In this document: positions 1 to 64,000 of the stretch, in pieces | Position numbering within the stretch: the stretch's first letter is position 1 | How the letters are laid out: every line of letters starts with the position of its first letter | DNA from: Candidatus Bathyarchaeia archaeon | Lineage (GTDB): Archaea; Thermoproteota; Bathyarchaeia; 40CM-2-53-6 | DNA length: 64,000 nucleotides | Assembly (NCBI GenBank): GCA_035935655.1 | Contig: DASYWW010000012.1 | Coordinates: forward strand, 15,618-79,617 | Direction of reading: 5' to 3' | Program-made: the position numbers and the translations under genes | Notes under the pieces: model-generated | Database searches by the model: none | Told to the model about the DNA's origin: nothing | The model's input: the letters and a program-made list of their open reading frames with translations, nothing else

Positions 1-237
1 ACAGTCGACAACGCCATTAGGGACAACCGCTTTTTCGGGCTAGTAATTCAGGACAGCAATAATACGGCTGTCAACAATCGAATCTCGGGGGGAAACGTCG
101 GCGTCGGAGTTGTAGCAGATTTTGCGAACAGCATTGGCACCCTAAGAGACAATACCATCACACTAACATCTGTTGCACCCACACAGGAAATTTCTTGTTG
201 CGGAGTTACAGCAAGAATCCTAATTATTGACAGCTAA
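1..237 (+). CDS. 3' fragment of a parallel beta-helix repeat protein (partial; start lies upstream of the window)
   Basis: Frame 1 is open from base 1 to TAA at 235-237. Translation TVDNAIRDNRFFGLVIQDSNNTAVNNRISGGNVGVGVVADFANSIGTLRDNTITL shows periodic N/D-x-I/V repeats typical of pectate-lyase-like beta-helix surface proteins. Absent from the ORF track because it has no start in the window. Confidence 0.4.
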   Translation, partial: TVDNAIRDNRFFGLVIQDSNNTAVNNRISGGNVGVGVVADFANSIGTLRDNTITLTSVAPTQEISCCGVTARILIIDS

Positions 238-563
238 CACAATTACGGCCTCAGGATAATCGGGTTTACCAAAGTGGGTTACTAAGGATCCGGGCTGATT
301 TTTGGCAATTACTCTCTCCAAACTGAGGGAAAAACTGCCTCCTCTCGGTCTTTGAATCAACCCGAGCTTTGGTGTTTCTCAATAGACGCACCTGTTCACT
401 TGGTTTGATTGTCAGGTTGGCGTCAATGTGTTTCTAGAGGAGTTCTGGGAACGGATCCACAGAGAAGACGGTTGGAAGGTAGCACCTAATGAATGGGTTT
501 CGCGTGACAAGAACGCTTATCTTTCCAAATAACGCATAGCAGGTTAGAACGAACATGAGCCAG

Positions 564-590
564 GAAAACCTGGCACATCAGGTTTCTTTT
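564..590 (+). terminator. Hairpin GAAAACCTG-gcacat-CAGGTTTC followed by TTTT; shares the AAACCTG/CAGGTTT core of the islet hairpin elements
   Basis: Perfect 8-bp inverted repeat with a 6-nt loop and a T4 tract, read directly from the sequence. Lies downstream of the partial beta-helix CDS. Confidence 0.3.
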
Positions 591-687
591 GAAGAGCCAC
601 CCGAACGTTCGGCCAGAAAATTCGGTTCCCGTTACTCTAGTTACCTGTCTGTGAATAGTCCGATAATCGGGTTACGCTACCGCCTAC

Positions 688-797
688 ACTTATGAGTAAG
701 AAGTGACTATGTTTCCGTTGAGATTGCTATGCAACGAAATGCATCTCGAAGTGACTATGGTTCCGTCGGAAATGCTATGCAACGAAATGCAACTTCG
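688..797 (+). repeat. Tandem 48-bp repeat, two units (702-749 and 750-797) plus a 14-nt leader ACTTATGAGTAAGA
   Basis: The units AGTGACTATGTTTCCGTTGAGATTGCTATGCAACGAAATGCATCTCGA and AGTGACTATGGTTCCGTCGGAAATGCTATGCAACGAAATGCAACTTCG are about 85% identical. A third copy with its leader occurs at 4748-4808. Each unit contains a GTTCC-n3-GGAAC palindrome. Confidence 0.8.
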
Positions 798-908
798 TCT
801 TCACCTAGGTTCTATCCAGGCGATAATCCTCGATCATCCGCCGACGACGAGCGATGAGTGTATAACTTATTATACTTGATATTATAAGTATTACCCGTTG
901 GATGGTCT

Positions 909-1184
909 ATGGGATCTAATGTCGTGATAAAGGACGTCGACGAAGCCGCCTACCGTAACTTGAAGGGGGAAGCGGTCAAGGCGGGATTGAAGATAGGAGA
1001 CGCGGCCTCGCAGGCGTTCAGGCTCTGGGTCCAAGAACGATCATTGGGCAGAGTCAAAGACTATGAGAAGATCCGAAAGGCATCAAAGGAAATAGACCAT
1101 CTCAGGGAAGAGATTGGCCGGGTGCCTGGGTTTGATAGTACGAAGGTTATCCGCGAGTGGAGAGATCGCCGAAGACCCTCATAG
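909..1184 (+). CDS. vapB: VapB-like antitoxin (small DNA-binding protein) of TA pair 1
   Basis: 91-aa ORF overlapping the downstream PIN gene by 28 nt. The N-terminus VVIKDVDEAAYRNLKGEAVKAGLKIGDAASQAFRLWV resembles RHH/antitoxin folds. Operon context with VapC. Confidence 0.5.
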   Translation: MGSNVVIKDVDEAAYRNLKGEAVKAGLKIGDAASQAFRLWVQERSLGRVKDYEKIRKASKEIDHLREEIGRVPGFDSTKVIREWRDRRRPS

Positions 1185-1612
1185 TCGACGCGTCCACCGC
1201 GACGGAATGGTTCGTAGAGGAGACTGACTCAGAAAAAGCGGACCTTCTGAAGAAGGCGCATGAGACTGGAAGACTGCAGATAGCCGCCCCAGACCTTCTA
1301 GTGTATGAAGTCTCGAACGCGCTCGTCTACCATCCCAGATTGACCACGGAGGATCTCGCCCAAAGCATTGTTAGACTCTTAGAACTTGACCTGGACCTCA
1401 TCCCGCCGAGAGCAGAATTCGCGGTCGAGACGGCTAAGATCGCCAGAAAGTACGCCGTGTCCGCATACGATGCGAGCTACATTGCCCTGGCGGATATCGT
1501 GGGCACTAACTGCGTCACCGCAGACGAGAAGCTCTACAGGAAACTGCACGGAAAGAAACCGCTCTTCCTCCTCAGCGGGCTGGGCCGCGAATGGAACTTG
1601 CCCAGGGAGTAG
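1157..1612 (+). CDS. vapC: PIN-domain ribonuclease VapC (toxin of pair 1)
   Basis: LIVDASTATEWF...D...YDASYIALA...VTAD acidic quartet pattern of PIN domains; about 150 aa; translationally coupled to the upstream small gene. Confidence 0.8.
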   Translation: MERSPKTLIVDASTATEWFVEETDSEKADLLKKAHETGRLQIAAPDLLVYEVSNALVYHPRLTTEDLAQSIVRLLELDLDLIPPRAEFAVETAKIARKYAVSAYDASYIALADIVGTNCVTADEKLYRKLHGKKPLFLLSGLGREWNLPRE

Positions 1613-1869
1613 GAGTCTTAGAGAAAGACAGGAGTTTCCGGAAAGAAGGCTCCCGTAGTGAGAGCTACCATGTTCGTGATTGGATTCGGAGTTAGTGGGG
1701 GTATCCCGCTAGAACCAATTACTTGTCTCTGCGAGCTACAAAGTTAAAAGGTTGCAAAGGCCTAACCCGTCGGCTTCACTCTTGCCCGCATTCACGGAGG
1801 TCATTCGGCCTTCCCGCTTATGCCGTGGCCTAAATCCTAATATGGGTGATTTGTCACTTGGGTACTTGA

Positions 1870-2136
1870 GTGACGTTGGCTCAGATCAAGATCGTAGCGG
1901 CGGATGATACTATTGACAAGTTCAAGCGGATAGTTTTGGCCAAGCATGGGAAGCTTGAGCTCAGTGCGGAGGGTGAGGAAGCCTTGAGTCTCTACATTAG
2001 GAAGTACGAAGGTCTCCTCGGAAGCATGGTTCCCCCCGACAAGGACCCGCTGAAAGGGATCTGTGGAATCGGAAAGTCCAGCACACGTCATAACGTGCTC
2101 AAGGACCTTGAGCGTCTAGAAGCAGGCGAACTTTGA
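1870..2136 (+). CDS. Putative antitoxin of TA pair 2
   Basis: 88-aa ORF whose stop overlaps the start of the following PIN gene (ATGA-type overlap at 2133-2136). No strong family motif. Confidence 0.45.
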   Translation: MTLAQIKIVAADDTIDKFKRIVLAKHGKLELSAEGEEALSLYIRKYEGLLGSMVPPDKDPLKGICGIGKSSTRHNVLKDLERLEAGEL

Positions 2137-2549
2137 TTTTCATAGATACAACCTTCTGGGTTGGAGACGCTGACACGAACGACGATTTCCACAGCTCGGC
2201 CCACACTGTCATCGAAGCGCTACGAACTGGAAGGACCCCGAGTGGACTGACGACAGACTTCGTCCTAGACGAGACGGTCACTATCTTGGGGAAGAGGAAA
2301 GGTTTCGGAGCAGACAAGGCTGCGAATGTCGCGAAGAGAATAATGACTTCACCAAGGGTCTTCACGGTATATGTCAACGAATCGATGATGAATGAATCGC
2401 TAAAACTCTTCCCAGAGCACAGAGGAAAGCTGAGTTTGACTGATGTGGCGTCCTTGATCGTGATGCGAAAGTACGACGTTAGAAGAATATTCTCTCACGA
2501 TCACGATTTCAACGGCCTGAAAGGTATCGAAAGAAGCGACTCTCTGTAA
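2133..2549 (+). CDS. vapC: PIN-domain ribonuclease VapC (toxin of pair 2)
   Basis: MIFIDTTFWVGDADTNDD...FVLDETVTIL...HDHDFNGL: PIN acidic residues in canonical spacing; 138 aa. Confidence 0.8.
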   Translation: MIFIDTTFWVGDADTNDDFHSSAHTVIEALRTGRTPSGLTTDFVLDETVTILGKRKGFGADKAANVAKRIMTSPRVFTVYVNESMMNESLKLFPEHRGKLSLTDVASLIVMRKYDVRRIFSHDHDFNGLKGIERSDSL

Positions 2550-2596
2550 TCCCTCAGTATGCCTGTCACAACACAAAGACCTAGCCCAATGTAAGG

Positions 2597-2644
2597 TTCA
2601 CGGGCAAACCTGTTGCCAAACGACAGGTTTGTAATACGACTACC
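2597..2644 (+). repeat. Cassette-associated hairpin element, copy A: TTCACGGGCAAACCTGT-n9-ACAGGTTTGTAATACGACTACC
   Basis: 9-bp inverted repeat CAAACCTGT (2605-2613) / ACAGGTTTG (2623-2631), 48 nt after the vapC-2 stop. Conserved flanks GGCAAACCTGT and GGTTTGTA are shared with copies B and C. Confidence 0.75.
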
Positions 2645-3045
2645 ACAGATGGTACGACCCATCAATCGGACGATTCATCAGCCAGGACCCTCTTACCAGC
2701 GATCCTTCGAATCCTCAGAGCCTCAATCCCTATACATATGCCGGTGACTCGCCCACTTCTGCTACTGACCCTAAAGGTCTCGCGACGGCAGGAATCTCCT
2801 CGAGTGTCTCTATAGGATCCTGTCCGTCCTTTTGGAGTAATCCTTAGGGGTCATTCTCATGCCAGCTCAGCCGTACTCCGACGCCAGTAGGAGATGTTAT
2901 CGCTGGCTACGACCTAGCCGTCTGGGGTCTCGCCGAATGCGAGCAGGAATGCGGCTACAGGTTTTACGAACTCGTCCGGGGACCTAGCTCCGGGGAATGA
3001 ATGCTTGTTTGGCTCTACACCCAATAACAGTATGGGGCCTAGAAG

Positions 3046-3255
3046 TTGGTTGTTACTATGGGCGACGATCAAGTGAAGACTGTTGTCGAGAAGCTTGAAG
3101 GTCTTAGATTGGAGCTTCTCAAGATTCGGTCAATGTTATTGACAGACGAGAATCCTTCACCTGAAGAAAGAGAAGAGATTGTCAAGGCTCGGGAAGAGAT
3201 TCGGAAAGGCGAGTCGTTGAGCCTCAAAGCTCTGCTTCAAGAGTTCGGAGAATAG
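3046..3255 (+). CDS. UPF0175-like putative antitoxin
   Basis: 69 aa; the C-terminal REEIRKGESLSLKALLQEFGE resembles the GxISLgkAAEllG tail of UPF0175/COG2886 antitoxin-like proteins. Upstream partner of the DUF2283 gene. Confidence 0.35.
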   Translation: MVVTMGDDQVKTVVEKLEGLRLELLKIRSMLLTDENPSPEEREEIVKAREEIRKGESLSLKALLQEFGE

Positions 3256-3346
3256 GCCCCGCCCCGTCGGGTCAGAAGCACATAATAACTTCCTACTTCA
3301 CATCTCATCCAAAGAAGATCAAGGGAGATGTCGTATCGCGAGCATA

Positions 3347-3532
3347 GTGCTGAAACCTGAGAAGCTCGATGTTGAGTATGACAAAGAGAACGACGTGCTC
3401 TATGTCTCCACTGGTAAGCCGCGAGAAGCGGATGATAGCGTCGAGCCACAGGAAGGAGTTGTCATCCGGACCAGAAAGGGGCAGCTCGTTGGGATCACGA
3501 TCATCGGACTGCACAGCCATCTATCCTCCTGA
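3347..3532 (+). CDS. DUF2283-family small protein (TA-associated)
   Basis: LDVEYDKENDVLYVSTGK...VIRTRKGQLVGITIIG matches the DUF2283 signature (YDxExDxLYI ... GxxVGIEI). Confidence 0.65.
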   Translation: MLKPEKLDVEYDKENDVLYVSTGKPREADDSVEPQEGVVIRTRKGQLVGITIIGLHSHLSS

Positions 3533-3693
3533 TGAAAATCCTACCGCTCGCTGATCTTCAGTAGAGTCTCCTAGGACCAGTTAGACGCACTTTCTGAAAT
3601 TTATCACCAAAAAATATCTTTATTTTCTTCTCTATGATCAGTGATTACACGATAAGACAGGGAGACGTAAACAGCAATAGAGAACCCACAGAT

Positions 3694-3739
3694 TTACGGG
3701 CAAACCTGTAAGTTAGGCGAGAGGTTTGTATTGACTACC
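3694..3739 (+). repeat. Cassette-associated hairpin element, copy B: TTTACGGGCAAACCTGT-n11-AGAGGTTTGTATTGACTACC
   Basis: Same conserved arms as copy A with one mismatch in the right arm; 162 nt after the DUF2283 stop. Confidence 0.7.
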
Positions 3740-3841
3740 GGTGCCACTATGATTCCGGCAACGGGACGGTTCGTTTGCAGTACTCCACTCAGCTCTAAGA
3801 GTCCATAATGGTTAAGTGCATGTATGCACATGCATAGGTGC

Positions 3842-4081
3842 ATGGGCACTAAGACAATATCGCTGGAGGATTCCGCCTACACGAGGTTGAAGGCAGCGAA
3901 GAGACCTGGGGAGAGTTTTTCCGATGCGGTAAATAGGGTGCTGGGCGCAAAAGAGCCCTCCTTCCTGGATTTTCGAGGTCTGCTTCACAGTAGTTCTGCT
4001 GACCGCCTTGCTCAAACGATCGCGCGTATGAAACAAGAGGACATAAGAGCGCAAAGGACGCGAGTCGCCCACAAGTCGTGA
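3842..4081 (+). CDS. vapB: VapB antitoxin (DUF217/VAPB_antitox-like) of TA pair 3
   Basis: From the ATG at 3842, MGTKTISLEDSAYTRLKAAKRPGESFSDAVNRVLG matches the archaeal VapB antitoxin family signature (TISLxDExYxRLKxxKxxxESFSDvI). The track ORF begins at 3824, but the upstream residues look spurious. Confidence 0.7.
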   Translation: MGTKTISLEDSAYTRLKAAKRPGESFSDAVNRVLGAKEPSFLDFRGLLHSSSADRLAQTIARMKQEDIRAQRTRVAHKS

Positions 4082-4085
4082 CCGC

Positions 4086-4487
4086 TTGGGCATCACCATA
4101 GACTCCAATTTCATAATACACCTTCTCCGCTCCGATCCCGCCGCTTTGGCCAAAGCAAAACAGATTGACGATAGTGGCCAGGCAAAGTTTCTAAGCACTC
4201 CTGTTCTTTACGAGATCTCTGCAGGTCTCATTTTCACTGGCTCCAGGACCGAGGCGAGTGCTTTTCGAGCGCTAGCGTCAAGGTTCGGCAGCCTGCCCTT
4301 CGATGAAGCCGCGGCTGTTAGGGCGGCTGAGATCAGAGCTGAACTATTGCGCTTAGGAAGAGCGAAGAGCCATGTGGACATAATGATCGCAGGAATCGCA
4401 CTCGAAGGCTCTCATGCGCTAGTCACTAGGGATCGTGATTTCGAGGAGATCGCCGAAACTTTAGGTCTAAATGTAGAGACTTATTGA
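4086..4487 (+). CDS. vapC: PIN-domain ribonuclease VapC (toxin of pair 3)
   Basis: TTG start at 4086; ITIDSNFIIHLL...D...YEISAG...VDIMIAGIALEGSHALVTRDRDFEEI: PIN residues; 133 aa; directly follows vapB. Confidence 0.8.
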   Translation: MGITIDSNFIIHLLRSDPAALAKAKQIDDSGQAKFLSTPVLYEISAGLIFTGSRTEASAFRALASRFGSLPFDEAAAVRAAEIRAELLRLGRAKSHVDIMIAGIALEGSHALVTRDRDFEEIAETLGLNVETY

Positions 4488-4548
4488 AAGCTCCACGTAT
4501 TCTCCCAGTCTGGCGCGGGTCGAGACAGCATAGGTTGAAACCTACATG

Positions 4549-4592
4549 TTTACAGGCAAACCTGTTAGCGAAACGACAGGTTTGTACTCTCC
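4549..4592 (+). repeat. Cassette-associated hairpin element, copy C: TTTACAGGCAAACCTGT-n10-ACAGGTTTGTACTCTCC
   Basis: Perfect 9-bp inverted repeat CAAACCTGT/ACAGGTTTG, 62 nt after the vapC-3 stop. Confidence 0.75.
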
Positions 4593-4747
4593 ATTCCGGT
4601 TGAGACACTTTACGCGACGATCTCGATTTCTTTGGCAGATGCTACCTGTTTGGCACCAAACTGGAAGGGCGAGAATTGACTAGGGAATTTCCGGAAAGAA
4701 GAAGAAGAAGAATGAAGATCAGCTTCTAATTGCGTTTACCGGCTAGA

Positions 4748-4808
4748 CTTATCAGTCAGAAGTGGCTATTGTTCCGTTGGAAACGCTATGCAACGAAATG
4801 CATCTCCA
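4748..4808 (+). repeat. Third copy of the 48-bp repeat plus leader (ACTTATCAGTCAGA-AGTGGCTATTGTTCCGTTGGAAACGCTATGCAACGAAATGCATCTCCA)
   Basis: Aligns with 688-749 at about 85% identity. Forms a direct repeat bracketing the TA islet. Confidence 0.8.
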
Positions 4809-5473
4809 CTGAAATCGGGCATAGCCCAGAGAATGCACAAGGTGCCATGATCGATGTTTGTGGAATCCACAATCTCCCCTTGGTTATCAATGGAATTCTC
4901 AGGAGAAAACAGAGGTAATTAGGTGGAAACCATCGGCGTCCTTTTTATCAGCAGCGGAAGCGATATTCGTATTGATACCTTATGGAAAGGAGCGAGACCA
5001 CGGTCTCCCAACCTCAAGGATCGCACGCAATCGAACCGCGGGACGCTTTTATTGAAGCCGTCCTCGCTAGCCGGATCCTGATAATTCTGATCCGGTAGTC
5101 CCAGCAGAATAAACTGAGCAAACTGCTTTCAGAGTCGAGCTGATTCCCAGTGGAACAAGAGGAACAACGATACCGCTTCGACTCGATTTTGCTTATGAAA
5201 ACATAGTTGGAAAAAAAGGCACACAGGACGCCACAAGAATTACTAGCGAATTCGCCCAAAATCAACCCTGATCTCGAATCCATCTCCCCACCCTAGATCT
5301 CGCCTGGAAGTCGTTCGCCGATAGTTAGAATAAATCCAGCAAACGCGTCCATCTAAGGCCGTGTTGCGCCTTGAATCGCATGTCTCGGGCGGAATCAGGG
5401 CCATGCAGGAAGTCTCCTAAGAGAAAGGGGGGTTATTAGCGATGGGGTCTCACGACGCAAGAGTGGTCGGGAG

Positions 5474-5824
5474 CTAGTCCGACCATTTCGAAGCCGAGAC
5501 TATCGGAATCAGGGTTTCCGTGTCGGTGACATCCCCGATTGCTTTGATACGATCAACTATGAACCAGTAGATGCTCTGAGCATCAGGCTCTAGAAGTTTT
5601 CTAGGAACCTCGACAACTGCCATAATGTCGTGCCTTCCCGGAATAACGTGAACCTCCTTGACCTCCGCAAGTTTGAACAGTGCGTCGGCGACCTTCGACT
5701 CTTTACCCAAGACTGCAGCCACATAGATGAAAGCACGAACATGTCTCTTCATTTCGCCCCTTGGATGATAATGAGCCTCAACCAATTTCAGATATCCCTG
5801 AAATCGCGCCTTTGGCAACTCCAT
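5474..5824 (-). CDS. Stand-alone Lrp/AsnC-type ligand-binding (RAM) domain protein; probable true start at the internal M (5752)
   Basis: HVRAFIYVAAVLGKE...VADALFKLAEVKEVHVIPGRHDIMAVVEV...IVDRIKAIGDVTDTETLI follows the RAM-domain pattern. There is no HTH N-terminal to it. Confidence 0.45.
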   Translation of the reverse strand: MELPKARFQGYLKLVEAHYHPRGEMKRHVRAFIYVAAVLGKESKVADALFKLAEVKEVHVIPGRHDIMAVVEVPRKLLEPDAQSIYWFIVDRIKAIGDVTDTETLIPIVSASKWSD

Positions 5825-5999
5825 ATAACCCCTTGGACAAAGGTCACATCAAGTCAGCGCTGAGCTAGATTCGTTAGTCGACATGCCGATAAAAGCGGGG
5901 TCGATGCAGTTACGAGCCGAGCCAGGGACCGGTATCGTAGAAATGATTAGGCTTCCTCTTAGAGACCGGTAACATAGGTTAGCCTAGCGAGAGCAAGTT

Positions 6000-7349
6000 T
6001 TGACCCTACCAGAGCAGAAATCTAGATTCTATGTCCCTAGCTCAATCAGACTGCTCCTTTCTCCGGGGGTCCGAGGACACACACTAATCTTCACCACACT
6101 CATGGCGTTCTTATTCGCAACCGCGTACGTTGGCGCGACGCTCGGCTTTGCACAAGCGTGGACGATCATCTTCATCGCGGGCGCAAGTACGACGGGAGTA
6201 TACCTGGTTCTCACCCCATTCGCTTTACTAGAAAAATTCAGAAGTCCAATTCTGTTCTCCAGAATGACCAGACGTGTCATCATACTCGTAATAGCATACG
6301 CGCCTATGATCGCCGGCATCGCGTACTGGATCCAACAGGCAGGATCTGTAGAAGCACTCCCAATATTCCCCGCGTTCATCATTATCTTCTACACGTGGAT
6401 TCTTCTTCAAGCCTACTTCATCGCCACACCTGTTTCCCAGCTCCTCGTCAAAGTAGAGAGAGGCCTAACGGGTGAAGGAAACGCGAGGAAGTTAATGAGG
6501 ACCCTCGGAATATCAACACTCTTCCTCCCCATCGCACCACTGACCTACGGAACATGGGCAATTTCAAACTGGCTAAGCGCGACCTACCGGAACGTTCAGG
6601 GCGCAACCGACAAGATAATCATCTGGACAATGATCGTGACGGTACTCCTCCTCGCAACCTACTTCTTCACCGCACTCTGGGGATGGAGGGTAATAGTACA
6701 GAAAAAACCACAAGCAGCGGTTTTCGCTGGCGGAACTTTTCTAGTTCTCTGGGGTTACCTACTATACCGAGCGACAACCATCGCGATCGGTTACATTACT
6801 CAAGACCAGCCATCAAATCCCCTTGCCGATAGCGGGTTGATGATAATATCTGTTATCGGCGCGATGCAGACGTTCGCAAGGAAGACGGCAAACCACCCCG
6901 ACAGACGTTTGAGCCGAATCCTACCCTTCTTAGTATTCGCCTTCGGCTCCGTCTACGCGGTCGCACAATTCTACTTTATCCTACGAGTACCAATAACCAG
7001 AATCGATCTCTCGATCATTGTTAACGCCACGGTATTCGCAGCTGGAATTTTCACAATGATGTTCCTTATACGAAGACATCTCGTGGCGGTAGAGTTGAAC
7101 GCTTACAAGGCCAAGATGGCCGGCCAAAACCCTAACGAGCCTTCCGGTGAGACCACGAGGCCCCATCGCTCATTATTCCGACTTCCGTGGAAGAAAGCGG
7201 CCGGAGCACCCGAACCCCAGCTGGAACAGCGGACAGATGAAACGCCTCAGAACGAATCAGTTCCCGAGCAGAATGAATCAGTTGCAGAGCCTGACGATAC
7301 AGTCGCCCAGCCAGCAGAAGAGGGTACAGACCCAGACCAGGATTACTAG
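6000..7349 (+). CDS. Polytopic membrane protein (about 10 predicted TM helices) with acidic repetitive C-terminal tail; function unknown
   Basis: Hydrophobic segments throughout; tail PQNESVPEQNESVAEPDDTVAQPAEEGTDPDQDY. Confidence 0.6.
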   Translation: MTLPEQKSRFYVPSSIRLLLSPGVRGHTLIFTTLMAFLFATAYVGATLGFAQAWTIIFIAGASTTGVYLVLTPFALLEKFRSPILFSRMTRRVIILVIAYAPMIAGIAYWIQQAGSVEALPIFPAFIIIFYTWILLQAYFIATPVSQLLVKVERGLTGEGNARKLMRTLGISTLFLPIAPLTYGTWAISNWLSATYRNVQGATDKIIIWTMIVTVLLLATYFFTALWGWRVIVQKKPQAAVFAGGTFLVLWGYLLYRATTIAIGYITQDQPSNPLADSGLMIISVIGAMQTFARKTANHPDRRLSRILPFLVFAFGSVYAVAQFYFILRVPITRIDLSIIVNATVFAAGIFTMMFLIRRHLVAVELNAYKAKMAGQNPNEPSGETTRPHRSLFRLPWKKAAGAPEPQLEQRTDETPQNESVPEQNESVAEPDDTVAQPAEEGTDPDQDY

Positions 7350-7403
7350 CTCTGGCTAAGCGATCGAAGCCTCTTTTTACCCGCGTGACTCAGTCGTTCT
7401 CGA

Positions 7404-8495
7404 ATGTCAACGGTTCAGCTAGCCCAAATCAAAGTTGACTCGAAGACTAACGCGATCCAATCCGAACTCCGGATCGGACAAATGCGGATTCCTCTCCCTA
7501 ATAGATTTCCTATCAGCCCTGAAAGAAACGCTCTCAAGCCGGCCGGTGTAAAGGATCCGTTACCTGGGGAGGTAGCTGTTCTCGCCAGGCTCGCACCGCC
7601 CAACACGATCAAGAGAATTCTAACCCAAGAGGATGCCCTGAAATCCACGGCACGATTCCTATCAAGAGAAACGAGCCCTGACGCTGCTCGCCTCCTCTAC
7701 CTCGCCTTCAAAGGTGGAGCCATGCTGAAGGACACTCAGGACCTCAAGACAATCCTGGATCTACAATATCTTGCCGGACTTGACATCATTACAGCTCAAC
7801 ATACAGTAGACATGTCTCCAGAGGATTTCGAGGGACAACTACGGTTTGCAGAAAAGTGGATGGAAGAGCGCGGCGTCGAGAAGCCGCTGATGCCGATTAT
7901 CCAAGCCACTGACAACAAGGACATCGCTGGACAACTCGTTAAGATTGTCGAGAGGCATGAGTCGGCTCAGATCGGGATTGACCTTCGAGGCGCCTTCCAC
8001 TACCACGCTCTTCGAATAATGGAGGAGTTCAAGAAGCGGAAACCCGAGGTCTGGCTGCATGCCTTCCAGGTACCACCTAAGATCCGATTGGGACGCAGCC
8101 CTATGCCTTGCAGCCAAGGAATGATCCTGCCTATGTTCAGCATAGACAGTTTCTCGAGATGGATTGTCCCGCCGCCCCCAACGCCTCTCACGAAAGAGGT
8201 CATCAATGTTTTCGATCGAAAGGGTTGGGGAGCTCTGAAAAAGAAAGACTATGAGGAGATAAGAGGAAACTCGACGAACTGCAACTGCGCCGTTTGCCAA
8301 GGGAAAGACCTAGAGCCATTCTACGAGGGCAAAGTCTTGGACGTGCTCGCAAAAGCAAAAGTCCACGACCACTTAGCCCAGAGAAAGGAGTTGGAATCCG
8401 CTAGGGCTTCCATCAAGAAGGGAGAATTCCTTTCACTCCTGAATTCGAAACAGTACCCCAAAGAATTTCTCAGACAGATCCCGAAAGAAGCATGA
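7404..8495 (+). CDS. Hypothetical protein with a TGT-family-like C-terminal zinc signature (possible tRNA-guanine-transglycosylase-fold / DpdA-like protein)
   Basis: 363 aa. C-terminal NCNCAVCQG-x20-VHDHL gives CxCx2C plus His at +23/+25, the spacing of the Zn site of queuine/archaeosine TGTs (CxCx2C-x~26-H followed by HNL). No recognisable N-terminal TGT motifs. Confidence 0.45.
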   Translation: MSTVQLAQIKVDSKTNAIQSELRIGQMRIPLPNRFPISPERNALKPAGVKDPLPGEVAVLARLAPPNTIKRILTQEDALKSTARFLSRETSPDAARLLYLAFKGGAMLKDTQDLKTILDLQYLAGLDIITAQHTVDMSPEDFEGQLRFAEKWMEERGVEKPLMPIIQATDNKDIAGQLVKIVERHESAQIGIDLRGAFHYHALRIMEEFKKRKPEVWLHAFQVPPKIRLGRSPMPCSQGMILPMFSIDSFSRWIVPPPPTPLTKEVINVFDRKGWGALKKKDYEEIRGNSTNCNCAVCQGKDLEPFYEGKVLDVLAKAKVHDHLAQRKELESARASIKKGEFLSLLNSKQYPKEFLRQIPKEA

Positions 8496-8559
8496 ATAGT
8501 TCAATCGGCGGTCTTATAGCCAAGAGGCTATCAAGGGCGCATGCGCAAGGTCGAGTAGG

Positions 8560-9030
8560 TTGATCCAAACTCCGACTTGGGTTCAAGACGTCTTCGATCG
8601 CTACCTGATCTGTGAATTCACTTCGATAGATAACGGAAAGCCCGTGACATTTCCCCTACTCTTCTTCTACGACAATAACCCACCCAAGTTCGCCGTAACA
8701 TCTAGCATACTGTTCTCGCGAAAGATCGAACATATGAAGAAAAACCCGAAGGTCTCGCTTCTCTTCTCTAACCCCGAAGGCAGTGGAATAGAGAAGCATG
8801 TAGTCCTCGTCCAAGGCGTTGCGAAATGCGATGATTCTGACCTCGACCATGGATGGGAGAGGTATCTTCCCATGTGGCGGAAGAAGGAGCCTTACATCGA
8901 CGGATTCCTTGCGGCCCGGGAGCGGTTCAGCTGGTTCTGGAAAAGAATTGTAGTCGAAATAGAACCGAAGAAGATTCTGGCATGGAAGAACGGAGACACA
9001 TCCAAACCCGCGGAGGCAATCAAGGTTTGA
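8560..9030 (+). CDS. Pyridoxamine 5'-phosphate oxidase-like FMN-binding split-barrel protein
   Basis: 156 aa; KKNPKVSLLFSNPEG...HVVLVQGVA pattern typical of the PNPOx-like/general-stress-26 family. Confidence 0.65.
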   Translation: MIQTPTWVQDVFDRYLICEFTSIDNGKPVTFPLLFFYDNNPPKFAVTSSILFSRKIEHMKKNPKVSLLFSNPEGSGIEKHVVLVQGVAKCDDSDLDHGWERYLPMWRKKEPYIDGFLAARERFSWFWKRIVVEIEPKKILAWKNGDTSKPAEAIKV

Positions 9031-9434
9031 CAACCTCAAATCTTGTTGACCTTGATAGGGTATCATCGTTCAGATACGGCGTAGTCACATGGATAGACAA
9101 AGATGGGTTCCCCTTTAGCGTCGCGACAGACTTTCTTCTGTCCGAGAATGGTGAGATTCTTCTGAAGAAACCCAGCCCTCCCGCAACAATCATGGGGGCT
9201 CGTGTTGGGGTTCTCTTCAACCACATAACCGGGATCCCAACGGGCGGCTACACTGACCGCCGCTACATGCTGGTATGGGGCACAGTGAGCGAGGATAAGG
9301 GATTCCTGAAACTGCATCCAGAAGAGGTCTCCGAGTGGGACGAGAAAATACTACCTTTCGACAAGCTGTGTGAGGCCGCTGTGCCACAAGCAAAGAGGTA
9401 CCTAGGGAGTCTTCAGCCTTCCATCGACGCCTGA
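9027..9434 (+). CDS. Second PNPOx-like split-barrel protein (start uncertain; TTG at 9027 overlaps the previous stop)
   Basis: VTWIDKDGFPFSVATDFLLSENGEILL resembles the PNPOx motif TVDxDGrPhvvPvwf. The track ORF 8853-9434 runs in a different frame over the 3' end of the previous gene, so the real start is probably near 9027-9060. Confidence 0.5.
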   Translation: MTTSNLVDLDRVSSFRYGVVTWIDKDGFPFSVATDFLLSENGEILLKKPSPPATIMGARVGVLFNHITGIPTGGYTDRRYMLVWGTVSEDKGFLKLHPEEVSEWDEKILPFDKLCEAAVPQAKRYLGSLQPSIDA

Positions 9435-10030
9435 TCCTCTTCAACAGGCTTGCTACTCTCTGCCGCTTGTGCCTTAGATTCGGCAAGGAGCATCATTAGG
9501 CTTGGGAGATCCAGTTCAGCACGGGTCCTCCAACCCAGCTTGACAAGACCTTCCTCGTCCTCTTCAAGATAACCAGATCGGAGAAACGTGTCCATTAGGG
9601 TCAGTGCTCTCCAACGCCCCGCCTTATTGCCGATGACCGTTTCCAATTCCTTCCTCTCGCTCTTCCCTTGTTTCGATACTACAAGCGCCAAAGCGGCGGC
9701 TAAGGCGGCGAGATTGTCGATTCTCCAGCCGCAAAGTCTCGCTTCCTTCGGAGTGAGAGTTCCCTTGAGACGGACGAAATATCGGGATTCTTCTTCCCCG
9801 TCGCTTGGTAGAGGTTTGTAATCGGAGAGAGACTGTGGTTCTACCTTCTTGATTTCGAGGTCCAAGTCTTTCAACCCCTCATCTAGCTGCTCTAGGACCT
9901 TCGTGTACCCTTTTCCGAGCCCCGTTTTCAACTCCCAAGACCGAGCACCTGGTACTCTCCCTCGTTTGAAGAAGAGGATGTGTGCTGCCCGCTTGACCTT
10001 TTCATGGTAGTAGGTTGGCTCGTTTTTCAC
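9413..10030 (-). CDS. scpB: ScpB-like protein (tandem winged-helix, KITE-type partner)
   Basis: IDNLAALAAALALVVSKQGKSERKELETVIGNKAGRW...GYLEEDEEGLVKLGWRTRAELDLPSL parallels the ScpB second WH motif (LSxAALETLAIIAYxQPiTRxEIExIRGV...GLIxExGR...TTxxFLxxFGLxSLxDLP). 4-bp overlap with the upstream gene. Confidence 0.5.
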   Translation of the reverse strand: MKNEPTYYHEKVKRAAHILFFKRGRVPGARSWELKTGLGKGYTKVLEQLDEGLKDLDLEIKKVEPQSLSDYKPLPSDGEEESRYFVRLKGTLTPKEARLCGWRIDNLAALAAALALVVSKQGKSERKELETVIGNKAGRWRALTLMDTFLRSGYLEEDEEGLVKLGWRTRAELDLPSLMMLLAESKAQAAESSKPVEEDQASMEG

Positions 10031-10827
10031 TTCGCCCGTATCAAAGCCTCCTTTGTTATGGGGATGGGAAAGCTGAGTGCCGATCCTTCTTGGCGGAGCT
10101 CAGGTCTTGCTTTCGGCACTAGTAGCATACTAGTCCCCTTCCGTTGCAAGTTTGCATATCCATAGCTGACAAGAAAGCTGACAAGTTGCGCTCGGGTGAT
10201 AGTGGCAGCGAAGTCGGTCCCCGTGATGAAATTCCAGTAATCCACCTTCCGATCTTCATCGGCTCTGTCCTTGAGCTCCTTCCAGAGATCCTGCATTTTT
10301 CTTGTGTAAGCCTTCTCTTCGACTATGCGCGTCCGAGCCAGTTCCCCCAAATTGGCGATACCAGGGTTGTCGAAGGGTCCGAGATGAAGCCTCTTTCTTC
10401 GCTCGAAGAAGGAGAGCATCTTATCCCAGAATTCCTTAGCTTCTTTTGTCGAAGCGAGAGTAAGTTGCTCGAGCTCTACTATCGGATGCCATGACAGGAG
10501 GAGAAACTCTGCCAATTGTTCTCTCGAAAGGGAATCAAGCTTCTGCTTCACCATAGCAGGATCGACGAAGAGAGCGCTGGACTGGAATCTGAGATTTGCG
10601 CTTTGCAATCCTACGACTCTAGCCACGCTCGTGATGGCACGCATGTCCAGTAGGTGGTCATCCAGCGTCCTCAACTGGTTCGAGTAGCGTCTAATGATAC
10701 GAAGTGCTTCGGTGATATCCAGAAGGAAGGGACTGAACCTGCGGTTCTCTATCGAGATACATGTCTGAACCAGTTCCTCCAGTTCCCGTCTGCCGGATAA
10801 TCGATGGACCTTCTCCGTCGTGGTCAT
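10027..10827 (-). CDS. scpA: ScpA-like kleisin
   Basis: 266 aa. The N-terminus RRFSPFLLDITEALRIIRR resembles FxGPLDLLLxLI. The C-terminus TDFAATITRAQLVSFLVSYGYANLQRKGTSMLLVP resembles the ScpA WHD (TFLALLELxKxGxIxL). Start and stop overlap the neighbours by 4 bp each. Confidence 0.5.
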   Translation of the reverse strand: MTTTEKVHRLSGRRELEELVQTCISIENRRFSPFLLDITEALRIIRRYSNQLRTLDDHLLDMRAITSVARVVGLQSANLRFQSSALFVDPAMVKQKLDSLSREQLAEFLLLSWHPIVELEQLTLASTKEAKEFWDKMLSFFERRKRLHLGPFDNPGIANLGELARTRIVEEKAYTRKMQDLWKELKDRADEDRKVDYWNFITGTDFAATITRAQLVSFLVSYGYANLQRKGTSMLLVPKARPELRQEGSALSFPIPITKEALIRAK

Positions 10828-12887
10828 GCGATCTCCTTAACCATTGAACTACCCTCGACGTTCTGGACTACGATGACATGGACATTGTCCTCGGGAAGGG
10901 TCACCTGTCCAGGGGTTATCGCAATGTACTGGCTTGAATCGGTGGCTCGTGATGCAGCGTGAATGAGCTTGGATACGGTTTCCCTGTTTCGCGGGTCCAT
11001 GTGAACGTCGAATTCGTCGATTGCTCGGAAAGGAGACGAGATGAACTGTTGTAGGGAAAGTAGAAATGCGATCAGTGCAACAGTCCGCTCGCCGCCACTT
11101 GGAGCTAGACCGTCCAGCGATACTGGTTCGTTTCCTTTGAATCCTGCATAGAGTTCAAGCCCTGCTTTTTCAATATCTTTGGAGGCTTTGATAACGACTC
11201 GTCCATTTGATCCAACTTCAGACAGTAGCGTGTTGTATCTTGCGGAGAGATCCTCCAGCAGCTTGTCCATGACCAGTTTCCATCGGTCAAACCGATCTCT
11301 CAGTTCGCCGAGAACTTCCGACCTGTTGTGCTCCACCACCTCGGCTTTCTTCTTTAAATCCTCGTAAAGCTCTCCATAGCTCTTGTACATCTTCTCGACT
11401 TCAGCCGAGAGATGAGCTAACGGGCGTAATCGTTCCTGAACGGAAGCGACATCTGGTGAAATCTGTTGGAGGTCTCTAGGACTCTCAAAGACTGGTCCCA
11501 GCTGAGAGGCCTGTGTTCGAAGGGGACCGATTTCATCTTCGCCAATCCGAAGTTGGACCTCGAGTTCTTGAACCTCCTGTTCCATTAATGCAAGCTTGAA
11601 GTTGCTGACCTCTTTCTTGACTCTGGACTCTATGAGAAGGTCGGTATTCTTGCTGAGTTGCGAGGTTAAGTCGGAAATGCCTGTGCGCACTTTCTCGAAG
11701 TCCTGCTCCGCGGTCTTTGCAGTGTTCGAAATTCGCTCCTGCTCGCCGCCAAGATCCGACAACACTTGGCTAAGTTGATTGCTCTCAGACGAGACGCTCA
11801 CATCGGGAGCCCTTTGCTGAAGCGAGGTCAGATAGTGCTGCTGTGTTCTGAGGAGGTCAGTGGCTTTTGAGATCCATTCTAGTGCGCCTGCTCGAAGCCC
11901 TCGACCATGTTCAAGTTTCAGATGTTCTTCCCTAAGTCCCTCAAGTTCTTCGGAGACTTTAGCGAGGTCGATAAGGACTTGTTGGTGTTGTTTATGAGAT
12001 GTTTCAAACTCCTCTCTCGTTTCATCTATCTTGGCGTGAAGGGAAGAGATTCTGTCTTTCACACGTTTTTGTGAGGATTCTCTTCTGATAATGCGTCTCC
12101 AGAGGAGTTCTCTCTGAAGGTCCTTCCACTGATCCTCGAGTTTCCTTTTCAACTCATATTTCTCGTATTCCCGCTGCCAATGCAAATACGTCTCCCTCGT
12201 GCCCTCCAGGACCGAAGACATTGTCTCCCGTTCAGTTGTGAGTTTCTGTAATCGAGAGGAAGCGTCGAGCACTTCCCGGCGATACGCTCCAAATCCTACG
12301 GCATCTTCCAAGAGAAGAAGCTTGTCAATTGGGCTCACCGAACCGAATCGTCCGACCATAAGCTGGTGCATTATCACAAGCATGTTGTCAGGGTTGAGTC
12401 CTATTCTGGAAAGTCCTTCGACCAGGTTTGTCTTACTGATTGGTTTGTTGTTTAGCAAGTAGTGGTAATCTCCAGATCTCTTGAGGACTCGGGTGAGGAG
12501 GACCTTGTCTGATCTGGCTTGTGGAAATGGTCGAGCCCCTTTCGGGGCTTCGTTGTCTAGTAGAAGTGAAATGCGGGCTTCTTGTTCATTCCAGCGTATC
12601 AGCTCGCTGAGCTTTTTGGCGCGCTCTGTGTATGCTTGGCCCAAGACGACGCTTATTGCTAGGAGTATGGATGATTTTCCTGCGCCGTTGGGTCCTATGA
12701 TCAGGTTTAGGCCTGGTCGGAGTGGAATGCTGGTGTTCTTGTAGGACATGAAGTTTGAGAGTTGGACTTCGCGGATCAATTTCCGACAAGCAGCCTTGTT
12801 GTTGGAGAGTATGGGCCTGGCTGAATTAGAAGTCTTTCTCGTCCAATCAATGTTTATATACGCGATTTGGCATTTTTCGCCTTTCAT
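10824..12887 (-). CDS. SMC-family ATPase, unusually short (687 aa) and apparently hinge-less
   Basis: N-terminal IREVQLSNFMSYKNTSIPLRPGLNLIIGPNGAGKSSILLAISVVLGQ (Walker A). C-terminal LSGGE-type signature PSGGERTVALIAFLLSLQ plus Walker B DEFDVHMD. The centre is continuous heptad-rich coiled coil with no glycine-rich hinge block and no CxxC zinc hook. Confidence 0.8.
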   Translation of the reverse strand: MKGEKCQIAYINIDWTRKTSNSARPILSNNKAACRKLIREVQLSNFMSYKNTSIPLRPGLNLIIGPNGAGKSSILLAISVVLGQAYTERAKKLSELIRWNEQEARISLLLDNEAPKGARPFPQARSDKVLLTRVLKRSGDYHYLLNNKPISKTNLVEGLSRIGLNPDNMLVIMHQLMVGRFGSVSPIDKLLLLEDAVGFGAYRREVLDASSRLQKLTTERETMSSVLEGTRETYLHWQREYEKYELKRKLEDQWKDLQRELLWRRIIRRESSQKRVKDRISSLHAKIDETREEFETSHKQHQQVLIDLAKVSEELEGLREEHLKLEHGRGLRAGALEWISKATDLLRTQQHYLTSLQQRAPDVSVSSESNQLSQVLSDLGGEQERISNTAKTAEQDFEKVRTGISDLTSQLSKNTDLLIESRVKKEVSNFKLALMEQEVQELEVQLRIGEDEIGPLRTQASQLGPVFESPRDLQQISPDVASVQERLRPLAHLSAEVEKMYKSYGELYEDLKKKAEVVEHNRSEVLGELRDRFDRWKLVMDKLLEDLSARYNTLLSEVGSNGRVVIKASKDIEKAGLELYAGFKGNEPVSLDGLAPSGGERTVALIAFLLSLQQFISSPFRAIDEFDVHMDPRNRETVSKLIHAASRATDSSQYIAITPGQVTLPEDNVHVIVVQNVEGSSMVKEIA

Positions 12888-12935
12888 TGGAGCGTGCCAG
12901 GTGCGGGATTAAGACGGCTTGGCAAAGTTCTGCAC

Positions 12936-13142
12936 ATGTCTAAAAGCGGTAACCTCATAGTCAAACTCGAGCAGCCACCGGTGCCAGCAGAGCGGACCCG
13001 AGTGGTTGACTACAAGATCAAGAAGATAGGGACTGTCAACAATATTCTCGGTCCTGTGAAGAGTCCATATGTCTCCGTAAGACCGGAAGGTGCCGGTGAG
13101 GGGTTCTCGGGCAGGGTCTTGTACCTTTTAGAGGATAATTAG
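12936..13142 (+). CDS. gar1: H/ACA ribonucleoprotein subunit Gar1
   Basis: From the internal M: MSKSGNLIVKLEQ...VVDYKIKKIGTVNNILGPVKSPYVSVRP...GRVLY matches the archaeal Gar1 pattern (SKSGNLIVK...GKVxDVFGPVxxPYxxVKP). Conserved gar1-tfb adjacency. Confidence 0.75.
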   Translation: MSKSGNLIVKLEQPPVPAERTRVVDYKIKKIGTVNNILGPVKSPYVSVRPEGAGEGFSGRVLYLLEDN

Positions 13143-13157
13143 GAGAAAAAGGGAGAA

Positions 13158-14117
13158 TTGGTTGAAGAAGTAGGCCAGACGCTAGAGCGGGGAGCAGAGA
13201 GCAGTTCGCGAAGGATACGATTGTGTCCGGAGTGTGGTGGTTCACGGCTGATGCGTGACTATGACGCTGCGGAGGTTGTCTGTATGGCCTGCGGATATGT
13301 TGTGCAAGAAAAGATTGCTGATACACGGCCTGAGTGGCGCGCGTTTGACGACGAACAGCGAGCGAAGAGAGCGCGCACTGGTGCGCCGATGACGTATACT
13401 ATTCATGATAAGGGCCTCTCGACAATTATCGACTGGCGTGATCGTCCATCGGGGACGAAGGGCGTCTCGGCCGATCAAAGGATTGAGTTGTACAAGCTGC
13501 GGAAGTGGCAGCGACGTGTCCGCGTGTCGGACGCGACGGAGCGGAACCTGGCTGTTGCGTTGTCGGAGCTGAGCAAGTTGTCCTCGGCCCTTTCCTTACC
13601 GAAGAATATTCTCGAGACAGCGTCTGTCATTTATCGTCGCGCTATCAAGAGGCGTTTGATCCGTGGTCGATCGATTCACAACGTGACCGCGGCGGCGATC
13701 TACATGTCGTGTCGTCAGTGTGGTGTTCCTCGGACTCTGGATGAGATTGCTAGCGTGTCGACGCTGAACAAGAAGGACATCGGTCGGAGCTACCGGTTCA
13801 TGCTGCGGGAGCTCGGGATGTTTGTTCCTCCGTCTGCGAACAGGAATTATGCGGCTCGGTTTTCGAACAAGCTGACTATCTCGGGGAAGGCGGAGGGTAT
13901 TGCTATTCGGATTTTGGAGATTGCACGGCAGATGAAGCTGACGAGTGGGCGTGGTCCGGCGGGTATTGCGGCGGCGTCTACGTATATTGCGACGGTGTTG
14001 ACGAATGAGCGTAAGACGCAGCGGGAGATTGCGGAGATTGCGAACGTGACAGAGGTTACGATCCGGAACCGGTACAAGGAGCTTCTTGAGAAGCTCATGA
14101 TAGAAGTCCCGATTTAG
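13158..14117 (+). CDS. tfb: Transcription initiation factor IIB (TFB)
   Basis: N-terminal Zn ribbon CPECGGSRLMRDYDAAEVVCMACGYV, then GPEWRAFDDE and two cyclin-fold repeats (ISRLxxxL, VLTNERKTQREIAEIANVTEVTIRNRYKEL). TTG start at 13158. Confidence 0.9.
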   Translation: MVEEVGQTLERGAESSSRRIRLCPECGGSRLMRDYDAAEVVCMACGYVVQEKIADTRPEWRAFDDEQRAKRARTGAPMTYTIHDKGLSTIIDWRDRPSGTKGVSADQRIELYKLRKWQRRVRVSDATERNLAVALSELSKLSSALSLPKNILETASVIYRRAIKRRLIRGRSIHNVTAAAIYMSCRQCGVPRTLDEIASVSTLNKKDIGRSYRFMLRELGMFVPPSANRNYAARFSNKLTISGKAEGIAIRILEIARQMKLTSGRGPAGIAAASTYIATVLTNERKTQREIAEIANVTEVTIRNRYKELLEKLMIEVPI

Positions 14118-14471
14118 CCGCGCGAAGGGCGCGGCGAGGGGGACTTGAGTAGGTCCCCTGGGGGGGTCGCTAAAATTCACTGTTTTTGTGGTTTCAGAAA
14201 CGTGTTTTCAAGTTTATGGGATTTCGAGGTGGCCGATTTCCACGATGCCGATTTTCACGAACTGGTTTTCAGAAGATTGATTGATTTCGGAAAATGGAGT
14301 CTAAACAAGTCGGGCTTGGATTCGTCATCAGGGGCTTATTCTGGGCTAAAAAGTGGGGGAGGTGACGTTTGAGCAGTGTAATCGCCTATCACGTAGGAGG
14401 TATATCGCCCGTAGAGTTGGTTGGGCCTGAAAGAGAAATATTCCTAGCGGAATAGGACAAGGAAGTAATTA

Positions 14472-14515
14472 ATATGACATACGTTATAGCGCGCGAGCTA
14501 GATGACGTATGTCAT
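14472..14515 (+). promoter_or_regulatory. Perfect 12-bp inverted repeat TATGACATACGT-n20-ACGTATGTCATA enclosing the predicted ATG (14509) of the rhodanese gene; the spacer contains a nested TAGCGCGCGAGCTA palindrome
   Basis: Read directly from the sequence. The right arm contains the start codon ATGTCATAC. Confidence 0.4.
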
Positions 14516-15384
14516 ACGCACACCCCGAAGTATTAGTGAGTAGCGACTGGGTGCAGGAACATCTCAACGATCCGAAAGTGAGAGTCGTCGAGGTTGACTA
14601 TGACTCGGTTGCGAACTATCAGCTGGGACACGTTCCCGGCGCGGTCCTCTTCGACTGGAAGAAGGACCTCAACCACCCCCTCGAAAGAGACATCCTATCG
14701 AGACAACAGCTAGAGCAACTATTTGCAAGATCTGGAATTACCCCAGACACCAAGATAGTCCTATACGGCGACTTCAACAACTGGTTCGCAGCCTACGCCT
14801 TCTGGGACCTACAATACTACAACGTCAAGAACGTCGTACTAATGAACGGAGGCCGGAAAAAATGGATCGACGAAGACAAACCCCTGACCAAAGACATCCC
14901 AACCTACCCAAGCGCAAACTACAAGGCCTCAGGACCCGATGAAAGCGTCAGAGTCTACTTCAAACAAGCTCTCGACCTCTACCGGAGACCCAACGTGAAA
15001 CTCGTCGACGTCAGAGGACCAAAAGAATTCACAGGCGAAGTCCTAGCACCACCAGAGTACCCGACAGAGCACGCGCAACGTGGAGGCCACATACCTGGAG
15101 CAGTCAACATTCCATGGTCCCATGCCGTCCGAGAAGACGGCACCTTCAAAAGCCCAGACGAACTGAAGAAGCTATACGAGGATAAGGGCATCGTCGCCGG
15201 CCGAGACATTGTGACCTACTGCCGCATCGGCGAAAGATCCTCGTTCACCTGGTTCGTGCTAAAGTACCTCCTCGGCTACCCCAACGTGCGAAACTACGAC
15301 GGGTCATGGACCGAGTGGGGGAACCTAGTGCGAAACCCTATCGAGAAACCAAGCCCGTCGATAGCCCAACCCGTTTCAGCATAA
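14509..15384 (+). CDS. Thiosulfate/3-mercaptopyruvate sulfurtransferase (tandem rhodanese domains)
   Basis: 291 aa, two rhodanese modules; catalytic loop YCRIGERSS (CRxGx[R/T]) in the C-terminal domain; N-terminal LVSSDWVQEHLNDPKVRVVEVD. Confidence 0.85.
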   Translation: MSYAHPEVLVSSDWVQEHLNDPKVRVVEVDYDSVANYQLGHVPGAVLFDWKKDLNHPLERDILSRQQLEQLFARSGITPDTKIVLYGDFNNWFAAYAFWDLQYYNVKNVVLMNGGRKKWIDEDKPLTKDIPTYPSANYKASGPDESVRVYFKQALDLYRRPNVKLVDVRGPKEFTGEVLAPPEYPTEHAQRGGHIPGAVNIPWSHAVREDGTFKSPDELKKLYEDKGIVAGRDIVTYCRIGERSSFTWFVLKYLLGYPNVRNYDGSWTEWGNLVRNPIEKPSPSIAQPVSA

Positions 15385-15434
15385 GGAAATGCACCAACAA
15401 CTCTCTTCCTTTCCCCCTTTTTCGTGCTTTGATG

Positions 15435-16100
15435 TCAGAGTGCTTTCCGCACGATGAAGTGGAAGAGGTTTCCTTCCTGCCGCCAGTCAACTAACTCGTG
15501 ACCGGTCTGGTCCGTCCAACGCACCATCTCCACGTAAGAGGTGGGATCATCGGTCACAAGATGAACAACATCTCCTATTGGAACTGTCGCGAGAAGCTCG
15601 TTTAGACGGACCAGAACGGCAGAACACTCCATCCCAATCTCAACCATCTCGTGGTCAGGAAAGGCCTTGAAACAACGAGCGTGAAATTCGGCAATTCTTC
15701 TCCGGAAAGTCTCTGTCGCACCCGACGCCCCTGATAGGAGGGCCTTCTCTGACTTGAGACTCGATGGTTTCAGCCTGACAATCCATCCATCAGTATATGG
15801 TGCGTCGTTGAGAAGTTTCGGTCTCTTGATGATATCACCGTTTACCGCGGAAATGAGCCCTGAAGCGGGCGATCGAATAGGACCAACGAATTTCAGACTT
15901 TCAAGGGTACCCAAGCTTCTACCTCGCTCGATTCGTGATCCCGCAGGCCGCAGGCGAGCAGAAGTGAATTTTCCCGCGATCGCGGAGAGAAGACTCGTCA
16001 CGCCGACAGTTATCTCACCGCTTCTTTCACTCGTTATCCAAGTGTTGCCTTCCAGATCGTACATGAGACCGTCGGGGAAACTGCAATGATCTATCTCCAA
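15435..16100 (-). CDS. Fusion protein: N-terminal glycine-cleavage-H-like lipoyl-carrier domain + C-terminal TusA-like domain
   Basis: N-half: GNTWITSERSGEITVGVTS...GTLESLKFVGPIRSPASGLISAVNGDI...NDAPYTDGWIVRLK has the GcvH signature including the lipoyl-lysine context ESLK. C-half: VEIGMECSAVLVRLNELLATVPIGDVVHLVTDDPTSYVEMVRWTDQTGHELVDWRQEGNLFHFIVRK parallels TusA (LDxrGLxCPxPvlktkkalxxlxxGevLeVlaTDpgaxxDipaWaxxtGHeLl...yrflIrK), but with CS in place of CP. Confidence 0.6.
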   Translation of the reverse strand: MEIDHCSFPDGLMYDLEGNTWITSERSGEITVGVTSLLSAIAGKFTSARLRPAGSRIERGRSLGTLESLKFVGPIRSPASGLISAVNGDIIKRPKLLNDAPYTDGWIVRLKPSSLKSEKALLSGASGATETFRRRIAEFHARCFKAFPDHEMVEIGMECSAVLVRLNELLATVPIGDVVHLVTDDPTSYVEMVRWTDQTGHELVDWRQEGNLFHFIVRKAL

Positions 16101-16149
16101 TTCACATCAGAACGTACGAGTTTGAAAATCGATTCAGATCCATTCTGGC

Positions 16150-16170
16150 GCAATATATAATAGAGTACAG
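16150..16170 (+). promoter_or_regulatory. TATA-box-like element (AATATATAAT) about 50 nt upstream of the EF-2 start
   Basis: AT-rich octamer in an otherwise GC-balanced intergenic region. Spacing is compatible with an archaeal TATA box at -26 plus a short leader. Confidence 0.3.
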
Positions 16171-16212
16171 TTGGGATTCGCTGATTCTCCTCAGCTAGAA
16201 AGGTAGGATTCG

Positions 16213-19200
16213 TTGCCCCGTTTCAAGAGTTCAGCGGACATTCTAAAGATCGTCTCCAACAAGGACCAGATACGCAACATAGGCATCATCGCCCACGTGG
16301 ACCACGGGAAATGTGTCGACGGTGAAAGTATGATTACCCTATCCGATGGGCGGATAGAAGAGATTGCCCAAATCTACGAGAAGCTGAGAAGAAAAGGCCC
16401 TTCAATGGCTCAAGTTGACTCGCTGAATCCCCGGACCCTCAAGATGGAAGACCGGAACGTCTCACACGTCTGGAAACTACACAGCAACAAGCTAGTCAAG
16501 GTTACCCTTAGGAACGGCTACTCTGTGGAGACGACACCAGAGCATCCATTCTTCACAATAGCAAAGGATGGAATAGTCAGGCAGAAGAGGGCAGACGGGA
16601 TTAAGAGAAATGACTTGGTGCTCGTTCCGAACACCCTACGCTCCATCCCAAGTAGAATGGAAGAAATAAAGTCCGAAATCTTGGAAGTGATGAGTTCTCA
16701 TCAGTATTACATCGTCTATCTAGAAGGAAGGTTCTCCGAAGAACTTGAGCGACTGGTTAACGACAAGGGAATGAAGCAGGTTTATTCCAGCCTCCGATCA
16801 AATTCTTCGTTCAAGGCCTTCAGAGCGGGACTCGCCCTTGGTAGAATCAGACTAGACGATCTGGTAAAAATCACAGATTCGCTCAGAATACCCAGGGACC
16901 GCGTCTATGATCACATACGCCGAATGGCATACCGGCTAAGCCGTGCCAAGCCCGGCAGGCTTTCAAACCTAATCAAACTGCCACGAACTCGGAAGCAATT
17001 CCAGGATCTGGCTTACCTTCTTGGTGTCCTTTGGGGTGATGGTTCTAACCGGGCTAGCTTCAACAACGGGTACGGGCCGCTTCTGGAGACCGTTTCCCAA
17101 ATTTTTCAGAGAGTTTTCGGGGTCAGCACAATCCTCGTGAAGGACAAGAGAAGAAACACCTATCGGCTCGATCACCACGGTGGTTTCAGCCTCATCAGAT
17201 TCCTCGAAGACACCTACCAGTACCCCACAAAGCACAAGGCCCACAATATTGTCTTTCCCAAGTTGGTCCTCAAGATGGGAAACGAACACGTCGCTGCGTT
17301 CCTCAGAGGGGAATTTGATACAGACGGTGGGGTTGAAAGGACTAGCGCCGTAATTTCCCTAACAACTGCCAGTCGAAAGTTTGCAAGACAAGTATCAATC
17401 TCTTTGCTGAGATTCTCGATCATTCCAACAATCCGCCAGAAAGGAAAATACTTCACAATAACAGTATCAGGGCACGATACTCTGAGGTTTGAGAAGACAA
17501 TCGGATTTACCATTCCAAGAAAGCGTGTGGCGCTGCATATTCTCGCTCGCAAAGCGGTGAGCAGCAGAAAGACTGGAATTGTTCCTATCGGCTGGCAGAC
17601 TCTCCGGGAAATTAGGAACCAACTGGGGATTCCCTCTTCATATTTGGAATCCAAAATCCCATTTTACTGCAGCTACGAGTCAGGCAGGCAAAACCTCACA
17701 AGGCCGATCTTCCAAAGCCTCGTTAGCGCTTTTGAAAAGTTCATTGCGTCAAGGCCTTCGAAAGATACCGCCTTCACCCTAGTGCGCGAATGGCGCAAGC
17801 TTCTCGAGGGAGAGATTCGACCTATCCCGGTAAGTGAGATAGGGACACGTACCGGTTCATTCGACGTTTACGACCTGACAGTTCCAGAGAATCACACGTT
17901 CATCGCTAACGGTATAGTCGTCCACAACACTACGATGACGGATAGTCTCTTGTCTGGTGCCGGATTGCTTTCGCCGTCTTTGGCTGGCACAGCTCTGGCC
18001 ATGGACTTTATGGAGGAGGAGCAGAAGCGCCAGATGACTATCAAGGCTGCAAACGTCAGTCTCTATTACGAGCATAACGACATGCCTTTCGTCATCAATC
18101 TCATCGATACTCCCGGTCACGTGGACTTTTCGGGCAAGGTTACTAGATCACTACGCGCTATTGATGGAGCGGTCGTTGTCGTCGACTCCGTTGAAGAAGT
18201 GATGGTTCAGACAGAGACGGTGACGCGACAAGCGCTCGAGGAGCGTGTCCGGCCCGTTCTTTACATTAACAAGATTGACCGTTTGATCAAGGAGCTGAAG
18301 CTCAATCCTGAACAGATACAGGAAAGGGTCGCACGGATAATCAAGGACTTCAACGCCCTCCTCGATCTCTACGCTGAGCCCGAGTTCCGAGAGAAGTGGA
18401 AGGTAAACTTCGCGACCAATACCGTGGCGATGGGCTCAGCCAAGGACAGATGGGGCTTCAACGCTGTTGTCGCCAAGAAGAAAGGAGTCAAGTTCTCCGA
18501 CGTAGTCGACGCTTACGTTAACGGGAAGGTGGAGGAGCTCAAGAATAGAGCCCCCATTCACGAGGCCATCCTCGGAATGGCAGTAGAGGTAATGCCTCCG
18601 CCGCACAAAGCGCAGGTCTACAGGATTCCGAAGATCTGGCATGGAGACCCAGACAGCGAGTATGGCCAGGCTATGATCAAGTGCGACGACAAGGGCCCGG
18701 TACTAATGTCCGTCACCAACATCGTTGTCGACCCGCAGGCTGGCGTGGTTGCGACTGGTCGCCTGTTCTCAGGTACGGTCACGGATGGAGAGCCTGTCTT
18801 TCTGATCAACTCGCGCACCCAGGGAAGGGTCCAGCAAGTTGCCATATACATGGGACCGCAACGGGAGATTGTCGGACATCTTAGCGCAGGTAACATTCCC
18901 GCGCTTCTTGGACTAGAGAACGTGAAGGCAGGAGAAACCCTCGCCTCTGTGAAGCAATTCGTCCCCTTCGAAGCAGTCCACTATGTCACTGAGCCAGTTG
19001 TCACCATAGCGGTGGAACCGAAGTACAACAGAGATCTTCCCAAGCTGGTTGAGATCTTGAGAAAGCTCTCGCTGGAAGATCCGAACCTTGTGACGAGCAT
19101 CAACGAGGAAACTGGCGAATACCTGATCTCTGGTATGGGCACGCTTCACCTTGAGATTGCAAATACTCTGATCACCAAGACTGGAATGGAGATTGTCACC

Positions 19201-20019
19201 TCTAAGCCCATTGTCATCTATCGAGAGGCGGTGCGGAGGGAAGCGGGTCCGGTTGAGGGTAAATCTCCGAACAAGCACAACAAGATCTACATTGAAGTCG
19301 AACCCCTCGAAGATGCTGTTTTGGATCTGATCAAGCAGGGTAAGCTCAGCGAGTATGGTGACAAAGCCGAGATGGCCAAGCTCCTTCGAGGAGTAGGATG
19401 GGAGCCTGAGGAGGCTCGTGGAGTATGGAGCATCGACGAACCCTTCAACATGATCTTGGACGTCACCAAGGGAGCGCAGTACGTGCAAGAGGTGAAGGAC
19501 ATGATATTGGCCGGATACAGGTGGGGAATCAAGGAAGGTCCAATTGCTTACGAACAGATTCGAGGGTTGAAGGTCAAGATTAGCGACGTCAGTCTTCACG
19601 AAGACCCTGTCCACAGGGGTCCGGCACAGATCATGCCGATGACTCGTCGAGCAATGTTCGTGGCCTTCCTGGAAGCCGCGCCGACATTACTGGAGCCAGT
19701 TCAGAAGATTACGACTCGCGTTCCGAATGAGCTATTGGGGGCCGTGACCAGTGTGATTACACAGAAGCGTGGAAAGATTGTGTCAGTCGACCAGAAGGGA
19801 CACTTGGTCTCCGTAGTTGGAGAGATGCCAACCGCCGAAAGCTTCGACTTGTCTGAGGTCATGAGGAGTCAGACCCAGGGACGAGCGTTCTGGGGTTTGG
19901 AGTTCGCTCGATGGTCGCCTGTTCCTACTTCTTTGTTGCAAACGGTTGTTGAGGGCATAAGAAAGCGAAAGGGACTCTCTCTCGAGCCGCCGAAAGCGTC
20001 CGACTTCATGGAAGCTTAG
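16213..20019 (+). CDS. fusA: Translation elongation factor 2 (aEF-2) precursor interrupted by a 539-aa intein in the P-loop
   Basis: Extein: IRNIGIIAHVDHGK | intein | TTMTDSLLSGAG, then the G domains (NLIDTPGHVDF, NKIDR) and domains II-V, with the diphthamide-site HRG (DPVHRGPAQI). Extein total is about 729 aa, normal for aEF-2. Confidence 0.95.
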   Translation: MPRFKSSADILKIVSNKDQIRNIGIIAHVDHGKCVDGESMITLSDGRIEEIAQIYEKLRRKGPSMAQVDSLNPRTLKMEDRNVSHVWKLHSNKLVKVTLRNGYSVETTPEHPFFTIAKDGIVRQKRADGIKRNDLVLVPNTLRSIPSRMEEIKSEILEVMSSHQYYIVYLEGRFSEELERLVNDKGMKQVYSSLRSNSSFKAFRAGLALGRIRLDDLVKITDSLRIPRDRVYDHIRRMAYRLSRAKPGRLSNLIKLPRTRKQFQDLAYLLGVLWGDGSNRASFNNGYGPLLETVSQIFQRVFGVSTILVKDKRRNTYRLDHHGGFSLIRFLEDTYQYPTKHKAHNIVFPKLVLKMGNEHVAAFLRGEFDTDGGVERTSAVISLTTASRKFARQVSISLLRFSIIPTIRQKGKYFTITVSGHDTLRFEKTIGFTIPRKRVALHILARKAVSSRKTGIVPIGWQTLREIRNQLGIPSSYLESKIPFYCSYESGRQNLTRPIFQSLVSAFEKFIASRPSKDTAFTLVREWRKLLEGEIRPIPVSEIGTRTGSFDVYDLTVPENHTFIANGIVVHNTTMTDSLLSGAGLLSPSLAGTALAMDFMEEEQKRQMTIKAANVSLYYEHNDMPFVINLIDTPGHVDFSGKVTRSLRAIDGAVVVVDSVEEVMVQTETVTRQALEERVRPVLYINKIDRLIKELKLNPEQIQERVARIIKDFNALLDLYAEPEFREKWKVNFATNTVAMGSAKDRWGFNAVVAKKKGVKFSDVVDAYVNGKVEELKNRAPIHEAILGMAVEVMPPPHKAQVYRIPKIWHGDPDSEYGQAMIKCDDKGPVLMSVTNIVVDPQAGVVATGRLFSGTVTDGEPVFLINSRTQGRVQQVAIYMGPQREIVGHLSAGNIPALLGLENVKAGETLASVKQFVPFEAVHYVTEPVVTIAVEPKYNRDLPKLVEILRKLSLEDPNLVTSINEETGEYLISGMGTLHLEIANTLITKTGMEIVTSKPIVIYREAVRREAGPVEGKSPNKHNKIYIEVEPLEDAVLDLIKQGKLSEYGDKAEMAKLLRGVGWEPEEARGVWSIDEPFNMILDVTKGAQYVQEVKDMILAGYRWGIKEGPIAYEQIRGLKVKISDVSLHEDPVHRGPAQIMPMTRRAMFVAFLEAAPTLLEPVQKITTRVPNELLGAVTSVITQKRGKIVSVDQKGHLVSVVGEMPTAESFDLSEVMRSQTQGRAFWGLEFARWSPVPTSLLQTVVEGIRKRKGLSLEPPKASDFMEA
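16312..17928 (+). mobile_element. Intein with LAGLIDADG homing-endonuclease domain inserted between GK and TT of the EF-2 G1 motif
   Basis: Starts CVDGESMITLSDG (block A), TxxH block SVETTPEHPFF, two LAGLIDADG blocks (LAYLLGVLWGDGS, AAFLRGEFDTDGGV), terminal SFDVYDLTVPENHTFIANGIVVHN followed by a +1 Thr. 1617 nt, in frame. Confidence 0.85.
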
Positions 20020-20356
20020 CGGCAAACTCCGTGTGTCTCAACATGCTCGATCTAGTCTAGCTTTTCTGTTTGCTGGGTAGACCTTGCCCTATACGAGCTG
20101 CTCACGATTATCAGTACGAATCCGACTATGAACAGCGTCGTAAAGTTCGTGTTATCAAGCATACCGTTGATCGCCAACAATGCGGGTGCAACGACAAGAG
20201 AAAACCCCGCGATAGCAGCGATCTTGCCAATCATTCTCATCGAGGATTCTTGTATCCTAGTCCACTGCGAATAGTTGAACCTAACGGAGTGCCGATACAG
20301 ATCTAGTTGGGAAACAGAGAAAACGCTTAGAAATAGTGGCCCCGTCGAGCCTAACA

Positions 20357-20479
20357 GCGGCCGTGGTCCAGAGTCAGCGCTCAACTGCGAGGTTGACGGG
20401 CAGCCTGGTCTATGACACCGGCTTCCCATTACCATGGAAAGAGCCGGGAACCCGGGTTCGAATCCCGGCGGCCGCACCA
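20357..20479 (+). tRNA. tRNA-Gly(CCC) requiring two introns: about 33 nt in the D-arm (non-canonical position) and 13 nt after position 37; CCA encoded
   Basis: Acceptor GCGGCCG/CGGCCGC. T-arm CCGGG-TTCGAAT-CCCGG. Discriminator A then CCA (20476-20479). Anticodon arm CCGGC-TTCCCA[ttaccatggaaag]A-GCCGG. A D-arm GTCA-GCCTGGTCTA-TGAC is obtained only if 20369-20401 is removed. The spliced product is 77 nt. Confidence 0.55.
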
Positions 20480-20578
20480 AACTGGTTCATTGGATGGTTC
20501 TCGGGGTAGTCTTAGCCGAGTCCGACTCTAGATGATCCGTTATTTATCAGAAACCAAGGAAAACGACCGTCGAATATC

Positions 20579-20941
20579 ATGCGCGTCTCTGGCGGGGATA
20601 GCAAAACTACAGTCCGTGAGCTGGTCGAAACGGTCGCAAGATTCGGGGACAGTAGAGATTGGAGAAAGTATGACACTCCTCGAAACTTGGCGGGCTCAAT
20701 TTGCATTGACGCAGCCGAGCTCCTAGAGCATTTCCAATGGAAAACTGACAAGCAAGCCGAAGAAATGCTGAATGACCCGGAAAGACTGGAGAAGATTTCC
20801 AACGAGTTGTCCGACGTCATAATCCACTGCCTGGGTTTCTCTGATATTCTGAGGATTGATATCTCCAACGCTGTTCAGAGAAAGCTCCAAAAAAATGCCG
20901 AGAAATATCCAGCCAGCGTGCAGGAGCGAAGATCCAGCTAA
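20579..20941 (+). CDS. MazG-like nucleotide pyrophosphohydrolase (DCTPP1/XTP3TPA-like)
   Basis: RELVETVARFGDSRDWRKYDTPRNLAGSICIDAAELLEHFQW...ELSDVIIHCLGFSDILRIDISNAVQRKLQKNAEKYP: EExxE/RNL metal-binding helix pattern of the all-alpha NTP-PPase family. Confidence 0.75.
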   Translation: MRVSGGDSKTTVRELVETVARFGDSRDWRKYDTPRNLAGSICIDAAELLEHFQWKTDKQAEEMLNDPERLEKISNELSDVIIHCLGFSDILRIDISNAVQRKLQKNAEKYPASVQERRSS

Positions 20942-20986
20942 GGAATTACGCTCCGCGAATATTTCATCAGCTTCTCCTAGTTAGTT

Positions 20987-21637
20987 CTAGGCTAGTTTGT
21001 AGGTACGACTGTCCGGTCTAATTGCTCTTCCGACCCAGTAGGATACTAGCGGCGGATACCACAAGTAGAGCCTGATCGGAACGCCCAACAATGTCCACTC
21101 CCAAAACTGCGGCGCTACCGAAATGAGTGTCAGAAGCGCGAGAATCACCATACGGTTCCGCCCGTTCCGGAAGAGTCTAACGAGTTCTGGGGCGACGATC
21201 TTTTTCTCCTCCAAACTAATAACGTGAGCGAAGGTTGCCAAGATCATCAGGATTCCTCCGAGGTCCAACGCAAAGAGTTGGGAAGAATAATTCTGGATCA
21301 TGGATACCTGATCCGAATTTAGAGCGGGAGCCACTACCTCAACACCGTTCAGCAGGTAAGGAACAATCGCAACCAGCAAGAGTAGCCCCACATTGAGGAA
21401 TGTGACCGTTCGAGTCTCGATTGGCAGGACAGACATGTACGTCGTATAGATCATCCACGCAGTGATGAGAACAAAGAACGTGTATGCGAATGCGAGTATG
21501 TGCGTGGTTATCTCTCCCGTGTTTTTCGGAGGATTCGCTATGAGTGCGATGGAACCAATTGAAAGCGAGAGCCCGAAAATCAGGTCAGCAAGAGTCTCAA
21601 TTCGTGGTCGTGGCCGGGCGCCATCGATCTGTTGCAT
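20987..21637 (-). CDS. Integral membrane protein of unknown function
   Basis: 216 aa, 5-6 hydrophobic helices. Confidence 0.45.
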   Translation of the reverse strand: MQQIDGARPRPRIETLADLIFGLSLSIGSIALIANPPKNTGEITTHILAFAYTFFVLITAWMIYTTYMSVLPIETRTVTFLNVGLLLLVAIVPYLLNGVEVVAPALNSDQVSMIQNYSSQLFALDLGGILMILATFAHVISLEEKKIVAPELVRLFRNGRNRMVILALLTLISVAPQFWEWTLLGVPIRLYLWYPPLVSYWVGRAIRPDSRTYKLA

Positions 21638-21726
21638 CTACACGCCTTGAGGAAATAGCGTGTATTTGGTCCTTTGGAGGAAACTTTTCGGATTCCCGTT
21701 CACTGATTTTAGGCCGAGAGCGTTAG

Positions 21727-22146
21727 TCATGGTCGCACAGGAATCGCCCTTTCGCGAGATTGTCCACGTCTTAGAATCAGGAAAGAGGCTGTGAGAACTA
21801 TTACGCCGACTTGAAGGATCGAGCCTGCGATGAACGTCAACCCCGCCAAGCTCAGTCCAGCCCCCGCGAGCGAGTAATGTTCTGGTTGTGGAAGAGAAAC
21901 GGCCAGAGTTGCCATTGAGAGAACAAGAGCTGGAGGGTACGCCCTCTTCCGACCTTTCGCTACTCCAATTGCGACCGCCAAGTAAAGCAACCAACCGGCG
22001 AGGATTGAGAAGAATAGCCATGAAGAGACCATAAGCGCGTATAGTTGTGCCAAGAGAACTAATCCTAGAACCACAGATGCATAGATGAGCACGTTGACTC
22101 CCCGTTTCAGTAGCCTCAGCCTTGCATCCAGTGATTCCAATCTCAA
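21727..22146 (-). CDS. Small integral membrane protein of unknown function
   Basis: 139 aa, 4 hydrophobic helices. Confidence 0.4.
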   Translation of the reverse strand: MRLESLDARLRLLKRGVNVLIYASVVLGLVLLAQLYALMVSSWLFFSILAGWLLYLAVAIGVAKGRKRAYPPALVLSMATLAVSLPQPEHYSLAGAGLSLAGLTFIAGSILQVGVIVLTASFLILRRGQSRERAIPVRP

Positions 22147-22233
22147 GCCCCCCGCGAGAGGGCCGACTAACGCTTGTTCATATCTCGTTCATCATATCCT
22201 CATGATCATTTGCATCGAGAATTTTTGTCGGAG

Positions 22234-22497
22234 TCACCCGCGGAATTCCTTACAATCACAGTGGTAGTCGAAACTTGAATACGAGCACTTAGGCGAATGG
22301 ATCAACTTAGCGTGGCCGCAGTTGGTGCAATACTGTTGGCCGCCAACTTGACCAATTGGTTCGGTTGATGGACATACCTTGTGCACCATCCGATCCTCTG
22401 TTTTGCCCTTTCCGACTTTTGTACTGATAATGGATACCTCTTCCTGAGGAATACGAATTGGCTTGTTGCACTTGGGGCAAATGTTGTTGCTCATCAC
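22234..22497 (-). CDS. Small Cys-rich (zinc-ribbon-like) protein
   Basis: CPKCNKP...CTNCGH pairs. Weak; may be shorter than called. Confidence 0.3.
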   Translation of the reverse strand: MMSNNICPKCNKPIRIPQEEVSIISTKVGKGKTEDRMVHKVCPSTEPIGQVGGQQYCTNCGHAKLIHSPKCSYSSFDYHCDCKEFRG

Positions 22498-22624
22498 TTA
22501 TCGCCGCTGTGATCGCTCAGCCTCTTATTGTCTGCATCTCGCTTGTTCAATCTGTCGGTTGACCTCGCTATTCCGTGTAAAGAAAAACAACTACAAGTGT
22601 TGAGGAAGAGAAACTAATGGGTTC

Positions 22625-23101
22625 TTACCGGTTAAGATTGAATGTGAACTGGTTGTTGCGTGTGCTGACCAAGACGATCGTGTATGCGTAGCCGTTGGTA
22701 AACGTGAACGCATTTCCCGTTAGTTGACAGCCGGAACAGCTACTGTTAATTGCCAAGTTTGCCGGGCTCACTCCACCAGGGGTTATAGTTGGCCCGGCCC
22801 AGTTGATCAGTTGGTATGAATTGCCCATAGAGTCTTTGACGTAGTAGCTCTGAAGCGTTACGCTGATCGAACCGGAATCGCCTACGTAGAGGGTTACATT
22901 GGTGTTTGACGTGAATGTTGACGAGTTCACATTGAGCGCTTCCTGACCGACTGTCGGCTTGACTAGCAAACTGCCCAGTAGCCCGGTGGACCAGGCGTAG
23001 ACCATGACCGAGGCAACGACTACAATGACAACCATCAGGAGTGCTGCAAGAATCGTGTTGATGGCGCGCTTGTTCTTACGAAGCGGCACCGACTTCTTCA
23101 T
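22625..23101 (-). CDS. Archaeal type IV pilin-like protein (class III signal peptide)
   Basis: N-terminal KNKRAINTILAALLMVVIVVVASVMVYAW resembles the KRAIS/T-hydrophobic prepilin peptidase (PibD) recognition pattern. Thr/Ser/Asn-rich beta-type remainder. Confidence 0.5.
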   Translation of the reverse strand: MKKSVPLRKNKRAINTILAALLMVVIVVVASVMVYAWSTGLLGSLLVKPTVGQEALNVNSSTFTSNTNVTLYVGDSGSISVTLQSYYVKDSMGNSYQLINWAGPTITPGGVSPANLAINSSCSGCQLTGNAFTFTNGYAYTIVLVSTRNNQFTFNLNR

Positions 23102-23331
23102 TCATTACTACCTTGTACGTCGCTCATTGGGGCCTTTCTCAGTCAAGAATCCCTAAGAGGAGTTGGCGAGATTTCTCCCAAAACCATGTCGTAACCTCCA
23201 TTCATCTCATTACGTCACAGTTCGGGACTAGGTCAGGAGAAAAAGGGACAAGCGGCACTAGATCTGATTGCCTAACGGGAAGTTTGACTTTGCCGCCGCG
23301 GACTCTTCGGAGTCTTGATTAGACTAGCGAC

Positions 23332-24894
23332 CTATCGGTTTGGTCCTATTTGTGGAAGAATCTTTCCCGGCTTTGCTTTGTATGCTGGTTTGCCGATCCC
23401 GACAGCGATCATCGTGCTCTTGTCACGAGCGTGTGGCGAGAAGAATTCCGTGACGGCATCATCATAGAAGGTGGAACCGGACGCGCCAAGTCCAACGGCA
23501 TATGAGGAGAGGTAGATTTTTCCAGCCCTTACACCAGCTTCAAACTGCGCCGCTCGATAGCCCCTGTTTCCAAGAGACTCCAGAACCGAATTCAGGTCAG
23601 TCATCAAGAAAAATACGACGCTTGCATCGCTGAAGAGCTGTTGTCCAAGACAGAGGTAGCCTGACATCGACCGGCTACTGAGAGCCTTCAGTTCTTCGAC
23701 AGCGCGGGTTCTTTGGTTGTAGTAGTAGGAGCCCGGGGGTAGTCCCTCGACAGCATTCACAATGAAATAGAAGTCTATCAATGACTCGTTATCATGCAGA
23801 AAGTCCAAAGGGATTCTGGTTCGAGAGGTCTGGATTATTGTCGAAAGACTGTCAAAAAGGATAGGTTCGCGCGAGAATTTCCTAGTGGACCCCCGGAGCA
23901 AAATCACTTCATCTAGGAGTGGAAAGAGATCTCTTTCCGATCCTCGCAATGGAAAGGAGGGAGTGGTAGTCGGACTCGTTTGTTTCGATACCCTTGGGCG
24001 ACTCCTCCAAGACTCGATCTCCGACTTGCGTCTCAGCTGAGAGGCTTCATTCGTTTCCCATATCATTGGATAGTCAACTTCCTCTCTTGAGAGAGGATTG
24101 ACCTCCAGGTCAAGACTCGGAACCGGCCTATGAGTGCTAGAAGTTTCTCTGTTAGTGCCGATTCCGATTGTTGCTAGAGCTACAGTTGCCTCCTTCTTTG
24201 CCTCTAGACCTAGAAGCCTGTCGACCTCGGAATCGATGAAGCCAAGGACAACTCTGGCTGCGAGGCGCGCAGAATTCGAGGTTGCGAGAAGGTTGGCGAT
24301 AATGACTCCTGAGTCCCAGAACCAGTGACGATAGGATCTGGCTTCGTACTTCCACGCGTTCCTCCAGGCTAAAGATGTGAATGCCAACGTGACTGATGAG
24401 GTCACGCCATCAGGACTCCCTGCCTCACTCAGCGCCGCTCGATAGTCTCCATCTCGCAGCCTTACTAGCGAGAATTGTAGAGGGTTGAAGTGATACACTC
24501 CCGCTTCTAGACCGGGGATTGGACCGGAGATTACGTAGAGTTCGATGGGATACAAAGCGCCTGTTGCGGAAGCTGCCCGCATAAAGTAGAACTCCTTGCC
24601 GAATCTCATCTTCCGTGTAAGGCCCGCAGAGAAGAAGAGAAGCTCAGAGAGGACCCCTACATCGATCTCCTTGGTTCCAAGCACTTCCCTCGCGTTCTTG
24701 ATCGCCTCGATAGAGTTCTTTTGGGGAATGGGAAAATCGCGCGGAAGGGCAATGGAAGGAAGATTCCTGTACTCTTTGAATGGCGCCGGTTTGTTGTCCC
24801 AATCCAGGTAATGACCGGAAGCGCCGATTCTAACCTCAGAGTGCTTGGTAGCCTCGTGGTACGCTAGTACTGAACTCAAGTCGTTGCCAGCCAT
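23332..24894 (-). CDS. SagB-type dehydrogenase-family protein with two tandem nitroreductase-fold domains
   Basis: N-terminal AYHEATKHS motif of the SagB/ThcOx family. Second half has RNAWKYEARSYRHWFWDSGVIIANLLATS...GFIDSEVDRLLGL and a repeated GYR/AAQFEAG nitroreductase-like core. 520 aa. Confidence 0.55.
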   Translation of the reverse strand: MAGNDLSSVLAYHEATKHSEVRIGASGHYLDWDNKPAPFKEYRNLPSIALPRDFPIPQKNSIEAIKNAREVLGTKEIDVGVLSELLFFSAGLTRKMRFGKEFYFMRAASATGALYPIELYVISGPIPGLEAGVYHFNPLQFSLVRLRDGDYRAALSEAGSPDGVTSSVTLAFTSLAWRNAWKYEARSYRHWFWDSGVIIANLLATSNSARLAARVVLGFIDSEVDRLLGLEAKKEATVALATIGIGTNRETSSTHRPVPSLDLEVNPLSREEVDYPMIWETNEASQLRRKSEIESWRSRPRVSKQTSPTTTPSFPLRGSERDLFPLLDEVILLRGSTRKFSREPILFDSLSTIIQTSRTRIPLDFLHDNESLIDFYFIVNAVEGLPPGSYYYNQRTRAVEELKALSSRSMSGYLCLGQQLFSDASVVFFLMTDLNSVLESLGNRGYRAAQFEAGVRAGKIYLSSYAVGLGASGSTFYDDAVTEFFSPHARDKSTMIAVGIGKPAYKAKPGKILPQIGPNR

Positions 24895-24914
24895 TAGAAT
24901 GACTCGCCTCGAAC

Positions 24915-25262
24915 TCAGGTTTCTCTGTAAATTACGCTAGTTCCTTTCTTTCTGTTTTCCCAGACCCTAATCTCATAGAGCTCCTTGATTGAGGGTTTGA
25001 GTCTCTTCCAGATCCATAATGATATCCGCTCCATTGTGGGATTGGGAATGATCTCATTCAGATTCTTCTTATCCAATCTCGCGACTATTTCTTGGTTGAC
25101 GATTCTCTCGATAATGCGTGTATCTAGAATAACCCCTTTCTCGTCTGGGGTCCCCTTAACGACTACTCTTAACTCGTAGTTATGTCCCTGCATCGCGTTC
25201 TCGTCCACATCGAGTGAGGCGGCCGATGAAAACTGGAATTCTCTCATCGCAAACATCTCCAT
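24915..25262 (-). CDS. 6-pyruvoyl-tetrahydropterin synthase family protein (PTPS/QueD-like)
   Basis: FQFSSAASLD...GHNYELRVVVKGTPDEKGVILDTRIIERIVNQEIVARLDKKNLNEIIPNPTMERIS follows the QueD/PTPS pattern (fsAaH...HGHny...v.Dfxxlk...lDHxxLNe...PTxEn). Confidence 0.8.
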   Translation of the reverse strand: MEMFAMREFQFSSAASLDVDENAMQGHNYELRVVVKGTPDEKGVILDTRIIERIVNQEIVARLDKKNLNEIIPNPTMERISLWIWKRLKPSIKELYEIRVWENRKKGTSVIYRET

Positions 25263-25275
25263 TTTGTGGGCCCCT

Positions 25276-26139
25276 CTAGTTCCTATAGTTCATCAAGTAT
25301 CTCAGAAAGATGTGACTCCCTGAGACTCCAATTGCCTCAAGCTCTGCCAGGGGAGAGTCGTCTATTCCGAAATGAATGCTGGTAACAAAACCGGGTCTCT
25401 TCTTTCCTTCGGAATTGAGGTCGCCCATGATCTGGGGAGAAACGGTTAGCCGAAGCTCATCGACAAGCATCGCTTTGACTGCGCCCCCAGCCAGAATGGG
25501 CCCGCCTTGAATATCGAGAAGCTCCGTCCTGAACTCTTTTCGCAGAATCCCTACCGTTTTGGTAAGGTCTACGCTAGCTTCTCCAATGGCGAATATTTTG
25601 AGGGACTGAGGAAACTTGTGGCCTTCGACCTGTAGCCGCTTTACTTGATTCTTGACCCTTTCTTCTCCTTTGCTTGTGGTAAAAATTAGAGGTTGCCACT
25701 CTTCCTTTTTCGGGTTGAACACAGGGTGTTTCAAATCTATTTCTCCTCTCCCAGTCGCGACTGCCCTGACGGGTTTACGACTTCTCTTCGTCACGAGTTC
25801 CTGTAGGTCCTTGTCTCTGGGATACCAGGTAGTGTCGGGGTTGTCTCTCAGGATTCCCGCCCCTCCTAGGACAGCATCGGCCGTGGCCCACCCGTATTGT
25901 AGGGCTCTATTATCCGTGAAACCTCCCGCGCCTATGGGATTGTTCTTTAGTTGCCGGAGGGCAATTTCGGATCCCCCACGTTGCCCAAGTTCGAGAGGAA
26001 CAGCAATTCCGTCTATCGTTGTTACAAACATAAGGTAGGTGTGTGGTCTTCCCTCCACCTTGTAGAATTCTGATAATTGATCTACCGATACATTCGGGTC
26101 TTCAAATAATTGCACTGTTCTAACCATGGTCGATGGCAA
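25276..26139 (-). CDS. RibD C-terminal-domain-type (DHFR-fold) pyrimidine reductase
   Basis: VTTIDGIAVPLELGQRGGSEIALRQL...DAVLGGAGILRDNPDTTWYP...PVRAVATGRGEIDL...LLDIQGGPILAGGAVKAMLVDELRLTVSPQIMGD matches the RibG reductase / diaminohydroxyphosphoribosylaminopyrimidine reductase pattern. About 70-aa N-terminal extension. Confidence 0.65.
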   Translation of the reverse strand: MPSTMVRTVQLFEDPNVSVDQLSEFYKVEGRPHTYLMFVTTIDGIAVPLELGQRGGSEIALRQLKNNPIGAGGFTDNRALQYGWATADAVLGGAGILRDNPDTTWYPRDKDLQELVTKRSRKPVRAVATGRGEIDLKHPVFNPKKEEWQPLIFTTSKGEERVKNQVKRLQVEGHKFPQSLKIFAIGEASVDLTKTVGILRKEFRTELLDIQGGPILAGGAVKAMLVDELRLTVSPQIMGDLNSEGKKRPGFVTSIHFGIDDSPLAELEAIGVSGSHIFLRYLMNYRN

Positions 26140-26600
26140 TGCTAACGGATGTCTTTATTGAGCTTCACGTCCCGGACTTCAATAGAACAATCGAGTTCTA
26201 CTCAAGACTCGGTTTCAAACTGCGATGGCGAAGCGAGGACTATCTCGTGATGAAGAGAAAGAGAAGCGTATTGAATTTCTACGGGGGGAGTGAGAAAGTT
26301 TACCGCCATTCCTACTTCGGGCGGTTCAGTAAGAATACAAAATGCGGTTATGGGGTCGAGATAATTATCCCAGTTGATCGAGTGGAACGCCTCTACAAGA
26401 CCGTGAGAAAGTTCGCAAAGGTCGTTCAACCACTGCAGTCGAAAAAATGGGGACGTCGCGACTTCAGAATACTCGATCCGTTCGGGTTCTATCTGCGCAT
26501 CACGGAGAGATACGAGTGGGTCGGCGAACTCGATGCGAAACAGAAGAAATTGGTCCAAGATTACAAGATGAAGCTCAGAGAGCCAGGCTCTGGGGACTAA
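26133..26600 (+). CDS. VOC/glyoxalase-bleomycin-resistance family protein
   Basis: LHVPDFNRTIEFYSRLGFKL ... DFRILDPFGFYLRITE beta-alpha-beta-beta-beta module pattern. Confidence 0.6.
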   Translation: MAMLTDVFIELHVPDFNRTIEFYSRLGFKLRWRSEDYLVMKRKRSVLNFYGGSEKVYRHSYFGRFSKNTKCGYGVEIIIPVDRVERLYKTVRKFAKVVQPLQSKKWGRRDFRILDPFGFYLRITERYEWVGELDAKQKKLVQDYKMKLREPGSGD

Positions 26601-26618
26601 AAACCAGAGTAGCCTTTC

Positions 26619-27413
26619 TCAATTTTGGCTACGAGGATGGACTAGATCGTCCCGCTGCTCTATGTCCAAAATGTGACCAAGCTTCTTCTTTTTTGTCTCT
26701 AGGTAGAACTTGTTGAACTGATTAGGCGGCATCACAACAGGTATCCTCTCAGCCACTTTGATTCCATGAAGCTGCAAATCCTTCAGCTTGTCGGGATTGT
26801 TCGTGAGAAGCTTGACCGATCTCACGTGAAGCGACATCAGCATGTGCGCCGCAATATCGTAATCTCGCTCGTCAGGCCTAAACCCCAGTTTCTTGTTCGC
26901 CTCAACAGTATCGAAACCTGCATCCTGTAATTGGTAGGCTTTGATCTTGTTAACAAAGCCGATCCCACGGCCTTCCTGCCTCAGATAGAGAACGATTCCA
27001 CGGTCCATCTTGCCTATTCGTGTAAGGGACTCCTGAAGCTGCTCTCGGCAGTCGCACCGTAGGGAGCCGATTGCATCGCCGGTGAGACATTCGGAGTGCA
27101 ATCGTACTGGGATATCTTCTTTCTCGAAGATATCGCCGTGGACAAACGCGGCGTGCTCCTTTCGGTCAAAGTTGTTCCAGAACGCGACCGCCTGGAAGTC
27201 ACCATATAAAGTAGGAAGGTTTGCGATAGCCATGACCTTGACGCAGATCTCCGGTGCCTCCCGACATGCGTGGTCTTCGCTCTCCTTCAACAACTGCTGG
27301 ACAGCTGACTTCGGGATGCCCATCAAGGCCGAAGCGAAAAACGAGAACAGTCCCTTTTGAGGATTCCTTTCAGGAGGCATCTCCTCACGTGAGACCAAGG
27401 TGAAGTAACCCAC
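26619..27413 (-). CDS. ribA: GTP cyclohydrolase II (RibA)
   Basis: RLHSECLTGDAIGSLRCDCREQL...VLYLRQEGRGIGFVNKIKAYQLQDAGFDTVEANKKLGFRPDERDY...LTNNPDK: canonical GCH II zinc-Cys and RQEGRGIG motifs. Confidence 0.85.
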   Translation of the reverse strand: MGYFTLVSREEMPPERNPQKGLFSFFASALMGIPKSAVQQLLKESEDHACREAPEICVKVMAIANLPTLYGDFQAVAFWNNFDRKEHAAFVHGDIFEKEDIPVRLHSECLTGDAIGSLRCDCREQLQESLTRIGKMDRGIVLYLRQEGRGIGFVNKIKAYQLQDAGFDTVEANKKLGFRPDERDYDIAAHMLMSLHVRSVKLLTNNPDKLKDLQLHGIKVAERIPVVMPPNQFNKFYLETKKKKLGHILDIEQRDDLVHPRSQN

Positions 27414-27489
27414 GACTCTCCGACTCTATTCGCCAATGGCTTTGCATAGTTTTTTGTTGTGACGGCATCGTTCAAATTCCGGACTCATA

Positions 27490-28179
27490 ATGGTTCGAAT
27501 CGCTGTTGATGAAAGAGAGAAGCCGTCAGGAGTTCCTGACGAGCTCCGGTCAAAGGGAGCTTCCGTTGAATACAGAGTCCTTGAGGTGGCTGACTACATA
27601 GTTGGCGAATATGCTGTTGAACGAAAATCCGCCAGGGATTTCGTCTCTTCCTTGTTTAGCGGAAGGCTATTCGACCAAGCATATAGGATAGGCGAATCAT
27701 ACAAAGACAAGATTCTGATCGTCGAGGGCAACCTAGACAATGAACTCAAGCGATCCAGGAACCCTCGTTCCCTTTGGGGCGCGCTAATTTCTGCAGTCTT
27801 GGATTTTGACATGCACTGTTTCTTCACTCACGATGCGAAAGAAACCGCAGAGTTCCTGGTCACCCTTGGGAAAGGAGGACGTTACATGGGCCATCGCGGG
27901 CCACCCCCTCTTGTCGTTCGGAAGCCTAGGTCGGAGGATATTAAGCGACTTCAAGAATCCATTGTCAGCTCTGTGCCTGGGATTGGACCTCGCACTGCTG
28001 AGCAGCTGTTATCGTATTTTGGGTCTCTAAGACGCACATTCAGTGCTTCCGTGACGGAAATGGCGGTGGGAGCTGGAATTGGGAAAGCCAAGGCCCTGAA
28101 CGTTAGAGCTCTCCTGGATGCGCCTTACAAGCCTTCAAAAGGCGTCCACTCTCAAACCCAGCTACGCGCAGAGGCGTAG
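27490..28179 (+). CDS. xpf: Short-form XPF nuclease (ERCC4 nuclease domain + HhH2, no helicase domain)
   Basis: IAVDEREKPSGV...VADYIVGEYAVERKSARDFVSS (GDY/ERK nuclease motifs) and the C-terminal GIGPRTAEQLLSYFGSLRRTF...GIGKAKA tandem HhH. 229 aa. Confidence 0.8.
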   Translation: MVRIAVDEREKPSGVPDELRSKGASVEYRVLEVADYIVGEYAVERKSARDFVSSLFSGRLFDQAYRIGESYKDKILIVEGNLDNELKRSRNPRSLWGALISAVLDFDMHCFFTHDAKETAEFLVTLGKGGRYMGHRGPPPLVVRKPRSEDIKRLQESIVSSVPGIGPRTAEQLLSYFGSLRRTFSASVTEMAVGAGIGKAKALNVRALLDAPYKPSKGVHSQTQLRAEA

Positions 28180-28184
28180 AACAC

Positions 28185-29492
28185 GTGGGACTGTTCCTCC
28201 AAAATTGCGACTGGGTGATTACTCAAAACCCTGATCGAGAGGTTCTCCGAAACTCCTCCGTCAGCATCGACGACAGTGGAACCATTCGGGACACGGGCAT
28301 AACTCAAGGGTCCAAGAACGACCAGGTTATCGACTGCAGGGGTAAAGTGCTGATTCCTGGCCTGATCAATACTCACACTCATCTCTCCATGACTCTTTTC
28401 CGAGGATACGCCGACGATCTAGAGCTCCAGCAATGGCTAGAGAAGAAGATCTGGCCACTTGAGAAACGACTCACCGGCGAAATGTGCTACAACGGCGCGC
28501 TTCTCGGCGCCATGGAAATGACGAGAACAGGAACAACATGCTTCGTGGACATGTATTTTCACATGGAAGACGTTGCCCGGGCAACAGAGGAGGCAGGACT
28601 TAGAGGAATACTCTCATACGGAATGATCGACCCACCAACCGAAGAGGGCAAAGAAAGGGAACGAAAAAACTCCTTGAAGCTGCTGCAACACATCCGAGCA
28701 TTGAAGTCCCCGCGAACATCGTTCGCCTTCGGGCCGCACGCTCCCTACACATGCGGTAAAGATACTCTTCTTTGGTGCAAAAAGGAAGCCGAGAAGGAAA
28801 ACGTGCTCATCAACATCCATATTGCCGAAACCCGAGGAGAACAAGCGAAGTTCGAACGAGACAAGAAATCGCGCGAAGTAGACTACCTCGACAAGATTGG
28901 CTTCCTAAGCGACCGGGTCTTAGCCGCCCACTCAGTATGGCTTACAAAATCGGAAGTCAAACTTTATGGAAAAAGAGGCGTTAGAGTCGCTCACTGTCCT
29001 GTCTCCAATATGAAGCTGGCAGGAGGGAGCGTCGCTCCATTGCCTGAGATGTGGGAAGCAGGAATCCCCGTCGGGCTCGGAACGGATGGGCCGGCGAGCA
29101 ATAACAGTCTCGATATGTTCGACACGATGAAAGTTTGCGCTCTGGCTCACAAAGCTCATCGGTGGGACCCAACAGTCGCTAATGCCCAGAAGGTTCTCGA
29201 TATGGCTACCATTGATGGCGCCTATGCGATTGGTAAAGAGAAGGAGATTGGAAGCATAGAGAAGGGTAAGCGGGCTGACCTGGTGCTCGTCGATCTGAGG
29301 GAGCCTAACATGATGCCGATCCACGGGAAAGAGACTGTGATCTCTGACCTTGTCTACTCAGCAAGTGGGTACAATGTCGATACAACGATAGTAGATGGGA
29401 GGGTTTTGATGCAAAACAGGAAGTATACTAGGTTGGATCCTGCGAAGATCGAACAAGGAGTTGGCACATCAGTTCGCCGACTTACTCTCTAA
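28185..29492 (+). CDS. Amidohydrolase-superfamily deaminase (MtaD/SAH-MTA deaminase-like chlorohydrolase family)
   Basis: LIPGLINTHTHLSMTLFRGYADDLELQQWL...; HxH metal site, 435 aa, subtype-III amidohydrolase pattern. Confidence 0.75.
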   Translation: MGLFLQNCDWVITQNPDREVLRNSSVSIDDSGTIRDTGITQGSKNDQVIDCRGKVLIPGLINTHTHLSMTLFRGYADDLELQQWLEKKIWPLEKRLTGEMCYNGALLGAMEMTRTGTTCFVDMYFHMEDVARATEEAGLRGILSYGMIDPPTEEGKERERKNSLKLLQHIRALKSPRTSFAFGPHAPYTCGKDTLLWCKKEAEKENVLINIHIAETRGEQAKFERDKKSREVDYLDKIGFLSDRVLAAHSVWLTKSEVKLYGKRGVRVAHCPVSNMKLAGGSVAPLPEMWEAGIPVGLGTDGPASNNSLDMFDTMKVCALAHKAHRWDPTVANAQKVLDMATIDGAYAIGKEKEIGSIEKGKRADLVLVDLREPNMMPIHGKETVISDLVYSASGYNVDTTIVDGRVLMQNRKYTRLDPAKIEQGVGTSVRRLTL

Positions 29493-30152
29493 AACGGCCT
29501 GCTCGATAATCAGGTAACCGCTTTGTCCGTCCCACCGATTGACCGTCTTGTTGACACTGACTCGTTTCTGGAAGCCGGGTGCGTCAATGACGAAAGTTTC
29601 GTACTCTCCTCCCTCACCGGTCAGGTGAATTCCATGTCTTCTCGAGACCTTCTCTAACTGCTCCCATCGCTGGTCTGTTAGTTCTTGCCCAAGCCATGAC
29701 TCGTCAAGGCCAGCAGCTCCAACTCCCGACAGAATTATCTTGAACCCGGCAGATTTCAGGTCATTGACCAGCGTTTTCGGCTCTTTCCGCCATAGTGGAA
29801 CAAAACTCTTCAACGCCAACGCATCACAGACTTGGTCGATTCGAGATTTCTGATAGTCGCTAGCAACGGCTCCGGTCACAACTCCTTCGATTCCAGTGGC
29901 GGCCTTTAGCTGGCTCAGTCCTTCACGAAGGCTCAACAATTCGTCATCAGCTACCTCAATGGTATGATGGGGGAGACCCATTGCCTCAGCCTGAAGCTTT
30001 GTCCAACGCACGTTCGGAAAGTGGAACATGAGGGAATCGACAGCCTTCGGCAGAACGGTCACAAGATCCTCGACGTCCCAGCCTTGATGCTGAGCAACCC
30101 ATGTAGCGTAGGTGCTGTCCTTGCCTCCACTGTAAAGAACGGCTACCTTCAC
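29469..30152 (-). CDS. PP-loop ATP pyrophosphatase of the MJ0570/Dph6 (diphthine-ammonia ligase) family
   Basis: MKVAVLYSGGKDSTYA (SGGKDS PP-loop), 227 aa, alpha/beta ATPBD4-type layout. Confidence 0.7.
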   Translation of the reverse strand: MKVAVLYSGGKDSTYATWVAQHQGWDVEDLVTVLPKAVDSLMFHFPNVRWTKLQAEAMGLPHHTIEVADDELLSLREGLSQLKAATGIEGVVTGAVASDYQKSRIDQVCDALALKSFVPLWRKEPKTLVNDLKSAGFKIILSGVGAAGLDESWLGQELTDQRWEQLEKVSRRHGIHLTGEGGEYETFVIDAPGFQKRVSVNKTVNRWDGQSGYLIIEQAVLESKSAN

Positions 30153-31639
30153 GCGACTTCCTCTAGCATTCTGCCCTTGTTTTCAAACTGTTTCTCGTAC
30201 AGCTTGCGTAGTCGTTGGATGGTGTCGGCTTCTTCCGGGGTTTTATCGTCTCTAAACTTCGCGATCCTTGCAAAACGCAAAGCGAACCCCGACTTGTATC
30301 GGGGACTCTTCTGAACCTCGTTGTGAGCAACTTCGACCACTATCTCGGGTTTCACGTGAACCGTCCATTTCGTCTCTCGAGTCTTCAGCTCCTGAAGCCG
30401 CTTGGTTATCATGTCGAACTCCGCGTCAGTCAGACCCTTGAACGTCTTACCAACGACTAGGTATTCACCGGTGTCCTCATCCCTAACTGCTAGATGGTAG
30501 TTGCTCAGCCAATCTACCCTTCTTCCGCTGCCCCAGTCCGCAGCGACTATGACTACGTCGAGCCTGTCGGCAAGCTTGATCTTGAACCACTTCTTGCCCC
30601 TAGCGCCTGGCGAGTAGTCGCTCGTTAGGGACTTGGCCATCAACCCTTCATGGCCTGCTTTCAAAGCGGATTGTGTGAAATTGTCCACGACTCTGAGGTC
30701 TCGGGTCACAATTCTTGGAGCAAGAGATTCTGCGGGCACTAAGCTAGAGAGGGTTTCCCATCTTTCCGTGTATGGGAGATCTATCAGAGTCCTTCCTTCT
30801 GATTGCAGAACATCGAAGAGGTAGAGTCGCAGCGGAATCTTATCGACCATCTCCTCGATCCCGTGGACTCGGCGAAAGCGACGCATCAGGTCCTGAAAGG
30901 GAACTGGCTTTCCGCCCTCGCCGAGAGCGACGACTTCTCCTTCTATCAAGAACTCTGAAGCTTTCACTTTGGTTTTGGCGTAATCTACCATTTCCGGAAT
31001 ACTGTCGGTGACATCAGTGAGTCTCCGGCTGAAAATCCTAATACGATCTTGTTGTCTGTGGATCTGGATTCTGGCGCCGTCGAACTTGTACTCGAAGGCG
31101 GTACCATCCTTGTGCTCCGCGAGAACTTGACGGATGTCCTCAGCCACCTCCGCCAGCATCGGCTTCACTGGGACGAAGAGTCTTAGTCCCACCTTCTCAA
31201 GCGCCGCCCCTCCATCCGTCATAGCTAACCTAGCGACGTCCCCGATGTCTCCATGCAGCATGTGTGCGCGCCTGACTAAATGCCGGGAGACCCCCGACGC
31301 TTCCGCGATAGCGTCTAACAAGACTCCCTCAACAACGCCGATTCGCATCTCGCCCAGTAACATTCGGGTCAGATACTCGGTCTCCAGAGGTGTCGTCCTG
31401 GCGAGAAGTGAGCCAAGAAGTGCCAATCGTTTCTCTTTGGACCCCGCTCCTTTGACCTCGGCGAGCCTTCCTAGAGTTCTAAACACTTCTGCCATCGTCA
31501 GTGGATTTGCGCTTTCCGTAAGGAGTGTTTGGCTCATGGTTTTCCCGGCTGTCGAGAGGGTCGCGTAGCTTATTTCAAGGACTCGAGGATCAGCTTCGGG
31601 GAACGGTTTTCCAGCTAAGAATAGCGTGACATAGGACAC
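30149..31639 (-). CDS. lig: ATP-dependent DNA ligase
   Basis: Adenylation motif I EYKFDGARIQIH (KxDG), then the nucleotidyltransferase and OB domains and an N-terminal DNA-binding domain. 496 aa. Confidence 0.9.
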   Translation of the reverse strand: MSYVTLFLAGKPFPEADPRVLEISYATLSTAGKTMSQTLLTESANPLTMAEVFRTLGRLAEVKGAGSKEKRLALLGSLLARTTPLETEYLTRMLLGEMRIGVVEGVLLDAIAEASGVSRHLVRRAHMLHGDIGDVARLAMTDGGAALEKVGLRLFVPVKPMLAEVAEDIRQVLAEHKDGTAFEYKFDGARIQIHRQQDRIRIFSRRLTDVTDSIPEMVDYAKTKVKASEFLIEGEVVALGEGGKPVPFQDLMRRFRRVHGIEEMVDKIPLRLYLFDVLQSEGRTLIDLPYTERWETLSSLVPAESLAPRIVTRDLRVVDNFTQSALKAGHEGLMAKSLTSDYSPGARGKKWFKIKLADRLDVVIVAADWGSGRRVDWLSNYHLAVRDEDTGEYLVVGKTFKGLTDAEFDMITKRLQELKTRETKWTVHVKPEIVVEVAHNEVQKSPRYKSGFALRFARIAKFRDDKTPEEADTIQRLRKLYEKQFENKGRMLEEVA

Positions 31640-31761
31640 GTCGTCCGGTCTGGCTTTTCTGAGAACTTCTCTGATGAGTCGTATCTTTTCGTTTCTTTTT
31701 GTTGTCTCCTCAAGAGCTCGACATAGTTGGGCGACGATTGAGAACTCGATCGGTTTTTTTT

Positions 31762-32778
31762 CTAGTTGAGCCAGTTCTCCAGACCTGCATCCGTTTTCTC
31801 GATCCCTCTAGGGAGCCGTCCTATCAGTCGCTCTACTCTTTCTTTGTTGAAAGCGCGCTCCTCCGCGAGGAACTTAACGAGTCCCTCGCGATCTGGTTGA
31901 GACCTTTTCAGCACGTATTTTTCTAGGACCCTTGGTTTCAAGAAGAGCTGTCGAACACTGTTCAGATCCTCGGTAAGCTTTGATCTGATACCTTCAGGCA
32001 TTTGCTCGATCGACCCGTATTCGAGGACTAGTCTAAGGGCCTTCTTCGGTCCTACTCCCTTCACGCCTTCGTTGAAGTCGGTTCCGACTAGGATTGCGAG
32101 ATCTACGAGTTGTTCTCGCGTTATTCGAAGGAGGGCGAGATTCTCAGAAAGCTTGATCAACTCTGGAATTAGAGGTCGTGATCGTTTCTGGGCCGGAAGC
32201 CACTCGCGTCCCGTCAAGGTCAAGTACCGCGCAAGGATAGGGGCGCCGTAGAGTAAGCAGTCGTAGTCTTTGCTTCCGACAGCCCAGACATCGCCTCTAG
32301 CTGCCATATAGCTGGCCTGGGCCTCCGCATCTTCCAAGGCCTCAAGCCACGGAATCCCCATCAAGTTTAGGAGATGCTTCGAATCGTCCAATACTGATCC
32401 CGTGATGCGACCGGTCATAACCGCCTTCGACCACGCTTTTGAATAGTCCTTTTTCGAAACGGCCTCGACATACTCAACTTCCGCCTTCTTTCGCGCTTCC
32501 CGCCGCATCTCGATCGTTCTCCTCTTCAACGGATTCGGTTTTCCATCGAACACAAAGACGGGCTTCATGTCGAACTCTGCTATCAACCGACTGGTTCTTG
32601 TGATCAGACCGATAAGATGCGAGGTTACTCGTCCTTGGGAGTCAGTGAAGAGGCTACCATCTCTCTTTCTGACCAGCGCCAAGAACTGATGGATCTCAAT
32701 GCTGGCGTCGATCGCGAAGGACGTGCCCCTGAGAGCCTTGAGGCTAGTCTGCTCTCTCTTCAAAATTGGGGTGAGCAT
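31762..32778 (-). CDS. fen: Flap endonuclease FEN-1
   Basis: From the internal M: MLTPILKREQTSLKALRGTSFAIDASIEIHQFL (N domain), I-domain EAQASYMAARGDVWAVGSKDYDCLLYGAP, H3TH region. About 339 aa. The track ORF has a 49-aa spurious N-extension. Confidence 0.85.
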   Translation of the reverse strand: MLTPILKREQTSLKALRGTSFAIDASIEIHQFLALVRKRDGSLFTDSQGRVTSHLIGLITRTSRLIAEFDMKPVFVFDGKPNPLKRRTIEMRREARKKAEVEYVEAVSKKDYSKAWSKAVMTGRITGSVLDDSKHLLNLMGIPWLEALEDAEAQASYMAARGDVWAVGSKDYDCLLYGAPILARYLTLTGREWLPAQKRSRPLIPELIKLSENLALLRITREQLVDLAILVGTDFNEGVKGVGPKKALRLVLEYGSIEQMPEGIRSKLTEDLNSVRQLFLKPRVLEKYVLKRSQPDREGLVKFLAEERAFNKERVERLIGRLPRGIEKTDAGLENWLN

Positions 32779-32956
32779 TACTCCCAATAAACTGACCTCT
32801 TCTAACCACGCTAGCCAGAGTGGGTCGGGACTTTTTAAGCAGAGGGTGATCGAAAATTCAGTTCGACAAGAAAAATGGAGAAATGAATGGATGCGAGGAG
32901 TCGGGTTTCGTCCCTGCCCGCTCAATCGCGGCCGGATTTGGTCTAGGAGTGATTAG

Positions 32957-33328
32957 CTAGTTGTTTCCGGGCGGAGTGGGCTCGGGTGGCGGAGACGGGT
33001 TGAACGGCTCGTGAGGAAATACAAACGAACCTTTCTCGTCTGACGGCTTGGTGCTGTGGCCCGATTCGTGATGACTTGTGTGGGTATTCTGCTGAGTTCC
33101 CTTTGTGGCGTGAGGGCGACTCGTCTTGGATGAAACAGATTTCTTCTGCAAGGTTGACGTCTTGTTTGTCTTTCCGGAACTGGACTTTAGTCTCTGAACT
33201 TCTCGTTTCAAGCTGTCGATCTCATTAATTGCCGCATTGAGGTCTGAGGTGAGCTCCGAGGCTAGCTTGTTGAATACCCTAGCTAACTCTTGTAGTGCTT
33301 TCTTTGTCCTTGTCGGTGAAGCTGGCAT
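32957..33328 (-). CDS. Hypothetical protein: N-terminal coiled coil, Ser/Thr/Lys-rich low-complexity C-terminus
   Basis: 123-aa ORF sitting between fen and the SWIB-like micro-ORF on the same strand. Confidence 0.35.
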   Translation of the reverse strand: MPASPTRTKKALQELARVFNKLASELTSDLNAAINEIDSLKREVQRLKSSSGKTNKTSTLQKKSVSSKTSRPHATKGTQQNTHTSHHESGHSTKPSDEKGSFVFPHEPFNPSPPPEPTPPGNN

Positions 33329-33522
33329 GACTATGCCATCTTACAATCGGCTACTGTAAACGTGCTGTAACCTGCGTCGGCACAATTCGTGCACAAGAAC
33401 GAGATCGATCGGATCCTATTCGGCGTCCATGTCCTCTTTGCTCTATCATGAAATAGGATAAGACTGAATGGGCCCAAAAAAGTGGGCTTGGGAATTATGC
33501 GGCCATGGCAAGGGACAGTCTT

Positions 33523-33700
33523 CTAGTTACTGTCTTTCTTGCCGAGGTTGTGCCGCTTTACGTATTGCCAGAGTCTCTTGGTCATCTCGGATGGGGTGAT
33601 CTTCTGTCCTTCCCTCCCACCGAGTACAGTGGCGAGATGCTCGTCTAGTTCGATCCCATAGCCACCGAAAGACCCTCTCTTGTTTGGCGTCAGGCTCACC
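33523..33700 (-). CDS. 58-aa micro-ORF with SWIB/MDM2-domain-like motif (not in the ORF track, below 60 aa)
   Basis: Hand translation of the minus strand: (GTG)SLTPNKRGSFGGYGIELDEHLATVLGGREGQKITPSEMTKRLWQYVKRHNLGKKDSN*. It parallels the SWIB consensus pLxlSpeLaavlG...sRtevvkklWeYIKenNLqdp. GGAGGTG precedes/overlaps the start. Confidence 0.35.
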
Positions 33701-34331
33701 TCCTTGGCCTAAAATCCTAAGCTCCGATGGTTACCTTCGCAAAGGGAACGATGAAATCCCCATTGTAACTGTTTCACATCACCCACTCGTTACAGATAAC
33801 ACCGAAACGTGTTCACTGTTTCCCCGTTTGCCGCTGATTCCTCTTGATGCGGGTCCCACGCGTAAGGTCCAGGGTTACAACAATTTCTTGAGCGGAGACC
33901 CTTTCAACATCTCAGTGCCTGAATCCTTGGACACTGTCGCGGTTGCCCTAGACGTAATTGCTATCGGAGCAGTACTCGTCCTCACCACCCTATCCCTCAT
34001 CCTCTCGAGAGGATTGAATGGGACGGGCCTAAGAAGGGGCTTCGCGCTAACCGCTGTAGCGGGATTTGTCCAGATTATCGGAAGCTCGACTCAGTTCGCA
34101 GTAGACCTCGGATTTACCAGTTCCCGGCTACCCACGAATATCTTCTCAGGAATCCAAGTATTATTCCTCGTCTTGCTGGCCTTAGCGGTCCAGAGCTTCT
34201 TCCCAGTCTGGTTCAAATCGTTCAAAGGCGACAACACCCCACCGAGCCAGCCACGAGAAGACCCCCACTTCTCACGCGGACCTGTTCCCCCAGCTCCCGG
34301 CCAGGACCTACAAGGGTCAAATCCCCAGTGA
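33684..34331 (+). CDS. Hypothetical membrane-associated protein
   Basis: 215-aa ORF with 2-3 hydrophobic helices and a Pro-rich C-terminus. The start overlaps the SWIB-like ORF on the other strand, so the real start is probably later. Confidence 0.3.
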   Translation: MASGSPPWPKILSSDGYLRKGNDEIPIVTVSHHPLVTDNTETCSLFPRLPLIPLDAGPTRKVQGYNNFLSGDPFNISVPESLDTVAVALDVIAIGAVLVLTTLSLILSRGLNGTGLRRGFALTAVAGFVQIIGSSTQFAVDLGFTSSRLPTNIFSGIQVLFLVLLALAVQSFFPVWFKSFKGDNTPPSQPREDPHFSRGPVPPAPGQDLQGSNPQ

Positions 34332-34408
34332 GATTCGAACCTTTCCGAAAACTTCACAGTCCGGTGCAAAGCAACCCGTTCTCAACAAAGCTTTGCTCGT
34401 TTTAGTGG

Positions 34409-35236
34409 CTACGACAGAGGCGCTTGCGGCGAAAGCACAGTTGCAACGATTCCAATAGTCAGAGCAACCGTGCCAAGAACGAAATCGATTACGTAAATCC
34501 TACTCGTCTTTGCAAACTTCAGCAAGTAGGATATGACAAAGATCCCAATGACAGCCGCGGTCACGATCGCGATAAGAACGCCCGTCGGTTCCACCGCCTG
34601 TATTGCGATATCAACTTGGGACCTACTGAAGATGAGAGTTACAAAGAAAGCTCCGAGAGAAGCAGGAATGTAGGCGAGATATGACAGCCTGAAAGCCTGC
34701 TCAGGCTTGACGCCCATCAGCAGCATTGTTGAAACGGTCATTCCAGATCTGCTCACACCGGGTAATGCTGCTATGCCCTGTGCGATACCGACGATAATGT
34801 AGTTCTTGAGTTTCATCTCCTCTAATCCGGCTATTAGCCTCAGTTTGTTCCGCGAGTATCTGATGTAGAATGCAGTCGCGATGAGCACGAGCCCGAGAAG
34901 AATCATAGGGATTCCTACGTTGTAGGGGCTGCTTGTGAGAACTTTGTCAGCTGTGTAGTACAAGGGAACGCCGACTAGCGCTGTGAAAGTTGTTGCGACG
35001 ATTAGGTATACGAGTAGCCTTCGGTCCCTAAAGAGAGACCGGATGTCTTTCCTGAAGTAAGCTATCGCGGAACCCAGCGACCCAATTTCCATGAACAGAC
35101 CGAACGCGTAAGCCACGGCCAGAGGGAGCGAGAAGAGAAAAGTTGATGCGAACAGAACTTGGGTCTTGCTACTGATAGGTAGCCACTCTGATATTCCTTG
35201 TACCAACCCCAAAAGCACAGCAAAAAGTGGATTCAC
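34409..35236 (-). CDS. uppP: Undecaprenyl-diphosphatase (UppP/BacA)
   Basis: MNPLFAVLLGLVQGISEWLPISSKTQV (GxxEWLPISS motif), 8 TM, C-terminal PGVSRSGMT. Confidence 0.85.
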   Translation of the reverse strand: MNPLFAVLLGLVQGISEWLPISSKTQVLFASTFLFSLPLAVAYAFGLFMEIGSLGSAIAYFRKDIRSLFRDRRLLVYLIVATTFTALVGVPLYYTADKVLTSSPYNVGIPMILLGLVLIATAFYIRYSRNKLRLIAGLEEMKLKNYIIVGIAQGIAALPGVSRSGMTVSTMLLMGVKPEQAFRLSYLAYIPASLGAFFVTLIFSRSQVDIAIQAVEPTGVLIAIVTAAVIGIFVISYLLKFAKTSRIYVIDFVLGTVALTIGIVATVLSPQAPLS

Positions 35237-35359
35237 CGAGGGGTCCGACCACTGGTGACTCTTGACCGAATCATACTCCTGCTCGCTTGGCCAGACAGTC
35301 TGAATTACCCCTTACGTGCTCAACGCAAACCATGCCTCATCGAGACGTTCCGACTTGGC

Positions 35360-35863
35360 CTATTTCTTGGAGAAGCTCATTGAGCAGCCATGTTCGCCAC
35401 GAAGTTTTCCTTGGAATCCGAGCTCAAGAGTTTCGGCGGCTTTCCTGTAGCTGCCAATGCATGTACTGCAAAATATTGACCTAGCCTGGGGCTTGGTCAG
35501 CCCGTACGCGTCTGCTTGGGCCAAAACAGATTCTATGCACCCGCATCGATCTAGTTTCACTGTTCTGACGCCATCGCCTGTTTCAACGTCATAGTCGCTA
35601 GCAAATGTCTCCCCCATGCTTTCAGCCAGGTTCAGGGAAAGAGCCTCTACCCTACTTCCCCGGTTCTTCGCCTTGATTTCCTCAACCTTCAGATTCGCCT
35701 TCATGTCCGTCAGCATGTTCATCGCAGGACCAACCGCATCAAAACCTGCGAGTCCAACGAACGTGCCTACCTGAAGGAGAAGGTAGTGAGCTAGCGTTTT
35801 CCTAAGCATCTCATACCGCTCATCAAGGCTCCGGGTCCGCTTCGATTGATTCAGCTTGGACAT
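35360..35863 (-). CDS. Cys-rich hypothetical protein (possibly V4R-like)
   Basis: LDRCGCIESVLAQ...CSTCIG...HGCSMSF conserved-Cys pattern. Family assignment is weak. Confidence 0.35.
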   Translation of the reverse strand: MSKLNQSKRTRSLDERYEMLRKTLAHYLLLQVGTFVGLAGFDAVGPAMNMLTDMKANLKVEEIKAKNRGSRVEALSLNLAESMGETFASDYDVETGDGVRTVKLDRCGCIESVLAQADAYGLTKPQARSIFCSTCIGSYRKAAETLELGFQGKLRGEHGCSMSFSKK

Positions 35864-36047
35864 GCTCGTAACAACGTCTGGACTCCAATCGACGGTTTTT
35901 AAGCTGTGGCAAGTCTATCGCCCAGATGGGATACGCGGGCTCAACGGTTCCTTGCGGTTCGAAACCCTGACGTGGAAGCCTCTGGCTGACAGCTTCTTGA
36001 GCGTCTAGAATTCATCCTCGAAACCTTATATTCATATTGATATAGAA

Positions 36048-37151
36048 ATGGGACGTGTCAATTTCTTGAAGAAACAGTTCCTTTTCTTATTATTGGCTCT
36101 CTTGTTCTTGAGTGGAAGCTCGTCCTTCCCGACCCGTGTGAGCGCGGCTCAGTCAGGCGTGGTCTGCATCACATCAACAGACGCAACCGGATGCCCCTCG
36201 CCACCACCCGTGTTTTCCGGATCACCGGGAACTAACCTGACAGTGGCAGTGAATATTCAAGGGTCCAATTCGACGAACGGATTCGACATTTCACTCTTGA
36301 CGGACCCCTCCGTTCTCAACCCCGTTGCCATTGGCTACGCGGCAACAGTTCTGCCCTCTCCGTTGTTCGTCGTTGTTGAATGTATCAATGGCCATGTGGT
36401 AATAGGCGCACGTTGTGGGGCTACTGACGTTCCCGGAGTCGCACGTCTGGCAATAGTGTCTCTGGGCGCCGAGACGGCACAGCCAACTACTGGCAATCTT
36501 TTCACGGTCACCTTCAACATCGTCAGCGGGACGAGCAGCACCATCGGCTACCAGACTGGCTGTACGTCTAGCAGCGTCACCGGCACAGCAACTTGCGTTA
36601 CAGTGACTCAATGTAACGGCTCCTGCAGTGCACAACCCCTTACTGTCGTCGATCCCGAGTTCGCACAGAATGCACCATTCCAAACGATCACCTTCAACCA
36701 GAATGTATCATTTCATGGTGTGACCGCGAACGCGTTCGGGTCTCTGACCGTTGACACTGTAGCCAAGACGATAACGGGCACTGTCAATGTCGTAGTCGTA
36801 AATAGCACCACTGGAGCTGTCATCTTTTCCAAGACATTTGTTATTTCGTTGAAGTTCGACAGTGCAAGCAGCATTAAGTTTGGACTTGCCCTCGGACCCT
36901 CCGGCCTGGTTCTAGGCGGGGTCTTGAACGCCAAATCTCAGACTACAATCCTAGCAGTGACAGGTAATCCAGACATCCTTCATAGAGGGAATGTAGACAT
37001 TGTAGACGCGGCAACACTTGCGCTCGCGTTTGGATCGTCACCTGGTTCTCCCAACTGGAACCCGGCAGCCGACCTGATGAAAGTCGGGCGTGTAGACATT
37101 TCAGATGCTGCGCAATTGGCAATATATTTCGACATGCCAGTGCTTTCTTAG
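36048..37151 (+). CDS. Secreted Thr/Ser/Val-rich beta protein with dockerin-like C-terminal repeats
   Basis: Signal peptide MGRVNFLKKQFLFLLLALLFLSGSSSFPTRVSAAQS. The C-terminus GNVDIVDAATLALAF...VGRVDISDAAQLAIYF resembles duplicated dockerin Ca-loop plus helix segments. Confidence 0.5.
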   Translation: MGRVNFLKKQFLFLLLALLFLSGSSSFPTRVSAAQSGVVCITSTDATGCPSPPPVFSGSPGTNLTVAVNIQGSNSTNGFDISLLTDPSVLNPVAIGYAATVLPSPLFVVVECINGHVVIGARCGATDVPGVARLAIVSLGAETAQPTTGNLFTVTFNIVSGTSSTIGYQTGCTSSSVTGTATCVTVTQCNGSCSAQPLTVVDPEFAQNAPFQTITFNQNVSFHGVTANAFGSLTVDTVAKTITGTVNVVVVNSTTGAVIFSKTFVISLKFDSASSIKFGLALGPSGLVLGGVLNAKSQTTILAVTGNPDILHRGNVDIVDAATLALAFGSSPGSPNWNPAADLMKVGRVDISDAAQLAIYFDMPVLS

Positions 37152-37367
37152 CCACTCAAACTCGATTCCCTTCAAGCTCGATGTTGATGCGAGGGCTGAG
37201 GCAGAACCACCGCCCCGTGCGACCTTAAACTCTCTTTTTGTTAAACCTACTATGAGTCGCTAACACCCATCGATGATTATGACTGGAAGCTGACTCCACC
37301 CAGAACCCCCAAGTAGCGGTTTGCAAACAAGTAATATGACCGCCCCCGCCCTTCCGGGCTAATACAA

Positions 37368-39302
37368 ATGTCAGACTTCGCCAACTCACACATCGACAAG
37401 ACTTATCGGCCGAAGGAAGAATATCTCTCCCTTCACAGAGATTCTCTACGAAACTTAGAATCATTCTGGGCCACCATTGCCAATCAACTTGTTTGGCATA
37501 AAAAATGGACCAAAGTTCTGCAATGGGATCCACCGTTCGCCCAATGGTTCGTCGAAGGAACTCTAAACGCCTCCGAAAATGCGATAGACAGGCATGTGAG
37601 ATCATCGCGTAGGAACAAGGCGGCCTATCTTTGGGAGGGCGAAAATGGAGAGCGTCGGACAATTACCTATGGCGAGCTCCATCGCGAGGTGAACAAGTTC
37701 GCCAGTGTCCTTCAGAACCTCGGTCTCCGGAAGGGCGATACCGTGGCGATCTACATGCCTTTGGTTCCAGAGTTCCCGATTACCTTGCTCGCGTGTTCCA
37801 GACTCGGCTTGCCGTTCACCGTCGTCTTCTCAGGGTTCAGCGCGAATGCACTCGCGGAACGTATCCGAGATTGCGAAGCCAAAATCGTCGTCACAGCTGA
37901 CGGAACCTATCGAAGAGGGAAAGTCTTGGAGTTGAAGACTGTCGTTGATGACGCGGTGAAGGAGTCTCCCAGCGTGAAGCACGTATTGGTCTTCCGTCGG
38001 GTTGGAAATGCAGTATCGATGAGAAATGGTCGCGACCACTGGTGGCATGATCTAATGGCGAAGGCTTCTGACTATGTTGCGCCGGTGCATGTTGAGTCGA
38101 CCCATATTCTCTACATTCTCTACACATCGGGGACGACAGGTAAGCCCAAGGGTATTGCTCACAGTACCGGGGGCTATCTAGTGTTCGCGTATGCGACCCA
38201 ACAATGGGTGTTTGATGCAAAAGATGAGGATGTTTACTGGTGCACCGCTGACATAGGATGGGTCACAGGACATACCTATGTTGTGTTCGCACCGCTAATG
38301 CACGGACTCACTTCAGTAATGTACGAAGGTGCTCTGGACTATCCGGAGCCCGATAGATGGTGGGACATCGTGGAGCGTTATGGTGTTACGATTCTCTACA
38401 CAGCACCAACAGCGATCCGCTCGCTAATGCGCCATGGAGACAATCTCCCAAGACAACACGATCTTGGCAGCTTACGGTTGCTAGGATCAGTCGGTGAACC
38501 GATCAATCCCGCAGCGTGGCAATGGTACTTTGATGTGATAGGAGCGGGGCGATGTCCTATCGTTGATACTTGGTGGCAGACAGAAACTGGTGGGATCATG
38601 ATCTCACCCAGCCCTAGACTCGGTCTGATCCCATTGAAAGCGGGCTCGGCCACACTTCCCCTACCCGGAATAGAGGCGGATGTCGTCGACGAGAAGGGCA
38701 ACAGCCTTGCCCCTGGCGAGAAGGGGTTCCTTGTCATCAGAAAACCCTGGCCAGGGATGCTCATGACACTCTACAAGGACCCAGAACGGTATCGACAGAT
38801 CTACTGGACCCGGTTCCCAGGGCTCTATTATCCCGGAGATTATGCGCTCCGCGACGGAGACGGCTACTTCTGGCTGCTGGGTAGAGCTGATGAAGTGATC
38901 AAAGTTGCAGGTCACCGTCTTGGAACAAAAGAGGTCGAAGACGCACTCGTTAGTCATCCCTTAGTGGCCGAGGCCGCTGTTGCAGGAAGACCAGACCCAG
39001 TTAAAGGCGAGGCCATTGTTGCGTTTGTCACTTTGAAGAAGATCGCCAATCCTTCCAACGCGCTCTCTGAGGAGTTGAAAAACCACGTTCGGAAAATGAT
39101 TGGGCCTATTGCAACGCCAGATGCAATCTACTTTGTCCAACTACTCCCAAAAACAAGGAGCGGGAAGATAATGCGACGCGTCATCAAAGCAGTTGCAGCT
39201 GGAGGCTTGATCGGCGATCTCTCAACACTCGAAGATGGGGCCTCGGTAGACGAGGTCAAGCAGGCGATCGAGGGGCTTCAACTGACGAGAGGGAGCGTCT
39301 AA
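37368..39302 (+). CDS. acs: Acetyl-CoA synthetase (AMP-forming)
   Basis: YTSGTTGKPKG, WWQTETGG, the PGDY...DGY hinge, C-terminal Lys motif SGKIMRR; 644 aa. Confidence 0.9.
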   Translation: MSDFANSHIDKTYRPKEEYLSLHRDSLRNLESFWATIANQLVWHKKWTKVLQWDPPFAQWFVEGTLNASENAIDRHVRSSRRNKAAYLWEGENGERRTITYGELHREVNKFASVLQNLGLRKGDTVAIYMPLVPEFPITLLACSRLGLPFTVVFSGFSANALAERIRDCEAKIVVTADGTYRRGKVLELKTVVDDAVKESPSVKHVLVFRRVGNAVSMRNGRDHWWHDLMAKASDYVAPVHVESTHILYILYTSGTTGKPKGIAHSTGGYLVFAYATQQWVFDAKDEDVYWCTADIGWVTGHTYVVFAPLMHGLTSVMYEGALDYPEPDRWWDIVERYGVTILYTAPTAIRSLMRHGDNLPRQHDLGSLRLLGSVGEPINPAAWQWYFDVIGAGRCPIVDTWWQTETGGIMISPSPRLGLIPLKAGSATLPLPGIEADVVDEKGNSLAPGEKGFLVIRKPWPGMLMTLYKDPERYRQIYWTRFPGLYYPGDYALRDGDGYFWLLGRADEVIKVAGHRLGTKEVEDALVSHPLVAEAAVAGRPDPVKGEAIVAFVTLKKIANPSNALSEELKNHVRKMIGPIATPDAIYFVQLLPKTRSGKIMRRVIKAVAAGGLIGDLSTLEDGASVDEVKQAIEGLQLTRGSV

Positions 39303-39343
39303 GGCCTTTCAGAAAACGACTCAATCGAGCGGATCGAGTCGCC

Positions 39344-39985
39344 CTATAGGATGAAACTGAAGAGCACAAACATTGTCCATAGAGGTAGAGCTATTCCAAG
39401 TGCAATGAGAGTGTTTTTCCGAAATATCTTGGAGCCGTCTAGCGGAGGGACTGGTAGCATGTTGAAAGATCCAAGTCCTATGTTTAGTAGAAACCCGAAA
39501 CTCCCGATGGTTTTGAGGAAACCTGCTGGACCTGAGAAAACCAAGAGTAGGAACCCGATCGCGAATGCGAGGTTGATGAGCGGCCCCGCCGCGGAAATTA
39601 TCATATTATCTTCCTCCGGGTCAGCAGGTCCGCTACTAGTAGCGTAACCGTAGAACGCGGCTGCTGAGGGGGAAATGTATACTGCGCCGGGAGCGCCGAA
39701 GACCAGTCCCCCTCCCGAGATTGTTACGATCGACAGGGTGAGAACGAGTCCCCAGACCCAGAGACGGAAATGGGCGACATACCCCCGCCGTATTGCGACG
39801 TACTTGTGTCCCATTTCGTGAAGGATAAATCCAGTCGCCGTGGCGAGAAAACCGGCTGCAACAATAGCGAGACTTCCGGTTCCTATTAGGAGACCAATGA
39901 GGCTCTGATATGTGATGGCAACCGAGAGCACGATCCAAGCGACTATGATGGAAAGGATTTCTCCAGAACTGAATTGAGACGACAC
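39344..39985 (-). CDS. Site-2-protease-family (M50) intramembrane metalloprotease, short form
   Basis: HEMGH in a TM helix and the C-terminal NMLPVPPLDGSKI (LDG motif); 213 aa. Confidence 0.7.
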   Translation of the reverse strand: MSSQFSSGEILSIIVAWIVLSVAITYQSLIGLLIGTGSLAIVAAGFLATATGFILHEMGHKYVAIRRGYVAHFRLWVWGLVLTLSIVTISGGGLVFGAPGAVYISPSAAAFYGYATSSGPADPEEDNMIISAAGPLINLAFAIGFLLLVFSGPAGFLKTIGSFGFLLNIGLGSFNMLPVPPLDGSKIFRKNTLIALGIALPLWTMFVLFSFIL

Positions 39986-40060
39986 TAGAGACCGGAGTTA
40001 GGGAAGCCCGAATCTCGATATTTCACTTTGCTTCTTGAGACGACGCTGTTGTCTGCGAGT

Positions 40061-40492
40061 TCAGGGTCCTAGGCCAAGTTGAGCCATAAGACCGAGAACA
40101 TCGAAATAGATACGGACCTCTCCGATGCGGCCGTGATCGATTCTTGCAATGATCGAGCTTGGTATCTTGAAGCTCTTACCAGTTAGGGGAATCTCTCGAG
40201 GTCCAGCATGGATGGGCCCCCTCATGGTTCCACTCTCCTCAACCTCCAAGCATACCCAGTCCTCCTGGCCAAAACTTCGAACCTTCCTAATCTGATAGTC
40301 GGGGAACATTCTGAACAGGCCTTTCCACATCTTATCCAGGGCGGGCCGCCCTTTCAGCGATCCCAGGGTCGGGTCGTAAAGTGCAACAGATTCTCCGTGG
40401 AGATCTAGAAAGTCCTCTTGGGATCGTCTGTTGATGCTGTCGACCCATGCTCTCTCAACGAGTTTCAGATTATCGGTTATCGTCGTTTGCAA
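40061..40492 (-). CDS. SnoaL/NTF2-like fold protein
   Basis: 143 aa; LVERAWVDSINRRSQEDFLDLHGESVALYDP...IARIDHGRIGEVRIYFDVLGLMAQLG follows the ester-cyclase/NTF2-like pattern. Confidence 0.6.
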   Translation of the reverse strand: MQTTITDNLKLVERAWVDSINRRSQEDFLDLHGESVALYDPTLGSLKGRPALDKMWKGLFRMFPDYQIRKVRSFGQEDWVCLEVEESGTMRGPIHAGPREIPLTGKSFKIPSSIIARIDHGRIGEVRIYFDVLGLMAQLGLGP

Positions 40493-40536
40493 AACGCGTC
40501 CAAGATCATGATGGGGGGTTATTCCCTATAACCTAG

Positions 40537-40845
40537 ATGGGGACTGAGAAGGATAGTATCAGTAAATGCCAATACAACAGCGAACTGGCCGGAGTGCGGA
40601 AAGAGAATTCTTCGCCGCCCCGTCCGATCAGGCCAGATCTCGGCGTACTCGGACGCAAATGGGCGCTACTCATCCTTGCGGATGTTGGCTTGAGACGGGT
40701 TGACCGTTTCAGCGGTCTCCTCCGTTCAAACCCTCAACTTAACCCGAGAGTCCTGAGCAGGAGACTTCGAGAGCTAGAAGAAACCGGTCTGATCGAGAGA
40801 ATAGAGAAGAATAATGCATCCAGACCTGTCGTTCGGGGGGTATGA
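40537..40845 (+). CDS. HxlR-type winged-helix transcriptional regulator
   Basis: GRKWALLILADVGLRRVDRFSGLLRSNPQLNPRVLSRRLRELEETGLIERIE matches the HxlR pattern (KWxLxIl...RFxeL...isxkvLtxxLxeLexxGli). The true start is probably internal. Confidence 0.65.
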   Translation: MGTEKDSISKCQYNSELAGVRKENSSPPRPIRPDLGVLGRKWALLILADVGLRRVDRFSGLLRSNPQLNPRVLSRRLRELEETGLIERIEKNNASRPVVRGV

Positions 40846-41053
40846 CGGAAAAAGGAATCGACATACTTCCTGCAATCTTTAGACTCATCGTGTTTGGGGC
40901 TAGGTGGCATGCCGAGAATCCTTTCCACGGAAAGCTTCCGAGAAGGCTCCCCGAGTCGTCACGGTCTCCTGGCAACAGACAGAGATCTGAATAGTTGGAG
41001 CTGAAAGGAGGCCCCCCTTTGGGGCGGCGAGACGATCTAGTAGTCTGTTTGGT

Positions 41054-41560
41054 CTACGGTACTTTCCAGACCAGGTCGAAGCCCTTTGGTGATTGAGTTG
41101 TGAACGTTGAAGATCCTGCACTCTTTACTGCCGCGTCTATGGTCACGGTCAATCGGTAGGTGCCCGATGCTCTTTGTCCCTGGTCGACTGAGATGTAGAT
41201 GGTGTGTGTCCGGTTTCCGAGAGCGACTCCGCTCAGTGTCTGCATCGGCAGCGAACTACCACCACTTGGAGTGCTGAATACGAGAGTAATGTTGATGTTC
41301 GCTTGACCCGCGCTGGCATTGACCTTGTTCTCGCTGGTGCGGAACCACCCTCCTGGCCGCGTGAAGTAATAGTATTCGTAGGCAGTCACACTGGATGTTG
41401 TATTTGAGGGATGATCAAAGGAAAGGGAACCCGTAGTCTCATTGAATGTAACCTTGGTTAAGGGCACGGTTACGTTGCCCGCGAAGGCTACCGGGGCCAA
41501 CAATACAGCCGCTACGGCGATTACTACTACAACTATTATTCCCATAATCTGTTTTTTCAT
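41054..41560 (-). CDS. Secreted hypothetical protein
   Basis: Signal peptide MKKQIMGIIVVVVIAVAAVLLAPVAFA; Thr/Ser/Asn-rich mature part. Confidence 0.45.
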   Translation of the reverse strand: MKKQIMGIIVVVVIAVAAVLLAPVAFAGNVTVPLTKVTFNETTGSLSFDHPSNTTSSVTAYEYYYFTRPGGWFRTSENKVNASAGQANINITLVFSTPSGGSSLPMQTLSGVALGNRTHTIYISVDQGQRASGTYRLTVTIDAAVKSAGSSTFTTQSPKGFDLVWKVP

Positions 41561-41750
41561 TGTGTAAAAGTGCCTCCTACACGTTCCTATCTGTGGGTTC
41601 TGGAAGCTATAGGGTTTGCTAACAAACCCGAATGGCTTGAACGAGCACCACCAGGGGATCCAAGATGGGGTAGTTCCGTCTTCGCATCGTTCTCAAACGG
41701 CTTGGCCTTTATCAGCGAGGACGACTCATTCTTAATGGGGGCAGAATTTC

Positions 41751-42566
41751 TTGGCCGAAGAGCGGCGTACTGCCAGTATCGTCAAAGATCTCGTCTTCAT
41801 AGCCACGCCCCTCTTTGCAACTGTGGTGGCGGCCGCTGTAGTGTTGTCCGGAAGAGCCGCGGGTTTCTCCACGAAAATCGGGACAGGAGGCTACGACATC
41901 GTCACCGGTGTCCTGTTATCGTCCATACTAATTTCTGGTCTCGTTTATGGGCTGAGACGTCGTCCAGAGCAACTTGTACGGGTTGTCGTCGCGTGCATTA
42001 TGCTTGCTGGCACAACGTCTGGTCTGGTCTTGTTCAAAGTTTGGTTTGAATTAACTGGTGCAGCCCCGATACTGTTCCTTAGTGCGGTTCCTCTGGGGTA
42101 CTTGGGAATTCGTTGGTCGATCAAAGCATACTATGGGTCGTTGCCCCGCAGAAAGTCGAATCTCCTCGTTATTGCGTCGGCTACACTCTTGGGAGCTCTC
42201 ATCGGCACTTCACTTTCTCCGTTGTTTACAATCACTTTTCTTGGAACACTGGCGCTAATGGACTTTCTCGCTGTGGAAACGAATGTAATGACCCGTCTGA
42301 TTGGCCCGCAAAAATATCGCGAAGTGCTCTCCTTGACAACTTTTCCGCTGGAAACATCACTAGTCGGGCTTGGCGACTTTCTTGCATACTCTATGCTCGT
42401 GGCAACATCATTCCAGCTTAGTGGACTCGTCGGGTCCATCGAAACCATAGCCTTTGTTCTGTGCGGCGCCCTGATCACCCTCCAGATTACTCGGCTAAGG
42501 TCCAAAACCGCCGGGCTCGTAATCCCCATTAGTCTCGGAATGATACCAGTGATTCTAGGCCTCTAA
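41751..42566 (+). CDS. Presenilin/signal-peptide-peptidase-like (A22 family) intramembrane aspartyl protease homolog
   Basis: TM-embedded LVGLGDFLAYSML (presenilin GLGDFIFYS motif), upstream TM Asp (LALMDFLAV), C-terminal PISLG resembling the PAL motif; 271 aa, about 8-9 TM. Confidence 0.5.
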   Translation: MAEERRTASIVKDLVFIATPLFATVVAAAVVLSGRAAGFSTKIGTGGYDIVTGVLLSSILISGLVYGLRRRPEQLVRVVVACIMLAGTTSGLVLFKVWFELTGAAPILFLSAVPLGYLGIRWSIKAYYGSLPRRKSNLLVIASATLLGALIGTSLSPLFTITFLGTLALMDFLAVETNVMTRLIGPQKYREVLSLTTFPLETSLVGLGDFLAYSMLVATSFQLSGLVGSIETIAFVLCGALITLQITRLRSKTAGLVIPISLGMIPVILGL

Positions 42567-42570
42567 CGCA

Positions 42571-42942
42571 ATGAACGACTCAAGGTCTGCCATTCTCGGG
42601 TCCTGTAGGGGGAGCAGCCGGATTCTGCGCTATATGACAAAGCCTGTTCTCGGCGCGCTCATTATTCTGCTCGTGGACACACTGGGTCTACGGATTGGTA
42701 TCGGATTCATTTCTCGAAACACCCTGATCTTGGTTTTGTTGCTCGAAGGAGGCATTGGTCTCCTTTCCGGAGTCGGCATTGCGTTGTCCTCAACTCCTTC
42801 GATATCGAGAATAGGTCACGCGACGATCGGAACGGCCCCCTGGTCGAGAGACGCGGAGAAAAACGCTGAGAGAGTCGGACTAAAGTGGATGGTAACAGCC
42901 TCACTACTAGCCCTCATAGGATTCGCCCTATCCATCGCGTGA
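42571..42942 (+). CDS. Small membrane protein
   Basis: 123 aa, 3 hydrophobic helices. Confidence 0.3.
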   Translation: MNDSRSAILGSCRGSSRILRYMTKPVLGALIILLVDTLGLRIGIGFISRNTLILVLLLEGGIGLLSGVGIALSSTPSISRIGHATIGTAPWSRDAEKNAERVGLKWMVTASLLALIGFALSIA

Positions 42943-42988
42943 TGGATAGGCGAGTCTAAGAAAACTTGGCTTCAGACTTCGGCGACAC

Positions 42989-45022
42989 TTATGGGCTTGT
43001 GGCCGGAGGTGCCGAGCCCGACCCCGGGGGCGCGATGCTTGCTGTTCGACGCCTGACTCTCAGAACGTAGACAGCAGCAACGGCTACTGCTGCCACCACG
43101 ACAGCCACGATTATGTAGACTCCATACGCATCGATGAAGCTTGTGCCATAAGTCGGGGAGTAGCCAGCGGATTGCAATAGTTGTCCGGCTTTTGTAAGAT
43201 TGTACGCATATGGTTGCAATGTCGGGTTGAAGCCCTGCGTCACCGCGGCGCCCGTCTTGTAGTTACCAATGATTGGCGTAGTGATTGCGGCGACACCAGC
43301 GCCGTTTAGCAGGCTGGTGATTATCTGATCTCTGGGCGTAGCGTAACTGATGGCTTGACGAATCCATCTTGCGGCATTGGCTGCAGCTGTTTTGTTACCC
43401 GAATACTGCTGTGCGTAAGGCGTACCGGTGCCTGTGCCGATAATCGGGTGTTGCATGTTAACCCCCATCTCTTGTACACCGAAGGCGTCGTAGGATGTTT
43501 GCTTGCTGGCCCCCCAACCGGTTAGGAAGCTCTGCTGAGTTTCCAAGTGGTACTGGCTATCCAGAAAGTCGACCTCGTGGTTTGTGAGGGCTGTGATCGC
43601 GGCGTCGCTTCCGACGATGGTTCTTACATAGTAATCTTTGACCCTAAACTGGTTCTTGGCAAGAAGAGCAGCCCTGCCCCAATCGCTGAAATCGAAATAG
43701 TTATCGTTTCGAACCAAGTGAGAAGTGCTGGTTGCCGCATTGTAGCTTACCCACTTGTATGGACCCGTGCCCACTGGCGTCGGTGTCCCGGCGGTCCCCG
43801 TATCAGGGTGGTTGAATAGGCTGTTGGTTATTTTGGAGTAGTCGGTTCCGAAAGCAGGCTGTAGGACATGTTTCGGTAGAATGGCTGTTGTCAAGATGTT
43901 CTGTACGAAGAATGCGTAAGGTGCTGGCAGAGTGAATCTTACAGATAGTGGGCCGGTGATGGTTACGTTATTCTTTCCGCCGACGATGCTCTTAACGAAT
44001 GATTCCGTCTGCGCACCAAAAGTGTCATTCTGGTAGAGATCGTAAGTGAATTTAACATCGTCGGAGGTGAACGGTTGTCCATCGTGCCAAGTCACGCCCG
44101 ACCGAAGATTCACGTCCCAGGTCTTTCCATCGGGACTCACTGACCAGCCCGGTGCTGCGGGTGTGCCGGCTGCCAGGGCGGGAATCATGGCTTGGCCCGT
44201 GTTGGGAACTGTGTCATTTCTCAATGATAGCCCACTGAATAGTTCACCGGAGATAGCGAGGTCATAGTAGGAGGTACTGAGTTCTGGGACAACTCCTTCC
44301 CCGGGGGCTTGTCCGGTTTCTGCCAAGATGAACTGTGATGTGTTCGTAGCATTTGTTAGGTGTTCTATCGGTGGCCACGCTGGAAAGTGGTATGTCTGGA
44401 ATACCTGTTGAGCGTTAGAATAGTCGCTGTCAAACGCGACTATTTCATGCGTGTAGAGCAAGGGAATCGATGGAAGCTCGTTGTAAGCTAAGACCTGCCA
44501 CTGTTTGACCAGGTTGTTGCGTGCAGTAGCGTCAAGTGTAGTTTTGATCTGATTGGTTAGGTTGTCGTTCTGAGTGTTATTCCATAGGTAGTAATTTTGA
44601 CCCGCTGGAGGAAATTGGCTGCTGTGGTAGAGCCCATAGGGATCCGGATCAATTAGTAAGTTGTAGCCGACGAACAGAATGTCGAAGCCACCTTGATCAA
44701 AAGTCTTTCCGACAATGCTTGTTGGCGGACTCAACGCCCTTGCGTATATGTTGGGACTGAAGGGAAGCTCAACCCTGGACACGTCCATTCCGAGGCATTG
44801 AAGACTGTTCTGGATTATGGCTGCCCAAGCGCGTCTGGCGGGGTTGGAAGTTGGGACTAAGAGGGTGACATGCAGTCTAGGACTGAGTCCTGTGGCGCAA
44901 CCGGCCCCTTTTACTTCTACCGTGGATAGGGGGCCGAGAACCATGAATACGGACAAAACTACGATTAGAACCGCTAGGCTCCGGACTGTTAGGTCGCGTC
45001 GCATGCCTCTAAAATGGTCCAA
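42989..45022 (-). CDS. Extracellular solute-binding protein (peptide/nickel family-5-like) with C-terminal membrane anchor
   Basis: N-terminal signal/TM, about 600-aa periplasmic-type domain, C-terminal TM YGVYIIVAVVVAAVAVAAVYVL-RVRRR plus a Pro/Ser tail. Divergent to the dppBCDF-type operon. Confidence 0.55.
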   Translation of the reverse strand: MDHFRGMRRDLTVRSLAVLIVVLSVFMVLGPLSTVEVKGAGCATGLSPRLHVTLLVPTSNPARRAWAAIIQNSLQCLGMDVSRVELPFSPNIYARALSPPTSIVGKTFDQGGFDILFVGYNLLIDPDPYGLYHSSQFPPAGQNYYLWNNTQNDNLTNQIKTTLDATARNNLVKQWQVLAYNELPSIPLLYTHEIVAFDSDYSNAQQVFQTYHFPAWPPIEHLTNATNTSQFILAETGQAPGEGVVPELSTSYYDLAISGELFSGLSLRNDTVPNTGQAMIPALAAGTPAAPGWSVSPDGKTWDVNLRSGVTWHDGQPFTSDDVKFTYDLYQNDTFGAQTESFVKSIVGGKNNVTITGPLSVRFTLPAPYAFFVQNILTTAILPKHVLQPAFGTDYSKITNSLFNHPDTGTAGTPTPVGTGPYKWVSYNAATSTSHLVRNDNYFDFSDWGRAALLAKNQFRVKDYYVRTIVGSDAAITALTNHEVDFLDSQYHLETQQSFLTGWGASKQTSYDAFGVQEMGVNMQHPIIGTGTGTPYAQQYSGNKTAAANAARWIRQAISYATPRDQIITSLLNGAGVAAITTPIIGNYKTGAAVTQGFNPTLQPYAYNLTKAGQLLQSAGYSPTYGTSFIDAYGVYIIVAVVVAAVAVAAVYVLRVRRRTASIAPPGSGSAPPATSP

Positions 45023-45220
45023 TCAAGCGTATATTGCTTATGCCGACAACAATAGTGGGTAGATTCTCCCCTTTTTCTAGAAGCTGAGCAGATTACGATA
45101 TTCCTAATAGAGAACCGACTAAGTCTAGGAGTTAGGAAGCTAAATGCGGTTGCTGGCCTCTGTAGAAGTGAAATCGTCCTGAGAATGATGCAAAGAGAGA
45201 GACCAGAGAGCAGAGCTTAG

Positions 45221-46192
45221 TTGTCCGTAATCAAATATGTCGTAAGACGAGCATTATATCTGATTCCGGTATTCTTTGGAATAACTCTTCTCGTTTTCAC
45301 CATTGAGAGATTGGCCGGGGATCCAGTCCAACTGTACACTGCCCTCAACCCTCACATTGATGAGGCGCAGAGGCAGGCACTTCGACACTTCCTTGGCCTC
45401 GACAAGCCGATATACCAACAGTATCTTCAATGGCTAACCCAGATTTTCACAGGTAACCTGGGATACTCCTACACCAGCGGTGTTGTTTCCACCCTTATCG
45501 CCCAGGAACTGTGGGCGACCCTCGAGTTACAGCTCCTAGGACTCGTTCTATCACTGGCGATAGCCATTCCAGTCGGTGTGCTTTCGGCGAGGAAAAGATA
45601 TTCTTTCCTGGACGTATCTATTACCAGCTCCTCCCTGGTAGGGACCTCGATACCGATATTCTTCCTTGGCGTTGCTTTCATCCTGATTTTCGGCTATAAC
45701 CTGCACTTGTTTCCGTCCGGAGGATTCGAGTCAACAACTCCAGACAAGTACCCGTACGGAAGCCTGCTCCTGGACCACCTTTGGCATCTCACTCTTCCTA
45801 CCGCCGTGTATACATTCGCTCTACTTGCCCCAATAGTTCTACTAGTAAGATCGAGCATGCTCGAAGTGCTGAGACAAGACTACATCTTAGCTGGGCGCGC
45901 TAGTGGACTAAGCGAGCGGACTGTTATCTACAAACACGGGCTGAGAAACGCTCTCATCCCGATCGTAACTTACGTCGGGCTGTATTTTGGAGGTCTCATA
46001 GCTGGTGCACCGGTTACGGAGACCGTCTTCAACTGGCCTGGAGTTGGGAGACAATTTGTCACGTCAACAACTCAACTCGACTTTCCTGTGATTCAGGCAA
46101 TAGTAGTGATAATCACGATCATGACGCTAATCGCCAATCTCATTACCGACATTGCATACGCATACATTGATCCAAGAATCCGGCTCGAGTGA
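45221..46192 (+). CDS. ABC transporter permease (DppB/OppB-like)
   Basis: N-terminal VIKYVVRRALYLIPVFFGITLLVF typical of OppB; EAA-like loop; 6 TM. Confidence 0.85.
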   Translation: MSVIKYVVRRALYLIPVFFGITLLVFTIERLAGDPVQLYTALNPHIDEAQRQALRHFLGLDKPIYQQYLQWLTQIFTGNLGYSYTSGVVSTLIAQELWATLELQLLGLVLSLAIAIPVGVLSARKRYSFLDVSITSSSLVGTSIPIFFLGVAFILIFGYNLHLFPSGGFESTTPDKYPYGSLLLDHLWHLTLPTAVYTFALLAPIVLLVRSSMLEVLRQDYILAGRASGLSERTVIYKHGLRNALIPIVTYVGLYFGGLIAGAPVTETVFNWPGVGRQFVTSTTQLDFPVIQAIVVIITIMTLIANLITDIAYAYIDPRIRLE

Positions 46193-46198
46193 GATCAT

Positions 46199-47143
46199 AT
46201 GACAGAACAGTCCATGATGCCCACTTCCACAGGGGAAAGGGCCCAGCGGAGTCGGGGAGTGAGCCAATGGGCTCTCGCGTGGCGACGGCTCAAAACCAAC
46301 AGAGTTGCCATTGTGGGGCTCGGAATCGTAGGCATATTCGCCGTTATGGCGGCATTTGACAGACTCGTTGCGCTGTATCCTCCTCAGTGTCTCGTTGGCC
46401 TGAGCCCAAGTTGCCCATCACCCGCATACGCTTCCAATGCTCCTCCCAGTGCCGCTCATCCTTTTGGCACCGATCTTGCAGGGTATGATGTATACAGCGA
46501 GATCGTTTATGGTACGCGGGCGGCTTTCGTTATCGGACTCGGCGCAAGCGGTCTTGTTATGTTGATCGCGATTTCAATCGGGCTAGTCGCCGGCTACTTT
46601 GGAGGATGGATCGATAATGTTCTGATGAGATTTACCGAAGTCTTCCTCGTCATCCCTTTTTTCCTGCTGTTGCTTGTCTTCCTCCAGGTAACGATCAAGC
46701 TGGCACCGACGGCCACTGGTGGAATTTGGCTGGTCGTGTTCATTATCGGAGCATTCTCGTGGCCTGGAGCCGCTAGGATAATACGCTCTGAAGTGTTGCG
46801 GGTGCGGGAGTTTGAGTACATCTCAGCTTCACGCCAGATAGGGGCCTCATCGTTCCGAATACTCCTTCGCCACCTCTTTCCAAACGTTCTTCACATCGTG
46901 ATCGTGCTCGGGACTCTACAAATTGCAGGTTCTATCCTAACGGAGGCCGCGGTGAGTTTCCTCGGATTTGGTGCTCCCAATTCCAACACGTGGGGCCAAC
47001 AAATGTACACCTCAGCAGGTTTCATAGAACAGGCATGGTGGGGAACCTTGTTCCCAGCAATATTCGTCACACTCATGGTAATGGGATTCAACCTCCTCGG
47101 CAATGGTCTGAGGGATGCCCTAGATCCTAGGCTTAGGGAATAG
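46199..47143 (+). CDS. ABC transporter permease (DppC/OppC-like)
   Basis: EAA motif region ASRQIGASSFRILLRHLFPN; 6 TM. Confidence 0.85.
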   Translation: MTEQSMMPTSTGERAQRSRGVSQWALAWRRLKTNRVAIVGLGIVGIFAVMAAFDRLVALYPPQCLVGLSPSCPSPAYASNAPPSAAHPFGTDLAGYDVYSEIVYGTRAAFVIGLGASGLVMLIAISIGLVAGYFGGWIDNVLMRFTEVFLVIPFFLLLLVFLQVTIKLAPTATGGIWLVVFIIGAFSWPGAARIIRSEVLRVREFEYISASRQIGASSFRILLRHLFPNVLHIVIVLGTLQIAGSILTEAAVSFLGFGAPNSNTWGQQMYTSAGFIEQAWWGTLFPAIFVTLMVMGFNLLGNGLRDALDPRLRE

Positions 47144-48153
47144 TGGAAACCTCCACATTGACCGACTGTATCTTACGCGTTGAGAACCTGAGGACGTATT
47201 TTTTCACCTACGCCGGGATTGTCAAAGCAGTGGACGACATAAGCCTCGACGTTAGCAAGGGAGAGACCTTGGGCGTTGTTGGTGAATCTGGTTCCGGAAA
47301 GACAGTTACCGCCCAATCGATCTTGAGAATTGTTCCATCGCCGGGAAAGATCGTGGATGGGACGATAGAGTTCGAGGGAAAGAACCTCCTAAAGTTGGGG
47401 GAAAAACAGATGCAGAAAATCCGCGGAAAGGAAATAGCGTATGTCCCTCAAGATCCCACTACAACTCTCGACCCCGTTTACAGGGTAGGGGAACAGTTGT
47501 CTGAGGTAATAATGCGGCATCATATTATTTCCAAGAGAGATGCTCTCGCTAAGGCCACCGACCTGCTCCGTAACGTCGAGATCTCGGACCCGGAAATCAG
47601 GATCAATCAGTATCCTCACGAGTTGAGTGGTGGAACTAAGCAGCGAGTAGCAATTGCAAGGGCCCTTGCCGGTGACCCTGCACTAATCCTAGCAGATGAG
47701 CCTACGACCGCGCTTGATGTAACGATCCAGGCCCAAATCCTCGACCTTCTCAAGGAACTGAAGAACCGGCTCAAAGTGGCAATGGTTCTGATCACACACG
47801 ACATGGGAATAGTCGCAGATGTATGTGACAGAGTGACCGTTCTATACGCAGGACAAGTGTGCGAGTCAGGAACCGTCGAACAAGTGTTCGAGAAGCCAAA
47901 GCATCCCTACACCCAAGCGTTACTGACATCTGTTCCAAACCTTGCCTTAAGAAAGGAAAAACTGTCCGTTATTCCAGGAAACGTTCCCAACCTGATCGAG
48001 CCTCCATCAGGATGTAGGTTCAACCCTCGCTGCGCATATGCCCAGCAAATTTGCATCGACAAAGTTCCAGAGCTAGAATCGATAGGGGAAGGAAGACTGG
48101 CTCACTGTCATAGATGGAAAGAGCTTGATCTGAAATCCCCGGTTGCGAGCTGA
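47143..48153 (+). CDS. Peptide ABC transporter ATPase (DppD/OppD-like)
   Basis: GESGSGKT, LSGGTKQR, ILADEPTTALD; C-terminal oligopeptide-ABC Cys-rich tail (CRFNPRC). Confidence 0.9.
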   Translation: METSTLTDCILRVENLRTYFFTYAGIVKAVDDISLDVSKGETLGVVGESGSGKTVTAQSILRIVPSPGKIVDGTIEFEGKNLLKLGEKQMQKIRGKEIAYVPQDPTTTLDPVYRVGEQLSEVIMRHHIISKRDALAKATDLLRNVEISDPEIRINQYPHELSGGTKQRVAIARALAGDPALILADEPTTALDVTIQAQILDLLKELKNRLKVAMVLITHDMGIVADVCDRVTVLYAGQVCESGTVEQVFEKPKHPYTQALLTSVPNLALRKEKLSVIPGNVPNLIEPPSGCRFNPRCAYAQQICIDKVPELESIGEGRLAHCHRWKELDLKSPVAS

Positions 48154-48159
48154 CCCCCC

Positions 48160-49167
48160 ATGGCCGAAACGGTACTCGAAGTTAGCGAGCTAACGAAACA
48201 TTTCCCGGTTTACGAGAGAGGAGTAATACTAAGACGGAAACTTGGAGATGTTCACGCAGTCGACCAAGTCTCCTTCGGCATCAAGAAGAATGAGACCTTT
48301 GGGCTAGTCGGAGAAAGCGGTTGCGGTAAGACCACGATTGCAAAATGCATTCTATACCTAGAGCCTCCTACATCAGGGAATATTTTCTTCAACGGAAAAA
48401 ATATCACAGACATTTTCAAGAAAGGAAGGAAAGTCCAGGTTCTCGCTCTTAGACGTCAGATGCAGTACATCTTCCAGAACCCGTACTCGTCTCTCGACCC
48501 CAGAATGACCGTAGCGGATATCATCATGGAACCGTTAGAGGTGCACAAGCATATTCCACGCAGCCATTGGCAGGACAGAATGTACGAGCTTCTGAGAATG
48601 GTAGGCTTGGAAGATTACCATGCGGAGAGATATCCGCATGAGTTCAGTGGGGGTCAGAGACAGAGAGTCTGCATAGCGCGAGCTCTGGCAGTCGACCCGC
48701 AGTTCATTGCAGCGGATGAACCTGTCGCGTCCCTCGACGTCTCGGTCCGTGCGCAGATTCTGAACCTGCTTCAAGAACTTCAGCAAAGCCTCGGGATAAC
48801 ATATCTCTACATTTCACACGATCTAAGTACTGTACGACACATCTGTCATCGAGTGGCGGTCATGTATCTCGGAAAGATAGTGGAGATAGCCGAGACAGAC
48901 GAACTATTCGAGAACCCCCTACATCCATATACCGTAGCGCTGCTATCGGCGATTCCGATACCAGACCCAAAGAAGAAGACTCACAGAATTATTCTGCCTG
49001 GGGAGGTGCCAAGCCCTGTTAATCCGCCTCCCGCATGCCGGTTTCATCCTCGCTGCCCAAGACGCATCGATATTTGCTCGAAGGTAGAGCCACCACTGTT
49101 GGAGGTTCAACCGGGACACTGGCTCGCATGCCACAACCCATGGCCTTCCCGAAGGCTCGCTTCGTAG
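48160..49167 (+). CDS. Peptide ABC transporter ATPase (DppF/OppF-like)
   Basis: GESGCGKTT, FSGGQRQR, AADEPVASLD; C-terminal CRFHPRCP. Confidence 0.9.
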   Translation: MAETVLEVSELTKHFPVYERGVILRRKLGDVHAVDQVSFGIKKNETFGLVGESGCGKTTIAKCILYLEPPTSGNIFFNGKNITDIFKKGRKVQVLALRRQMQYIFQNPYSSLDPRMTVADIIMEPLEVHKHIPRSHWQDRMYELLRMVGLEDYHAERYPHEFSGGQRQRVCIARALAVDPQFIAADEPVASLDVSVRAQILNLLQELQQSLGITYLYISHDLSTVRHICHRVAVMYLGKIVEIAETDELFENPLHPYTVALLSAIPIPDPKKKTHRIILPGEVPSPVNPPPACRFHPRCPRRIDICSKVEPPLLEVQPGHWLACHNPWPSRRLAS

Positions 49168-49597
49168 ACGCTGAAGAAACGCTTCTCACCTACTCGCAGC
49201 CATCACGCCACTTTTTCTTCTCCAGCTACGATCTAGGCCGAGCCATCAAGCGATCCCCGGATGGTCAATTTCTGACGCCCCCGCACCACGAAGCATAAGC
49301 CACGGAGCAGAATCGCCCAATTTCAGCCCTGATTTGCGATCTGAAACATCCCCTGGATCTCGACTGAAAATCGTTCGTGAACCGCTCGATAGAGCAGGCA
49401 AACTCAATAGTCATTCAAGCCCAGACTACGCCCTGACCTGCCTAACTCGCCCATTGTCCCTGCCAGACAGGAAATCTTCTGATCAAAAAGGGGGGTACTA
49501 GCGAGTACATCTCGCGACGCAAGACCCGGAGGTCCGGGAAGCCCAATCTTCCGCCCCGCTCTTCGAGGCGACAGTTTGACCCGCGCCGTTAGATTCC

Positions 49598-50374
49598 TTA
49601 GATAGTCGGGATCTTGTAGTGGAAGAAGACCCAGAAGGATAGGACTATTCCGGCCAGGGATATTCCCAGCAAGAGATAGTCAACGAGCTTGAATTTGAGT
49701 TCGAAGAGCGAGGTCCGCCCCTCTTTTCCCGGAAACCCGCGTGCCTCGAGCGCTTCAGCCAGTTCGAGACTCCTCCTTATCGCGATCAACAATAACGGAA
49801 TCAGGATCGGAATGTAATTCCGGACCCGTTTCAACAAGTTCCCTTTATCGAGCTCAAGTCCTCTTGACCGTTGGGCATCAACTACCGTCTGTGCGTCAAC
49901 TGCCATGGTAGGCACCAGCCTGACTGCGGTTGTGAAGGTGAACGATAACGCGTTCGGGTATCCAAGCCATCGTCGTGAGAGCCATCGGATGAAGCTGACC
50001 TTGTCAATCGCCAACCCAAGATCGTCTGGAGAGGTGGTCATGAAGAAGAAGCTGAAGGTCGTCATCAACAGCAGAAATCGTAAAGTAAGGGCTATGGCGT
50101 TCGCCAAAGGTCCTGTGAAGTAGTTCACGACAAAGATCAAGGCTGAAAGGAATATGCCTGCTCGGAGAGATTGGACCCATCTCTTGGTCACGCGGCCTAT
50201 GATGAGCAACGGGACTTGCACCAGCAATAGTCCTGTTAGGAGGTAGATGTTGGTGAAAAGAAGCGAGGGCACGATTATCCCTATCACCAAGAGGAATTTT
50301 GCTCTCGGGTCCAGCCTGTGAACCGGGGTCTTGAGGCTTGAGAACTTGAATCCATTAAGAACTCTGAGCGACAC
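49598..50374 (-). CDS. ecfT: ECF transporter transmembrane (T) component EcfT/CbiQ
   Basis: 5 TM plus the C-terminal [11 protein letters not shown] (ARG signature). Confidence 0.8.
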
Positions 50375-51191
50375 GAATCTTCACCTCCGACAATTTCTCC
50401 TCCAGTAGCATCTTCGCCCTGTGAACATCCACAACATCTCTTGGAAAGCCAAAACCGTCTAGCTGGCTGAACAGCTTGGCCATCTGCGGCTTCACCAGCG
50501 ATGCCTTCTCGATGAGACCGTCATCAGACAGGACCTCGTCCGCCCGGCCCTGCGCCACAATCTTTCCCTTTGCCATGAGGACTACCTTCGGGTTGGACTC
50601 TGCCACGAACTCCACATCATGAGTCACCATCACAACGGCCTTCCCTTGGGAGTTGAGCTGCAGGATGAAGTTGCGCAATCGTTCTTTCTGCTGGTAGTCC
50701 TGTCCTATCGTCGGCTCATCCAAGATCAGGTAATCTGGCTCCCACGCTAAGACTGCGGCCAAGGCCACCCTCTTCCTCTCCCCCCCGCTCAACAAGAACG
50801 GAGAAGTTTCCGAGTAATGCGTGAGATCAAGCGCCTCGAGGGTCCGGGCCACCTGCTTCGTGACCACGCCGGGCTCGAAGCCGAAGTTCTTCAGAGCAAA
50901 CCCAACCTCCTCCCTTACAGTTTCAGAGAAGAGCAGATGATCAGGATTCTGGAACACGATCCCAACTTTTCTAGACAGTTGAGCAACACTCTTCTTCGTG
51001 GTATCGTCTCCGTCGACCGTGACCCTTCCGAAAGTTGGCTTCAATAAGCCATTCAATTGCTTCGCCAACGTCGTCTTCCCCGCACCATTCTCCCCCATGA
51101 TCGCTAGAAATTCTCCACTGTCGATCTTCAGATCAACAAAGTCAAGTGCCAGTTGACCTGACGGGTACGTGAAGGAGACCTGCTCGACCAA
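50355..51191 (-). CDS. ecfA: ECF transporter ATPase EcfA
   Basis: [24 protein letters not shown]. Confidence 0.9.
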
Positions 51192-51193
51192 GA

Positions 51194-52060
51194 TCAGTTG
51201 CGAAGCCTCTTCGACAGCATCTTAACCGCTGACTCGACGTGAGTGGGAAGACGTTCAGAGACGAGTCCATCTCTCCTCAACATTGACCAGAGAAGGGTCA
51301 CCTTTGGGAGACCGATCCCCAGCCCACTCAACCGATCAAATTCGGAATCGAGAACGTCCTCGACCTTACCATCTGCCGCGATCTTCCCATGATCCATAAC
51401 CACGATTCGCTCCGCGTACCTCCCGACCAGATCCAATCGGTGCTCAACAACGATAACCGTGATCCCGTTCTCTCTCCGGAGACGGTCCACAGCAGCCATA
51501 ACCTCCTCAGCTGTGCGCGGATCGAGAAATGACGTCGGCTCGTCTAGAACGATCACGCTCGGTTTCATGGCCAAAACCCCTGCTAAGGCGACGCGCTGTT
51601 GCTGGCCTCCTGACAATTCGTAAGGCGCCAAATCCTTGAGCGCAACCGTCCCAGCTGCATCCATCGCCCAATCAACCCGATCTCGAATCTCCTCCCTCGT
51701 AAGACCCAAGTTCTCCGGTCCAAAGGCAACATCGTTCTCAACCGTCAATGCGAAAAGCTGGTTCTCAGGATTCTGGAAAACATAACCGACCTTCCGCGAA
51801 AGCTCACTAGTCGTCTCAGCCGCAACACTAACCCCATCGACCAAGAGCTCCCCAGACATCTCTCCAGGGTGAAAGTTCGGAATCAAACCGTTGAGACAAC
51901 GGCAGAGAGTAGTCTTCCCGCAACCGCTCGGACCAGTAAGGAGCAGAAACTCTCCCCGGCCGACGACGATATTGATATCGTCGAGCGCTTTCGAGGTTGA
52001 GCCAGCGTATTGGAAGCCTAGGCCCCGGGCGGCAATGATTTCTTCCTGAGTCCCAGCCAA
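51194..52060 (-). CDS. ecfA: ECF transporter ATPase EcfA'
   Basis: GPSGCGKTT, LSGGQQQR, IVLDEPTS. Confidence 0.9.
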   Translation of the reverse strand: MAGTQEEIIAARGLGFQYAGSTSKALDDINIVVGRGEFLLLTGPSGCGKTTLCRCLNGLIPNFHPGEMSGELLVDGVSVAAETTSELSRKVGYVFQNPENQLFALTVENDVAFGPENLGLTREEIRDRVDWAMDAAGTVALKDLAPYELSGGQQQRVALAGVLAMKPSVIVLDEPTSFLDPRTAEEVMAAVDRLRRENGITVIVVEHRLDLVGRYAERIVVMDHGKIAADGKVEDVLDSEFDRLSGLGIGLPKVTLLWSMLRRDGLVSERLPTHVESAVKMLSKRLRN

Positions 52061-52119
52061 GTCTCCTACTCACTCTTGAGTTACTACTCTATAATGGTAG
52101 AATCAGCGTCCGCGCTATT

Positions 52120-53151
52120 TTAGGTCTGAAGGGGACCGATAGACTCCTTGAGACGATTCAGACAAGCGATCAGGACATCTTCCACAGTTCCCGGAGCTGT
52201 TAGTCCAGCGGCAGTAGGATGACCGCCACCAACTCCCCCCAACAGCTTCCCCAAAGGAATAGCCACATCTCTCGCCAGGTGCGCGCCTGTCTTCTCGTAG
52301 AAGTCTTCTGTCGCTCGCATGTTGACCCGTACCTTCTCCTTTACTTCACCCGCAACAAACGCCACGTGGGCTCCCAGTGTCAGAAAGGCTCGTGCCGCTG
52401 AAGACTGGTACGAGCCAAGCTGAGACGTAACTACGATCCAATTCCCCAGCATACTGACACCGGACCGTTCTGCGGCTCTCAATCGGGCAACCCTCTCTGA
52501 CCGGTTCATCGGCGAACTCAGCATCCCGGAGAGACGTCGCGGATCGGCTCCAGCTTTGACTAGCTTAGCCGCGACTTCAAAAGTGGACTCTCTAGCAAGC
52601 AGGAAGTGTTTTGTTTCCACAAAAAGCGCCGCCATCAAGGCAGTTGCCTCCACCTTCTCCAGTTGCTCTTTAGACGCCTCGAACAAATGGAAGACAACCT
52701 CAGCGGCTGCAGCGGCCGACTCGTCCACGATCATTTGACGCGCCAGTTTCACAGTGTCAGGATGCGGGTGATGATGATCAACCACAACTACTCCATGTTC
52801 CATTTTCAGTAGACTGCCGGACACGGCTCCAAGTTGATCTAAAGCATTCGTGTCGACAAGGATCGCTAGATCGGCATCAGACGGAATCTTCTGATCCGGC
52901 GTCGAAATGCCCAGGTTTTCCATCAACTGCCTAGTCGGAGCACTAATCCCTTCAGGACACGCGATTGTAGTCTTGGTTCCAGGCGCAAGCCTGTGCAGAA
53001 GAGCCTGGAGAGCGAAGGCCGAGCAGACTGCGTCCGGGTCGGCGTTTTGATGGCATAGGAGAACGACGTGTTCTGATGTGCGAGCAGAGGTTGAGAGTGA
53101 GCGGAGAAGTCCTTTCCAAGTCGTCTTGGTTTTACTTGGACTCGTCGACAC
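52120..53151 (-). CDS. DHH-family phosphoesterase (DHH + DHHA1; NrnA-like)
   Basis: VVLLCHQNADPDAV (motif I), ILVDTN, VVVDHHH (DHH), C-terminal GGGHPTAAG (DHHA1). Confidence 0.8.
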   Translation of the reverse strand: MSTSPSKTKTTWKGLLRSLSTSARTSEHVVLLCHQNADPDAVCSAFALQALLHRLAPGTKTTIACPEGISAPTRQLMENLGISTPDQKIPSDADLAILVDTNALDQLGAVSGSLLKMEHGVVVVDHHHPHPDTVKLARQMIVDESAAAAAEVVFHLFEASKEQLEKVEATALMAALFVETKHFLLARESTFEVAAKLVKAGADPRRLSGMLSSPMNRSERVARLRAAERSGVSMLGNWIVVTSQLGSYQSSAARAFLTLGAHVAFVAGEVKEKVRVNMRATEDFYEKTGAHLARDVAIPLGKLLGGVGGGHPTAAGLTAPGTVEDVLIACLNRLKESIGPLQT

Positions 53152-53161
53152 GGGCCGGCTT

Positions 53162-53530
53162 TCAGCTGGCCGCAGGGCTTGCAGGTCGGAGCTTCTCCTG
53201 GAGCTTGGTCTGAAGCTCTTTCATCCTCTCTTTGGTCCGCTCTTCCTGTCTACCCAAGACGGTGATCCTCGTTCCGAGCAATTCCTTTCTCTCCTTCAAT
53301 TCCGAAAGAACCGTCTGCCTGTCAGACTTCAACAAGAGGCTGCCCACGCTCTTGTAAACAGGAGTTTGATCGGTGATCTTCTCGAGCTCAGCGAGCGCCC
53401 TATCTGTCTCGGACAGCTCAATCTCTAGCTGCTGTTTCTGTGATGTTACTGCCTGTAAGGTCTGTTGTAGTTGTTGCAATCGGGCGAGCTGTTCTTGCAG
53501 CTGTGGTGGGAGCTCAACTTCTTCGCTCAA
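53162..53530 (-). CDS. pfdB: Prefoldin beta subunit
   Basis: All-coiled-coil 122 aa; QLQEQLARLQQLQQTLQAV...VYKSVGSLLLKSDRQTVLSEL pattern of PfdB; position in the exosome superoperon. Confidence 0.75.
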   Translation of the reverse strand: MSEEVELPPQLQEQLARLQQLQQTLQAVTSQKQQLEIELSETDRALAELEKITDQTPVYKSVGSLLLKSDRQTVLSELKERKELLGTRITVLGRQEERTKERMKELQTKLQEKLRPASPAAS

Positions 53531-53538
53531 GTTTTCTA

Positions 53539-53820
53539 CGCGCCGCTTGAAGGGGGAACTCGTCGCGTCCTATAAAAGGGTGCAACAACTTCGATCGCCC
53601 TCAGGCCAGCGGCGACGAATCGAAGGAAAGAATTCGACGCGGCTCGCAATGCTACGAGATCTTGAGCCTGAATGCGCAACGTGAGAACACTGCCACGAGC
53701 ATCTAGTTGCGTCGAGGATCGGTAACCTGGAGTTTGTTTGGCTTCAGGTGCGACTGAAGATAATATTGTGTTGGCGATCTTCGGCGAGTCGAATGTAATG
53801 GATATCGTGATTTCTGATTC
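53539..53820 (-). CDS. Pcc1-like (KEOPS subunit) reading frame lacking any ATG/GTG/TTG start
   Basis: Hand translation: EITISITFDSPKIANTILSSVAPEAKQTPGYRSSTQLDARGSVLTLRIQAQDLVALRAASNSFLRFVAAGLRAIEVV matches the Pcc1 pattern (...ALRAslNSflRll...). The frame is open from the TAG at 53926-53928 to the TAG at 53536-53538 and overlaps the 3' tail of the L37Ae ORF. Confidence 0.45.
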
Positions 53821-53821
53821 T

Positions 53822-54289
53822 TCATGCGTCGTCGGTTGGCTGGTCGGCTGGTTCGACGACCGCGACTCGGCCGGGCTGGGGGTCTTCGATGGGGCCTTCT
53901 GCAGCTTTCTTTTCGGCCTCAGGAGCTACAACCTTCTTCCTTCTGGTCCTCGTCTTCTTGATCTGGGGCGCCACCGTGACTGCGACTTTGGCGCCTGCGC
54001 GGAGGCTGTCGAGCTCCGTTGAAAGCGTTGATGGACTCATCAGGCCTCTTGTGGCCCTTGCGGCGATCTCGCCAAGCTTGGTCCGGGGCGTGTATGCTCC
54101 TCCCGCGAACTTGTATCCGCATTTTCTGCAGTGCCAGACGCCAACGCTCCATCTCTTGACGGTTCTGAACATGCATCTCGGACACTCGTGCTTTCCTCTA
54201 AGGCCTGTAACTATCTCTACGTACTGTCGTCGTGTGACTGTTCCGTATCGGGCGCTGAAGCCTCCGGCGAGTCCTATCTTCTTTCCCAT
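53822..54289 (-). CDS. rpl37ae: Ribosomal protein L37Ae with a 60-aa Lys/Ala/Pro-rich C-terminal extension
   Basis: RYGTVTRRQYVEIVTGLRGKHECPRCMFRTVKRWSVGVWHCRKCGYKFAGGAYTP zinc-ribbon core (about 92 aa), then ...TVAPQIKKTRTRRKKVVAPEAEKKAAEGPIEDPQPGRVAVVEPADQPTDDA before the TGA at 53822. Confidence 0.8.
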   Translation of the reverse strand: MGKKIGLAGGFSARYGTVTRRQYVEIVTGLRGKHECPRCMFRTVKRWSVGVWHCRKCGYKFAGGAYTPRTKLGEIAARATRGLMSPSTLSTELDSLRAGAKVAVTVAPQIKKTRTRRKKVVAPEAEKKAAEGPIEDPQPGRVAVVEPADQPTDDA

Positions 54290-55107
54290 CAGCCCTTCGC
54301 CGCGGCCAATATCTTTGCCCTGTTTTCAGCAGCCTTCTGAACGGCCAAGTGTACCACTGTTTTCAGTTCTTCTTGTGTGAAGCCTGATAGGCCTCCCTTT
54401 TGCATGGCGCAAATGTTGCCGTTCTTCTCGATCGTGACTGTCAGCCTCGCGTTCATGACCTGCTCCTCCTCAAGCACCGGGTCCACAACGATCGTCTTGC
54501 CAACCTTGGCGAAGGTGACAGCTATAGGATGGTTGTTGAGAGGTAGAGGATGAAGCCCTGGCTTGTAAACGACCTCGTCACCCTTCATTTCCGCCTTCAA
54601 TAGCTTAGCGCTCGCAAGCGCGGCTAGAGCGGCCATGGAGGCTGCGTCAATGAGGTTGCCGTCGTGATCCAGAATGTAAATGTCGACGAAGACAACCTGG
54701 ACTTTCTTGCCCTTCAAGAGGACCAGCGATTTCATGTCGACGGCCTTCGACTCTCTGATTCCCCTGTCGATAACGCGTGCCAGTTCGATCGCCTGCTCGC
54801 TTGGTGGTCCTGACTCGAACAGTGGAGATGCTAGCGGACCTAGCTCGGCATTTACGGTTAGGACTCCCTCATCCGGGGTGTCAGGAAAGGGTGTTCCTGT
54901 TTCTACTTTTACACCGACTAGAACCTTTGATTTTCCGAGGTGTACTTGGGCTGATCCGTTTGCTTTCTCTATCAGACCCACTTGTATGTGCAGCGGCCTG
55001 TAGCTGTCTGCGGTTCTTTCGTCTATCCTCTTTCCGTTTGCCACAAGATCGACGACTGTCTTTTGTTCGAGTTTCGCGACGGGTGGAAGTTGGGGGGTGA
55101 ATGACAC
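54289..55107 (-). CDS. rrp42: Exosome complex subunit Rrp42 (RNase PH-like, non-catalytic)
   Basis: RIDERTADSYRPLHIQVGLIEKANGSAQVHLGKSKVLVGVKVE; PH-domain layout; follows rrp41. Confidence 0.9.
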   Translation of the reverse strand: MSFTPQLPPVAKLEQKTVVDLVANGKRIDERTADSYRPLHIQVGLIEKANGSAQVHLGKSKVLVGVKVETGTPFPDTPDEGVLTVNAELGPLASPLFESGPPSEQAIELARVIDRGIRESKAVDMKSLVLLKGKKVQVVFVDIYILDHDGNLIDAASMAALAALASAKLLKAEMKGDEVVYKPGLHPLPLNNHPIAVTFAKVGKTIVVDPVLEEEQVMNARLTVTIEKNGNICAMQKGGLSGFTQEELKTVVHLAVQKAAENRAKILAAAKG

Positions 55108-55874
55108 TAGGCTACTACCTCGGTTTCTTCTCTCTCCTCAGCAGCTTCCTTGATCACTAGATATTTCTTCTTCAGTGCCTCTTGCTGCATCCCGTGGATT
55201 GTCTTGCACGCATCAAGCGCCATCGTGAGTCCTTTTTCGAACTCGTTGGTTGTGAGGATTCCGTCCATTTGGAGGAGGGTCACTAGGTTTGCGTTGGGAA
55301 CCCATGCGACTGGTAGGTCAGCTTCACCGTACTTGTCTTCCGCATCGGACAGGTCCAGAGCCATGTGTCCCTGAATCTTGCCAACTGCGCACGCCGCGAC
55401 TAGCTCTTTCATCGGTATGCCTGCATCGGCTAATGCCAAGGACGCTGCGGTAATCCCAGCACATCGAGAGCCACCGTCGGACTGGAGGACCTCGATGAAG
55501 ACGTCGATAGTTGTCCTCGGGTAGAGATCGGTAAGAACCACGGACTCAAGTGATTCTCGGATTACCTTGGAGAGTTCCATTTCTCGTCTAGAAGGGGCCG
55601 GATTCTTTCGCTCATCGACGGAGAACGGAGCCATGCGGTATCTGCATCTCAAGACTGCGCGGTCTGGAAGGGCGATGTGTTTCGGGTGAGCTTCTCTAGG
55701 TCCGTATACTCCGACGAGAATCTTGTTTTTCCCCTGTTCGATGTATGCGGATCCGTCGGCTTTGTCCAGTAATCCTACTTCGAGTTTTATCGGTCGTAAC
55801 TGGTCTAGACGACGCCCGTCGATACGGATGCCTTTATCGTCTATCAGTTTTTCAGGCTGTTTGGGTTCTGGCAA
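55107..55874 (-). CDS. rrp41: Exosome complex exonuclease Rrp41 (RNase PH)
   Basis: [46 protein letters not shown]; phosphate-binding GxxR region. Confidence 0.9.
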
Positions 55875-56565
55875 CTTCTCCTACCACGTTTGATTTTGCG
55901 ATCATTTCTCTTATCCTGTCTGTTAGGCCTCTTGTATGGGCTTCACGTTCGACCATGTATATGGCTTCTACTGCGACCCTTTCGTTCTCAGGCGACTTGC
56001 CCCAGACCATAACCACGCCGTTTTGTCCTACGGTTATCTGGCAGCCGGTCTCTCTCTTCAGCATGCTGATCATGGAGCCTTTCCTCCCAATTAGCCGGGG
56101 TATCTTGGCAGCGGATATCTCTACCACTCTGCCTGTGGAGATTTTGCCCAGGCCCGGTCCCTTCACAGTAAGAAGAGGGTCTCTCGTTCTATCGAAGGCC
56201 AAAACTTGAGCCAAGACCATGTCTCCGACGTCGAATGACTCTGATAGATCTCTTCGCCTCGGTCCTCTCGGACCCGGCGTCTCAGAAGCGGGAAGCATTG
56301 CCTCGTACGGGGCGCGGATATCCACTGTCCACCCTGACAGCCCCACGTCGACGATTCTGCCGCCGACTAGATCTCCTACTCGGGGGAAATATCCACCCTT
56401 GAGTGGTACAACAGTGACTCTGTTGCCGTCTACTTCGAAGATTCCTATACACGCAGAATATATCCGGGTTCCTATCTTGAACGAGTTGTCGCCGAGCAAG
56501 TGCTCTCCCTCGGCGAGGAGTTCGCCAGGCGCGACTACTTGTTTTGGCTCTGCTGCGATTACCAT
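55852..56565 (-). CDS. rrp4: Exosome RNA-binding subunit Rrp4 (N-domain + S1 + KH)
   Basis: S1 ([22 protein letters not shown]) and KH ([26 protein letters not shown]) domains. Confidence 0.85.
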
Positions 56566-56578
56566 CTGATTTCTCCTT

Positions 56579-57268
56579 CTAGTTTAGGACCTTCATCTGA
56601 ATAGTTCCCTGTGTCATCTTGCTAACTCTGTCCGTGAATGAGCCATACATGCCTGCGGGCATCTCTATAACTGCTACTAGAGCCCCGTCGGCTTGCCACT
56701 CTTCACGTGTAACCGTGCCAAAGCTCTTGAAAGCGTTGTAGGCCCTAGCGGCATGCTCTGGGAATACCTTGACGGCTATTCGCATTTGTTCCATCTTGAT
56801 CGGAAGCACTGGCCTAAGGTCTTCGATGACCTGTTTCGCCTGTTCTTCTGCACTCTTGTAGGGATCAATTGAGATACGGATCTGTTCGAGAGCCTGCTCG
56901 ATCCTAAGCGGCGGGTGAGGTGCTCCGCTTCGAGGGTCGATGGCATTCCGTGAGATTATCGAGATAATCTGACGCCTCTTCTCGTCTATCAGCTGGCGGC
57001 GCTGCTCAGTTGTGAGCTGAAGCTCACCAGACTTCATGATCTCCTCCGCGACTTTGGCGGCATCAGTAGTCCCGAAATGTTTCTGCAATTTCTCTTCTGA
57101 AGCTCTCGTTCCCTTCCCGGAGTCAGAGTATACCTCTTCGATCATTAGAACTTGGGAAATAGGAATGGGCTTTCCGAGCTTGTAGTCGAGAGCGGGTTGA
57201 GGTTTTACTAGTATCTCAAAACGGTCTTGGCCCCTGGATAGGCGTGCCGTTGTGAACTTGTCACTCAT
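56579..57268 (-). CDS. sdo1: SBDS-family ribosome maturation protein (Sdo1)
   Basis: ARLSRGQDRFEILVKPQPALDYKLGKPIPISQVL... FYSH domain pattern; 229 aa. Confidence 0.9.
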   Translation of the reverse strand: MSDKFTTARLSRGQDRFEILVKPQPALDYKLGKPIPISQVLMIEEVYSDSGKGTRASEEKLQKHFGTTDAAKVAEEIMKSGELQLTTEQRRQLIDEKRRQIISIISRNAIDPRSGAPHPPLRIEQALEQIRISIDPYKSAEEQAKQVIEDLRPVLPIKMEQMRIAVKVFPEHAARAYNAFKSFGTVTREEWQADGALVAVIEMPAGMYGSFTDRVSKMTQGTIQMKVLN

Positions 57269-58014
57269 TTGCCAGCCGGTGCCTTTTTACCAGCATCCAG
57301 CTTTCGGAGGTACTTGTCTACCTCTTCAACGGGGAGTTTCTGGAATTTGCCCGTCTCCCTCGGGATAATCGCGACCCGGATTTTCTGAGGCTCGGCCTTT
57401 CCCTCCAACACTTTCGTCATACACTTCATGCCCAACAGTAACGCCTCATCCATCGTAAGGTTGTCTCGGTATTCTGCCTCAAGTATCTCGTTAGCCGCAT
57501 CTCCACCGGCCCCGATTGCCCACGCCCTGTAGGCGAAGAACGCGCCGCTGGGGTCAGTCCAAAATAATCTACTCCCCTTTTTGTCGACTCCTCCGAAGAG
57601 CATCGAAATCCCGAACGGCCGGACTCCTGCGTGCTGTGTGTAGAGCTGCTTTATTTCTCCTATGCGTCGAGTCAGTATCTCAATGTCGATCGGCTCGTCA
57701 TACATCAGTTTGTTACTTTGGGCGTATATTCTCGCTTGGTCAACGAGAATGTGAGCGTCGCAACTTAGCCCAGCTACAGCTGTACCCACGTGATCATCTA
57801 TCTGGAATATCTTCCACATGAAGGACAAATCCTGTAGCTTCGAACCCGCCCTTTCTTCGGCGGCGAGAACAACTCCCTCAGGCGATGCTATGCCCAGGAC
57901 TGTAGCACCTCGCTTCACCGTTTCGCTCGCGTATTCAACTTGGAACAGTCTCCCGTCAGGAGAGAATACGGTTATGGCCCGGTCGTAAGCTCCGGGCACG
58001 GCAAACATGGACAA
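57265..58014 (-). CDS. psmA: Proteasome alpha subunit
   Basis: YDRAITVFSPDGRLFQVEYA alpha-subunit N-terminal signature; 249 aa. Confidence 0.95.
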   Translation of the reverse strand: MSMFAVPGAYDRAITVFSPDGRLFQVEYASETVKRGATVLGIASPEGVVLAAEERAGSKLQDLSFMWKIFQIDDHVGTAVAGLSCDAHILVDQARIYAQSNKLMYDEPIDIEILTRRIGEIKQLYTQHAGVRPFGISMLFGGVDKKGSRLFWTDPSGAFFAYRAWAIGAGGDAANEILEAEYRDNLTMDEALLLGMKCMTKVLEGKAEPQKIRVAIIPRETGKFQKLPVEEVDKYLRKLDAGKKAPAGK

Positions 58015-58225
58015 ACTATTGCACCTAACTGAAATCGCGGTGACACGGGTGACTGCGTACTAAAACCTTTCTCAGTGCGATGACTTCTAAGTTGCGATAT
58101 GTTTGGGGTCGGCCCGTCGCTGAGGACATCATCCTTTTGGTCAAGCTGGGACTGGCTTCGTCATTCCCCATCCACAAGTCTATGGGCCTGAATAATAGGA
58201 TGTGGGTTCGGACACTAGAACGAAT

Positions 58226-58750
58226 CTAGCCGTGAATTTCTCCTAGCTTTTTCTGAATTTCTTCCACGAGTCCGTCGCCCTTAGGCGACTTTGTTCTGAA
58301 CGAGATCGCAATTTTGATCGGGTCTGTGTTCTCAAGGCGAATTTTTCCTTTCAGTGCCGCTTGTTTGTCAATCCGCAGGAATAGGGTGCCCGCGTTGTCA
58401 ATCCTTGAGGTCAAACTTGAGAACACCTCGGTCCTATCCAACTCGGATAGACGACTCCAAATCATTTGAAGAAAACCTTCCACGCTCTTCGCATTTCTAG
58501 TCGCAAACACTAGGGTTACGATTTCATTGCCATGATGGCCTTTGGCTCGATTCATCGATGAACTTAGGAGCGTTTCGCCAAGGTAGAGGTTTCGTATCCC
58601 CTGCGAAACCTTTTCAGAGTCTTCGGTTGCGTGGATAATCGTAGAAATCGTGACTGAATAGGCCTGCACCGGGGAATCCATTCGAGTCAACCTGTAGAAA
58701 GCGCCCTTTCGCTTTAAAATACCATTAACTTGTAATCTTGTCCCGGTCAT
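58226..58750 (-). CDS. Hypothetical protein (about 175 aa) adjacent to the exosome superoperon
   Basis: ORF with start trimmed to the internal M (MTGTRLQVNG...), because the longer call overlaps the pth2 start. No recognisable motif. Confidence 0.4.
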   Translation of the reverse strand: MTGTRLQVNGILKRKGAFYRLTRMDSPVQAYSVTISTIIHATEDSEKVSQGIRNLYLGETLLSSSMNRAKGHHGNEIVTLVFATRNAKSVEGFLQMIWSRLSELDRTEVFSSLTSRIDNAGTLFLRIDKQAALKGKIRLENTDPIKIAISFRTKSPKGDGLVEEIQKKLGEIHG

Positions 58751-59114
58751 GTCAGAAAGTTTTCGATTCAAACAAGTGCTTGTCGTTAGATTGGATCTCG
58801 ACATGGGAAGGGGAAAAGCGGCTGTGCAGTGTGCACACGCTGCGGTAACAGCGGCCGAAGAGGCCCGCACCCATCTGCACAATTGGTGGAAATCGTGGAT
58901 GGAGGAAGGACAAATGAAGGTCGCGGTAAAGGTTCCGGATCTCGAGAGTGTCTTGGAACTCGAGAGGAAAGGTAAATCGAAAGGGCTTCCGGTTCATTTG
59001 GTCAGAGATAGGGGGCTGACCCAGGTTCCCCCCGGAACAATAACATGCTTGGGAATCGGTCCAGCTCCGGCCGATGTCGTTGACTCTCTAACCGGTAATC
59101 TGGCCCTTTTTTGA
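58749..59114 (+). CDS. pth2: Peptidyl-tRNA hydrolase, archaeal type (Pth2)
   Basis: FKQVLVVRLDLDMGRGKAAVQCAHAAV...GQMKVAVKV...PVHLVRDRGLTQVPPGTITCLGIGPAP...LTGNLAL matches Pth2 over its full length. Confidence 0.85.
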   Translation: MSESFRFKQVLVVRLDLDMGRGKAAVQCAHAAVTAAEEARTHLHNWWKSWMEEGQMKVAVKVPDLESVLELERKGKSKGLPVHLVRDRGLTQVPPGTITCLGIGPAPADVVDSLTGNLALF

Positions 59115-59465
59115 GCGAAGGCTCTCTAAGAGATCGCTATGTTTCGCAGATGCAATCTCAAACCTGCGTTTAGCATCTTGAACGTAATCAACGAACTCTG
59201 AGTCTGCCGTCTCACGGAACGTTGATCCTATCTGTTGAAACAGTTTCTTCAAGATCAACCGCTCGATTACCCTTGATGCGCCACCTAGCGCCTTTTTCAG
59301 CCCAGCCGCGAATTCCTCTACCCTGTCGGGGATCTGCTCCCGATCAAGAGACTGAATTGTGGAGAGATATTGGTAGACTGCCAGCCTGGGCTCATTTCCA
59401 AGAACGGACAATCCCTCGTCAACACATTCAAGCAGTAACTGACCGAAAGACTGCGTTCTGCTCAA
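59088..59465 (-). CDS. Small hypothetical protein
   Basis: 125-aa ORF; stop/start overlap with the downstream multi-TM gene suggests co-transcription. Confidence 0.35.
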   Translation of the reverse strand: MSRTQSFGQLLLECVDEGLSVLGNEPRLAVYQYLSTIQSLDREQIPDRVEEFAAGLKKALGGASRVIERLILKKLFQQIGSTFRETADSEFVDYVQDAKRRFEIASAKHSDLLESLRSKKGQITG

Positions 59466-61297
59466 TTGGACACTCTCCCCTCGGATCCTTGACTTTCGTC
59501 TTCAAAGCTCGGCTTCTTGGTTTCAAAACCCGGGAGTCCCATTCCCTGGGAGGAGCGAACCATTCTGAAGCCATTCAAGTCGTACTTGGCCTGTGATCTG
59601 AAAAGGCCTCTGATTCCATTTAGGGATCTCTCATCGAGAGCTGTGAAGTTGATCAGCACAAGCGTAGACGCTGACTCTGACTCAGACATCTCGACCACAG
59701 ACGACAATACGCCATAGCCTTTCTCGAACCCCTGAAAGAGGATCAAATCTGTGAATACATCGAAAACCATCCCAACCAAACGGCCATGGTTCGCCTGTAG
59801 TAACTTATCGACGGCGTCAAGAAGCAGAGAGGTATCTCTTTCAGGCAGTAGAACGTGCTCTTCAGAAACCTTTGAAGGAGTTGACGTTTTCGTACTGAAA
59901 GTGAACAAGCGCAGGTTATGCTGCCCTCTGAACTGCCTAAATGTTGGACTCCCCATGGATGTGAAAATCGCTATCGGCTCGACATTAGCTTGGAATTCTC
60001 GGGCAAATTTCTGAACTGCATCTTCATAGCTACTTGTAGGGTCATACTCTAGAAGTATTCTACTCCTAGACAATGCCTGATGCTTGGTATTGAGCAGTTT
60101 TGAAAAACTATCCTGCTGGAGCGCAAGATCACGGACCCGAGCCTTAGGGTTCGCCTCGCGTATTGCCTCGAGCGTCCCCGACTGTGCCTCCTCGACATTG
60201 AGAGCCCATATGCGCGGTTTGCGGCGAGGTCCAGGAAGACTGTCAAGGGCCTTGACCTTTGATATTATGAGATTGCATTGATCCAGGCTTAGTTCCCCAA
60301 GATCGACAAGTTCTCTTTTCGTCCTGTGAAATCCGGGAGGAACGCTGAGATCAAGCCCTGCTTCGCCGGCTCCAAAATCAATGGATTGAATCATCATTTG
60401 TGGACCCCTTTGTCGAGAATGATCCGTTGTAGTTCCCTTTAGAATTGCACGGTAGAAAGGTACTTCTGACTTGATGGCATAGAAGACCAACTCTTGTCTA
60501 GTCGCTAGTCCGTCCTCCACGAACCTCTCAACAAGCCTTTTCCTGTCAGATTCTGTGTTGTATAAGACCACGGTATCTTCTTCGGCGCTTGAGCTGACTG
60601 CTTGGAAGATCATCTCACCCCCGGTGACGATTCTACTCAGGATGGTGGGCTCTCTTAGGGCAAAGGACACAAGGACGAACAATGCTCCGTCTGCTACTAT
60701 GCTGAAACTTTTGACCAAGCTTGCGTAGCCTCCCGCAAATGCTTGTTGAAAGAACGTGATGAGACCGAAACAAGCCCAGCAAATACTGATGAGCCTGATC
60801 GAGCTCGAGGCTTTCGGATCTTGTACTCGTCGAGACTGTCTGTAAAAGGAGAGAACAGGAAATGCGATAAACGAGGTCAACAGAATCGAGCTGACTACGA
60901 TGTACCAGCTGTCATAAGAAAAGAAATAGATGCGCTCTGCATTGCTTGTAAGGTCGTTGACGGTGAATGGCTGCCAGATGAGAGTGGCTGTTGCCCAGCC
61001 TATCGAGATTGAGAGGAACGCAAGCAAGGGCATCGGAAGCCTCTTCAGAAAACTCGTAAGCTCTGTGAATCCTCCCTTCCCTCTGCTTTCCTTCAGGAGG
61101 TAACTTGCAAAACCGATCGCGATGGCAGTCAGCGCTAGGAAGATGGTATCCAGGTATGGGTTGGGAGGTCTACTGAGAAGGTCTGAGCTAGTTGTATCGG
61201 AAAGAAACAGAATGAATCCAATGTTTGCGGCGATGATGAAGAAAACTGAGTCTAGAAAGTATGTTTTCTTGGCTCGGATCGTAAAGAGCAGGGCCAT
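59462..61297 (-). CDS. Multi-TM (about 7 helices) membrane protein with a large cytoplasmic RecA/KaiC-like (DUF835-like, no Walker A) C-terminal domain
   Basis: First ~230 aa hydrophobic helices. C-terminal ~350 aa globular with ...VGMVFDVFTDLILFQGFEKGYGVLSSVVEMSE... resembling P-loop-less KaiC-like domains seen fused to 7TM modules in archaea. Confidence 0.5.
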   Translation of the reverse strand: MALLFTIRAKKTYFLDSVFFIIAANIGFILFLSDTTSSDLLSRPPNPYLDTIFLALTAIAIGFASYLLKESRGKGGFTELTSFLKRLPMPLLAFLSISIGWATATLIWQPFTVNDLTSNAERIYFFSYDSWYIVVSSILLTSFIAFPVLSFYRQSRRVQDPKASSSIRLISICWACFGLITFFQQAFAGGYASLVKSFSIVADGALFVLVSFALREPTILSRIVTGGEMIFQAVSSSAEEDTVVLYNTESDRKRLVERFVEDGLATRQELVFYAIKSEVPFYRAILKGTTTDHSRQRGPQMMIQSIDFGAGEAGLDLSVPPGFHRTKRELVDLGELSLDQCNLIISKVKALDSLPGPRRKPRIWALNVEEAQSGTLEAIREANPKARVRDLALQQDSFSKLLNTKHQALSRSRILLEYDPTSSYEDAVQKFAREFQANVEPIAIFTSMGSPTFRQFRGQHNLRLFTFSTKTSTPSKVSEEHVLLPERDTSLLLDAVDKLLQANHGRLVGMVFDVFTDLILFQGFEKGYGVLSSVVEMSESESASTLVLINFTALDERSLNGIRGLFRSQAKYDLNGFRMVRSSQGMGLPGFETKKPSFEDESQGSEGRVSN

Positions 61298-61353
61298 GCA
61301 AGAGGCGCTGAGCGCGAGCAGATCTAAGATCTGATGAACGAATTTTCACCGCC

Positions 61354-61551
61354 TCACTCGTCTTTGGTAATGACTTCTTTCGGCGATTCATCTTTCCTCA
61401 TCTCGTAGACGAGCCTAACAGATTCTTGATTCTCGTTCAAACTTAGCTGAAAATGAGATGATGCAGCTACCCCAAGCAGCCTTGCTATGTCCACGGGAAT
61501 TAGCAAGTATAGGCTGTCTCTAAGCTTTACAGGCTTGACCTTCAGTGGCAC
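61354..61551 (-). CDS. AbrB/MazE-like swapped-hairpin small DNA-binding protein
   Basis: MPLKVKPVKLRDSLYLLIPVDIARLLGV resembles the SpoVT/AbrB N-domain pattern (vkv.k.G.s..v.IPkei.e.lgl); 65 aa. Confidence 0.4.
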   Translation of the reverse strand: MPLKVKPVKLRDSLYLLIPVDIARLLGVAASSHFQLSLNENQESVRLVYEMRKDESPKEVITKDE

Positions 61552-61624
61552 GAGGAGTCAACTTAGCCACCGCAAAGTGGCTGTTCGGCTTGAGAGTGGT
61601 GTAACCTTGATAGTAGTGATTAGG

Positions 61625-62635
61625 TTACAATTGCAAATCGTCTATCGATTCTTCATTGCCCGAAAGGCCAGTCCAACCGAAATGCCCCTTTAGGAGATCG
61701 GCTGCCTGCTGCGAATCGCCTGCTTCAATAACCGAGATTCTGTACAAAGCCGCCAGTTTCTTGGCTTTCTCCGTTAGCCCAGGAATCGCCACGAGGATTG
61801 TCTGGCTGGGACTCACATCAAACACTTTGGCGTAGAGCGACGCTATTGGTGTCTCTTCAATCTCCCGATCACTTGCAATTACGTCGAGAACAACAAGCTC
61901 AGAGGAGCCTTTCGAGGCAACCGCGTCAAACCTATGGAGGGCCCCAGAACGACCGGCGACCTGACCAGGCATCTCGACCTTATACTGGAAATCCTCGAGC
62001 GTGGCTCCAATAGGCTTCATCACAAGGAAGGTCCGCTTGAATTCATCCTCTGCCTCGGCGCTCATTCGATAACTGTAGACGTTGACGAACCCAGTGTCTT
62101 TGATGGTGAAAATATGTCCACAACTTCTACATCGATGAATTGGACTTGGTAAGTCCGACCTCTTTCCACACTGGGAGCATTGGAACCAAGCACCGAGCTT
62201 TTGATAATCCACCCCAGCTTCTATCAACTCCTTATTGCATTTCGGACAGTAGAGGCCGCCTTCGACTAGAAAGTTGTCTACGCTGTCGATGGTCCCGCAA
62301 GCCGTGTGCTCAAGAAGAGTCTTTCGTTCTATGTCGATAGAGTTGCAATTCGGACAGACGTAATCATTGCTGACATTTGCAGACAAACAACTCGGACAAA
62401 CCAGGATTTTTTCGTGGAATTTGCGCTTGAATATTCCCACATCCCAGAGTTTCTCAACCAGTTGCGTCGCAGCAGTTGTATCACCATCAACAACCTCCTC
62501 GACTTCTGGATATCTTGCCGTTTGGCTGAGATCAAAGCTGGGCACAAGTTCAACAATTTCCCCCTTGACAAATCTACCTAGAAGTAGCTGGACACTTTGA
62601 CCCTGGTATAGGGTAAGCCTGTCCTTGGATGTCAT
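61625..62635 (-). CDS. Four-zinc-ribbon hypothetical protein with C-terminal alpha/beta domain
   Basis: CPSC...CPNC, CPKC...CSQC, CRSC plus additional Cys/His pairs within 120 aa. C-terminal HRFDAVASKGSSELVVLDVIASD...VAIPG segment. Confidence 0.5.
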   Translation of the reverse strand: MTSKDRLTLYQGQSVQLLLGRFVKGEIVELVPSFDLSQTARYPEVEEVVDGDTTAATQLVEKLWDVGIFKRKFHEKILVCPSCLSANVSNDYVCPNCNSIDIERKTLLEHTACGTIDSVDNFLVEGGLYCPKCNKELIEAGVDYQKLGAWFQCSQCGKRSDLPSPIHRCRSCGHIFTIKDTGFVNVYSYRMSAEAEDEFKRTFLVMKPIGATLEDFQYKVEMPGQVAGRSGALHRFDAVASKGSSELVVLDVIASDREIEETPIASLYAKVFDVSPSQTILVAIPGLTEKAKKLAALYRISVIEAGDSQQAADLLKGHFGWTGLSGNEESIDDLQL

Positions 62636-62784
62636 TCCTATTGACTCTACCCCTCTAGGTGCCTCTGGCTATACGCAGGCGAGACGCGAGGTGATGGATA
62701 TTCAGGAGTTGTACCTTGTTCGAGACGCTGTACGTATCAGAACGAATATGGTTTGCGAGCTTCCTCAACCCGTTTTGAAGACTA

Positions 62785-63549
62785 TTGGCTGACTCCTCGA
62801 CGAATCCGAACGCTAGTTCTAGAACTCCTACCGGGATTCCAGGCCTCGACAAGCTGCTTACTGGAGGATTGCCTAGGAACAGAACTATTCTGCTCTCTGG
62901 AGGACCGGGGACTGGCAAGACAATACTATCCTCTCAGTACATTGTCAATGGGATCTTGGACTATGACGAACCCGGCGTAATTGTCAGCCTCGACGAAAAC
63001 AAACAGCACGTCTTCGAGGAAATGCTTGACTTCGGTTGGGATTTCCAAGACCTCGAGAATAGCAAGAAGCTAATTTTCCTCGAAGCTTCCCCGATCAGAT
63101 ATCTCCCTGCTGAGATTAAAGTTGGAAAACTGACCGTCGGCCGGAAGGAGTTCTCCATGGCGACGTTGATCGAGATGATTAAGACCAGTGTTCGAGAGAT
63201 CGGGGCCAAGAGAATCGTTGTTGACCCCGTGACGACATTGGTCTTTCAATACGAAGGAGTGGCAGCGCAACGAAACGCATTGGTTGAACTCATGGAAGCA
63301 CTAGCAGAGACCGGCGCAACATGTTTGATTACGACTGAACTTCGAAGACCTGGTTTCGAAAGGAGCCTCGACTACGAAGAATATCTCGCTCACGGCGTCA
63401 TCCTTCTCCAGCAATTGCAAGTTGGGAAGTCACTACTGCGCGTCATCCAGGTTGAGAAAATGCGCAAAACTCCCCTGGACAACCAACCAAGGCCTTACCG
63501 AATAACTGATACTGGAATCGAAGTCTTTCCACGCGAGAGTGTTCTGTAA
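62785..63549 (+). CDS. KaiC/RecA-superfamily single-domain ATPase
   Basis: GIPGLDKLLTGGLPRNRTILLSGGPGTGKTILSSQY (Walker A), IVVDPVT (Walker B region), KaiC-like C-terminal LRVIQVEKMRKTP. Confidence 0.8.
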   Translation: MADSSTNPNASSRTPTGIPGLDKLLTGGLPRNRTILLSGGPGTGKTILSSQYIVNGILDYDEPGVIVSLDENKQHVFEEMLDFGWDFQDLENSKKLIFLEASPIRYLPAEIKVGKLTVGRKEFSMATLIEMIKTSVREIGAKRIVVDPVTTLVFQYEGVAAQRNALVELMEALAETGATCLITTELRRPGFERSLDYEEYLAHGVILLQQLQVGKSLLRVIQVEKMRKTPLDNQPRPYRITDTGIEVFPRESVL

Positions 63550-63554
63550 TGAGA

Positions 63555-64000
63555 CTAAACTGATTTTTTGACCCGGGACTCTTCAAAGGGAATTATGAGA
63601 CCCATCGAGGGATCCCTATTGTATGGCGTCCAGGTGGTTATGTGCTGGGCACCTTTCATTTTCGACACTCTTATGAAACGCGCCAAGCCATCTTTCGTGT
63701 CTTCCACTTTCATCTCAATTACACCGTCGACCTTGTCTTGTATTGCGGCGATAATCGCCGGATGAAATGCCTTCCTCGAAAGCGACGTCACACAACTGGC
63801 TCGGTTACTCCTTATCTTTGCAATAAGGGTGTGCAGAAAATCGAATGAGGGCCTCACTCCGCTCCTTTGAATAAGAGTGGTCAGCGAATCCATGGCGAGC
63901 AATACATTGCCAGAGTCCCGAGCTTCCGACAAGGCCTTTGTTACGACGATACTCAGGTCCGACAACCGTTGCGGATCCTCGCTATACTGTTCCTGACTTT
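63555..64000 (-). CDS. RecA/KaiC-like domain protein, 5'-truncated by the window edge
   Basis: The frame is open from 64000 to the stop at 63555; the track M at 63965 is a TTG. ...VLLAMDSLTTLI...DGVIEMKVEDTKDGLARFIRVSKMKGAQHITTWTPY resembles the C-terminal half of KaiC-like domains. Confidence 0.4.
   Translation of the reverse strand, partial: SQEQYSEDPQRLSDLSIVVTKALSEARDSGNVLLAMDSLTTLIQRSGVRPSFDFLHTLIAKIRSNRASCVTSLSRKAFHPAIIAAIQDKVDGVIEMKVEDTKDGLARFIRVSKMKGAQHITTWTPYNRDPSMGLIIPFEESRVKKSV

Follow-up and report, generated by a model that had tools for sequence, protein, structure and literature searches.

Probable remains of an Rhs toxin-tip cassette array, headless and decayed, in a Bathyarchaeota-type soil archaeon

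The islet described here, from a soil Bathyarchaeota-type archaeon, is best read as a headless and decayed array of Rhs toxin-tip cassettes, in which a short repeated block marks the junctions where cassettes are stacked, and for which tip swapping driven by a recombinase is the likeliest mechanism. On the strength of sequence comparisons we give this reading a probability of roughly 0.7. The repeated element is conserved independently of its cargo, occurs in co-oriented arrays, is linked to a recombinase in relatives, and is not a generic terminator or REP-like element; the element itself is therefore best read as a site where stacked mobile cassettes join or recombine.

Features of the islet

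Positions refer to the whole 64-kb stretch of DNA analysed, referred to below as the window; related loci carry L numbers.

566..585 (+): short hairpin AAACCTG-n6-CAGGTTT followed by CTTTT; its arm sequence is common with the block
678..795 (+): direct repeat, two overlapping tandem copies with a 48-nt period; left islet edge
909..1612 (+): VapBC-like pair 1, a 91-aa gene and a 151-aa PIN toxin gene with a 28-nt overlap
1854..2549 (+): VapBC-like pair 2 and the leader before it; genes for 88 aa and 138 aa, the latter a weak PIN match
2575..2955 (+): Rhs core-end pseudogene and truncated toxin tip, including block copy 1 (2603-2633)
2992..3532 (+): small gene pair, a 69-aa protein (3046-3255) and a 61-aa DUF2283 protein (3347-3532)
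3684..3775 (+): block copy 2 (3699-3730, stem degraded) and about 25 decayed Rhs core-end codons
3776..4536 (+): VapBC3 unit, with TGCATG operator-like repeats, VapB (3824-4081), PIN (4086-4487) and a degenerate Rhs-derived leader
4537..4588 (+): block copy 3 (4555-4586), with six preceding Rhs-type codons (ETYMFTGKPVSETTGLY)
4737..4806 (+): direct repeat, third copy; right islet edge

The VapBC-like toxin-antitoxin (TA) pairs have the type II layout, with a predicted PIN toxin after a small overlapping or adjacent antitoxin gene. The first-pass annotation listed three vapBC pairs and one UPF0175-like/DUF2283 pair. Family searches do identify PIN at 1157-1612 (E 3.5e-9) and 4086-4487 (E 1.4e-15), VapB at 3824-4081 (E 3e-14) and DUF2283 at 3347-3532 (E 2e-10), but 2133-2549 gives only a weak PIN match (TIGR00028, E 0.003), and no family hit was found for 909-1184, 1870-2136 or 3046-3255, which leaves the partners in pairs 1 and 2 and the supposed UPF0175-like protein without a family. 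BLASTP of the three PIN proteins against each other agrees that they are unrelated.

The direct repeats at the two edges are real, with three copies of about 70 nt (678-747, 726-795 and 4737-4806, 84% identical), but their proposed role as brackets of the islet finds no support in relatives, there being no match in related loci nor in Rfam. Similarly, the short hairpin noted at 564-590 exists (0.00 occurrences of its pattern expected) and shares the arms of the block, but it has no wider similarity to the element, and the short form is absent from 137 related loci. The islet shows no GC skew relative to its surroundings.

The sequence GGCAAACCTGT is found in the window only at 2603, 3699 and 4555, always on the plus strand, and there are no copies of the element beyond the islet. 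The three copies of GGCAAACCTGT-n-AGGTTTGTA reported earlier are thus confirmed, all in the same orientation and each 3' of a small TA-like gene pair, at the distances from the stop codon originally given (48, 162 and 62 nt); the full pattern gives 2-3 matches in the window, against an expectation of 0.00-0.01. Copies 1 and 3 have predicted stems of 11-12 bp (z about -3 and -2.6), copy 1 having a 1-nt deletion in its spacer. In copy 2 the stem is partly lost, pairing being possible only for CAAACCT/AGGTTTG, and folding at minimum energy gives another structure instead (z -1.2).

A position 48-162 nt 3' of each gene pair, with a stem possible, is what might be expected of a regulatory element shared by TA operons, such as an intrinsic terminator, an operator or a processing hairpin. 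We consider this scarcely credible, and the evidence contradicts it: all three copies lack a T-tract, a terminator scan of the window lists none of them, Rfam has no match to the element, and among variant block copies there is 1 compensatory stem change versus 53 broken pairs. Moreover, most copies in relatives lie within long open reading frames or adjoin integrase genes and are not 3' of TA genes. The generic terminator or REP-like alternative fails likewise, the copies being absent from terminator-like sites and, in relatives, confined to Rhs arrays.

The block as Rhs coding sequence

As read from its codons, the hairpin element is coding sequence of an Rhs toxin gene, corresponding to FTGKPVSxTTGLY of the Rhs-associated core domain. 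The block itself is 33 nt long (GGC AAA CCT GTN AGC CAA ACG ACA GGT TTG TAC, encoding GKPVSQTTGLY), and it has dyad symmetry because GKP (GGCAAACCT) faces TGL (ACAGGTTTG). In exact-pattern scans the element turned up in 8 stretches of Bathyarchaeota genomes and in over 120 contigs from soil metagenomes, where it nearly always reads FTGKPVSxTTGLY followed by YYxxRWYDPxIGRFISxDP. About 20 of the copies lie within open frames of more than 1000 aa that bear RHS_repeat, YD_repeat and Rhs_assc_core.

In the window the same origin is clearest around copy 1. With a frameshift and a stop repaired, 2575-2856 matches TIGR03696 with 61 bits (cutoff 32.5) and ends in PTSATDPKGL, a cleavage-type motif of the PxxxxDPxGL form typical of the end of this domain; unrepaired, this Rhs core end is a pseudogene, frameshifted and with in-frame stops at about 2632 and 2845. 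The region 2575-2955, where homology stops, matches the Rhs genes of L003, L006 and L008 (tblastn E 1e-17 to 2e-21), and its tip is 79% identical over 122 residues to a real tip in L077. The decayed codons at 3684-3775 contain stops and frameshifts, with the reading RFTGKPVS*ARGLY*..YDYRCHYDSGNGRF, and the stretch containing copy 3 also matches Rhs (tblastn E 0.002). The homology of copy 3 to four other contigs halts at 4588 and its right flank is non-Rhs, so this copy closes the array distally; L008 and L119 likewise have terminal blocks with non-Rhs sequence beyond them. The large upstream RHS/YD-repeat core is present in relatives L003, L008, L134 and L135, but an Rhs core gene gave no significant match across the 64-kb window, so the window array is headless.

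The block appears to be constrained as nucleotide sequence as well. Its third codon positions, where unfixed by the search pattern, are 0.91-0.99 conserved, compared with 0.45-0.65 for those of flanking invariant residues, and since the pattern used for collection fixed 20 of 32 block positions, the unbiased evidence for this constraint comes from the 12 spacer positions only. Synonymous-site conservation falls steeply at both block edges.

Arrays and recombinase in relatives

In total, 194 blocks were found in 129 loci, in a single orientation within each contig and with a median spacing of 1.9 kb. In intact relatives the block lies inside Rhs genes of more than 1000 aa and recurs downstream in co-oriented arrays of 2-7 blocks. 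The order is Rhs core, block, new tip and putative immunity gene; next comes a tyrosine recombinase gene on the opposite strand, separated by a 72-nt spacer from a further block, after which the displaced older tip follows, and so on. The tips are variable, 250-300 aa long and followed by small ORFs (the putative immunity genes). Of these the window retains one truncated tip and two shorter relics. The arrays vary in content, and the earlier proposal that the element is kept irrespective of its neighbouring genes is supported; the primary cargo in relatives is the Rhs toxin tip with its putative immunity gene, and not the TA pairs first thought to be the main cargo.

Matches to the L008 integrase were found by tblastn in 39 of the 129 loci, on the opposite strand, and each cassette in relatives has its own copy. 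At 22 of 33 integrase 5' ends, exactly 72 nt separate the start codon from the beginning of the block; these integrases are 43-100% identical. The spacer is itself conserved, with additional copies of ACAGGT. Sampling that began from the integrase gave three contexts, two of which are Rhs arrays with an adjoining block (L134 and L135).

Judged by motifs and predicted fold, the integrase is an Xer-like tyrosine recombinase and not IntI. It only just passes the PF00589 model (27.2 bits, cutoff 27.1), although this family is precomputed for most of the 120 integrase homologues listed of the 130 found; against the XerA / integron-integrase model it reaches 31-37 bits (cutoff 220). R157, H254, R257 and Y289 are invariant in 42 integrase sequences. 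The structure is predicted (pLDDT 83) to have a two-domain Xer/Cre-like fold resembling XerA, XerH, IntI, Cre and lambda Int, with XerA as the best Foldseek match (1.3e-6). The 64-kb window has no integrase homologue; the recombinase sought by the first-pass annotation is thus missing from the window itself, but one is physically linked to the element in relatives, where it is Xer-like rather than the IntI type suggested.

The block is probably the site of this recombinase, to which the inverted ACAGGTTT arms of the block and the extra direct ACAGGT copies in the spacer would provide binding sites. The arms are 10-12 nt apart, which is longer than the usual overlap of 6-8 bp in Xer- and Cre-type sites. 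A circular cassette with one block would recombine at the block of a resident gene by means of its own Xer-like recombinase, fusing a new toxin tip in frame and shifting the old tip downstream. Some cassettes have a VapBC module between recombinase and block. Deletions in the window would then have taken the Rhs core, the immunity genes, the recombinases and all tips except the 360-nt pseudogene, leaving as survivors the junction blocks and the TA pairs, which probably persist because their loss is counter-selected. As the window has neither integrase nor Rhs core, the whole mechanism is transferred from relatives. Neither recombination products nor circular junctions or excised cassettes were seen, and there were no circular contigs.

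The alternative, published as the model for enterobacterial rhs (PMC2935791), is that Rhs C-termini are displaced in the classical way, through homologous recombination alone. The block would then be the best-conserved stretch of the core end, serving as homology for a RecA/RadA-type process, and the integrase would be a passenger, or would serve to carry the cassette from one genome to another and leave the block alone. Comparisons among relatives support tip displacement, as the preferred reading has it. The same tip is found both fused to an Rhs core and behind an integrase-adjacent block in L106 and L068 (99.5%), L015 and L035, and L026 and L120; L119 and L008 allow the same junction to be compared where the last block has no tip and host DNA comes next. 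For L032/L110 and for L112/L123, identity is 100% in the integrase and left cargo but 93-96% in the right-hand tip. The position of the junctions favours the alternative. In the pairs with the same tip in two contexts, the mosaic boundary varies and is found 10-40 nt rightward of the block, and between L032 and L112 it is about 95 nt to the left. Such boundaries are more easily explained by homologous recombination or gene conversion than by a single clean crossover within the block. Some orphans also have longer Rhs core fragments in place of the integrase (for example L119, 3565-3795). Against this, the 72-nt spacing is constant across integrases only 43% identical, the spacer has extra ACAGGT repeats, conservation falls abruptly at the block edges, and 33 nt of identity is little for homologous recombination to work efficiently. 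We therefore consider displacement by homologous recombination only to be unlikely, and retain recombinase-driven tip swapping as the preferred mechanism.

TA modules and comparison with known systems

The TA pairs raise the question of an integron-like platform that captures and shuffles TA cassettes by way of attC-like hairpins or, in a weaker form, of integrase-less units of TA pair plus block mobilised in trans. In support of TA retention, the family met most often just before orphan blocks is PIN, with 6 of 26 representative proteins. In favour of the platform, unrelated VapBC pairs lie directly upstream of the block at constant distances specific to the family (55, 71 and 26 nt). The VapBC3 unit has 78-81% DNA identity to L037, L070, L073 and L109, ending in all five contigs exactly at the block, and L082 has five blocks with small gene pairs between them. 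Other islet genes also have counterparts near blocks: L091 and L113 have PIN genes 32-34% identical to that of pair 1, at 84 and 329 nt before a block; 1854-1982 matches L077 5487-5620 with 84% identity, and the L077 segment starts 54 nt past a block; and in L100 and L082 homologues of the 69-aa protein (68-71% identical) precede blocks by about 400 nt.

Several observations nevertheless make such a platform quite improbable. There is no IntI, the integrase reaching at most 37 bits of the 220 required, and the site is coding sequence of intact genes. The canonical attC cores (RYYYAAC...GTTRRRY, the R''/R' cores) are absent from the element, as had been recognised from the start, and with its sequence conserved and stem covariation lacking, it is not an attC-like structured site. 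TA retention is again illustrated by L026, L070 and L037, where the order is integrase, VapBC, block; in L070 and L037 the VapBC3 unit lies between a 5' integrase remnant and the block. The unit is common to the window, L100 and L114, from which the part with tip, immunity gene and integrase has been deleted with differing end points. On its left the unit does not begin at a block; that junction falls in an integrase spacer or somewhere, not always at the same point, within a decayed tip, and so looks like deletion rather than cassette insertion. This last observation, too, speaks against the platform. The original mobile-cassette proposal thus survives as a recombination or junction site of stacked cassettes, but not as an attC-like structure or an integron.

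Chromosomal integrons also have co-oriented arrays, imperfect palindromes and interspersed TA modules, which are thought to stabilise the array. Here, by contrast, there is no IntI, attI, Pc, attC R/L boxes or folded single-strand substrate, and the TA pairs have their own operator-like leaders.

Rhs displacement arrays (PMC2935791, PMC3967940, PMC5727410) resemble the present ones in having a full-length Rhs gene followed by co-oriented dissociated tips that start with a core-end fragment, with old tips moved downstream and pseudogenised relics common. A circular tip intermediate was proposed for rhs by Jackson et al. 2009 (PMC2935791), and orphan rhs-CT/immunity modules have been described (Koskiniemi et al. 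2014, PMC3967940; Steele et al. 2017, PMC5727410). The archaeal system differs in its hosts, in the tyrosine recombinase of each cassette with the block at a fixed 72 nt, in the sharply bounded 33-nt core piece conserved at the nucleotide level, and in the embedded VapBC modules.

The rAID arrays (PMC3482391), which were described by their authors as "reminiscent of integrons", likewise link an Xer-family tyrosine recombinase to co-oriented small genes of polymorphic toxin systems with a repeated motif between genes. An rAID-1 has a single XerD-like recombinase at the 5' end of the array, two or more co-oriented low-GC orphan immunity genes as cargo and a conserved intergenic motif. The present arrays do contain small genes in one orientation and a motif that repeats, but show no GC skew; every cassette has a recombinase, a tip and putative immunity gene form the cargo, in some cases joined by a TA module, and the motif belongs to the coding sequence of the toxin gene. 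Family models detected no sequence relationship between the two.

Finally, integrative elements that carry the 3' part of their target gene in attP, as with the tRNA-targeting integrases of archaea and bacteria and with integration-dependent systems (PMC9934374), also regenerate an intact frame by integrating within a gene, displace the original 3' part to the far junction and have the integrase gene beside att. The present elements are only about 3 kb, and their regenerated 3' part is purposely different, being a new toxin domain, so that the protein is altered by integration and not restored. The fixed 72-bp spacing between block and integrase in relatives suggests that these archaea swap toxin tips by site-specific recombination.

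The hairpin copies and small genes of the islet

Region 1-5600 of the window was read directly. The 64 kb hold exactly three copies of the sequence GGCAAACCTGT, starting at 2603, 3699 and 4555 and always on the + strand, and a scan of the window for the two-armed pattern gave 2-3 occurrences against 0.00-0.01 expected. Copies 1 and 3 fold with stems of 11-12 bp, the stem of copy 2 being partly lost. Each copy is preceded by a small two-gene module, at a distance of 48, 162 or 62 nt, and a direct repeat of ~70 nt is present three times, twice as an overlapping tandem at 678-795 and a third time at 4737-4806. The first-pass annotation had described just such a toxin-antitoxin (TA) islet, with three hairpins, small two-gene modules and direct repeats, and its description was accurate.

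Small genes of the islet with a family in Pfam/NCBIfam
1157-1612, PIN toxin
2133-2549, weak PIN match
3347-3532, DUF2283
3824-4081, VapB antitoxin
4086-4487, PIN toxin

The remaining small ORFs of the islet have no family by Pfam/NCBIfam, and the PIN proteins of the window show no mutual relationship. The order is direct repeats, VapBC1, VapBC2, block 1 (as the hairpin copies are termed here) with a pseudo-tip, and a pair consisting of a 69-aa gene and DUF2283; then come block 2 with its relic, VapBC3, block 3 and the last direct repeat. Smith-Waterman scans of 1-6000 found no further degenerate blocks, and no block copy in the gap between VapBC1 and VapBC2 (1613-1869).

An operator-like nest of TGCATG palindromes (GTGCATGTATGCACATGCATAGGTGCATG, 3808-3845) lies just upstream of the VapB3 start and overlaps it, and is conserved in four related contigs (L037, L070, L100, L114). 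An 18-nt repeat, GGARTTTCCGGAAAGAAG, is present at 1631-1648 and 4684-4701 (17/18 identical), 19 nt past the VapC1 stop and 98 nt past block 3 respectively; it has no counterpart elsewhere, and could be a trace of common ancestry of the two intergenic stretches, or chance. The direct repeats and a hairpin at 566-585 have no counterpart in related loci, with which the window flanks have no detectable synteny. Beyond the islet, a 21-nt tandem repeat (7248-7289) encodes a repeated QNESVxE motif in the C-terminal part of a 449-aa membrane-protein ORF (6000-7349).

The block as Rhs coding sequence

An exact-pattern scan of one genome per species matched 12 stretches, eight from soil Bathyarchaeota MAGs and one (L009) from a MAG labelled "bacterium"; the other three, in bacterial genomes, appear to be chance hits. 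Around the archaeal matches the conservation is codon-like, with the in-frame reading ..ETYKFTGKPVSQTTGLYYYGARWYDPxIGRFISQDP.., in which the 33-nt block codes for GKPVSQTTGLY. The block lies within open frames of at least 579, 1345 and 1478 aa in the related loci L003, L006 and L008, and the two frames that were scanned (L003 and L008) contain RHS_repeat, YD_repeat and Rhs_assc_core domains. In a tblastn search of the window with these three proteins, the three hairpin sites were the sole matches.

The three sites are decayed to different degrees. Copy 1 (2575-2781; tblastn E 1e-17 to 2e-21) has a 1-nt deletion and an in-frame stop; after repair of both, the fragment reaches 61 bits on TIGR03696, above the cutoff of 32.5, with PTSATDPKGL at its end. 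The homology runs on to 2955 through a truncated tip (the variable C-terminal toxin domain of an Rhs protein), 79% identical to a real tip in contig L077 and interrupted by a second stop. Copy 2 retains ~25 badly decayed codons, and ETYMFTGKPVSETTGLY is all that is left of copy 3. Block 3 is a terminal block, its right flank being non-Rhs, like the distal ends of the arrays in L008 and L119.

The palindrome itself follows from the coding sequence: the reverse complement of GGC-AAA-CCT (GKP), AGG-TTT-GCC, is a near-match to ACA-GGT-TTG (TGL). Among the variant copies 53 pairs are broken and only 1 change is compensatory, and the hairpin copies lack a T-tract, are not called as terminators and match no Rfam family. 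Rfam returned nothing for the hairpin or the direct repeats, either at gathering thresholds over the whole window or at E<=10 in 1-6000, where SNORD59 and JUMPstart, at chance level, were the sole matches. A structured RNA or attC-type element is therefore unsupported, and the RNA-structure reading was rejected for lack of covariation. A tRNA fragment serving as att site was also rejected, as ARAGORN found no tRNA and the only Rfam tRNA is far off at 20357-20476. This tRNA (+ strand, 40.9 bits), missed by ARAGORN in bacterial mode, is 120 nt long and must therefore contain an intron, which fits an archaeal genome.

We interpret the islet as a decayed array of Rhs tips, with a probability of about 0.9. 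It is a fossil, without core, integrase or intact tip: the window has no Rhs core gene by tblastn, and no integrase homologue was found in its 64 kb. The block pattern has no match in the viral contigs of IMG/VR. As a general caution, a conserved palindrome in the gaps between small genes may be the remnant of a coding sequence.

Block arrays and their integrases in relatives

The same pattern occurs in at least 120 contigs of a metagenome collection. Among the matches listed, fuzzy detection gave 194 blocks in 129 loci, co-oriented within each contig without exception; 52 of these loci hold 2-5 blocks, and the median block spacing is 1.9 kb. Among the loci listed, the feature immediately upstream of the block is an Rhs core (49 blocks), an integrase on the opposite strand (33), a + strand ORF (71) or a - strand ORF (20). 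In L008, the tip and immunity region of the main gene is separated from a second block by a Phage_integrase ORF of 369 aa. L009 is arranged likewise, and its integrase is 67% identical; integrases of this type were found by tblastn in 39 of the 129 listed loci. L009 (JAJPJY010000012.1, Centralia MAG 577) has its Rhs gene, tip, integrase and block as in the Bathyarchaeota contigs in spite of the "bacterium" label, and represents either a mis-binned or mis-labelled contig or a cross-domain transfer.

The block starts exactly 72 nt from the integrase start codon at 22 of 33 integrase 5' ends, the other distances being 90 nt (two cases), 70 nt and 141 nt (one each). At the other seven ends there is no block in the first 400 nt, owing to a contig end or TA insertion where examined. 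Integrases of this set are 43-100% identical, and the conserved spacer reads TTGTATTTAGCTCGGACAGGTCAGGTGACAGGTTTACG, then the block, with further direct ACAGGT(TT) copies beside the inverted ACAGGTTT arms of the block. The integrase is, by its sequence and predicted structure, a divergent tyrosine recombinase. Its Pfam score is borderline, it matches the XerA model at E 2e-9, and searches of PDB sequences with a single sequence or an 8-sequence profile gave no match. The R, H, R and Y residues are invariant across 42 homologues. Structure prediction decided the matter: the best structural matches (Foldseek) of the model, which is a confident one (pLDDT 83), are archaeal XerA, XerH, VchIntIA, Cre and lambda Int.

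Sampling by integrase, which is independent of the DNA pattern, produced a homologue set of 130 clusters and led to two additional Rhs arrays that have adjacent blocks; one is on a 1.05-Mb Bathyarchaeia contig, the other on a contig of 327 kb. The largest array seen has seven co-oriented blocks in 13 kb (L135, 3500-16250; JGI Ga0633489_0000003, 327 kb), preceded by an Rhs gene of >2500 aa; a block adjoins each of two integrases, and a third integrase cluster is on the same contig. A relative of 49% identity (L136 8067-9101, L137 189-1223) belongs to a Prim-Pol/PadR integrative element of ordinary type, with neither an Rhs gene nor a block nearby, which suggests that the cassette integrases descend from those of ordinary archaeal integrative elements. 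In this coherent family of soil Bathyarchaeota, each tip cassette comes with a tyrosine recombinase of its own, with the block at a fixed distance and in the toxin frame.

Constraint on the block at the DNA level was analyzed in 69 unique intact copies, the 20 positions fixed by the search pattern being unusable for this argument. Third codon positions that were not fixed are conserved at 0.99 (AGC), 0.94 (CAA) and 0.91 (ACG) (n=69), compared to 0.45-0.65 for equally invariant residues just outside the block (F-2, T-1, Y17, D18, P19, G22, R23), and this conservation drops sharply at either block edge. We consider the chances about even that the block is the recombination site of the integrase.

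The L006 Rhs array is immediately followed by a gene for a GmrSD-type restriction endonuclease (3736-5223, locus coordinates); defence genes cluster with arrays of this kind. In another, recurrent junction type the block is followed by ..YYYGSRWQTPSGTLTDYYAGTLRIASVF.. (contigs L024, L027, L040, L055, L062, L068 at 4648, L079, L085, L100, L118, L121 and L129). Here the Rhs segment that normally precedes the block seems to start again, as in a core end that has been permuted or duplicated in part.

Proposed movement of tips and TA modules

In three pairs of contigs (L106/L068, 99.5% identical; L015/L035; L026/L120) one contig has a tip joined to an Rhs core and the other has the same tip behind an integrase-adjacent block, with left flanks unrelated until ~10 nt before the block. 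L119 and L008 have the same junction at a tip-less terminal block, followed by host DNA. In two further pairs (L032/L110, L112/L123) the integrase and left cargo are 100% identical whereas the right-hand tip is 93-96% identical, which fits insertion of a tip-immunity-integrase cassette upstream of an older tip. The cargo moving with the integrase is the left one (tip and immunity gene) in both pairs with differing cargo, few contig pairs being informative. L032 and L112 were rejected as independent insertions, being one cassette family (86% identity). The boundary of high identity varies, lying 10-40 nt to the right of the block in pairs sharing a tip and ~95 nt to its left in L032/L112. This speaks against a single clean crossover; homologous exchange therefore acts too, or instead. 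No excised cassettes were found as circular contigs.

Of 26 representative proteins encoded directly before orphan blocks in the loci listed, 6 are PIN proteins, which makes PIN the most frequent family there, and the distance from stop to block is constant within each PIN family (55, 71 and 26 nt). The VapBC3 unit of the window has 78-81% DNA identity to L037, L070, L073 and L109, the homology stopping at the block; in L070 and L037, the unit is flanked on one side by the block and on the other by what is left of an integrase 5' end and its spacer (broken at ..GTGAC), and in L026 this place is taken by an unrelated VapBC. The window, L100 and L114 have lost the tip, immunity gene and integrase ahead of the unit, their deletions ending at different points. 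The VapB2 leader of the window has a match just after one of the blocks in L077, L100 and L082 contain homologues of the 69-aa gene, and VapC1 has distant relatives beside blocks in L091 and L113. The simplest reading would be that TA modules travel in cassettes between integrase and block and outlast decay, and addiction may account for their persistence.

A separate, conserved locus type has a 149-aa PIN gene, 18-28 nt, a block ending right after TGL, then a ribbon-helix-helix gene (L005, L047, L061, L066, L071, L088, L106, L121, L126, L131). This is one decayed junction spread to, or kept in, many contigs.

The proposal that the hairpin is the recombination site of stacked cassettes thus stands in part: it is a junction, or probably a site of recombination, and it is not an integron attC. 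Membership of the integrons fails on both IntI and attC, and the idea that TA pairs are the primary cargo was not borne out.

The block arrays have the same architecture as Rhs C-terminal displacement (PMC2935791, PMC3967940, PMC5727410). The sole account of C-terminal toxin swapping in Rhs and other polymorphic toxins is a hypothetical homologous-recombination model with circular intermediates, whose authors knew of no integrase accompanying Rhs (PMC2935791); a later report on bee-gut Rhs loci noted integrase-like genes nearby, of unknown role. Among recombinase-linked systems, the closest analogues are rAID-1 clusters and polyimmunity loci next to XerC/D; they have a different arrangement of the recombinase, a different cargo and a repeated motif of another nature. 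In the searchable literature, of which coverage is incomplete, neither integrases carried by each cassette at a constant distance from an in-frame Rhs site nor Bathyarchaeota Rhs arrays were found to be described.

A tentative proposal, to which we give slightly less than even odds, is that the 33-bp block is a recombinase core site within the Rhs frame and that the ~3-kb units are autonomous mini-integrative elements. These units (tip, immunity gene and Xer-like integrase, with or without VapBC) would re-arm a resident Rhs by site-specific in-frame insertion. By extension, TA-plus-block units lacking an integrase might be moved in trans, making the array an integron-like platform without IntI or attC. 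If this is true, the units supply, in Archaea, the circular-intermediate machinery missing from the C-terminal displacement model since 2009. Polymorphic-toxin systems have been reported as rare in Archaea (PMC3482391), and the at least 120 block contigs and 130 integrase clusters add a sizeable one. If the block is indeed a recombinase site, toxin re-arming in these archaea would be a programmed, site-specific, in-frame gene fusion.

Follow-up and report, generated by a model that had tools for sequence, protein, structure and literature searches.

What does a three-gene operon do when its SMC-type ATPase has short arms and no hinge? In a soil archaeon of the Bathyarchaeia, an operon on the minus strand encodes such an ATPase together with proteins of 266 and 205 amino acids (aa). 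The preliminary description of the 64,000-nucleotide stretch of DNA analyzed here (the window) took the two smaller proteins to be ScpA-like and ScpB-like. It proposed either a reduced or novel chromosome-organization complex or a relative of defense modules. We found that the operon probably encodes a derived version of the SMC5/6-related SMC-kleisin-KITE complex known from TACK/Asgard archaea, in which the hinge and the outer half of each arm have been lost from the ATPase. The first proposal held in that the complex is not the textbook condensin, but the published SMC5/6-related identity had not been considered. Operons of this kind are already known from phylogenomic work on TACK and Asgard archaea (Yoshinaga & Inagaki 2021, PMC8665677; van Hooff et al., bioRxiv 10.1101/2024.01.07.573240). 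The main text of these papers describes hinge-mediated dimers and mentions no hinge-less form. The absence of the hinge thus appears to be the new element.

Operon layout and architecture of the ATPase

The SMC ATPase gene (positions 10824 to 12779, minus strand) is followed on the same strand by the gene of a predicted kleisin (10027 to 10827; 266 aa) and by that of a predicted KITE subunit with two winged-helix domains (9413 to 10030; 205 aa). Each pair overlaps by 4 bp. The kleisin ATG overlaps the SMC stop codon (ATGA, in gcATGAcc), and the KITE GTG overlaps the kleisin stop codon (GTGA, in gaaGTGAaa), with GGAG-like motifs upstream of the junctions. The operon is translationally coupled, and its tight layout, as first described, was borne out by the open reading frames (ORFs) and junction sequences.

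The SMC length of 687 aa given previously is correct for the longest ORF (10824 to 12887, minus strand, from ATG 12887), but the protein itself is more likely 651 aa, starting from TTG 12779 (residue 37 of that ORF). Distant homologues start aligning at residue 37, and most orthologues are called at the 651-aa length. A candidate archaeal TATA box, TATATAAA (12853 to 12860, minus strand), was read in the divergent intergenic region common to the SMC operon and the Gar1 gene. It sits ~75 nt upstream of TTG 12779, on the downstream side of ATG 12887, and presumably functions in a promoter. Based on these three observations, we take TTG 12779 as the conserved protein start.

Translation confirmed the positions described earlier for Walker A (GPNGAGKSS; 12669 to 12695, residues 65 to 73 of the 687-aa ORF), the ABC signature (PSGGE; 11088 to 11102, residues 596 to 600), and Walker B with the D-loop (DEFDVHMD; 10995 to 11018, residues 624 to 631), all on the minus strand. 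Walker A and the signature are invariant in family alignments, as are D588 and E589 of Walker B, the catalytic glutamate being present. The ATP-binding and hydrolysis motifs are intact, and the protein matches Pfam SMC_N (E = 1.9e-36). AlphaFold2 modelled the SMC heads poorly, so a structure search with this model does not discriminate between families.

The arms were modelled with higher confidence (pLDDT ~80 to 93). In the 651-aa protein, AlphaFold2 predicted an N-terminal arm helix of ~24 nm (residues 164 to 323; 11811 to 12290, minus strand) and a C-terminal arm helix (residues 330 to 521; 11217 to 11792, minus strand), joined at the arm tip by the 6-residue turn APDVSV (residues 324 to 329; 11793 to 11810, minus strand). 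The position of the tip also agrees with an alignment gap and with the conservation profile: in the family alignment, no other part of the ATPase is so poorly conserved or so rich in indels. The C-terminal helix is broken at residues 428 to 436 and 455 to 458, and this break region is conserved across the family. The coiled coil first described as uninterrupted is thus real as a pair of long arm helices but not strictly continuous, given the tip turn and the two breaks.

A Pfam search of the ATPase did not find SMC_hinge, the hinge dimerization domain that an SMC protein in the strict sense carries at the arm tip. There is also no cysteine in the protein read from TTG 12779, and hence no zinc hook; none of 47 short-form protein clusters contains a CxxC motif. 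An SMC-family ATPase with short arms and with neither hinge nor zinc hook, as initially proposed, is therefore what Pfam, AlphaFold2, and the lack of cysteine support. SMC_hinge did match in two homologues, P0441 (E = 4.6e-11) and P0394 (E = 0.0039), and hinge-bearing homologues carry the same two partner genes in their operons. Compared with hinge-bearing homologues with homologous partner genes, ~400 residues are absent exactly at the arm tip, the position at which hinge-bearing and zinc-hook homologues alike have ~400 extra residues. The main gap in the alignment with long homologues follows residue 322 and accounts for 291 of the ~420 missing columns. Since the deletion takes matched stretches from both arm helices, a continuous hairpin remains.

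Affinity to SMC5/6 and predicted assembly

Yeast Smc5 led a single-sequence phmmer search of the PDB. With the family profile, the ten best distinct PDB sequences were all SMC6 or SMC5 (205 to 245 bits), followed by SMC2 and Pyrococcus Smc (189 bits). Eukaryotic SMC5 and SMC6 were also the named full-length matches outside the archaeal family in a library of 1.84 billion proteins, and some orthologues carry the JGI name SMC5. At the position of the H-loop histidine, the ATPase reads I-T-P-G-Q (10905 to 10919, minus strand), as in eukaryotic SMC5/6 (aligned with QYFLITPKLL of yeast Smc5). An [IVLF]TP motif occurs in at least 46 of the 47 short clusters and in named SMC5/SMC6 representatives, whereas representatives presumed to be canonical SMC show TH or neither motif. 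A neighbor-joining tree of head domains, which carries no support values, placed the family as sister to eukaryotic SMC5+6. By these sequence comparisons, the head is closest to SMC5/6 rather than to canonical SMC. We rejected a reduced canonical Smc, as the family profile favors SMC6/SMC5 and the ITP motif replaces the H-loop histidine.

Neither partner protein matched Pfam ScpA or ScpB at E values of up to 1. The kleisin matched Pfam Nse4_C below threshold (E = 0.056). Its family profile retrieved only eight PDB matches; among the best of them, also below threshold, were human EID3/NSE4B (E = 0.02) and, for yeast Nse4, hits with E values of 0.021 to 0.076. Together with Nse4_C, these two count as the kleisin's specific matches; one KIF2C match with an equal score was taken as chance. 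The aligned stretches locate a C-terminal winged-helix region, matching the C-terminal domain of Nse4, at approximately 10081 to 10362 (minus strand). In the KITE protein, two H-H-H-E-E units of secondary structure correspond to two winged-helix units. The best full-length Foldseek matches of its model (pLDDT of 56, confident in the second winged helix only) were MAGE-G1/NSE3, MAGEA4, JetB, the Nse1-Nse3-Nse4 complex, and MukE, with E values of 6e-3 to 0.2. Three independent members of the KITE family gave sub-threshold matches to Pfam SMC_Nse1 and MAGE. When aligned by hhalign with the genes of hinge-bearing operons, the kleisin matched the middle genes (98.9% and 93.5%) and the KITE protein matched the third genes (99.2% and 95.2%). 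These weak but consistent signals, drawn from sub-threshold sequence matches and a low-confidence model, point to an Nse4-type kleisin and an Nse3/MAGE-type KITE. The earlier reading of the partners was sound in seeing one as kleisin-like and the other as KITE-like with tandem winged helices, but not as to their ScpA/ScpB identity.

With heads closest to SMC5/6 and partners probably of the Nse4 and MAGE/NSE3 types, the operon most likely belongs to the published SMC5/6-related complex. It shares with that complex the TACK lineage and, in one operon, the order of SMC, a probably Nse4-related kleisin, and a probably Nse1/3-like KITE, and its partner genes have homologues in a hinge-bearing operon of Freyarchaeum (Asgard) and in the operon of a 982-aa homologue that has a hinge. 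It differs in the SMC itself, where the missing hinge and tip residues leave arms of roughly half length. Among solved structures, eukaryotic Smc5/6 complexes with Nse4 and Nse1/Nse3 (for example, PDB 7qcd, 7tve, and 8i4x) score best against the ATPase. They resemble the Bathyarchaeia system in the ITP at the H-loop position and, by weak matches, in the C-terminal domain of the kleisin (Nse4/EID3) and in the KITE model (MAGE/Nse3). Unlike them, the system in the window has one SMC gene, one KITE gene, and no hinge, and neither a RING domain nor Nse2 or Nse5/6 was seen in it. Given the single SMC gene in the operon, the ATPase presumably forms a homodimer rather than an SMC5-SMC6 heterodimer.

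In the assembly that we envisage, two SMC copies, each folded back into an antiparallel arm of ~24 nm, would sandwich ATP between their heads. The kleisin would link one SMC at its neck to the other at its cap and carry a KITE dimer. Double-stranded DNA may then be gripped by the engaged heads on one side and the kleisin/KITE module on the other, comparable to the DNA clamp of yeast Smc5/6. With only a short, unconserved turn at the arm tip, the two SMC copies probably stay together solely at the head end, by way of kleisin, KITE, and ATP; the arm-tip model is of a monomer, and tip-tip association between two SMC copies is compatible with it. Rather than closing into a hinge-to-head ring, such a complex would serve chromosome maintenance or segregation as an ATP-gated clamp or tether on DNA. 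All of these assembly and DNA-binding steps are inferred.

Alternatively, the short SMC could pair head-to-head with an SMC paralogue, either canonical Smc or a long zinc-hook form from Bathyarchaeota, in an asymmetric, SMC5-SMC6-like dimer. Potential partners exist: Bathyarchaeota have close paralogues of 1,016 to 1,047 aa with a central CDKCG motif that stand alone without a kleisin or KITE of their own, and canonical SMC is also present in 44 of 80 archaea with SMC5/6-related SMC (PMC8665677). However, the 64-kb window contains no second SMC gene, the operons in Thermofilales and Thaumarchaeota loci have a single SMC gene each, and such operons have been viewed as encoding separate homodimeric complexes (bioRxiv 10.1101/2024.01.07.573240). 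We consider this pairing unlikely and prefer the homodimer of the SMC5/6-related complex.

Other SMC-like systems and the defense alternative

The preliminary description called for a comparison with SMC, Rad50, RecN, LmuB, JetC, and ClsN. Canonical Smc-ScpAB shares the SMC-kleisin-KITE architecture and the SMC-type head, but the ATPase is ~500 aa shorter, and it scored 186.7 bits against an equivalog cutoff of 729.4 for TIGR02169 and 154.4 against 567 for TIGR02168. Together with the missing hinge and the lack of ScpA/ScpB matches, these scores uphold the view that the complex is not the textbook condensin. Rad50 is characterized by a zinc hook of the CxxC type and by Mre11 as its partner. 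Its models matched only the N-terminal 75 residues (~66 bits against cutoffs of 700 to 1,087), and no Mre11-like neighbor lies beside the operon. RecN (TIGR00634) scored 37 bits against 408. Wadjet (JetABCD) combines a JetD Toprim nuclease with a MukB-like, hinge-bearing JetC. The operon here has no fourth gene, and the PADLOC JetC model reached only 30 bits, in a match confined to the Walker A region. The archaeal short SMC-superfamily proteins known as ASRPs (ClsN/coalescin and Sph1/2) are similar in size (~600 aa) and in having no canonical hinge, but they have a zinc hook and no conserved neighboring genes (PMC9389158); their model NF045487 scored 43.7 bits against a cutoff of 300.

Among defense systems, LmuB of Lamassu (LmuA-LmuB-LmuC), also an SMC-like ABC ATPase, resembles the present ATPase in size (~650 aa) and in its short arms (~20 to 24 nm) (PMC10586767). 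A Lamassu- or Wadjet-type module acting against plasmids or phages, which has kept its kleisin and KITE and whose effector is unrecognized or unlinked, would also fit with the JetB and MukE matches among the KITE folds. The PADLOC mad3, LmuB, and AriA models match significantly, but as generic ABC/SMC heads. PIN/VapC-like ORFs lie 5 to 8 kb from the operon, and a TGT-like gene lies ~0.9 kb downstream of it; the latter linkage is not kept in distant lineages. LmuB often has a zinc hook and generally an E-to-Q change in Walker B (PMC10586767), whereas the present ATPase has no hook and keeps the glutamate (DEFD). In place of LmuA, there are kleisin and KITE partners, neither of which matched any PADLOC model, and no nuclease or other effector was found in or beside the operon in any lineage examined. 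The operon is flanked by Gar1 and TFB on one side and PNPOx-like genes on the other, and these housekeeping genes are syntenic in an orthologue at 70% identity. Operon composition is also constant across TACK lineages. The housekeeping context, the retained Walker B glutamate, and the lack of an effector gene make a defense role, one of the two alternatives first raised, very unlikely.

Conservation of the short form

Independent metagenome assemblies gave 34 loci with 3 kb or more of upstream flank. Every one keeps the three genes, with an SMC ORF of 504 aa in a single locus and of 636 to 694 aa in the other 33. The 120 close orthologues are mostly 626 to 703 aa long, with a few shorter entries. 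At least 47 protein clusters (50% identity) share the short form (548 to 685 aa), diverging to 32% identity with the architecture unchanged.

Longer hinge-bearing homologues with the same operon layout do occur in other lineages, but the possibility that the shortness reflects a frameshift, a gap in the assembly, or the decay of a full-length SMC into a pseudogene, the first two of which had been named in advance as what would undo the claim, is effectively ruled out by the 34 loci, the orthologues, the clusters, an intact ORF with all ATPase motifs, and the matched removal from both arm helices that leaves the hairpin continuous.

Bathyarchaeia share the operon with Thermofilales and Thaumarchaeota, and loci L168 and L082/L083 keep it as well. 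A conserved natural hinge-less variant of the SMC5/6-related complex calls into question the need for a hinge in an SMC5/6-type machine. In L168, the operon directly precedes a CdvB-CdvA-Vps4 cell-division cluster.

A three-gene operon with a short SMC-type ATPase

The operon consists of three minus-strand genes encoding an SMC-type ATPase (10824-12887; 687 aa as the longest open reading frame [ORF]), a putative kleisin (10027-10827; 266 aa), and a putative KITE protein (9413-10030; 205 aa). At both junctions (gcATGAcc and gaaGTGAaa), the stop codon and the next start share 4 bp, and GGAG-like motifs lie shortly upstream of the overlapping starts. Translation of the first gene yielded Walker A (GPNGAGKSS), Q-loop (MHQ), ABC signature (PSGGE), and Walker B (DEFDVHMD) motifs. 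A Pfam search of the same protein returned SMC_N (E = 1.9e-36), with the match split over the full length, and did not find SMC_hinge. An identical protein is recorded in a Candidatus Bathyarchaeia MAG, where it is annotated only as an "AAA family ATPase."

The true start of the SMC gene is likely the TTG at 12779 (651 aa), because the alignment to all distant homologues and to solved SMC structures begins at residue 37-38 of the 687-aa ORF, many orthologues have a called length of ~651 aa, and a TATATAAA box (12853-12860, minus strand) is located downstream of the ATG at 12887. This box falls within a divergent intergenic region (12780-12935) common to the SMC and Gar1 genes. The longest-ORF starts of these two genes (12887 and 12867, respectively) overlap mutually, and both are probably too far upstream.

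The preliminary description of a short, hinge-less SMC in a three-gene operon held with minor corrections. We rejected a frameshift or assembly artefact as the source of the shortness on the basis of orthologue lengths, short clusters at 50% identity, and intact metagenome loci. The closest orthologues (n = 120; 70-92% identical) were mostly 626-703 aa long, with a few shorter entries. Among 1.84 billion representative proteins, we recovered about 47 complete clusters (50% identity) that share this short build (548-685 aa; 429-563 residues from Walker A to the signature motif), diverging down to 32% identity with the window SMC. Among 80 metagenome loci fetched via the KITE (third) gene, the 34 with at least 3 kb of upstream sequence were used for an operon count; all 34 had the three genes in order, and 33 had an SMC ORF of 636-694 aa, a result that measures operon integrity and not diversity, as the scan with the KITE alignment recovered close soil relatives only (at least 71% identity). 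A scan of a genome collection with the SMC alignment, which used a degenerate Walker A pattern, recovered mostly bacterial Smc and only two true family loci. The short-arm, hinge-less form occurs widely enough to count as a genuine biological variant.

Arm architecture and relatives with other tips

We built an AlphaFold2 model of the SMC on 27 orthologues, in which the heads were poor and the arms confident. In the numbering of the 651-aa form, the N-terminal arm helix spans residues 164-323, a six-residue turn (APDVSV; residues 324-329) makes up the arm tip, and the C-terminal arm helix covers residues 330-521, briefly interrupted at 428-436 and 455-458. At ~160 residues (about 24 nm), the predicted antiparallel arm is half as long as usual and lacks a globular tip. 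Alignment to longer homologues shows a gap of about 400 residues in the short forms, directly after residue 322. The arm tip had the lowest conservation and the most indels in close and distant alignments alike, and conservation climbed steadily from there to the heads. The window SMC contains no cysteines, and no central CxxC occurred across the 47 short clusters. The short SMC does lack the hinge. The two breaks interrupting the C-terminal arm helix (GPVFESPRDLQQISPDVASVQERLRPLAHLS; window 11505-11600, residues 428-458) are more conserved than the flanking coiled coil and could represent a joint or a site for partner binding.

Some longer homologues do carry a hinge. It is divergent in a 982-aa protein (P0394; SMC_hinge, E = 0.0039 across nearly the whole model) and clear in an 835-aa protein from the Asgard archaeon Freyarchaeum (E = 4.6e-11). 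Both belong to the same kind of three-gene operon. In hhalign comparisons, the window kleisin and KITE scored 98.9% and 99.2% against the P0394 partners and 93.5% and 95.2% against the Freyarchaeum partners; judged from these alignments, the partner genes of the hinge-bearing operons are homologous to those in the window.

Three further clusters (1016-1047 aa; two from Bathyarchaeota) have at their tip a central motif, C-D-K-C-G, that resembles the zinc hook of Rad50. In both hook lineages with loci examined, these SMCs stand alone, without kleisin or KITE genes. The hook paralogues on three Bathyarchaeota contigs (L081, 4876-8019; L166 and L167, 5001-8087) are 1028-1047 aa long, with heads ~40% identical to that of the short SMC. 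In a rough head tree, the hinge-bearing form was basal and the two included hook forms were nested among the short forms, which suggests that the hinge was lost and that one branch was later re-extended with a hook.

Affiliation of the SMC and its partners

The window SMC scored far below the cut-offs of the canonical Smc model (TIGR02169; 187 bits against 729), Rad50 (about 66 bits over the first 75 residues only, against 700-1087), RecN (37 against 408), and ASRP/ClsN (44 against 300). Defense models gave generic head matches only (LmuB, 70 bits; JetC, 30 bits, confined to the P-loop). Profile scores and defining features place the protein in none of the families tested, namely, canonical Smc-ScpAB, Rad50, RecN, ASRP/ClsN, LmuB, and JetC.

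Among solved structures, the best matches were instead eukaryotic SMC5 and SMC6. Yeast Smc5 was the closest match in a single-sequence search against solved structures, and a family profile (24 diverse members) searched against the PDB returned human and yeast SMC6 and SMC5 for all of the top ten (205-245 bits), with SMC2 and Pyrococcus Smc next (189 bits). In the 1.84-billion-protein library, the named full-length matches outside the archaeal family were likewise eukaryotic SMC5 and SMC6. The family shares with eukaryotic SMC5/6 an I-T-P motif at the position of the H-loop histidine in canonical SMCs, and a rough neighbor-joining tree of head domains (no support values) placed it as sister to eukaryotic SMC5 plus SMC6, with canonical SMCs outside. 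A structure search with the SMC model returned Rad50, Smc5/6, Smc, and cohesin alike and did not discriminate between them, because the heads were modeled at a pLDDT below 50.

Neither window partner protein matched Pfam ScpA or ScpB or any PADLOC model. The 266-aa protein had a sub-threshold Pfam match to Nse4_C (E = 0.056). A kleisin profile, obtained by widening its family with Thermofilales and Thaumarchaeota homologues, retrieved eight distinct PDB sequences at E values of up to 10; four of these, sequences of human EID3/NSE4B (E = 0.02) and yeast Nse4 (E = 0.021-0.076), are kleisins of the Nse4 family, and each aligns at the C-terminal winged-helix domain. For the KITE protein, the sequence profile gave chance-level PDB matches only, and the fold search alone was informative. 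Its weak AlphaFold2 model (mean pLDDT of 56; second domain alone confident) predicts two helix-helix-helix-strand-strand units, and the best full-length Foldseek matches to this model were all KITE proteins (MAGE-G1/NSE3, MAGEA4, JetB, the Nse1-Nse3-Nse4 complex, and MukE; E = 6e-3 to 0.2). Sub-threshold Pfam matches to SMC_Nse1 and MAGE recurred across independent family members. The Nse4_C, EID3, and Nse4 matches and the KITE fold matches, weak as they are, consistently point to partners of an Nse4 plus Nse3/MAGE type rather than ScpA/ScpB.

Yoshinaga and Inagaki defined "SMC5/6-related" archaeal SMCs, mostly from the TACK superphylum and including Bathyarchaeota (PMC8665677). Van Hooff and co-workers described TACK and Asgard operons combining an SMC5/6-related SMC, an Nse4-related kleisin, and an Nse1/3-like KITE and proposed that they form homodimeric complexes distinct from the condensin-like one (bioRxiv 10.1101/2024.01.07.573240). 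The window operon fits this description. The earlier interpretation was right in kind, as a complex with kleisin and tandem winged-helix partners, and is partly supported overall, the partners more likely being of the Nse4 and Nse3/MAGE type than ScpA and ScpB. The main texts of PMC8665677 and bioRxiv 10.1101/2024.01.07.573240 describe dimers formed via the hinge; a hinge-less or short form is mentioned in neither. Our literature search found no experimental study of an archaeal SMC5/6-related complex. The kind of system is already known and experimentally uncharacterized; the hinge-less, short-arm form is apparently undescribed.

Genomic context and proposed role

At one end the operon adjoins Gar1 and TFB, and at the other, two PNPOx-like genes together with a TGT-like gene; EF-2, exosome, and proteasome genes are found farther along the window. 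The flanks are conserved in an orthologue at 70% identity. A defense module of the Lamassu/Wadjet type, raised earlier as an alternative, is unlikely, because the lineages examined showed no nuclease or other effector linked to the operon and, in contrast to LmuB, Walker B retains its glutamate. The 64-kb window contains no canonical Smc-ScpAB. In one distant lineage (L168, 1389-8329), the short operon is immediately followed by a Cdv cell division cluster in the same orientation, made up of Snf7/CdvB, CdvA, a 265-aa ORF, and a Vps4-like AAA gene. In the orthologous locus L082, CdvA (1-198) lies ~8 kb from the operon; Cdv genes were looked for in the window and not found. An Lhr-type DEAD/DEAH helicase occurs within a few kilobases of the operon in two distant lineages (L001, 3951-6788, minus strand; L164, 10599-11962, plus strand), which may reflect chance or a link to DNA repair. 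Anecdotally, the Cdv and Lhr neighbors point toward chromosome biology.

Hinge-mediated dimerization and long arms are regarded as defining for SMC-kleisin machines and are central to present models of DNA entrapment and loop extrusion. In the short complex, the heads of two SMC copies would engage upon ATP binding, the kleisin would span neck and cap and bear a KITE dimer, and DNA could be clamped between the heads and KITE/kleisin, by analogy with the clamp formed by yeast Smc5/6. Since no conserved interface for dimerization is present at the arm tip, closure of the assembly is probably limited to the head end, and the complex may act as an ATP-gated clamp or tether rather than a hinge-closed ring. 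It is conceivable, if somewhat short of probable, that these operons represent an extensive and ancient archaeal clade of SMC5/6-type complexes with kleisin and KITE, half-length arms, and no hinge or other tip dimerization domain, and that tips were exchanged several times in the same head lineage, so that some members carry a hinge, most carry nothing, and a nested subgroup, which also lost its kleisin and KITE neighbors, carries a Rad50-like CxxC hook. If so, the SMC5/6 lineage would not require a hinge for its core activity, and a single family would straddle the sharp textbook line between "SMC-kleisin" and "Rad50-like" architectures. A natural hinge-less, short-armed SMC with kleisin and KITE, conserved over many archaeal lineages and part of the group suggested to be the archaeal relative of eukaryotic SMC5/6, would be a minimal test of the head/kleisin/KITE module alone, and the nested zinc-hook paralogues would offer a natural series for arm-tip swapping in evolution.

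The TGT-like gene beside the operon (7404-8495, plus strand) encodes a 363-aa protein with a CxCxxC...H zinc motif and a sub-threshold Pfam match (TGT, E = 0.0019) to the C-terminal portion of tRNA-guanine transglycosylase. It is 74% identical at L082 and unlinked to distant operons. We rejected it as a conserved fourth gene: it is kept in close relatives only and is unrelated to the 365-aa gene beside the L164 operon. Elsewhere in the window, the EF-2 ORF (16213-20019, plus strand) is 1268 aa long, far above the expected archaeal EF-2 length, with a large insertion directly after the P-loop (AHVDHGK/C...) that ends at ...VVHN/T and looks like an intein. Three ORFs of ~135-150 aa clustered at the window start (1157-1612, 2133-2549, and 4086-4487, plus strand) look like PIN/VapC-type toxins from their N-terminal sequences, compared by eye only.

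What the first reader, a model, noticed from the sequence alone, without database searches (positions are those of the whole stretch)
14509..16100. Sulfur-relay module: tandem rhodanese convergent with a GcvH-like/TusA-like fusion gene
The 221-aa protein combines a lipoate-carrier GcvH-type domain (lysine in ESLK context) with a TusA-fold domain in which the usual CPxP Cys is presented as ECSAV. Lipoate-binding GcvH-like proteins (LbpA) together with TusA and rhodaneses are the sulfur carriers feeding the sHdr-type sulfur oxidation system. A single-polypeptide LbpA-TusA fusion next to a sulfurtransferase would be a compact, possibly undescribed, persulfide relay, or a lipoyl-protein sulfur-insertion helper.
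Basis: partly seen in the sequence, partly recalled or inferred. Interest (0 to 1): 0.6.

Follow-up and report, generated by a model that had tools for sequence, protein, structure and literature searches.

The report
Archaeal rhodanese plus GcvH-like–TusA sulfur relay
A thiosulfate sulfurtransferase gene sits next to a gene fusing a GcvH/LbpA-like domain to a TusA sulfur-carrier domain; the pair is conserved in hundreds of uncultured archaea and probably passes sulfur along three invariant cysteines, not along a lipoate arm as first proposed.

Summary
Window 14509-15384 (+) encodes a two-domain rhodanese with a single Cys in a CRIGERS loop. Window 15435-16100 (-) encodes a 221-aa GCV_H + TusA fusion, and both folds are confirmed (AF2 pLDDT 93, pTM 0.83).

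- **Distribution:** the fusion is not unique. It occurs in 264 species-representative genomes (the 80 listed are Bathyarchaeia, Thermoplasmatota and Nitrososphaeria) and already carries automatic two-domain labels. I found no paper describing it.
- **Gene pairing:** the rhodanese is the only neighbour conserved across lineages. It is present in 58 of 81 loci and lies directly upstream in 5 of 5 informative divergent fusions.
- **Lipoate reading is undermined:** the "lipoyl" Lys70 swaps with Arg or Thr (K44/R35/T3, at least 16 independent changes). Cys143 and Cys159 never change, and Cys6 is present wherever the N-terminus is called. Cys6 and Cys143 match the two-Cys signature that separates LbpA from GcvH.
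- **Context:** no sHdr, DsrE, lipoate-ligase or glycine-cleavage genes lie in the window, and none recurs around orthologs. The surroundings are housekeeping genes; one Nitrososphaeria subclade has Elp3 directly upstream.

Best reading: a lipoate-independent, cysteine-based sulfane-sulfur relay, probably biosynthetic. It is a new variant of a known kind, of moderate interest. The function is inferred, not shown.

The parts
14509..15384 (+). Two-domain rhodanese / thiosulfate sulfurtransferase (291 aa)
   Evidence: Pfam Rhodanese x2. phmmer against PDB gives 1UAR, Thermus thermophilus rhodanese, at E=7e-109, followed by M. tuberculosis CysA2/SseA-type TSTs. Orthologs at 60-93% identity lie next to the fusion across lineages.
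15220..15222 (+). Codon of Cys238, the only Cys of the rhodanese, in the active-site loop C-R-I-G-E-R-S
   Evidence: The CRIGERS motif is kept in 51 of 52 full-length orthologs. It fits the CRxGx[R/T] thiosulfate-sulfurtransferase loop quoted in PMC11094781.
15435..16100 (-). GcvH/LbpA-like + TusA fusion gene (221 aa, TTG start, TGA stop at 15435-15437)
15684..16100 (-). N-terminal GcvH/LbpA-like domain (about aa 1-139), ending in the C-terminal helix 125-139
   Evidence: Pfam GCV_H 17-125. Foldseek H-protein TM 0.93-0.94. Secondary structure.
16083..16085 (-). Codon of Cys6 (the N-terminal 'LbpA-type' Cys; motif x-C-x-F-P-D)
   Evidence: Present in every ortholog whose N-terminus is called (71/71) and in 32 of 33 cluster representatives. 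pLDDT about 92 in the deep model.
15891..15893 (-). Codon of Lys70, at the position of the GcvH lipoyl-lysine hairpin (T-L-E-S-L-K-F-V-G-P)
   Evidence: It aligns with the lipoyl-Lys position of GcvH (my alignment to the E. coli GcvH sequence recalled from memory; Pfam GCV_H match). It is not conserved: K44/R35/T3 with at least 16 changes.
15672..15674 (-). Codon of Cys143 (the C-terminal 'LbpA-type' Cys, in the linker motif R-C-F-K-A-F-P-D)
   Evidence: Invariant in 82/82 and 32/33. It is lost together with Cys6 in the one exception, P0166.
15438..15683 (-). Linker plus TusA-fold domain (aa 140-221)
   Evidence: Pfam TusA 156-219. Foldseek 3lvj_C/3lvk_B TM 0.88-0.90. The TusA-type D184-D185-P motif is conserved.
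15624..15626 (-). Codon of Cys159, the TusA active-site Cys at the N-cap of helix 159-172 (motif I-G-x-E-C-S-A-V-L in place of CPxP)
   Evidence: Invariant in 33/33 and 82/82. Helix position.

Best explanation
This is a two-gene archaeal sulfane-sulfur relay that works through cysteines and does not need lipoate.

Step 1 (inferred from family membership): the two-domain rhodanese takes a sulfane sulfur from thiosulfate or another persulfide/polysulfide donor onto its single Cys238 in the CRIGERS loop.

Step 2 (inferred from the conserved gene pairing and from published rhodanese-TusA transfer): the sulfur passes to Cys159 of the TusA domain of the fusion protein.

Step 3 (inferred from conservation only): the two LbpA-type cysteines, Cys6 and Cys143, handle that persulfide. 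They sit in the GcvH-like domain and the linker of one rigid two-domain body. Either they relay the sulfur onward to a client, or they act as resolving thiols.

The GcvH-like hairpin keeps a basic residue (Lys or Arg) but is not an obligatory lipoylation site.

The module stands alone among housekeeping and translation-related genes. I therefore think it most likely supplies sulfur for biosynthesis, for example thiolated tRNA or cofactors, in archaea whose sulfur donor is unknown. I think it less likely to feed dissimilatory sulfur oxidation. The downstream acceptor is not identified.
For: Architecture and folds. Rhodanese family and active-site loop.

Gene pairing: a rhodanese ortholog lies within 10 kb, on the opposite strand, in 58 of 81 loci from Bathyarchaeia, Thermoplasmatota and Nitrososphaeria. 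It is mostly less than 110 bp away. It lies directly upstream on the same strand in P0132, P0149, P0155, P0166 and P0176 at 28-38% identity. It is the only neighbour conserved across lineages.

Cysteines: C143 and C159 show 0 changes in 82 sequences, and C6 is present whenever the N-terminus is called. C6 and C143 are lost together in the single exception, P0166. C6/C143 match the published LbpA-specific two-Cys signature (PMC6067878).

Lysine: K44/R35/T3 with at least 16 independent changes.

Related contexts: a stand-alone TusA lies next to a single-domain two-Cys relative (L085). P0132 sits in Rhd > fusion > DsrE-like > TusA > cysteine desulfurase (L086). Rhodanese-to-TusA sulfur exchange has been shown experimentally for other proteins (PMC11094781).

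Housekeeping setting. Elp3 lies directly upstream in 8 Nitrososphaeria loci, and a DsrE-DsrH-DsrE trio is present in L091. Reviews state that the archaeal sulfur donor for s2U34 and the intermediate carriers are unknown (PMC5372739) and that Tum1/TtuD rhodaneses serve this role elsewhere (PMC8584467).
Against: There is no biochemical evidence of any kind. The Sγ-Sγ distances among the three Cys could not be measured, because the structure tool returns no coordinates. In the deep model the linker around C143 is coil, and the N-terminal segment forms beta-bridges whose partners I cannot see. A C6/C143/C159 cluster is therefore an assumption.

The biosynthetic or tRNA role rests on lineage-specific synteny (8 loci of one subclade; DsrEFH-like in only one locus) and on generic housekeeping neighbours. 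Whole-genome co-occurrence with sHdr, lipoate ligases, NcsA/SAMP/UbaA or cysteine desulfurases could not be tested.

In the main lineages the two genes are convergent, so they are not co-transcribed. 23 of 81 loci show no rhodanese within reach. Many of those are short contigs, but several Thermoplasmatota loci have an ADH-like gene in that position instead.

The window protein itself does have Lys70, so lipoylation of this particular member is not excluded.
Confidence: 0.5

Rival explanations
1. One reading: a genuine lipoylated LbpA fused to TusA. The dihydrolipoyl arm on Lys70 receives sulfur from the rhodanese or TusA and presents it to an sHdr-type sulfur-oxidising complex encoded elsewhere in the genome.
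For: Lys70 is present in this protein, in an E-S-x-K hairpin. The domain has the LbpA two-Cys signature. TusA, rhodanese and LbpA are known partners in sHdr systems. The closest single-domain relatives keep the Lys in 57 of 66, and one sits next to an SQR/FCSD-like flavoprotein. Dihydrolipoate is a known rhodanese acceptor (cited in PMC6067878).
Against: The Lys is replaced by Arg or Thr in 38 of 82 orthologs, with at least 16 independent switches, including close relatives at 58-65% identity. LbpA Lys is strictly conserved. No sHdr, DsrE, sLpl or LipS genes lie in the 64-kb window or recur in about 90 loci. In archaea, sHdr is reported for Sulfolobus/Acidianus-type Thermoproteota and some Thermoplasmatota. 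The Thermoplasmatota type II systems there are described as having DsrE3B as their only sulfur transferase.
Confidence: 0.1
2. A thiosulfate or persulfide disposal (or sulfide-generating) couple. The rhodanese cleaves thiosulfate to sulfite and passes the sulfane sulfur to Cys159. Cys143 and/or Cys6 then attack as resolving thiols, releasing H2S and leaving a disulfide that thioredoxin re-reduces. This would be a protein-built equivalent of thiosulfate:dithiol sulfurtransferase, used for sulfur assimilation from thiosulfate or for detoxifying reactive sulfur species.
For: The same conservation data apply as for the best explanation. The rhodanese is of the CysA2/SseA type, and I recall from memory (not checked here) that this type is linked to thiosulfate use. 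A second Cys that resolves a persulfide into a disulfide is an established mechanism in ThiI (PMC5372739). The TusA domain resembles YeeD/TsuB of the thiosulfate uptake system (8j4c).
Against: No thioredoxin or thioredoxin-reductase, sulfite-handling or thiosulfate-transporter gene is a conserved neighbour. The data do not distinguish this from an onward relay.
Confidence: 0.2
3. The three invariant cysteines, perhaps with Glu158, Asp149 or His214, bind a metal such as Zn or an Fe-S cluster. The metal staples the two domains together or performs redox or sulfur-insertion chemistry. In that case the TusA Cys is a ligand and not a persulfide carrier.
For: Three invariant Cys are accompanied by near-invariant E158, D149, H180 and H214 in the main clades. 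The canonical CPxP motif is replaced by E-C-[SA]-A. The confident rigid two-domain model (pTM 0.83) is compatible with a shared site. Three-Cys Fe-S sites are common in archaeal thiolation enzymes.
Against: C6 and C143 are both dispensable in P0166, which reverts to canonical CPGP and still keeps its rhodanese. The His and acidic candidates are not conserved in the divergent fusions. Single-domain LbpA proteins carry the same two Cys without a TusA domain.
Confidence: 0.1
4. It is simply the organism's glycine-cleavage H protein with an accessory domain, as several database names imply ('glycine cleavage system H protein').
For: Pfam GCV_H hit and H-protein fold. Source names. A GcvT-like gene lies about 2.6 kb away in 10 Thermoplasmatota loci.
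Against: The protein scores below both NCBIfam GcvH cutoffs (82.8 against 117; 64.6 against 115.85). The lipoyl-Lys is not conserved. No gcvT or gcvP lies in the window. The conserved partner is a rhodanese.
Confidence: 0.03

Closest known systems
[quoted passage not shown] 2018, PMC6067878)
   Same: GcvH fold. One Cys near the N-terminus and one near the C-terminal end of the domain, which GcvH lacks. A functional neighbourhood of TusA and rhodanese-type sulfur transferases. The fusion's N-terminal domain scores slightly higher against a profile of two-Cys single-domain relatives than against a Cys-less profile (97 of 112 cases, about 10 bits).
   Different: The lipoyl-Lys is not conserved (K/R/T). 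The domain is covalently fused to TusA. No sHdr, sLpl(AB) or LipS genes are nearby. The hosts are Bathyarchaeia, soil Thermoplasmatota and Nitrososphaeria, none of which is among the sulfur oxidisers named in the sHdr papers I read.
TusA / YeeD (TsuB) sulfur-carrier proteins
   Same: The same alpha/beta fold (TM 0.88-0.90 to E. coli TusA). The Cys sits at the N-cap of helix 1. The D-D-P motif is conserved. The protein is partnered with a sulfurtransferase.
   Different: CPxP is replaced by E-C-[SA]-A-[VI] in most members. The domain is preceded by a conserved R-C-F-x-A-F-P-D linker that carries a second invariant Cys. It is part of a rigid two-domain protein. It scores below the NCBIfam TusA equivalog cutoff (20 against 78 bits).
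Tum1 (eukaryotes) and TtuD (Thermus) rhodaneses, and the E. coli TusA-TusBCD-TusE relay for tRNA 2-thiouridine
   Same: A rhodanese plus small carrier proteins move persulfide sulfur towards wobble-U thiolation. In one Nitrososphaeria subclade the module lies between Elp3 and GatDE, and once lies next to a DsrE-DsrH-DsrE trio.
   Different: No orthology to Tum1 or TtuD was tested. The link is synteny in one subclade only. The archaeal thiolation machinery (NcsA, SAMP2, UbaA) is not adjacent.
Two-domain thiosulfate sulfurtransferases of the 1UAR / M. tuberculosis CysA2-SseA type
   Same: The window rhodanese aligns end to end with 1UAR (E=7e-109) and has the CRxGxR-type loop.
   Different: Nothing notable in the enzyme itself. 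What is particular is its conserved pairing with the GcvH-like-TusA fusion in archaea.

Membership tests
GcvH (glycine cleavage H protein) | H-protein fold | tested here: met
   Foldseek TM 0.93-0.94, rmsd about 1.1 A to 3ab9/1onl/1htp. Pfam GCV_H E=1.8e-27.
GcvH (glycine cleavage H protein) | Invariant lipoyl-lysine in the hairpin | tested here: not met
   Lys70 is present in this protein, but the position is K44/R35/T3 in 82 orthologs with at least 16 changes, and R19/K11/other 3 in 33 representatives.
GcvH (glycine cleavage H protein) | Reaches the curated equivalog score | tested here: not met
   NCBIfam PRK01202 82.8 bits (cutoff 117). TIGR00527 64.6 bits (cutoff 115.85).
GcvH (glycine cleavage H protein) | Association with gcvT and gcvP | tested here: not met
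   None in the 64-kb window. A GcvT-like gene occurs in only 10 of 81 loci, all in one lineage.
LbpA (sHdr-associated lipoate-binding protein) | Strictly conserved lipoate-attachment lysine (PMC6067878) | tested here: not met
LbpA (sHdr-associated lipoate-binding protein) | Two conserved Cys, one N-terminal and one C-terminal, that are absent from GcvH | tested here: met
   C6 and C143 are invariant or near-invariant.
LbpA (sHdr-associated lipoate-binding protein) | Encoded in or next to shdr clusters, with sLpl(AB)/LipS maturation genes | tested here: not met
   Absent from the window and from +/-6-10 kb of about 90 related loci. Whole-genome presence could not be tested.
LbpA (sHdr-associated lipoate-binding protein) | The protein is actually lipoylated | not testable with these tools
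   Needs mass spectrometry of native or ligase-treated protein.
TusA | TusA two-layer alpha/beta fold | tested here: met
   3lvj_C TM 0.88, rmsd 1.3 A over 73 columns; 3lvk_B TM 0.90. Pfam TusA 41.2 bits, above the cutoff of 28.6.
TusA | Conserved sulfur-binding Cys at the N-terminus of helix 1 | tested here: met
   C159 is invariant in 33/33 and 82/82. The helix starts at residue 159.
TusA | CPxP motif around that Cys (PMC11094781) | tested here: not met
   This protein has E-C-S-A-V. The family is mostly E-C-[SA]-A-[VI]. CPGP or CPET occurs only in a few divergent members: P0132, P0166, P0137, P0154, P0165.
TusA | Persulfide binding and transfer activity | not testable with these tools
   Needs in vitro loading and mass spectrometry.
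Two-domain rhodanese / thiosulfate sulfurtransferase | Tandem rhodanese domains with the catalytic Cys in a CRxGx[R/T] loop of the C-terminal domain | tested here: met
   Pfam 2 stretches. C238 in CRIGERS, kept in 51 of 52 orthologs. 1UAR E=7e-109. The score is below the NCBIfam 3-MST equivalog cutoff (137.8 against 250), so it is not filed as 3-mercaptopyruvate sulfurtransferase.
Tum1/TtuD-type tRNA-thiolation rhodanese | Orthology to Tum1 or TtuD, and a requirement for s2U formation | not tested
Only context evidence exists.

The most novel reading that the evidence does not exclude
The fusion is a lipoate-free descendant of LbpA. In it, the two LbpA-specific cysteines together with the TusA cysteine form a self-contained three-thiol relay. 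With its dedicated thiosulfate sulfurtransferase, this relay would be the missing entry point ('S-donor?') that feeds sulfur into archaeal tRNA wobble-uridine thiolation and other thio-cofactor syntheses in mesophilic Bathyarchaeia, Thermoplasmatota and Nitrososphaeria. It would also show that the LbpA cysteines have a sulfur-carrying role independent of lipoate.
Probability: 0.15. Interest if true: 0.8.

Novelty: new variant of a known kind. Interest (0 to 1): 0.5.

Why it matters
1. Annotation. Many copies are named 'glycine cleavage system H protein'. Metabolic reconstructions of Bathyarchaeia, Thermoplasmatota and Nitrososphaeria that count this gene towards glycine cleavage or the reductive glycine pathway are probably wrong.

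2. Mechanism. The family is a natural experiment that separates the two LbpA-specific cysteines, which are kept, from the lipoyl-lysine, which is dispensable. It gives a way to test what those cysteines do. I found no test of this in the literature I searched.

3. Physiology. A rhodanese-carrier module conserved in 264 archaeal species representatives and sitting among housekeeping genes is a concrete candidate for the unidentified sulfur donors and intermediate carriers in archaeal thio-modification (PMC5372739).

Everything beyond the architecture and the conservation is inference.

Tried and rejected
- **Cys-Cys distances.** The structure tools return only pLDDT and secondary structure, with no coordinates. 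My early inference of a 143-146/152-155 hairpin placing C143 beside C159 came from the low-confidence model. The confident model did not reproduce it, so I dropped it.
- **First genome scan.** The scan with the 31-sequence divergent alignment failed for lack of a conserved stretch. I repeated it with a narrower alignment, so the 264-genome count is biased towards relatives that share the two patterns used.
- **Cultured host.** A second homolog search and cluster look-ups returned only MAG or metagenome records with no strain names.
- **Elp3/DsrEFH link.** Tested as a general feature, it holds only for 8 loci of one Nitrososphaeria subclade, and for 1 locus respectively. I keep it as a hint only.
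- **Co-occurrence of the two Cys in single-domain relatives.** The association is positive but noisy (20 both, 30 neither, 24 one only; the set includes fragments).
- **Profile test, LbpA-like against Cys-less GcvH-like.** The difference is only about 10 bits, and both profiles were built from hits to the query. This is weak evidence.
- **Literature searches for a described GcvH/LbpA-TusA fusion.** Nothing relevant turned up. The 2019 TusA review by Tanabe, Leimkühler and Dahl (recalled from memory) did not turn up in these searches, and I did not read it.
- **Is T. thermophilus 1UAR the same protein as TtuD?** The papers I read did not settle this.
Full report
**1. What is there**

The window is archaeal, about 51% GC. 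NCBI holds the exact proteins from a Candidatus Bathyarchaeia MAG on a 244-kb contig.

At 14509-15384 (+) lies a 291-aa protein with two Rhodanese stretches. It aligns end to end with Thermus thermophilus rhodanese 1UAR (E=7e-109) and then with M. tuberculosis CysA2/SseA-type thiosulfate sulfurtransferases. Its only cysteine, C238, sits in the loop CRIGERS.

Fifty bases downstream, on the other strand, 15435-16100 encodes a 221-aa protein. It has Pfam GCV_H at residues 17-125 (E=1.8e-27) and TusA at residues 156-219 (E=1.5e-10). NCBI annotates the same gene model.

A first AF2 model from a shallow alignment was mediocre (pLDDT 74). With 91 sequences it became confident (pLDDT 93.4, pTM 0.83, N-terminal block pLDDT 92). 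Foldseek matches the N-terminal domain to H-proteins (TM 0.93-0.94, rmsd about 1.1 A) and the C-terminal domain to E. coli TusA (TM 0.88-0.90, rmsd 1.3-1.8 A). No PDB chain covers both domains.

**2. How widespread it is**

The word-indexed search found 971 relatives. The top 120 all have the two-domain architecture, and several carry JGI's automatic name 'glycine cleavage system H lipoate-binding protein/TusA-related sulfurtransferase'.

The exhaustive search of 50%-identity representatives gave 32 full-length fusion clusters that I aligned, down to 28% identity. Below them came many single-domain GcvH-like proteins of about 145 aa.

A scan of one genome per species found 264 genomes encoding a relative. 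The 80 loci returned are labelled Bathyarchaeia, Thermoplasmata/Methanomassiliicoccales/'Methanobacteriota EA' and Nitrososphaeria. Three carry bacterial labels, which I take to be mis-binned contigs.

I found no cultured host and no paper describing the fusion.

**3. The lysine is not conserved; three cysteines are**

Among 121 close homologs, position 70 is K111/R9/N1, although its neighbours are invariant. Among 33 cluster representatives it is R19/K11/T,V,S.

Among 82 orthologs from genomes it is K44/R35/T3:

| Lineage | K | R | T |
|---|---|---|---|
| Bathyarchaeia | 17 | 14 | 0 |
| Thermoplasmatota | 22 | 12 | 3 |
| Nitrososphaeria | 4 | 8 | 0 |

(The other two sequences, on contigs with bacterial labels, have one K and one R.)

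On a neighbour-joining tree this needs at least 16 independent changes.

By contrast, C143 and C159 never change. C6 is present in every sequence whose N-terminus is called.

The single representative that lacks C6 also lacks C143, and it has a canonical TusA CPGP motif (P0166).

Cao et al. 2018 define LbpA by a strictly conserved lysine plus two strictly conserved cysteines, one N-terminal and one C-terminal, that GcvH lacks. The fusion therefore has the LbpA cysteine signature but fails the lysine criterion.

The closest single-domain relatives mostly keep the Lys (57 of 66). About half of them have the N-terminal Cys, and some end in G-C or CxxC. The fusion's N-terminal domain scores slightly better against a two-Cys profile than against a Cys-less profile (97 of 112 cases, about 10 bits; weak evidence).

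**4. Context**

The rhodanese is the only neighbour conserved across lineages. An ortholog at 60-93% identity lies within 10 kb, on the opposite strand, in 58 of 81 loci, and it is usually less than 110 bp away. Many of the loci without it are short contigs.

In the divergent fusions at 28-38% identity the rhodanese is directly upstream on the same strand. This holds in all five cases with readable flanks: P0132, P0149, P0155, P0166 and P0176. P0132 sits in a cluster of rhodanese > fusion > DsrE-like > TusA > cysteine desulfurase.

A single-domain two-Cys relative lies just downstream of a stand-alone TusA. Another lies with two more GCV_H genes and an SQR/FCSD-type flavoprotein.

The 64-kb window holds housekeeping genes and nothing related to sHdr, DsrE, lipoate attachment or glycine cleavage:
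- Translation and transcription: EF-2 (with an intein), TFB, Gar1, diphthamide synthase.
- RNA and protein turnover: exosome, proteasome, SBDS.
- DNA metabolism: an SMC-like ATPase, FEN1, DNA ligase.
- Metabolism and transport: acetyl-CoA synthetase (ACS), ECF and peptide transporters.

None of those sulfur or lipoate genes recurs in related loci either.

In eight loci of one Nitrososphaeria subclade the order is Elp3 > fusion, then the convergent rhodanese, then GatD > GatE. One of these loci adds a DsrE-DsrH-DsrE trio upstream of Elp3. This is suggestive of a tRNA-modification connection, but it is lineage-specific.

**5. Interpretation**

The conserved pairing with a thiosulfate-type rhodanese, the invariant TusA cysteine and the LbpA-type cysteine pair point to a cysteine-based sulfane-sulfur relay. 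The proposed path is rhodanese C238 to TusA C159 to C143/C6, in which lipoate is dispensable.

Rhodanese-to-TusA sulfur exchange has been shown for other proteins (PMC11094781). A second cysteine that resolves a persulfide is known from ThiI (PMC5372739).

The stand-alone, housekeeping setting and the host range make a biosynthetic role more likely than dissimilatory oxidation. I cannot exclude an sHdr system elsewhere in these genomes.

I could not measure the relative positions of the three cysteines, and I withdrew an early hairpin-based proximity argument. The rivals are thiosulfate:dithiol-type sulfide release, a metal site, a truly lipoylated LbpA-TusA, and a plain GcvH. They are listed separately with confidences.

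**6. Comparison and novelty**

The parts are all known kinds: a two-domain TST, TusA, and an LbpA/GcvH fold. The new aspects are:
- the covalent LbpA-like-TusA fusion as a rigid body;
- the degeneration of the lipoyl-lysine while the LbpA cysteines are retained;
- the non-CPxP TusA motif and the conserved R-C-F-x-A-F-P-D linker;
- the family-wide pairing with one rhodanese type, outside any sHdr cluster, in three major uncultured archaeal groups.

Databases already display the architecture, and no literature analysis was found. I rate it a new variant of a known kind with moderate interest (0.5). Function rests on inference.

Noticed in passing
window 16213-20019 (+): The EF-2 gene encodes 1268 aa because an intein with a LAGLIDADG homing-endonuclease domain (about residues 41-572) is inserted in the GTP-binding P-loop region (AHVDHGK|C...HN|TTMTD). 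Orthologous EF-2 genes in related Bathyarchaeia loci (L001, L060) are 728-729 aa and have no intein.
   Followed up: partly
window 20357-20476 (+): Rfam finds a tRNA of 120 nt (40.9 bits), while ARAGORN in its default mode finds no tRNA anywhere in the window. The length suggests an intron-containing archaeal tRNA.
   Followed up: no
window 9413-12887 (-) and 6000-9434 (+): An SMC/Rad50-like ATPase (687 aa) is followed by two genes (266 and 205 aa) with no Pfam hit, and several neighbouring ORFs (449, 363, 193 aa) also have none. The SMC-like gene and the two genes that follow it are syntenic in related Bathyarchaeia (L001, L002, L006). This could be an uncharacterised SMC-like complex.
   Followed up: no
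L082 5759-8904 (also L083, L084): The closest single-domain relative of the fusion (P0169, C-terminal CxxC) lies in a cluster with two further GCV_H-like genes, an SQR/FCSD-type flavoprotein and a 201-aa protein with no Pfam hit. This could be an uncharacterised sulfur-oxidation or persulfide-handling cluster.
   Followed up: no
L088 13336-15845: In the archaeon carrying the divergent fusion P0149, a eukaryote-like ubiquitin / E2 (UQ_con) / E1 (ThiF) / RING-finger cluster lies about 5 kb from the rhodanese-fusion operon.
   Followed up: no
L010, L020, L054: Contigs labelled as bacterial MAGs (Dormiibacterota, Methylomirabilota, Acidiferrales) carry fusion and rhodanese genes 44-65% (fusion) and 66-80% (rhodanese) identical to the archaeal ones. 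They are probably mis-binned archaeal contigs.
   Followed up: no
window 23332-24894 (-); L093 1-93: A 520-aa protein with a nitroreductase domain lies about 7 kb from the module in the window. It sits next to the PTPS, RibD_C and GTP cyclohydrolase II genes. A 525-aa nitroreductase-domain protein also lies about 8 kb from the divergent fusion P0176. This may be coincidence.
   Followed up: no
L019-L034 and other Thermoplasmatota loci, immediately downstream of the fusion: In 21 loci, mostly soil 'EA'/Thermoplasmata, a Zn-dependent alcohol-dehydrogenase-like gene (about 340 aa) takes the convergent position that the rhodanese holds elsewhere. MOSC-domain, RidA-like and GYD-domain genes recur nearby.
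   Followed up: partly
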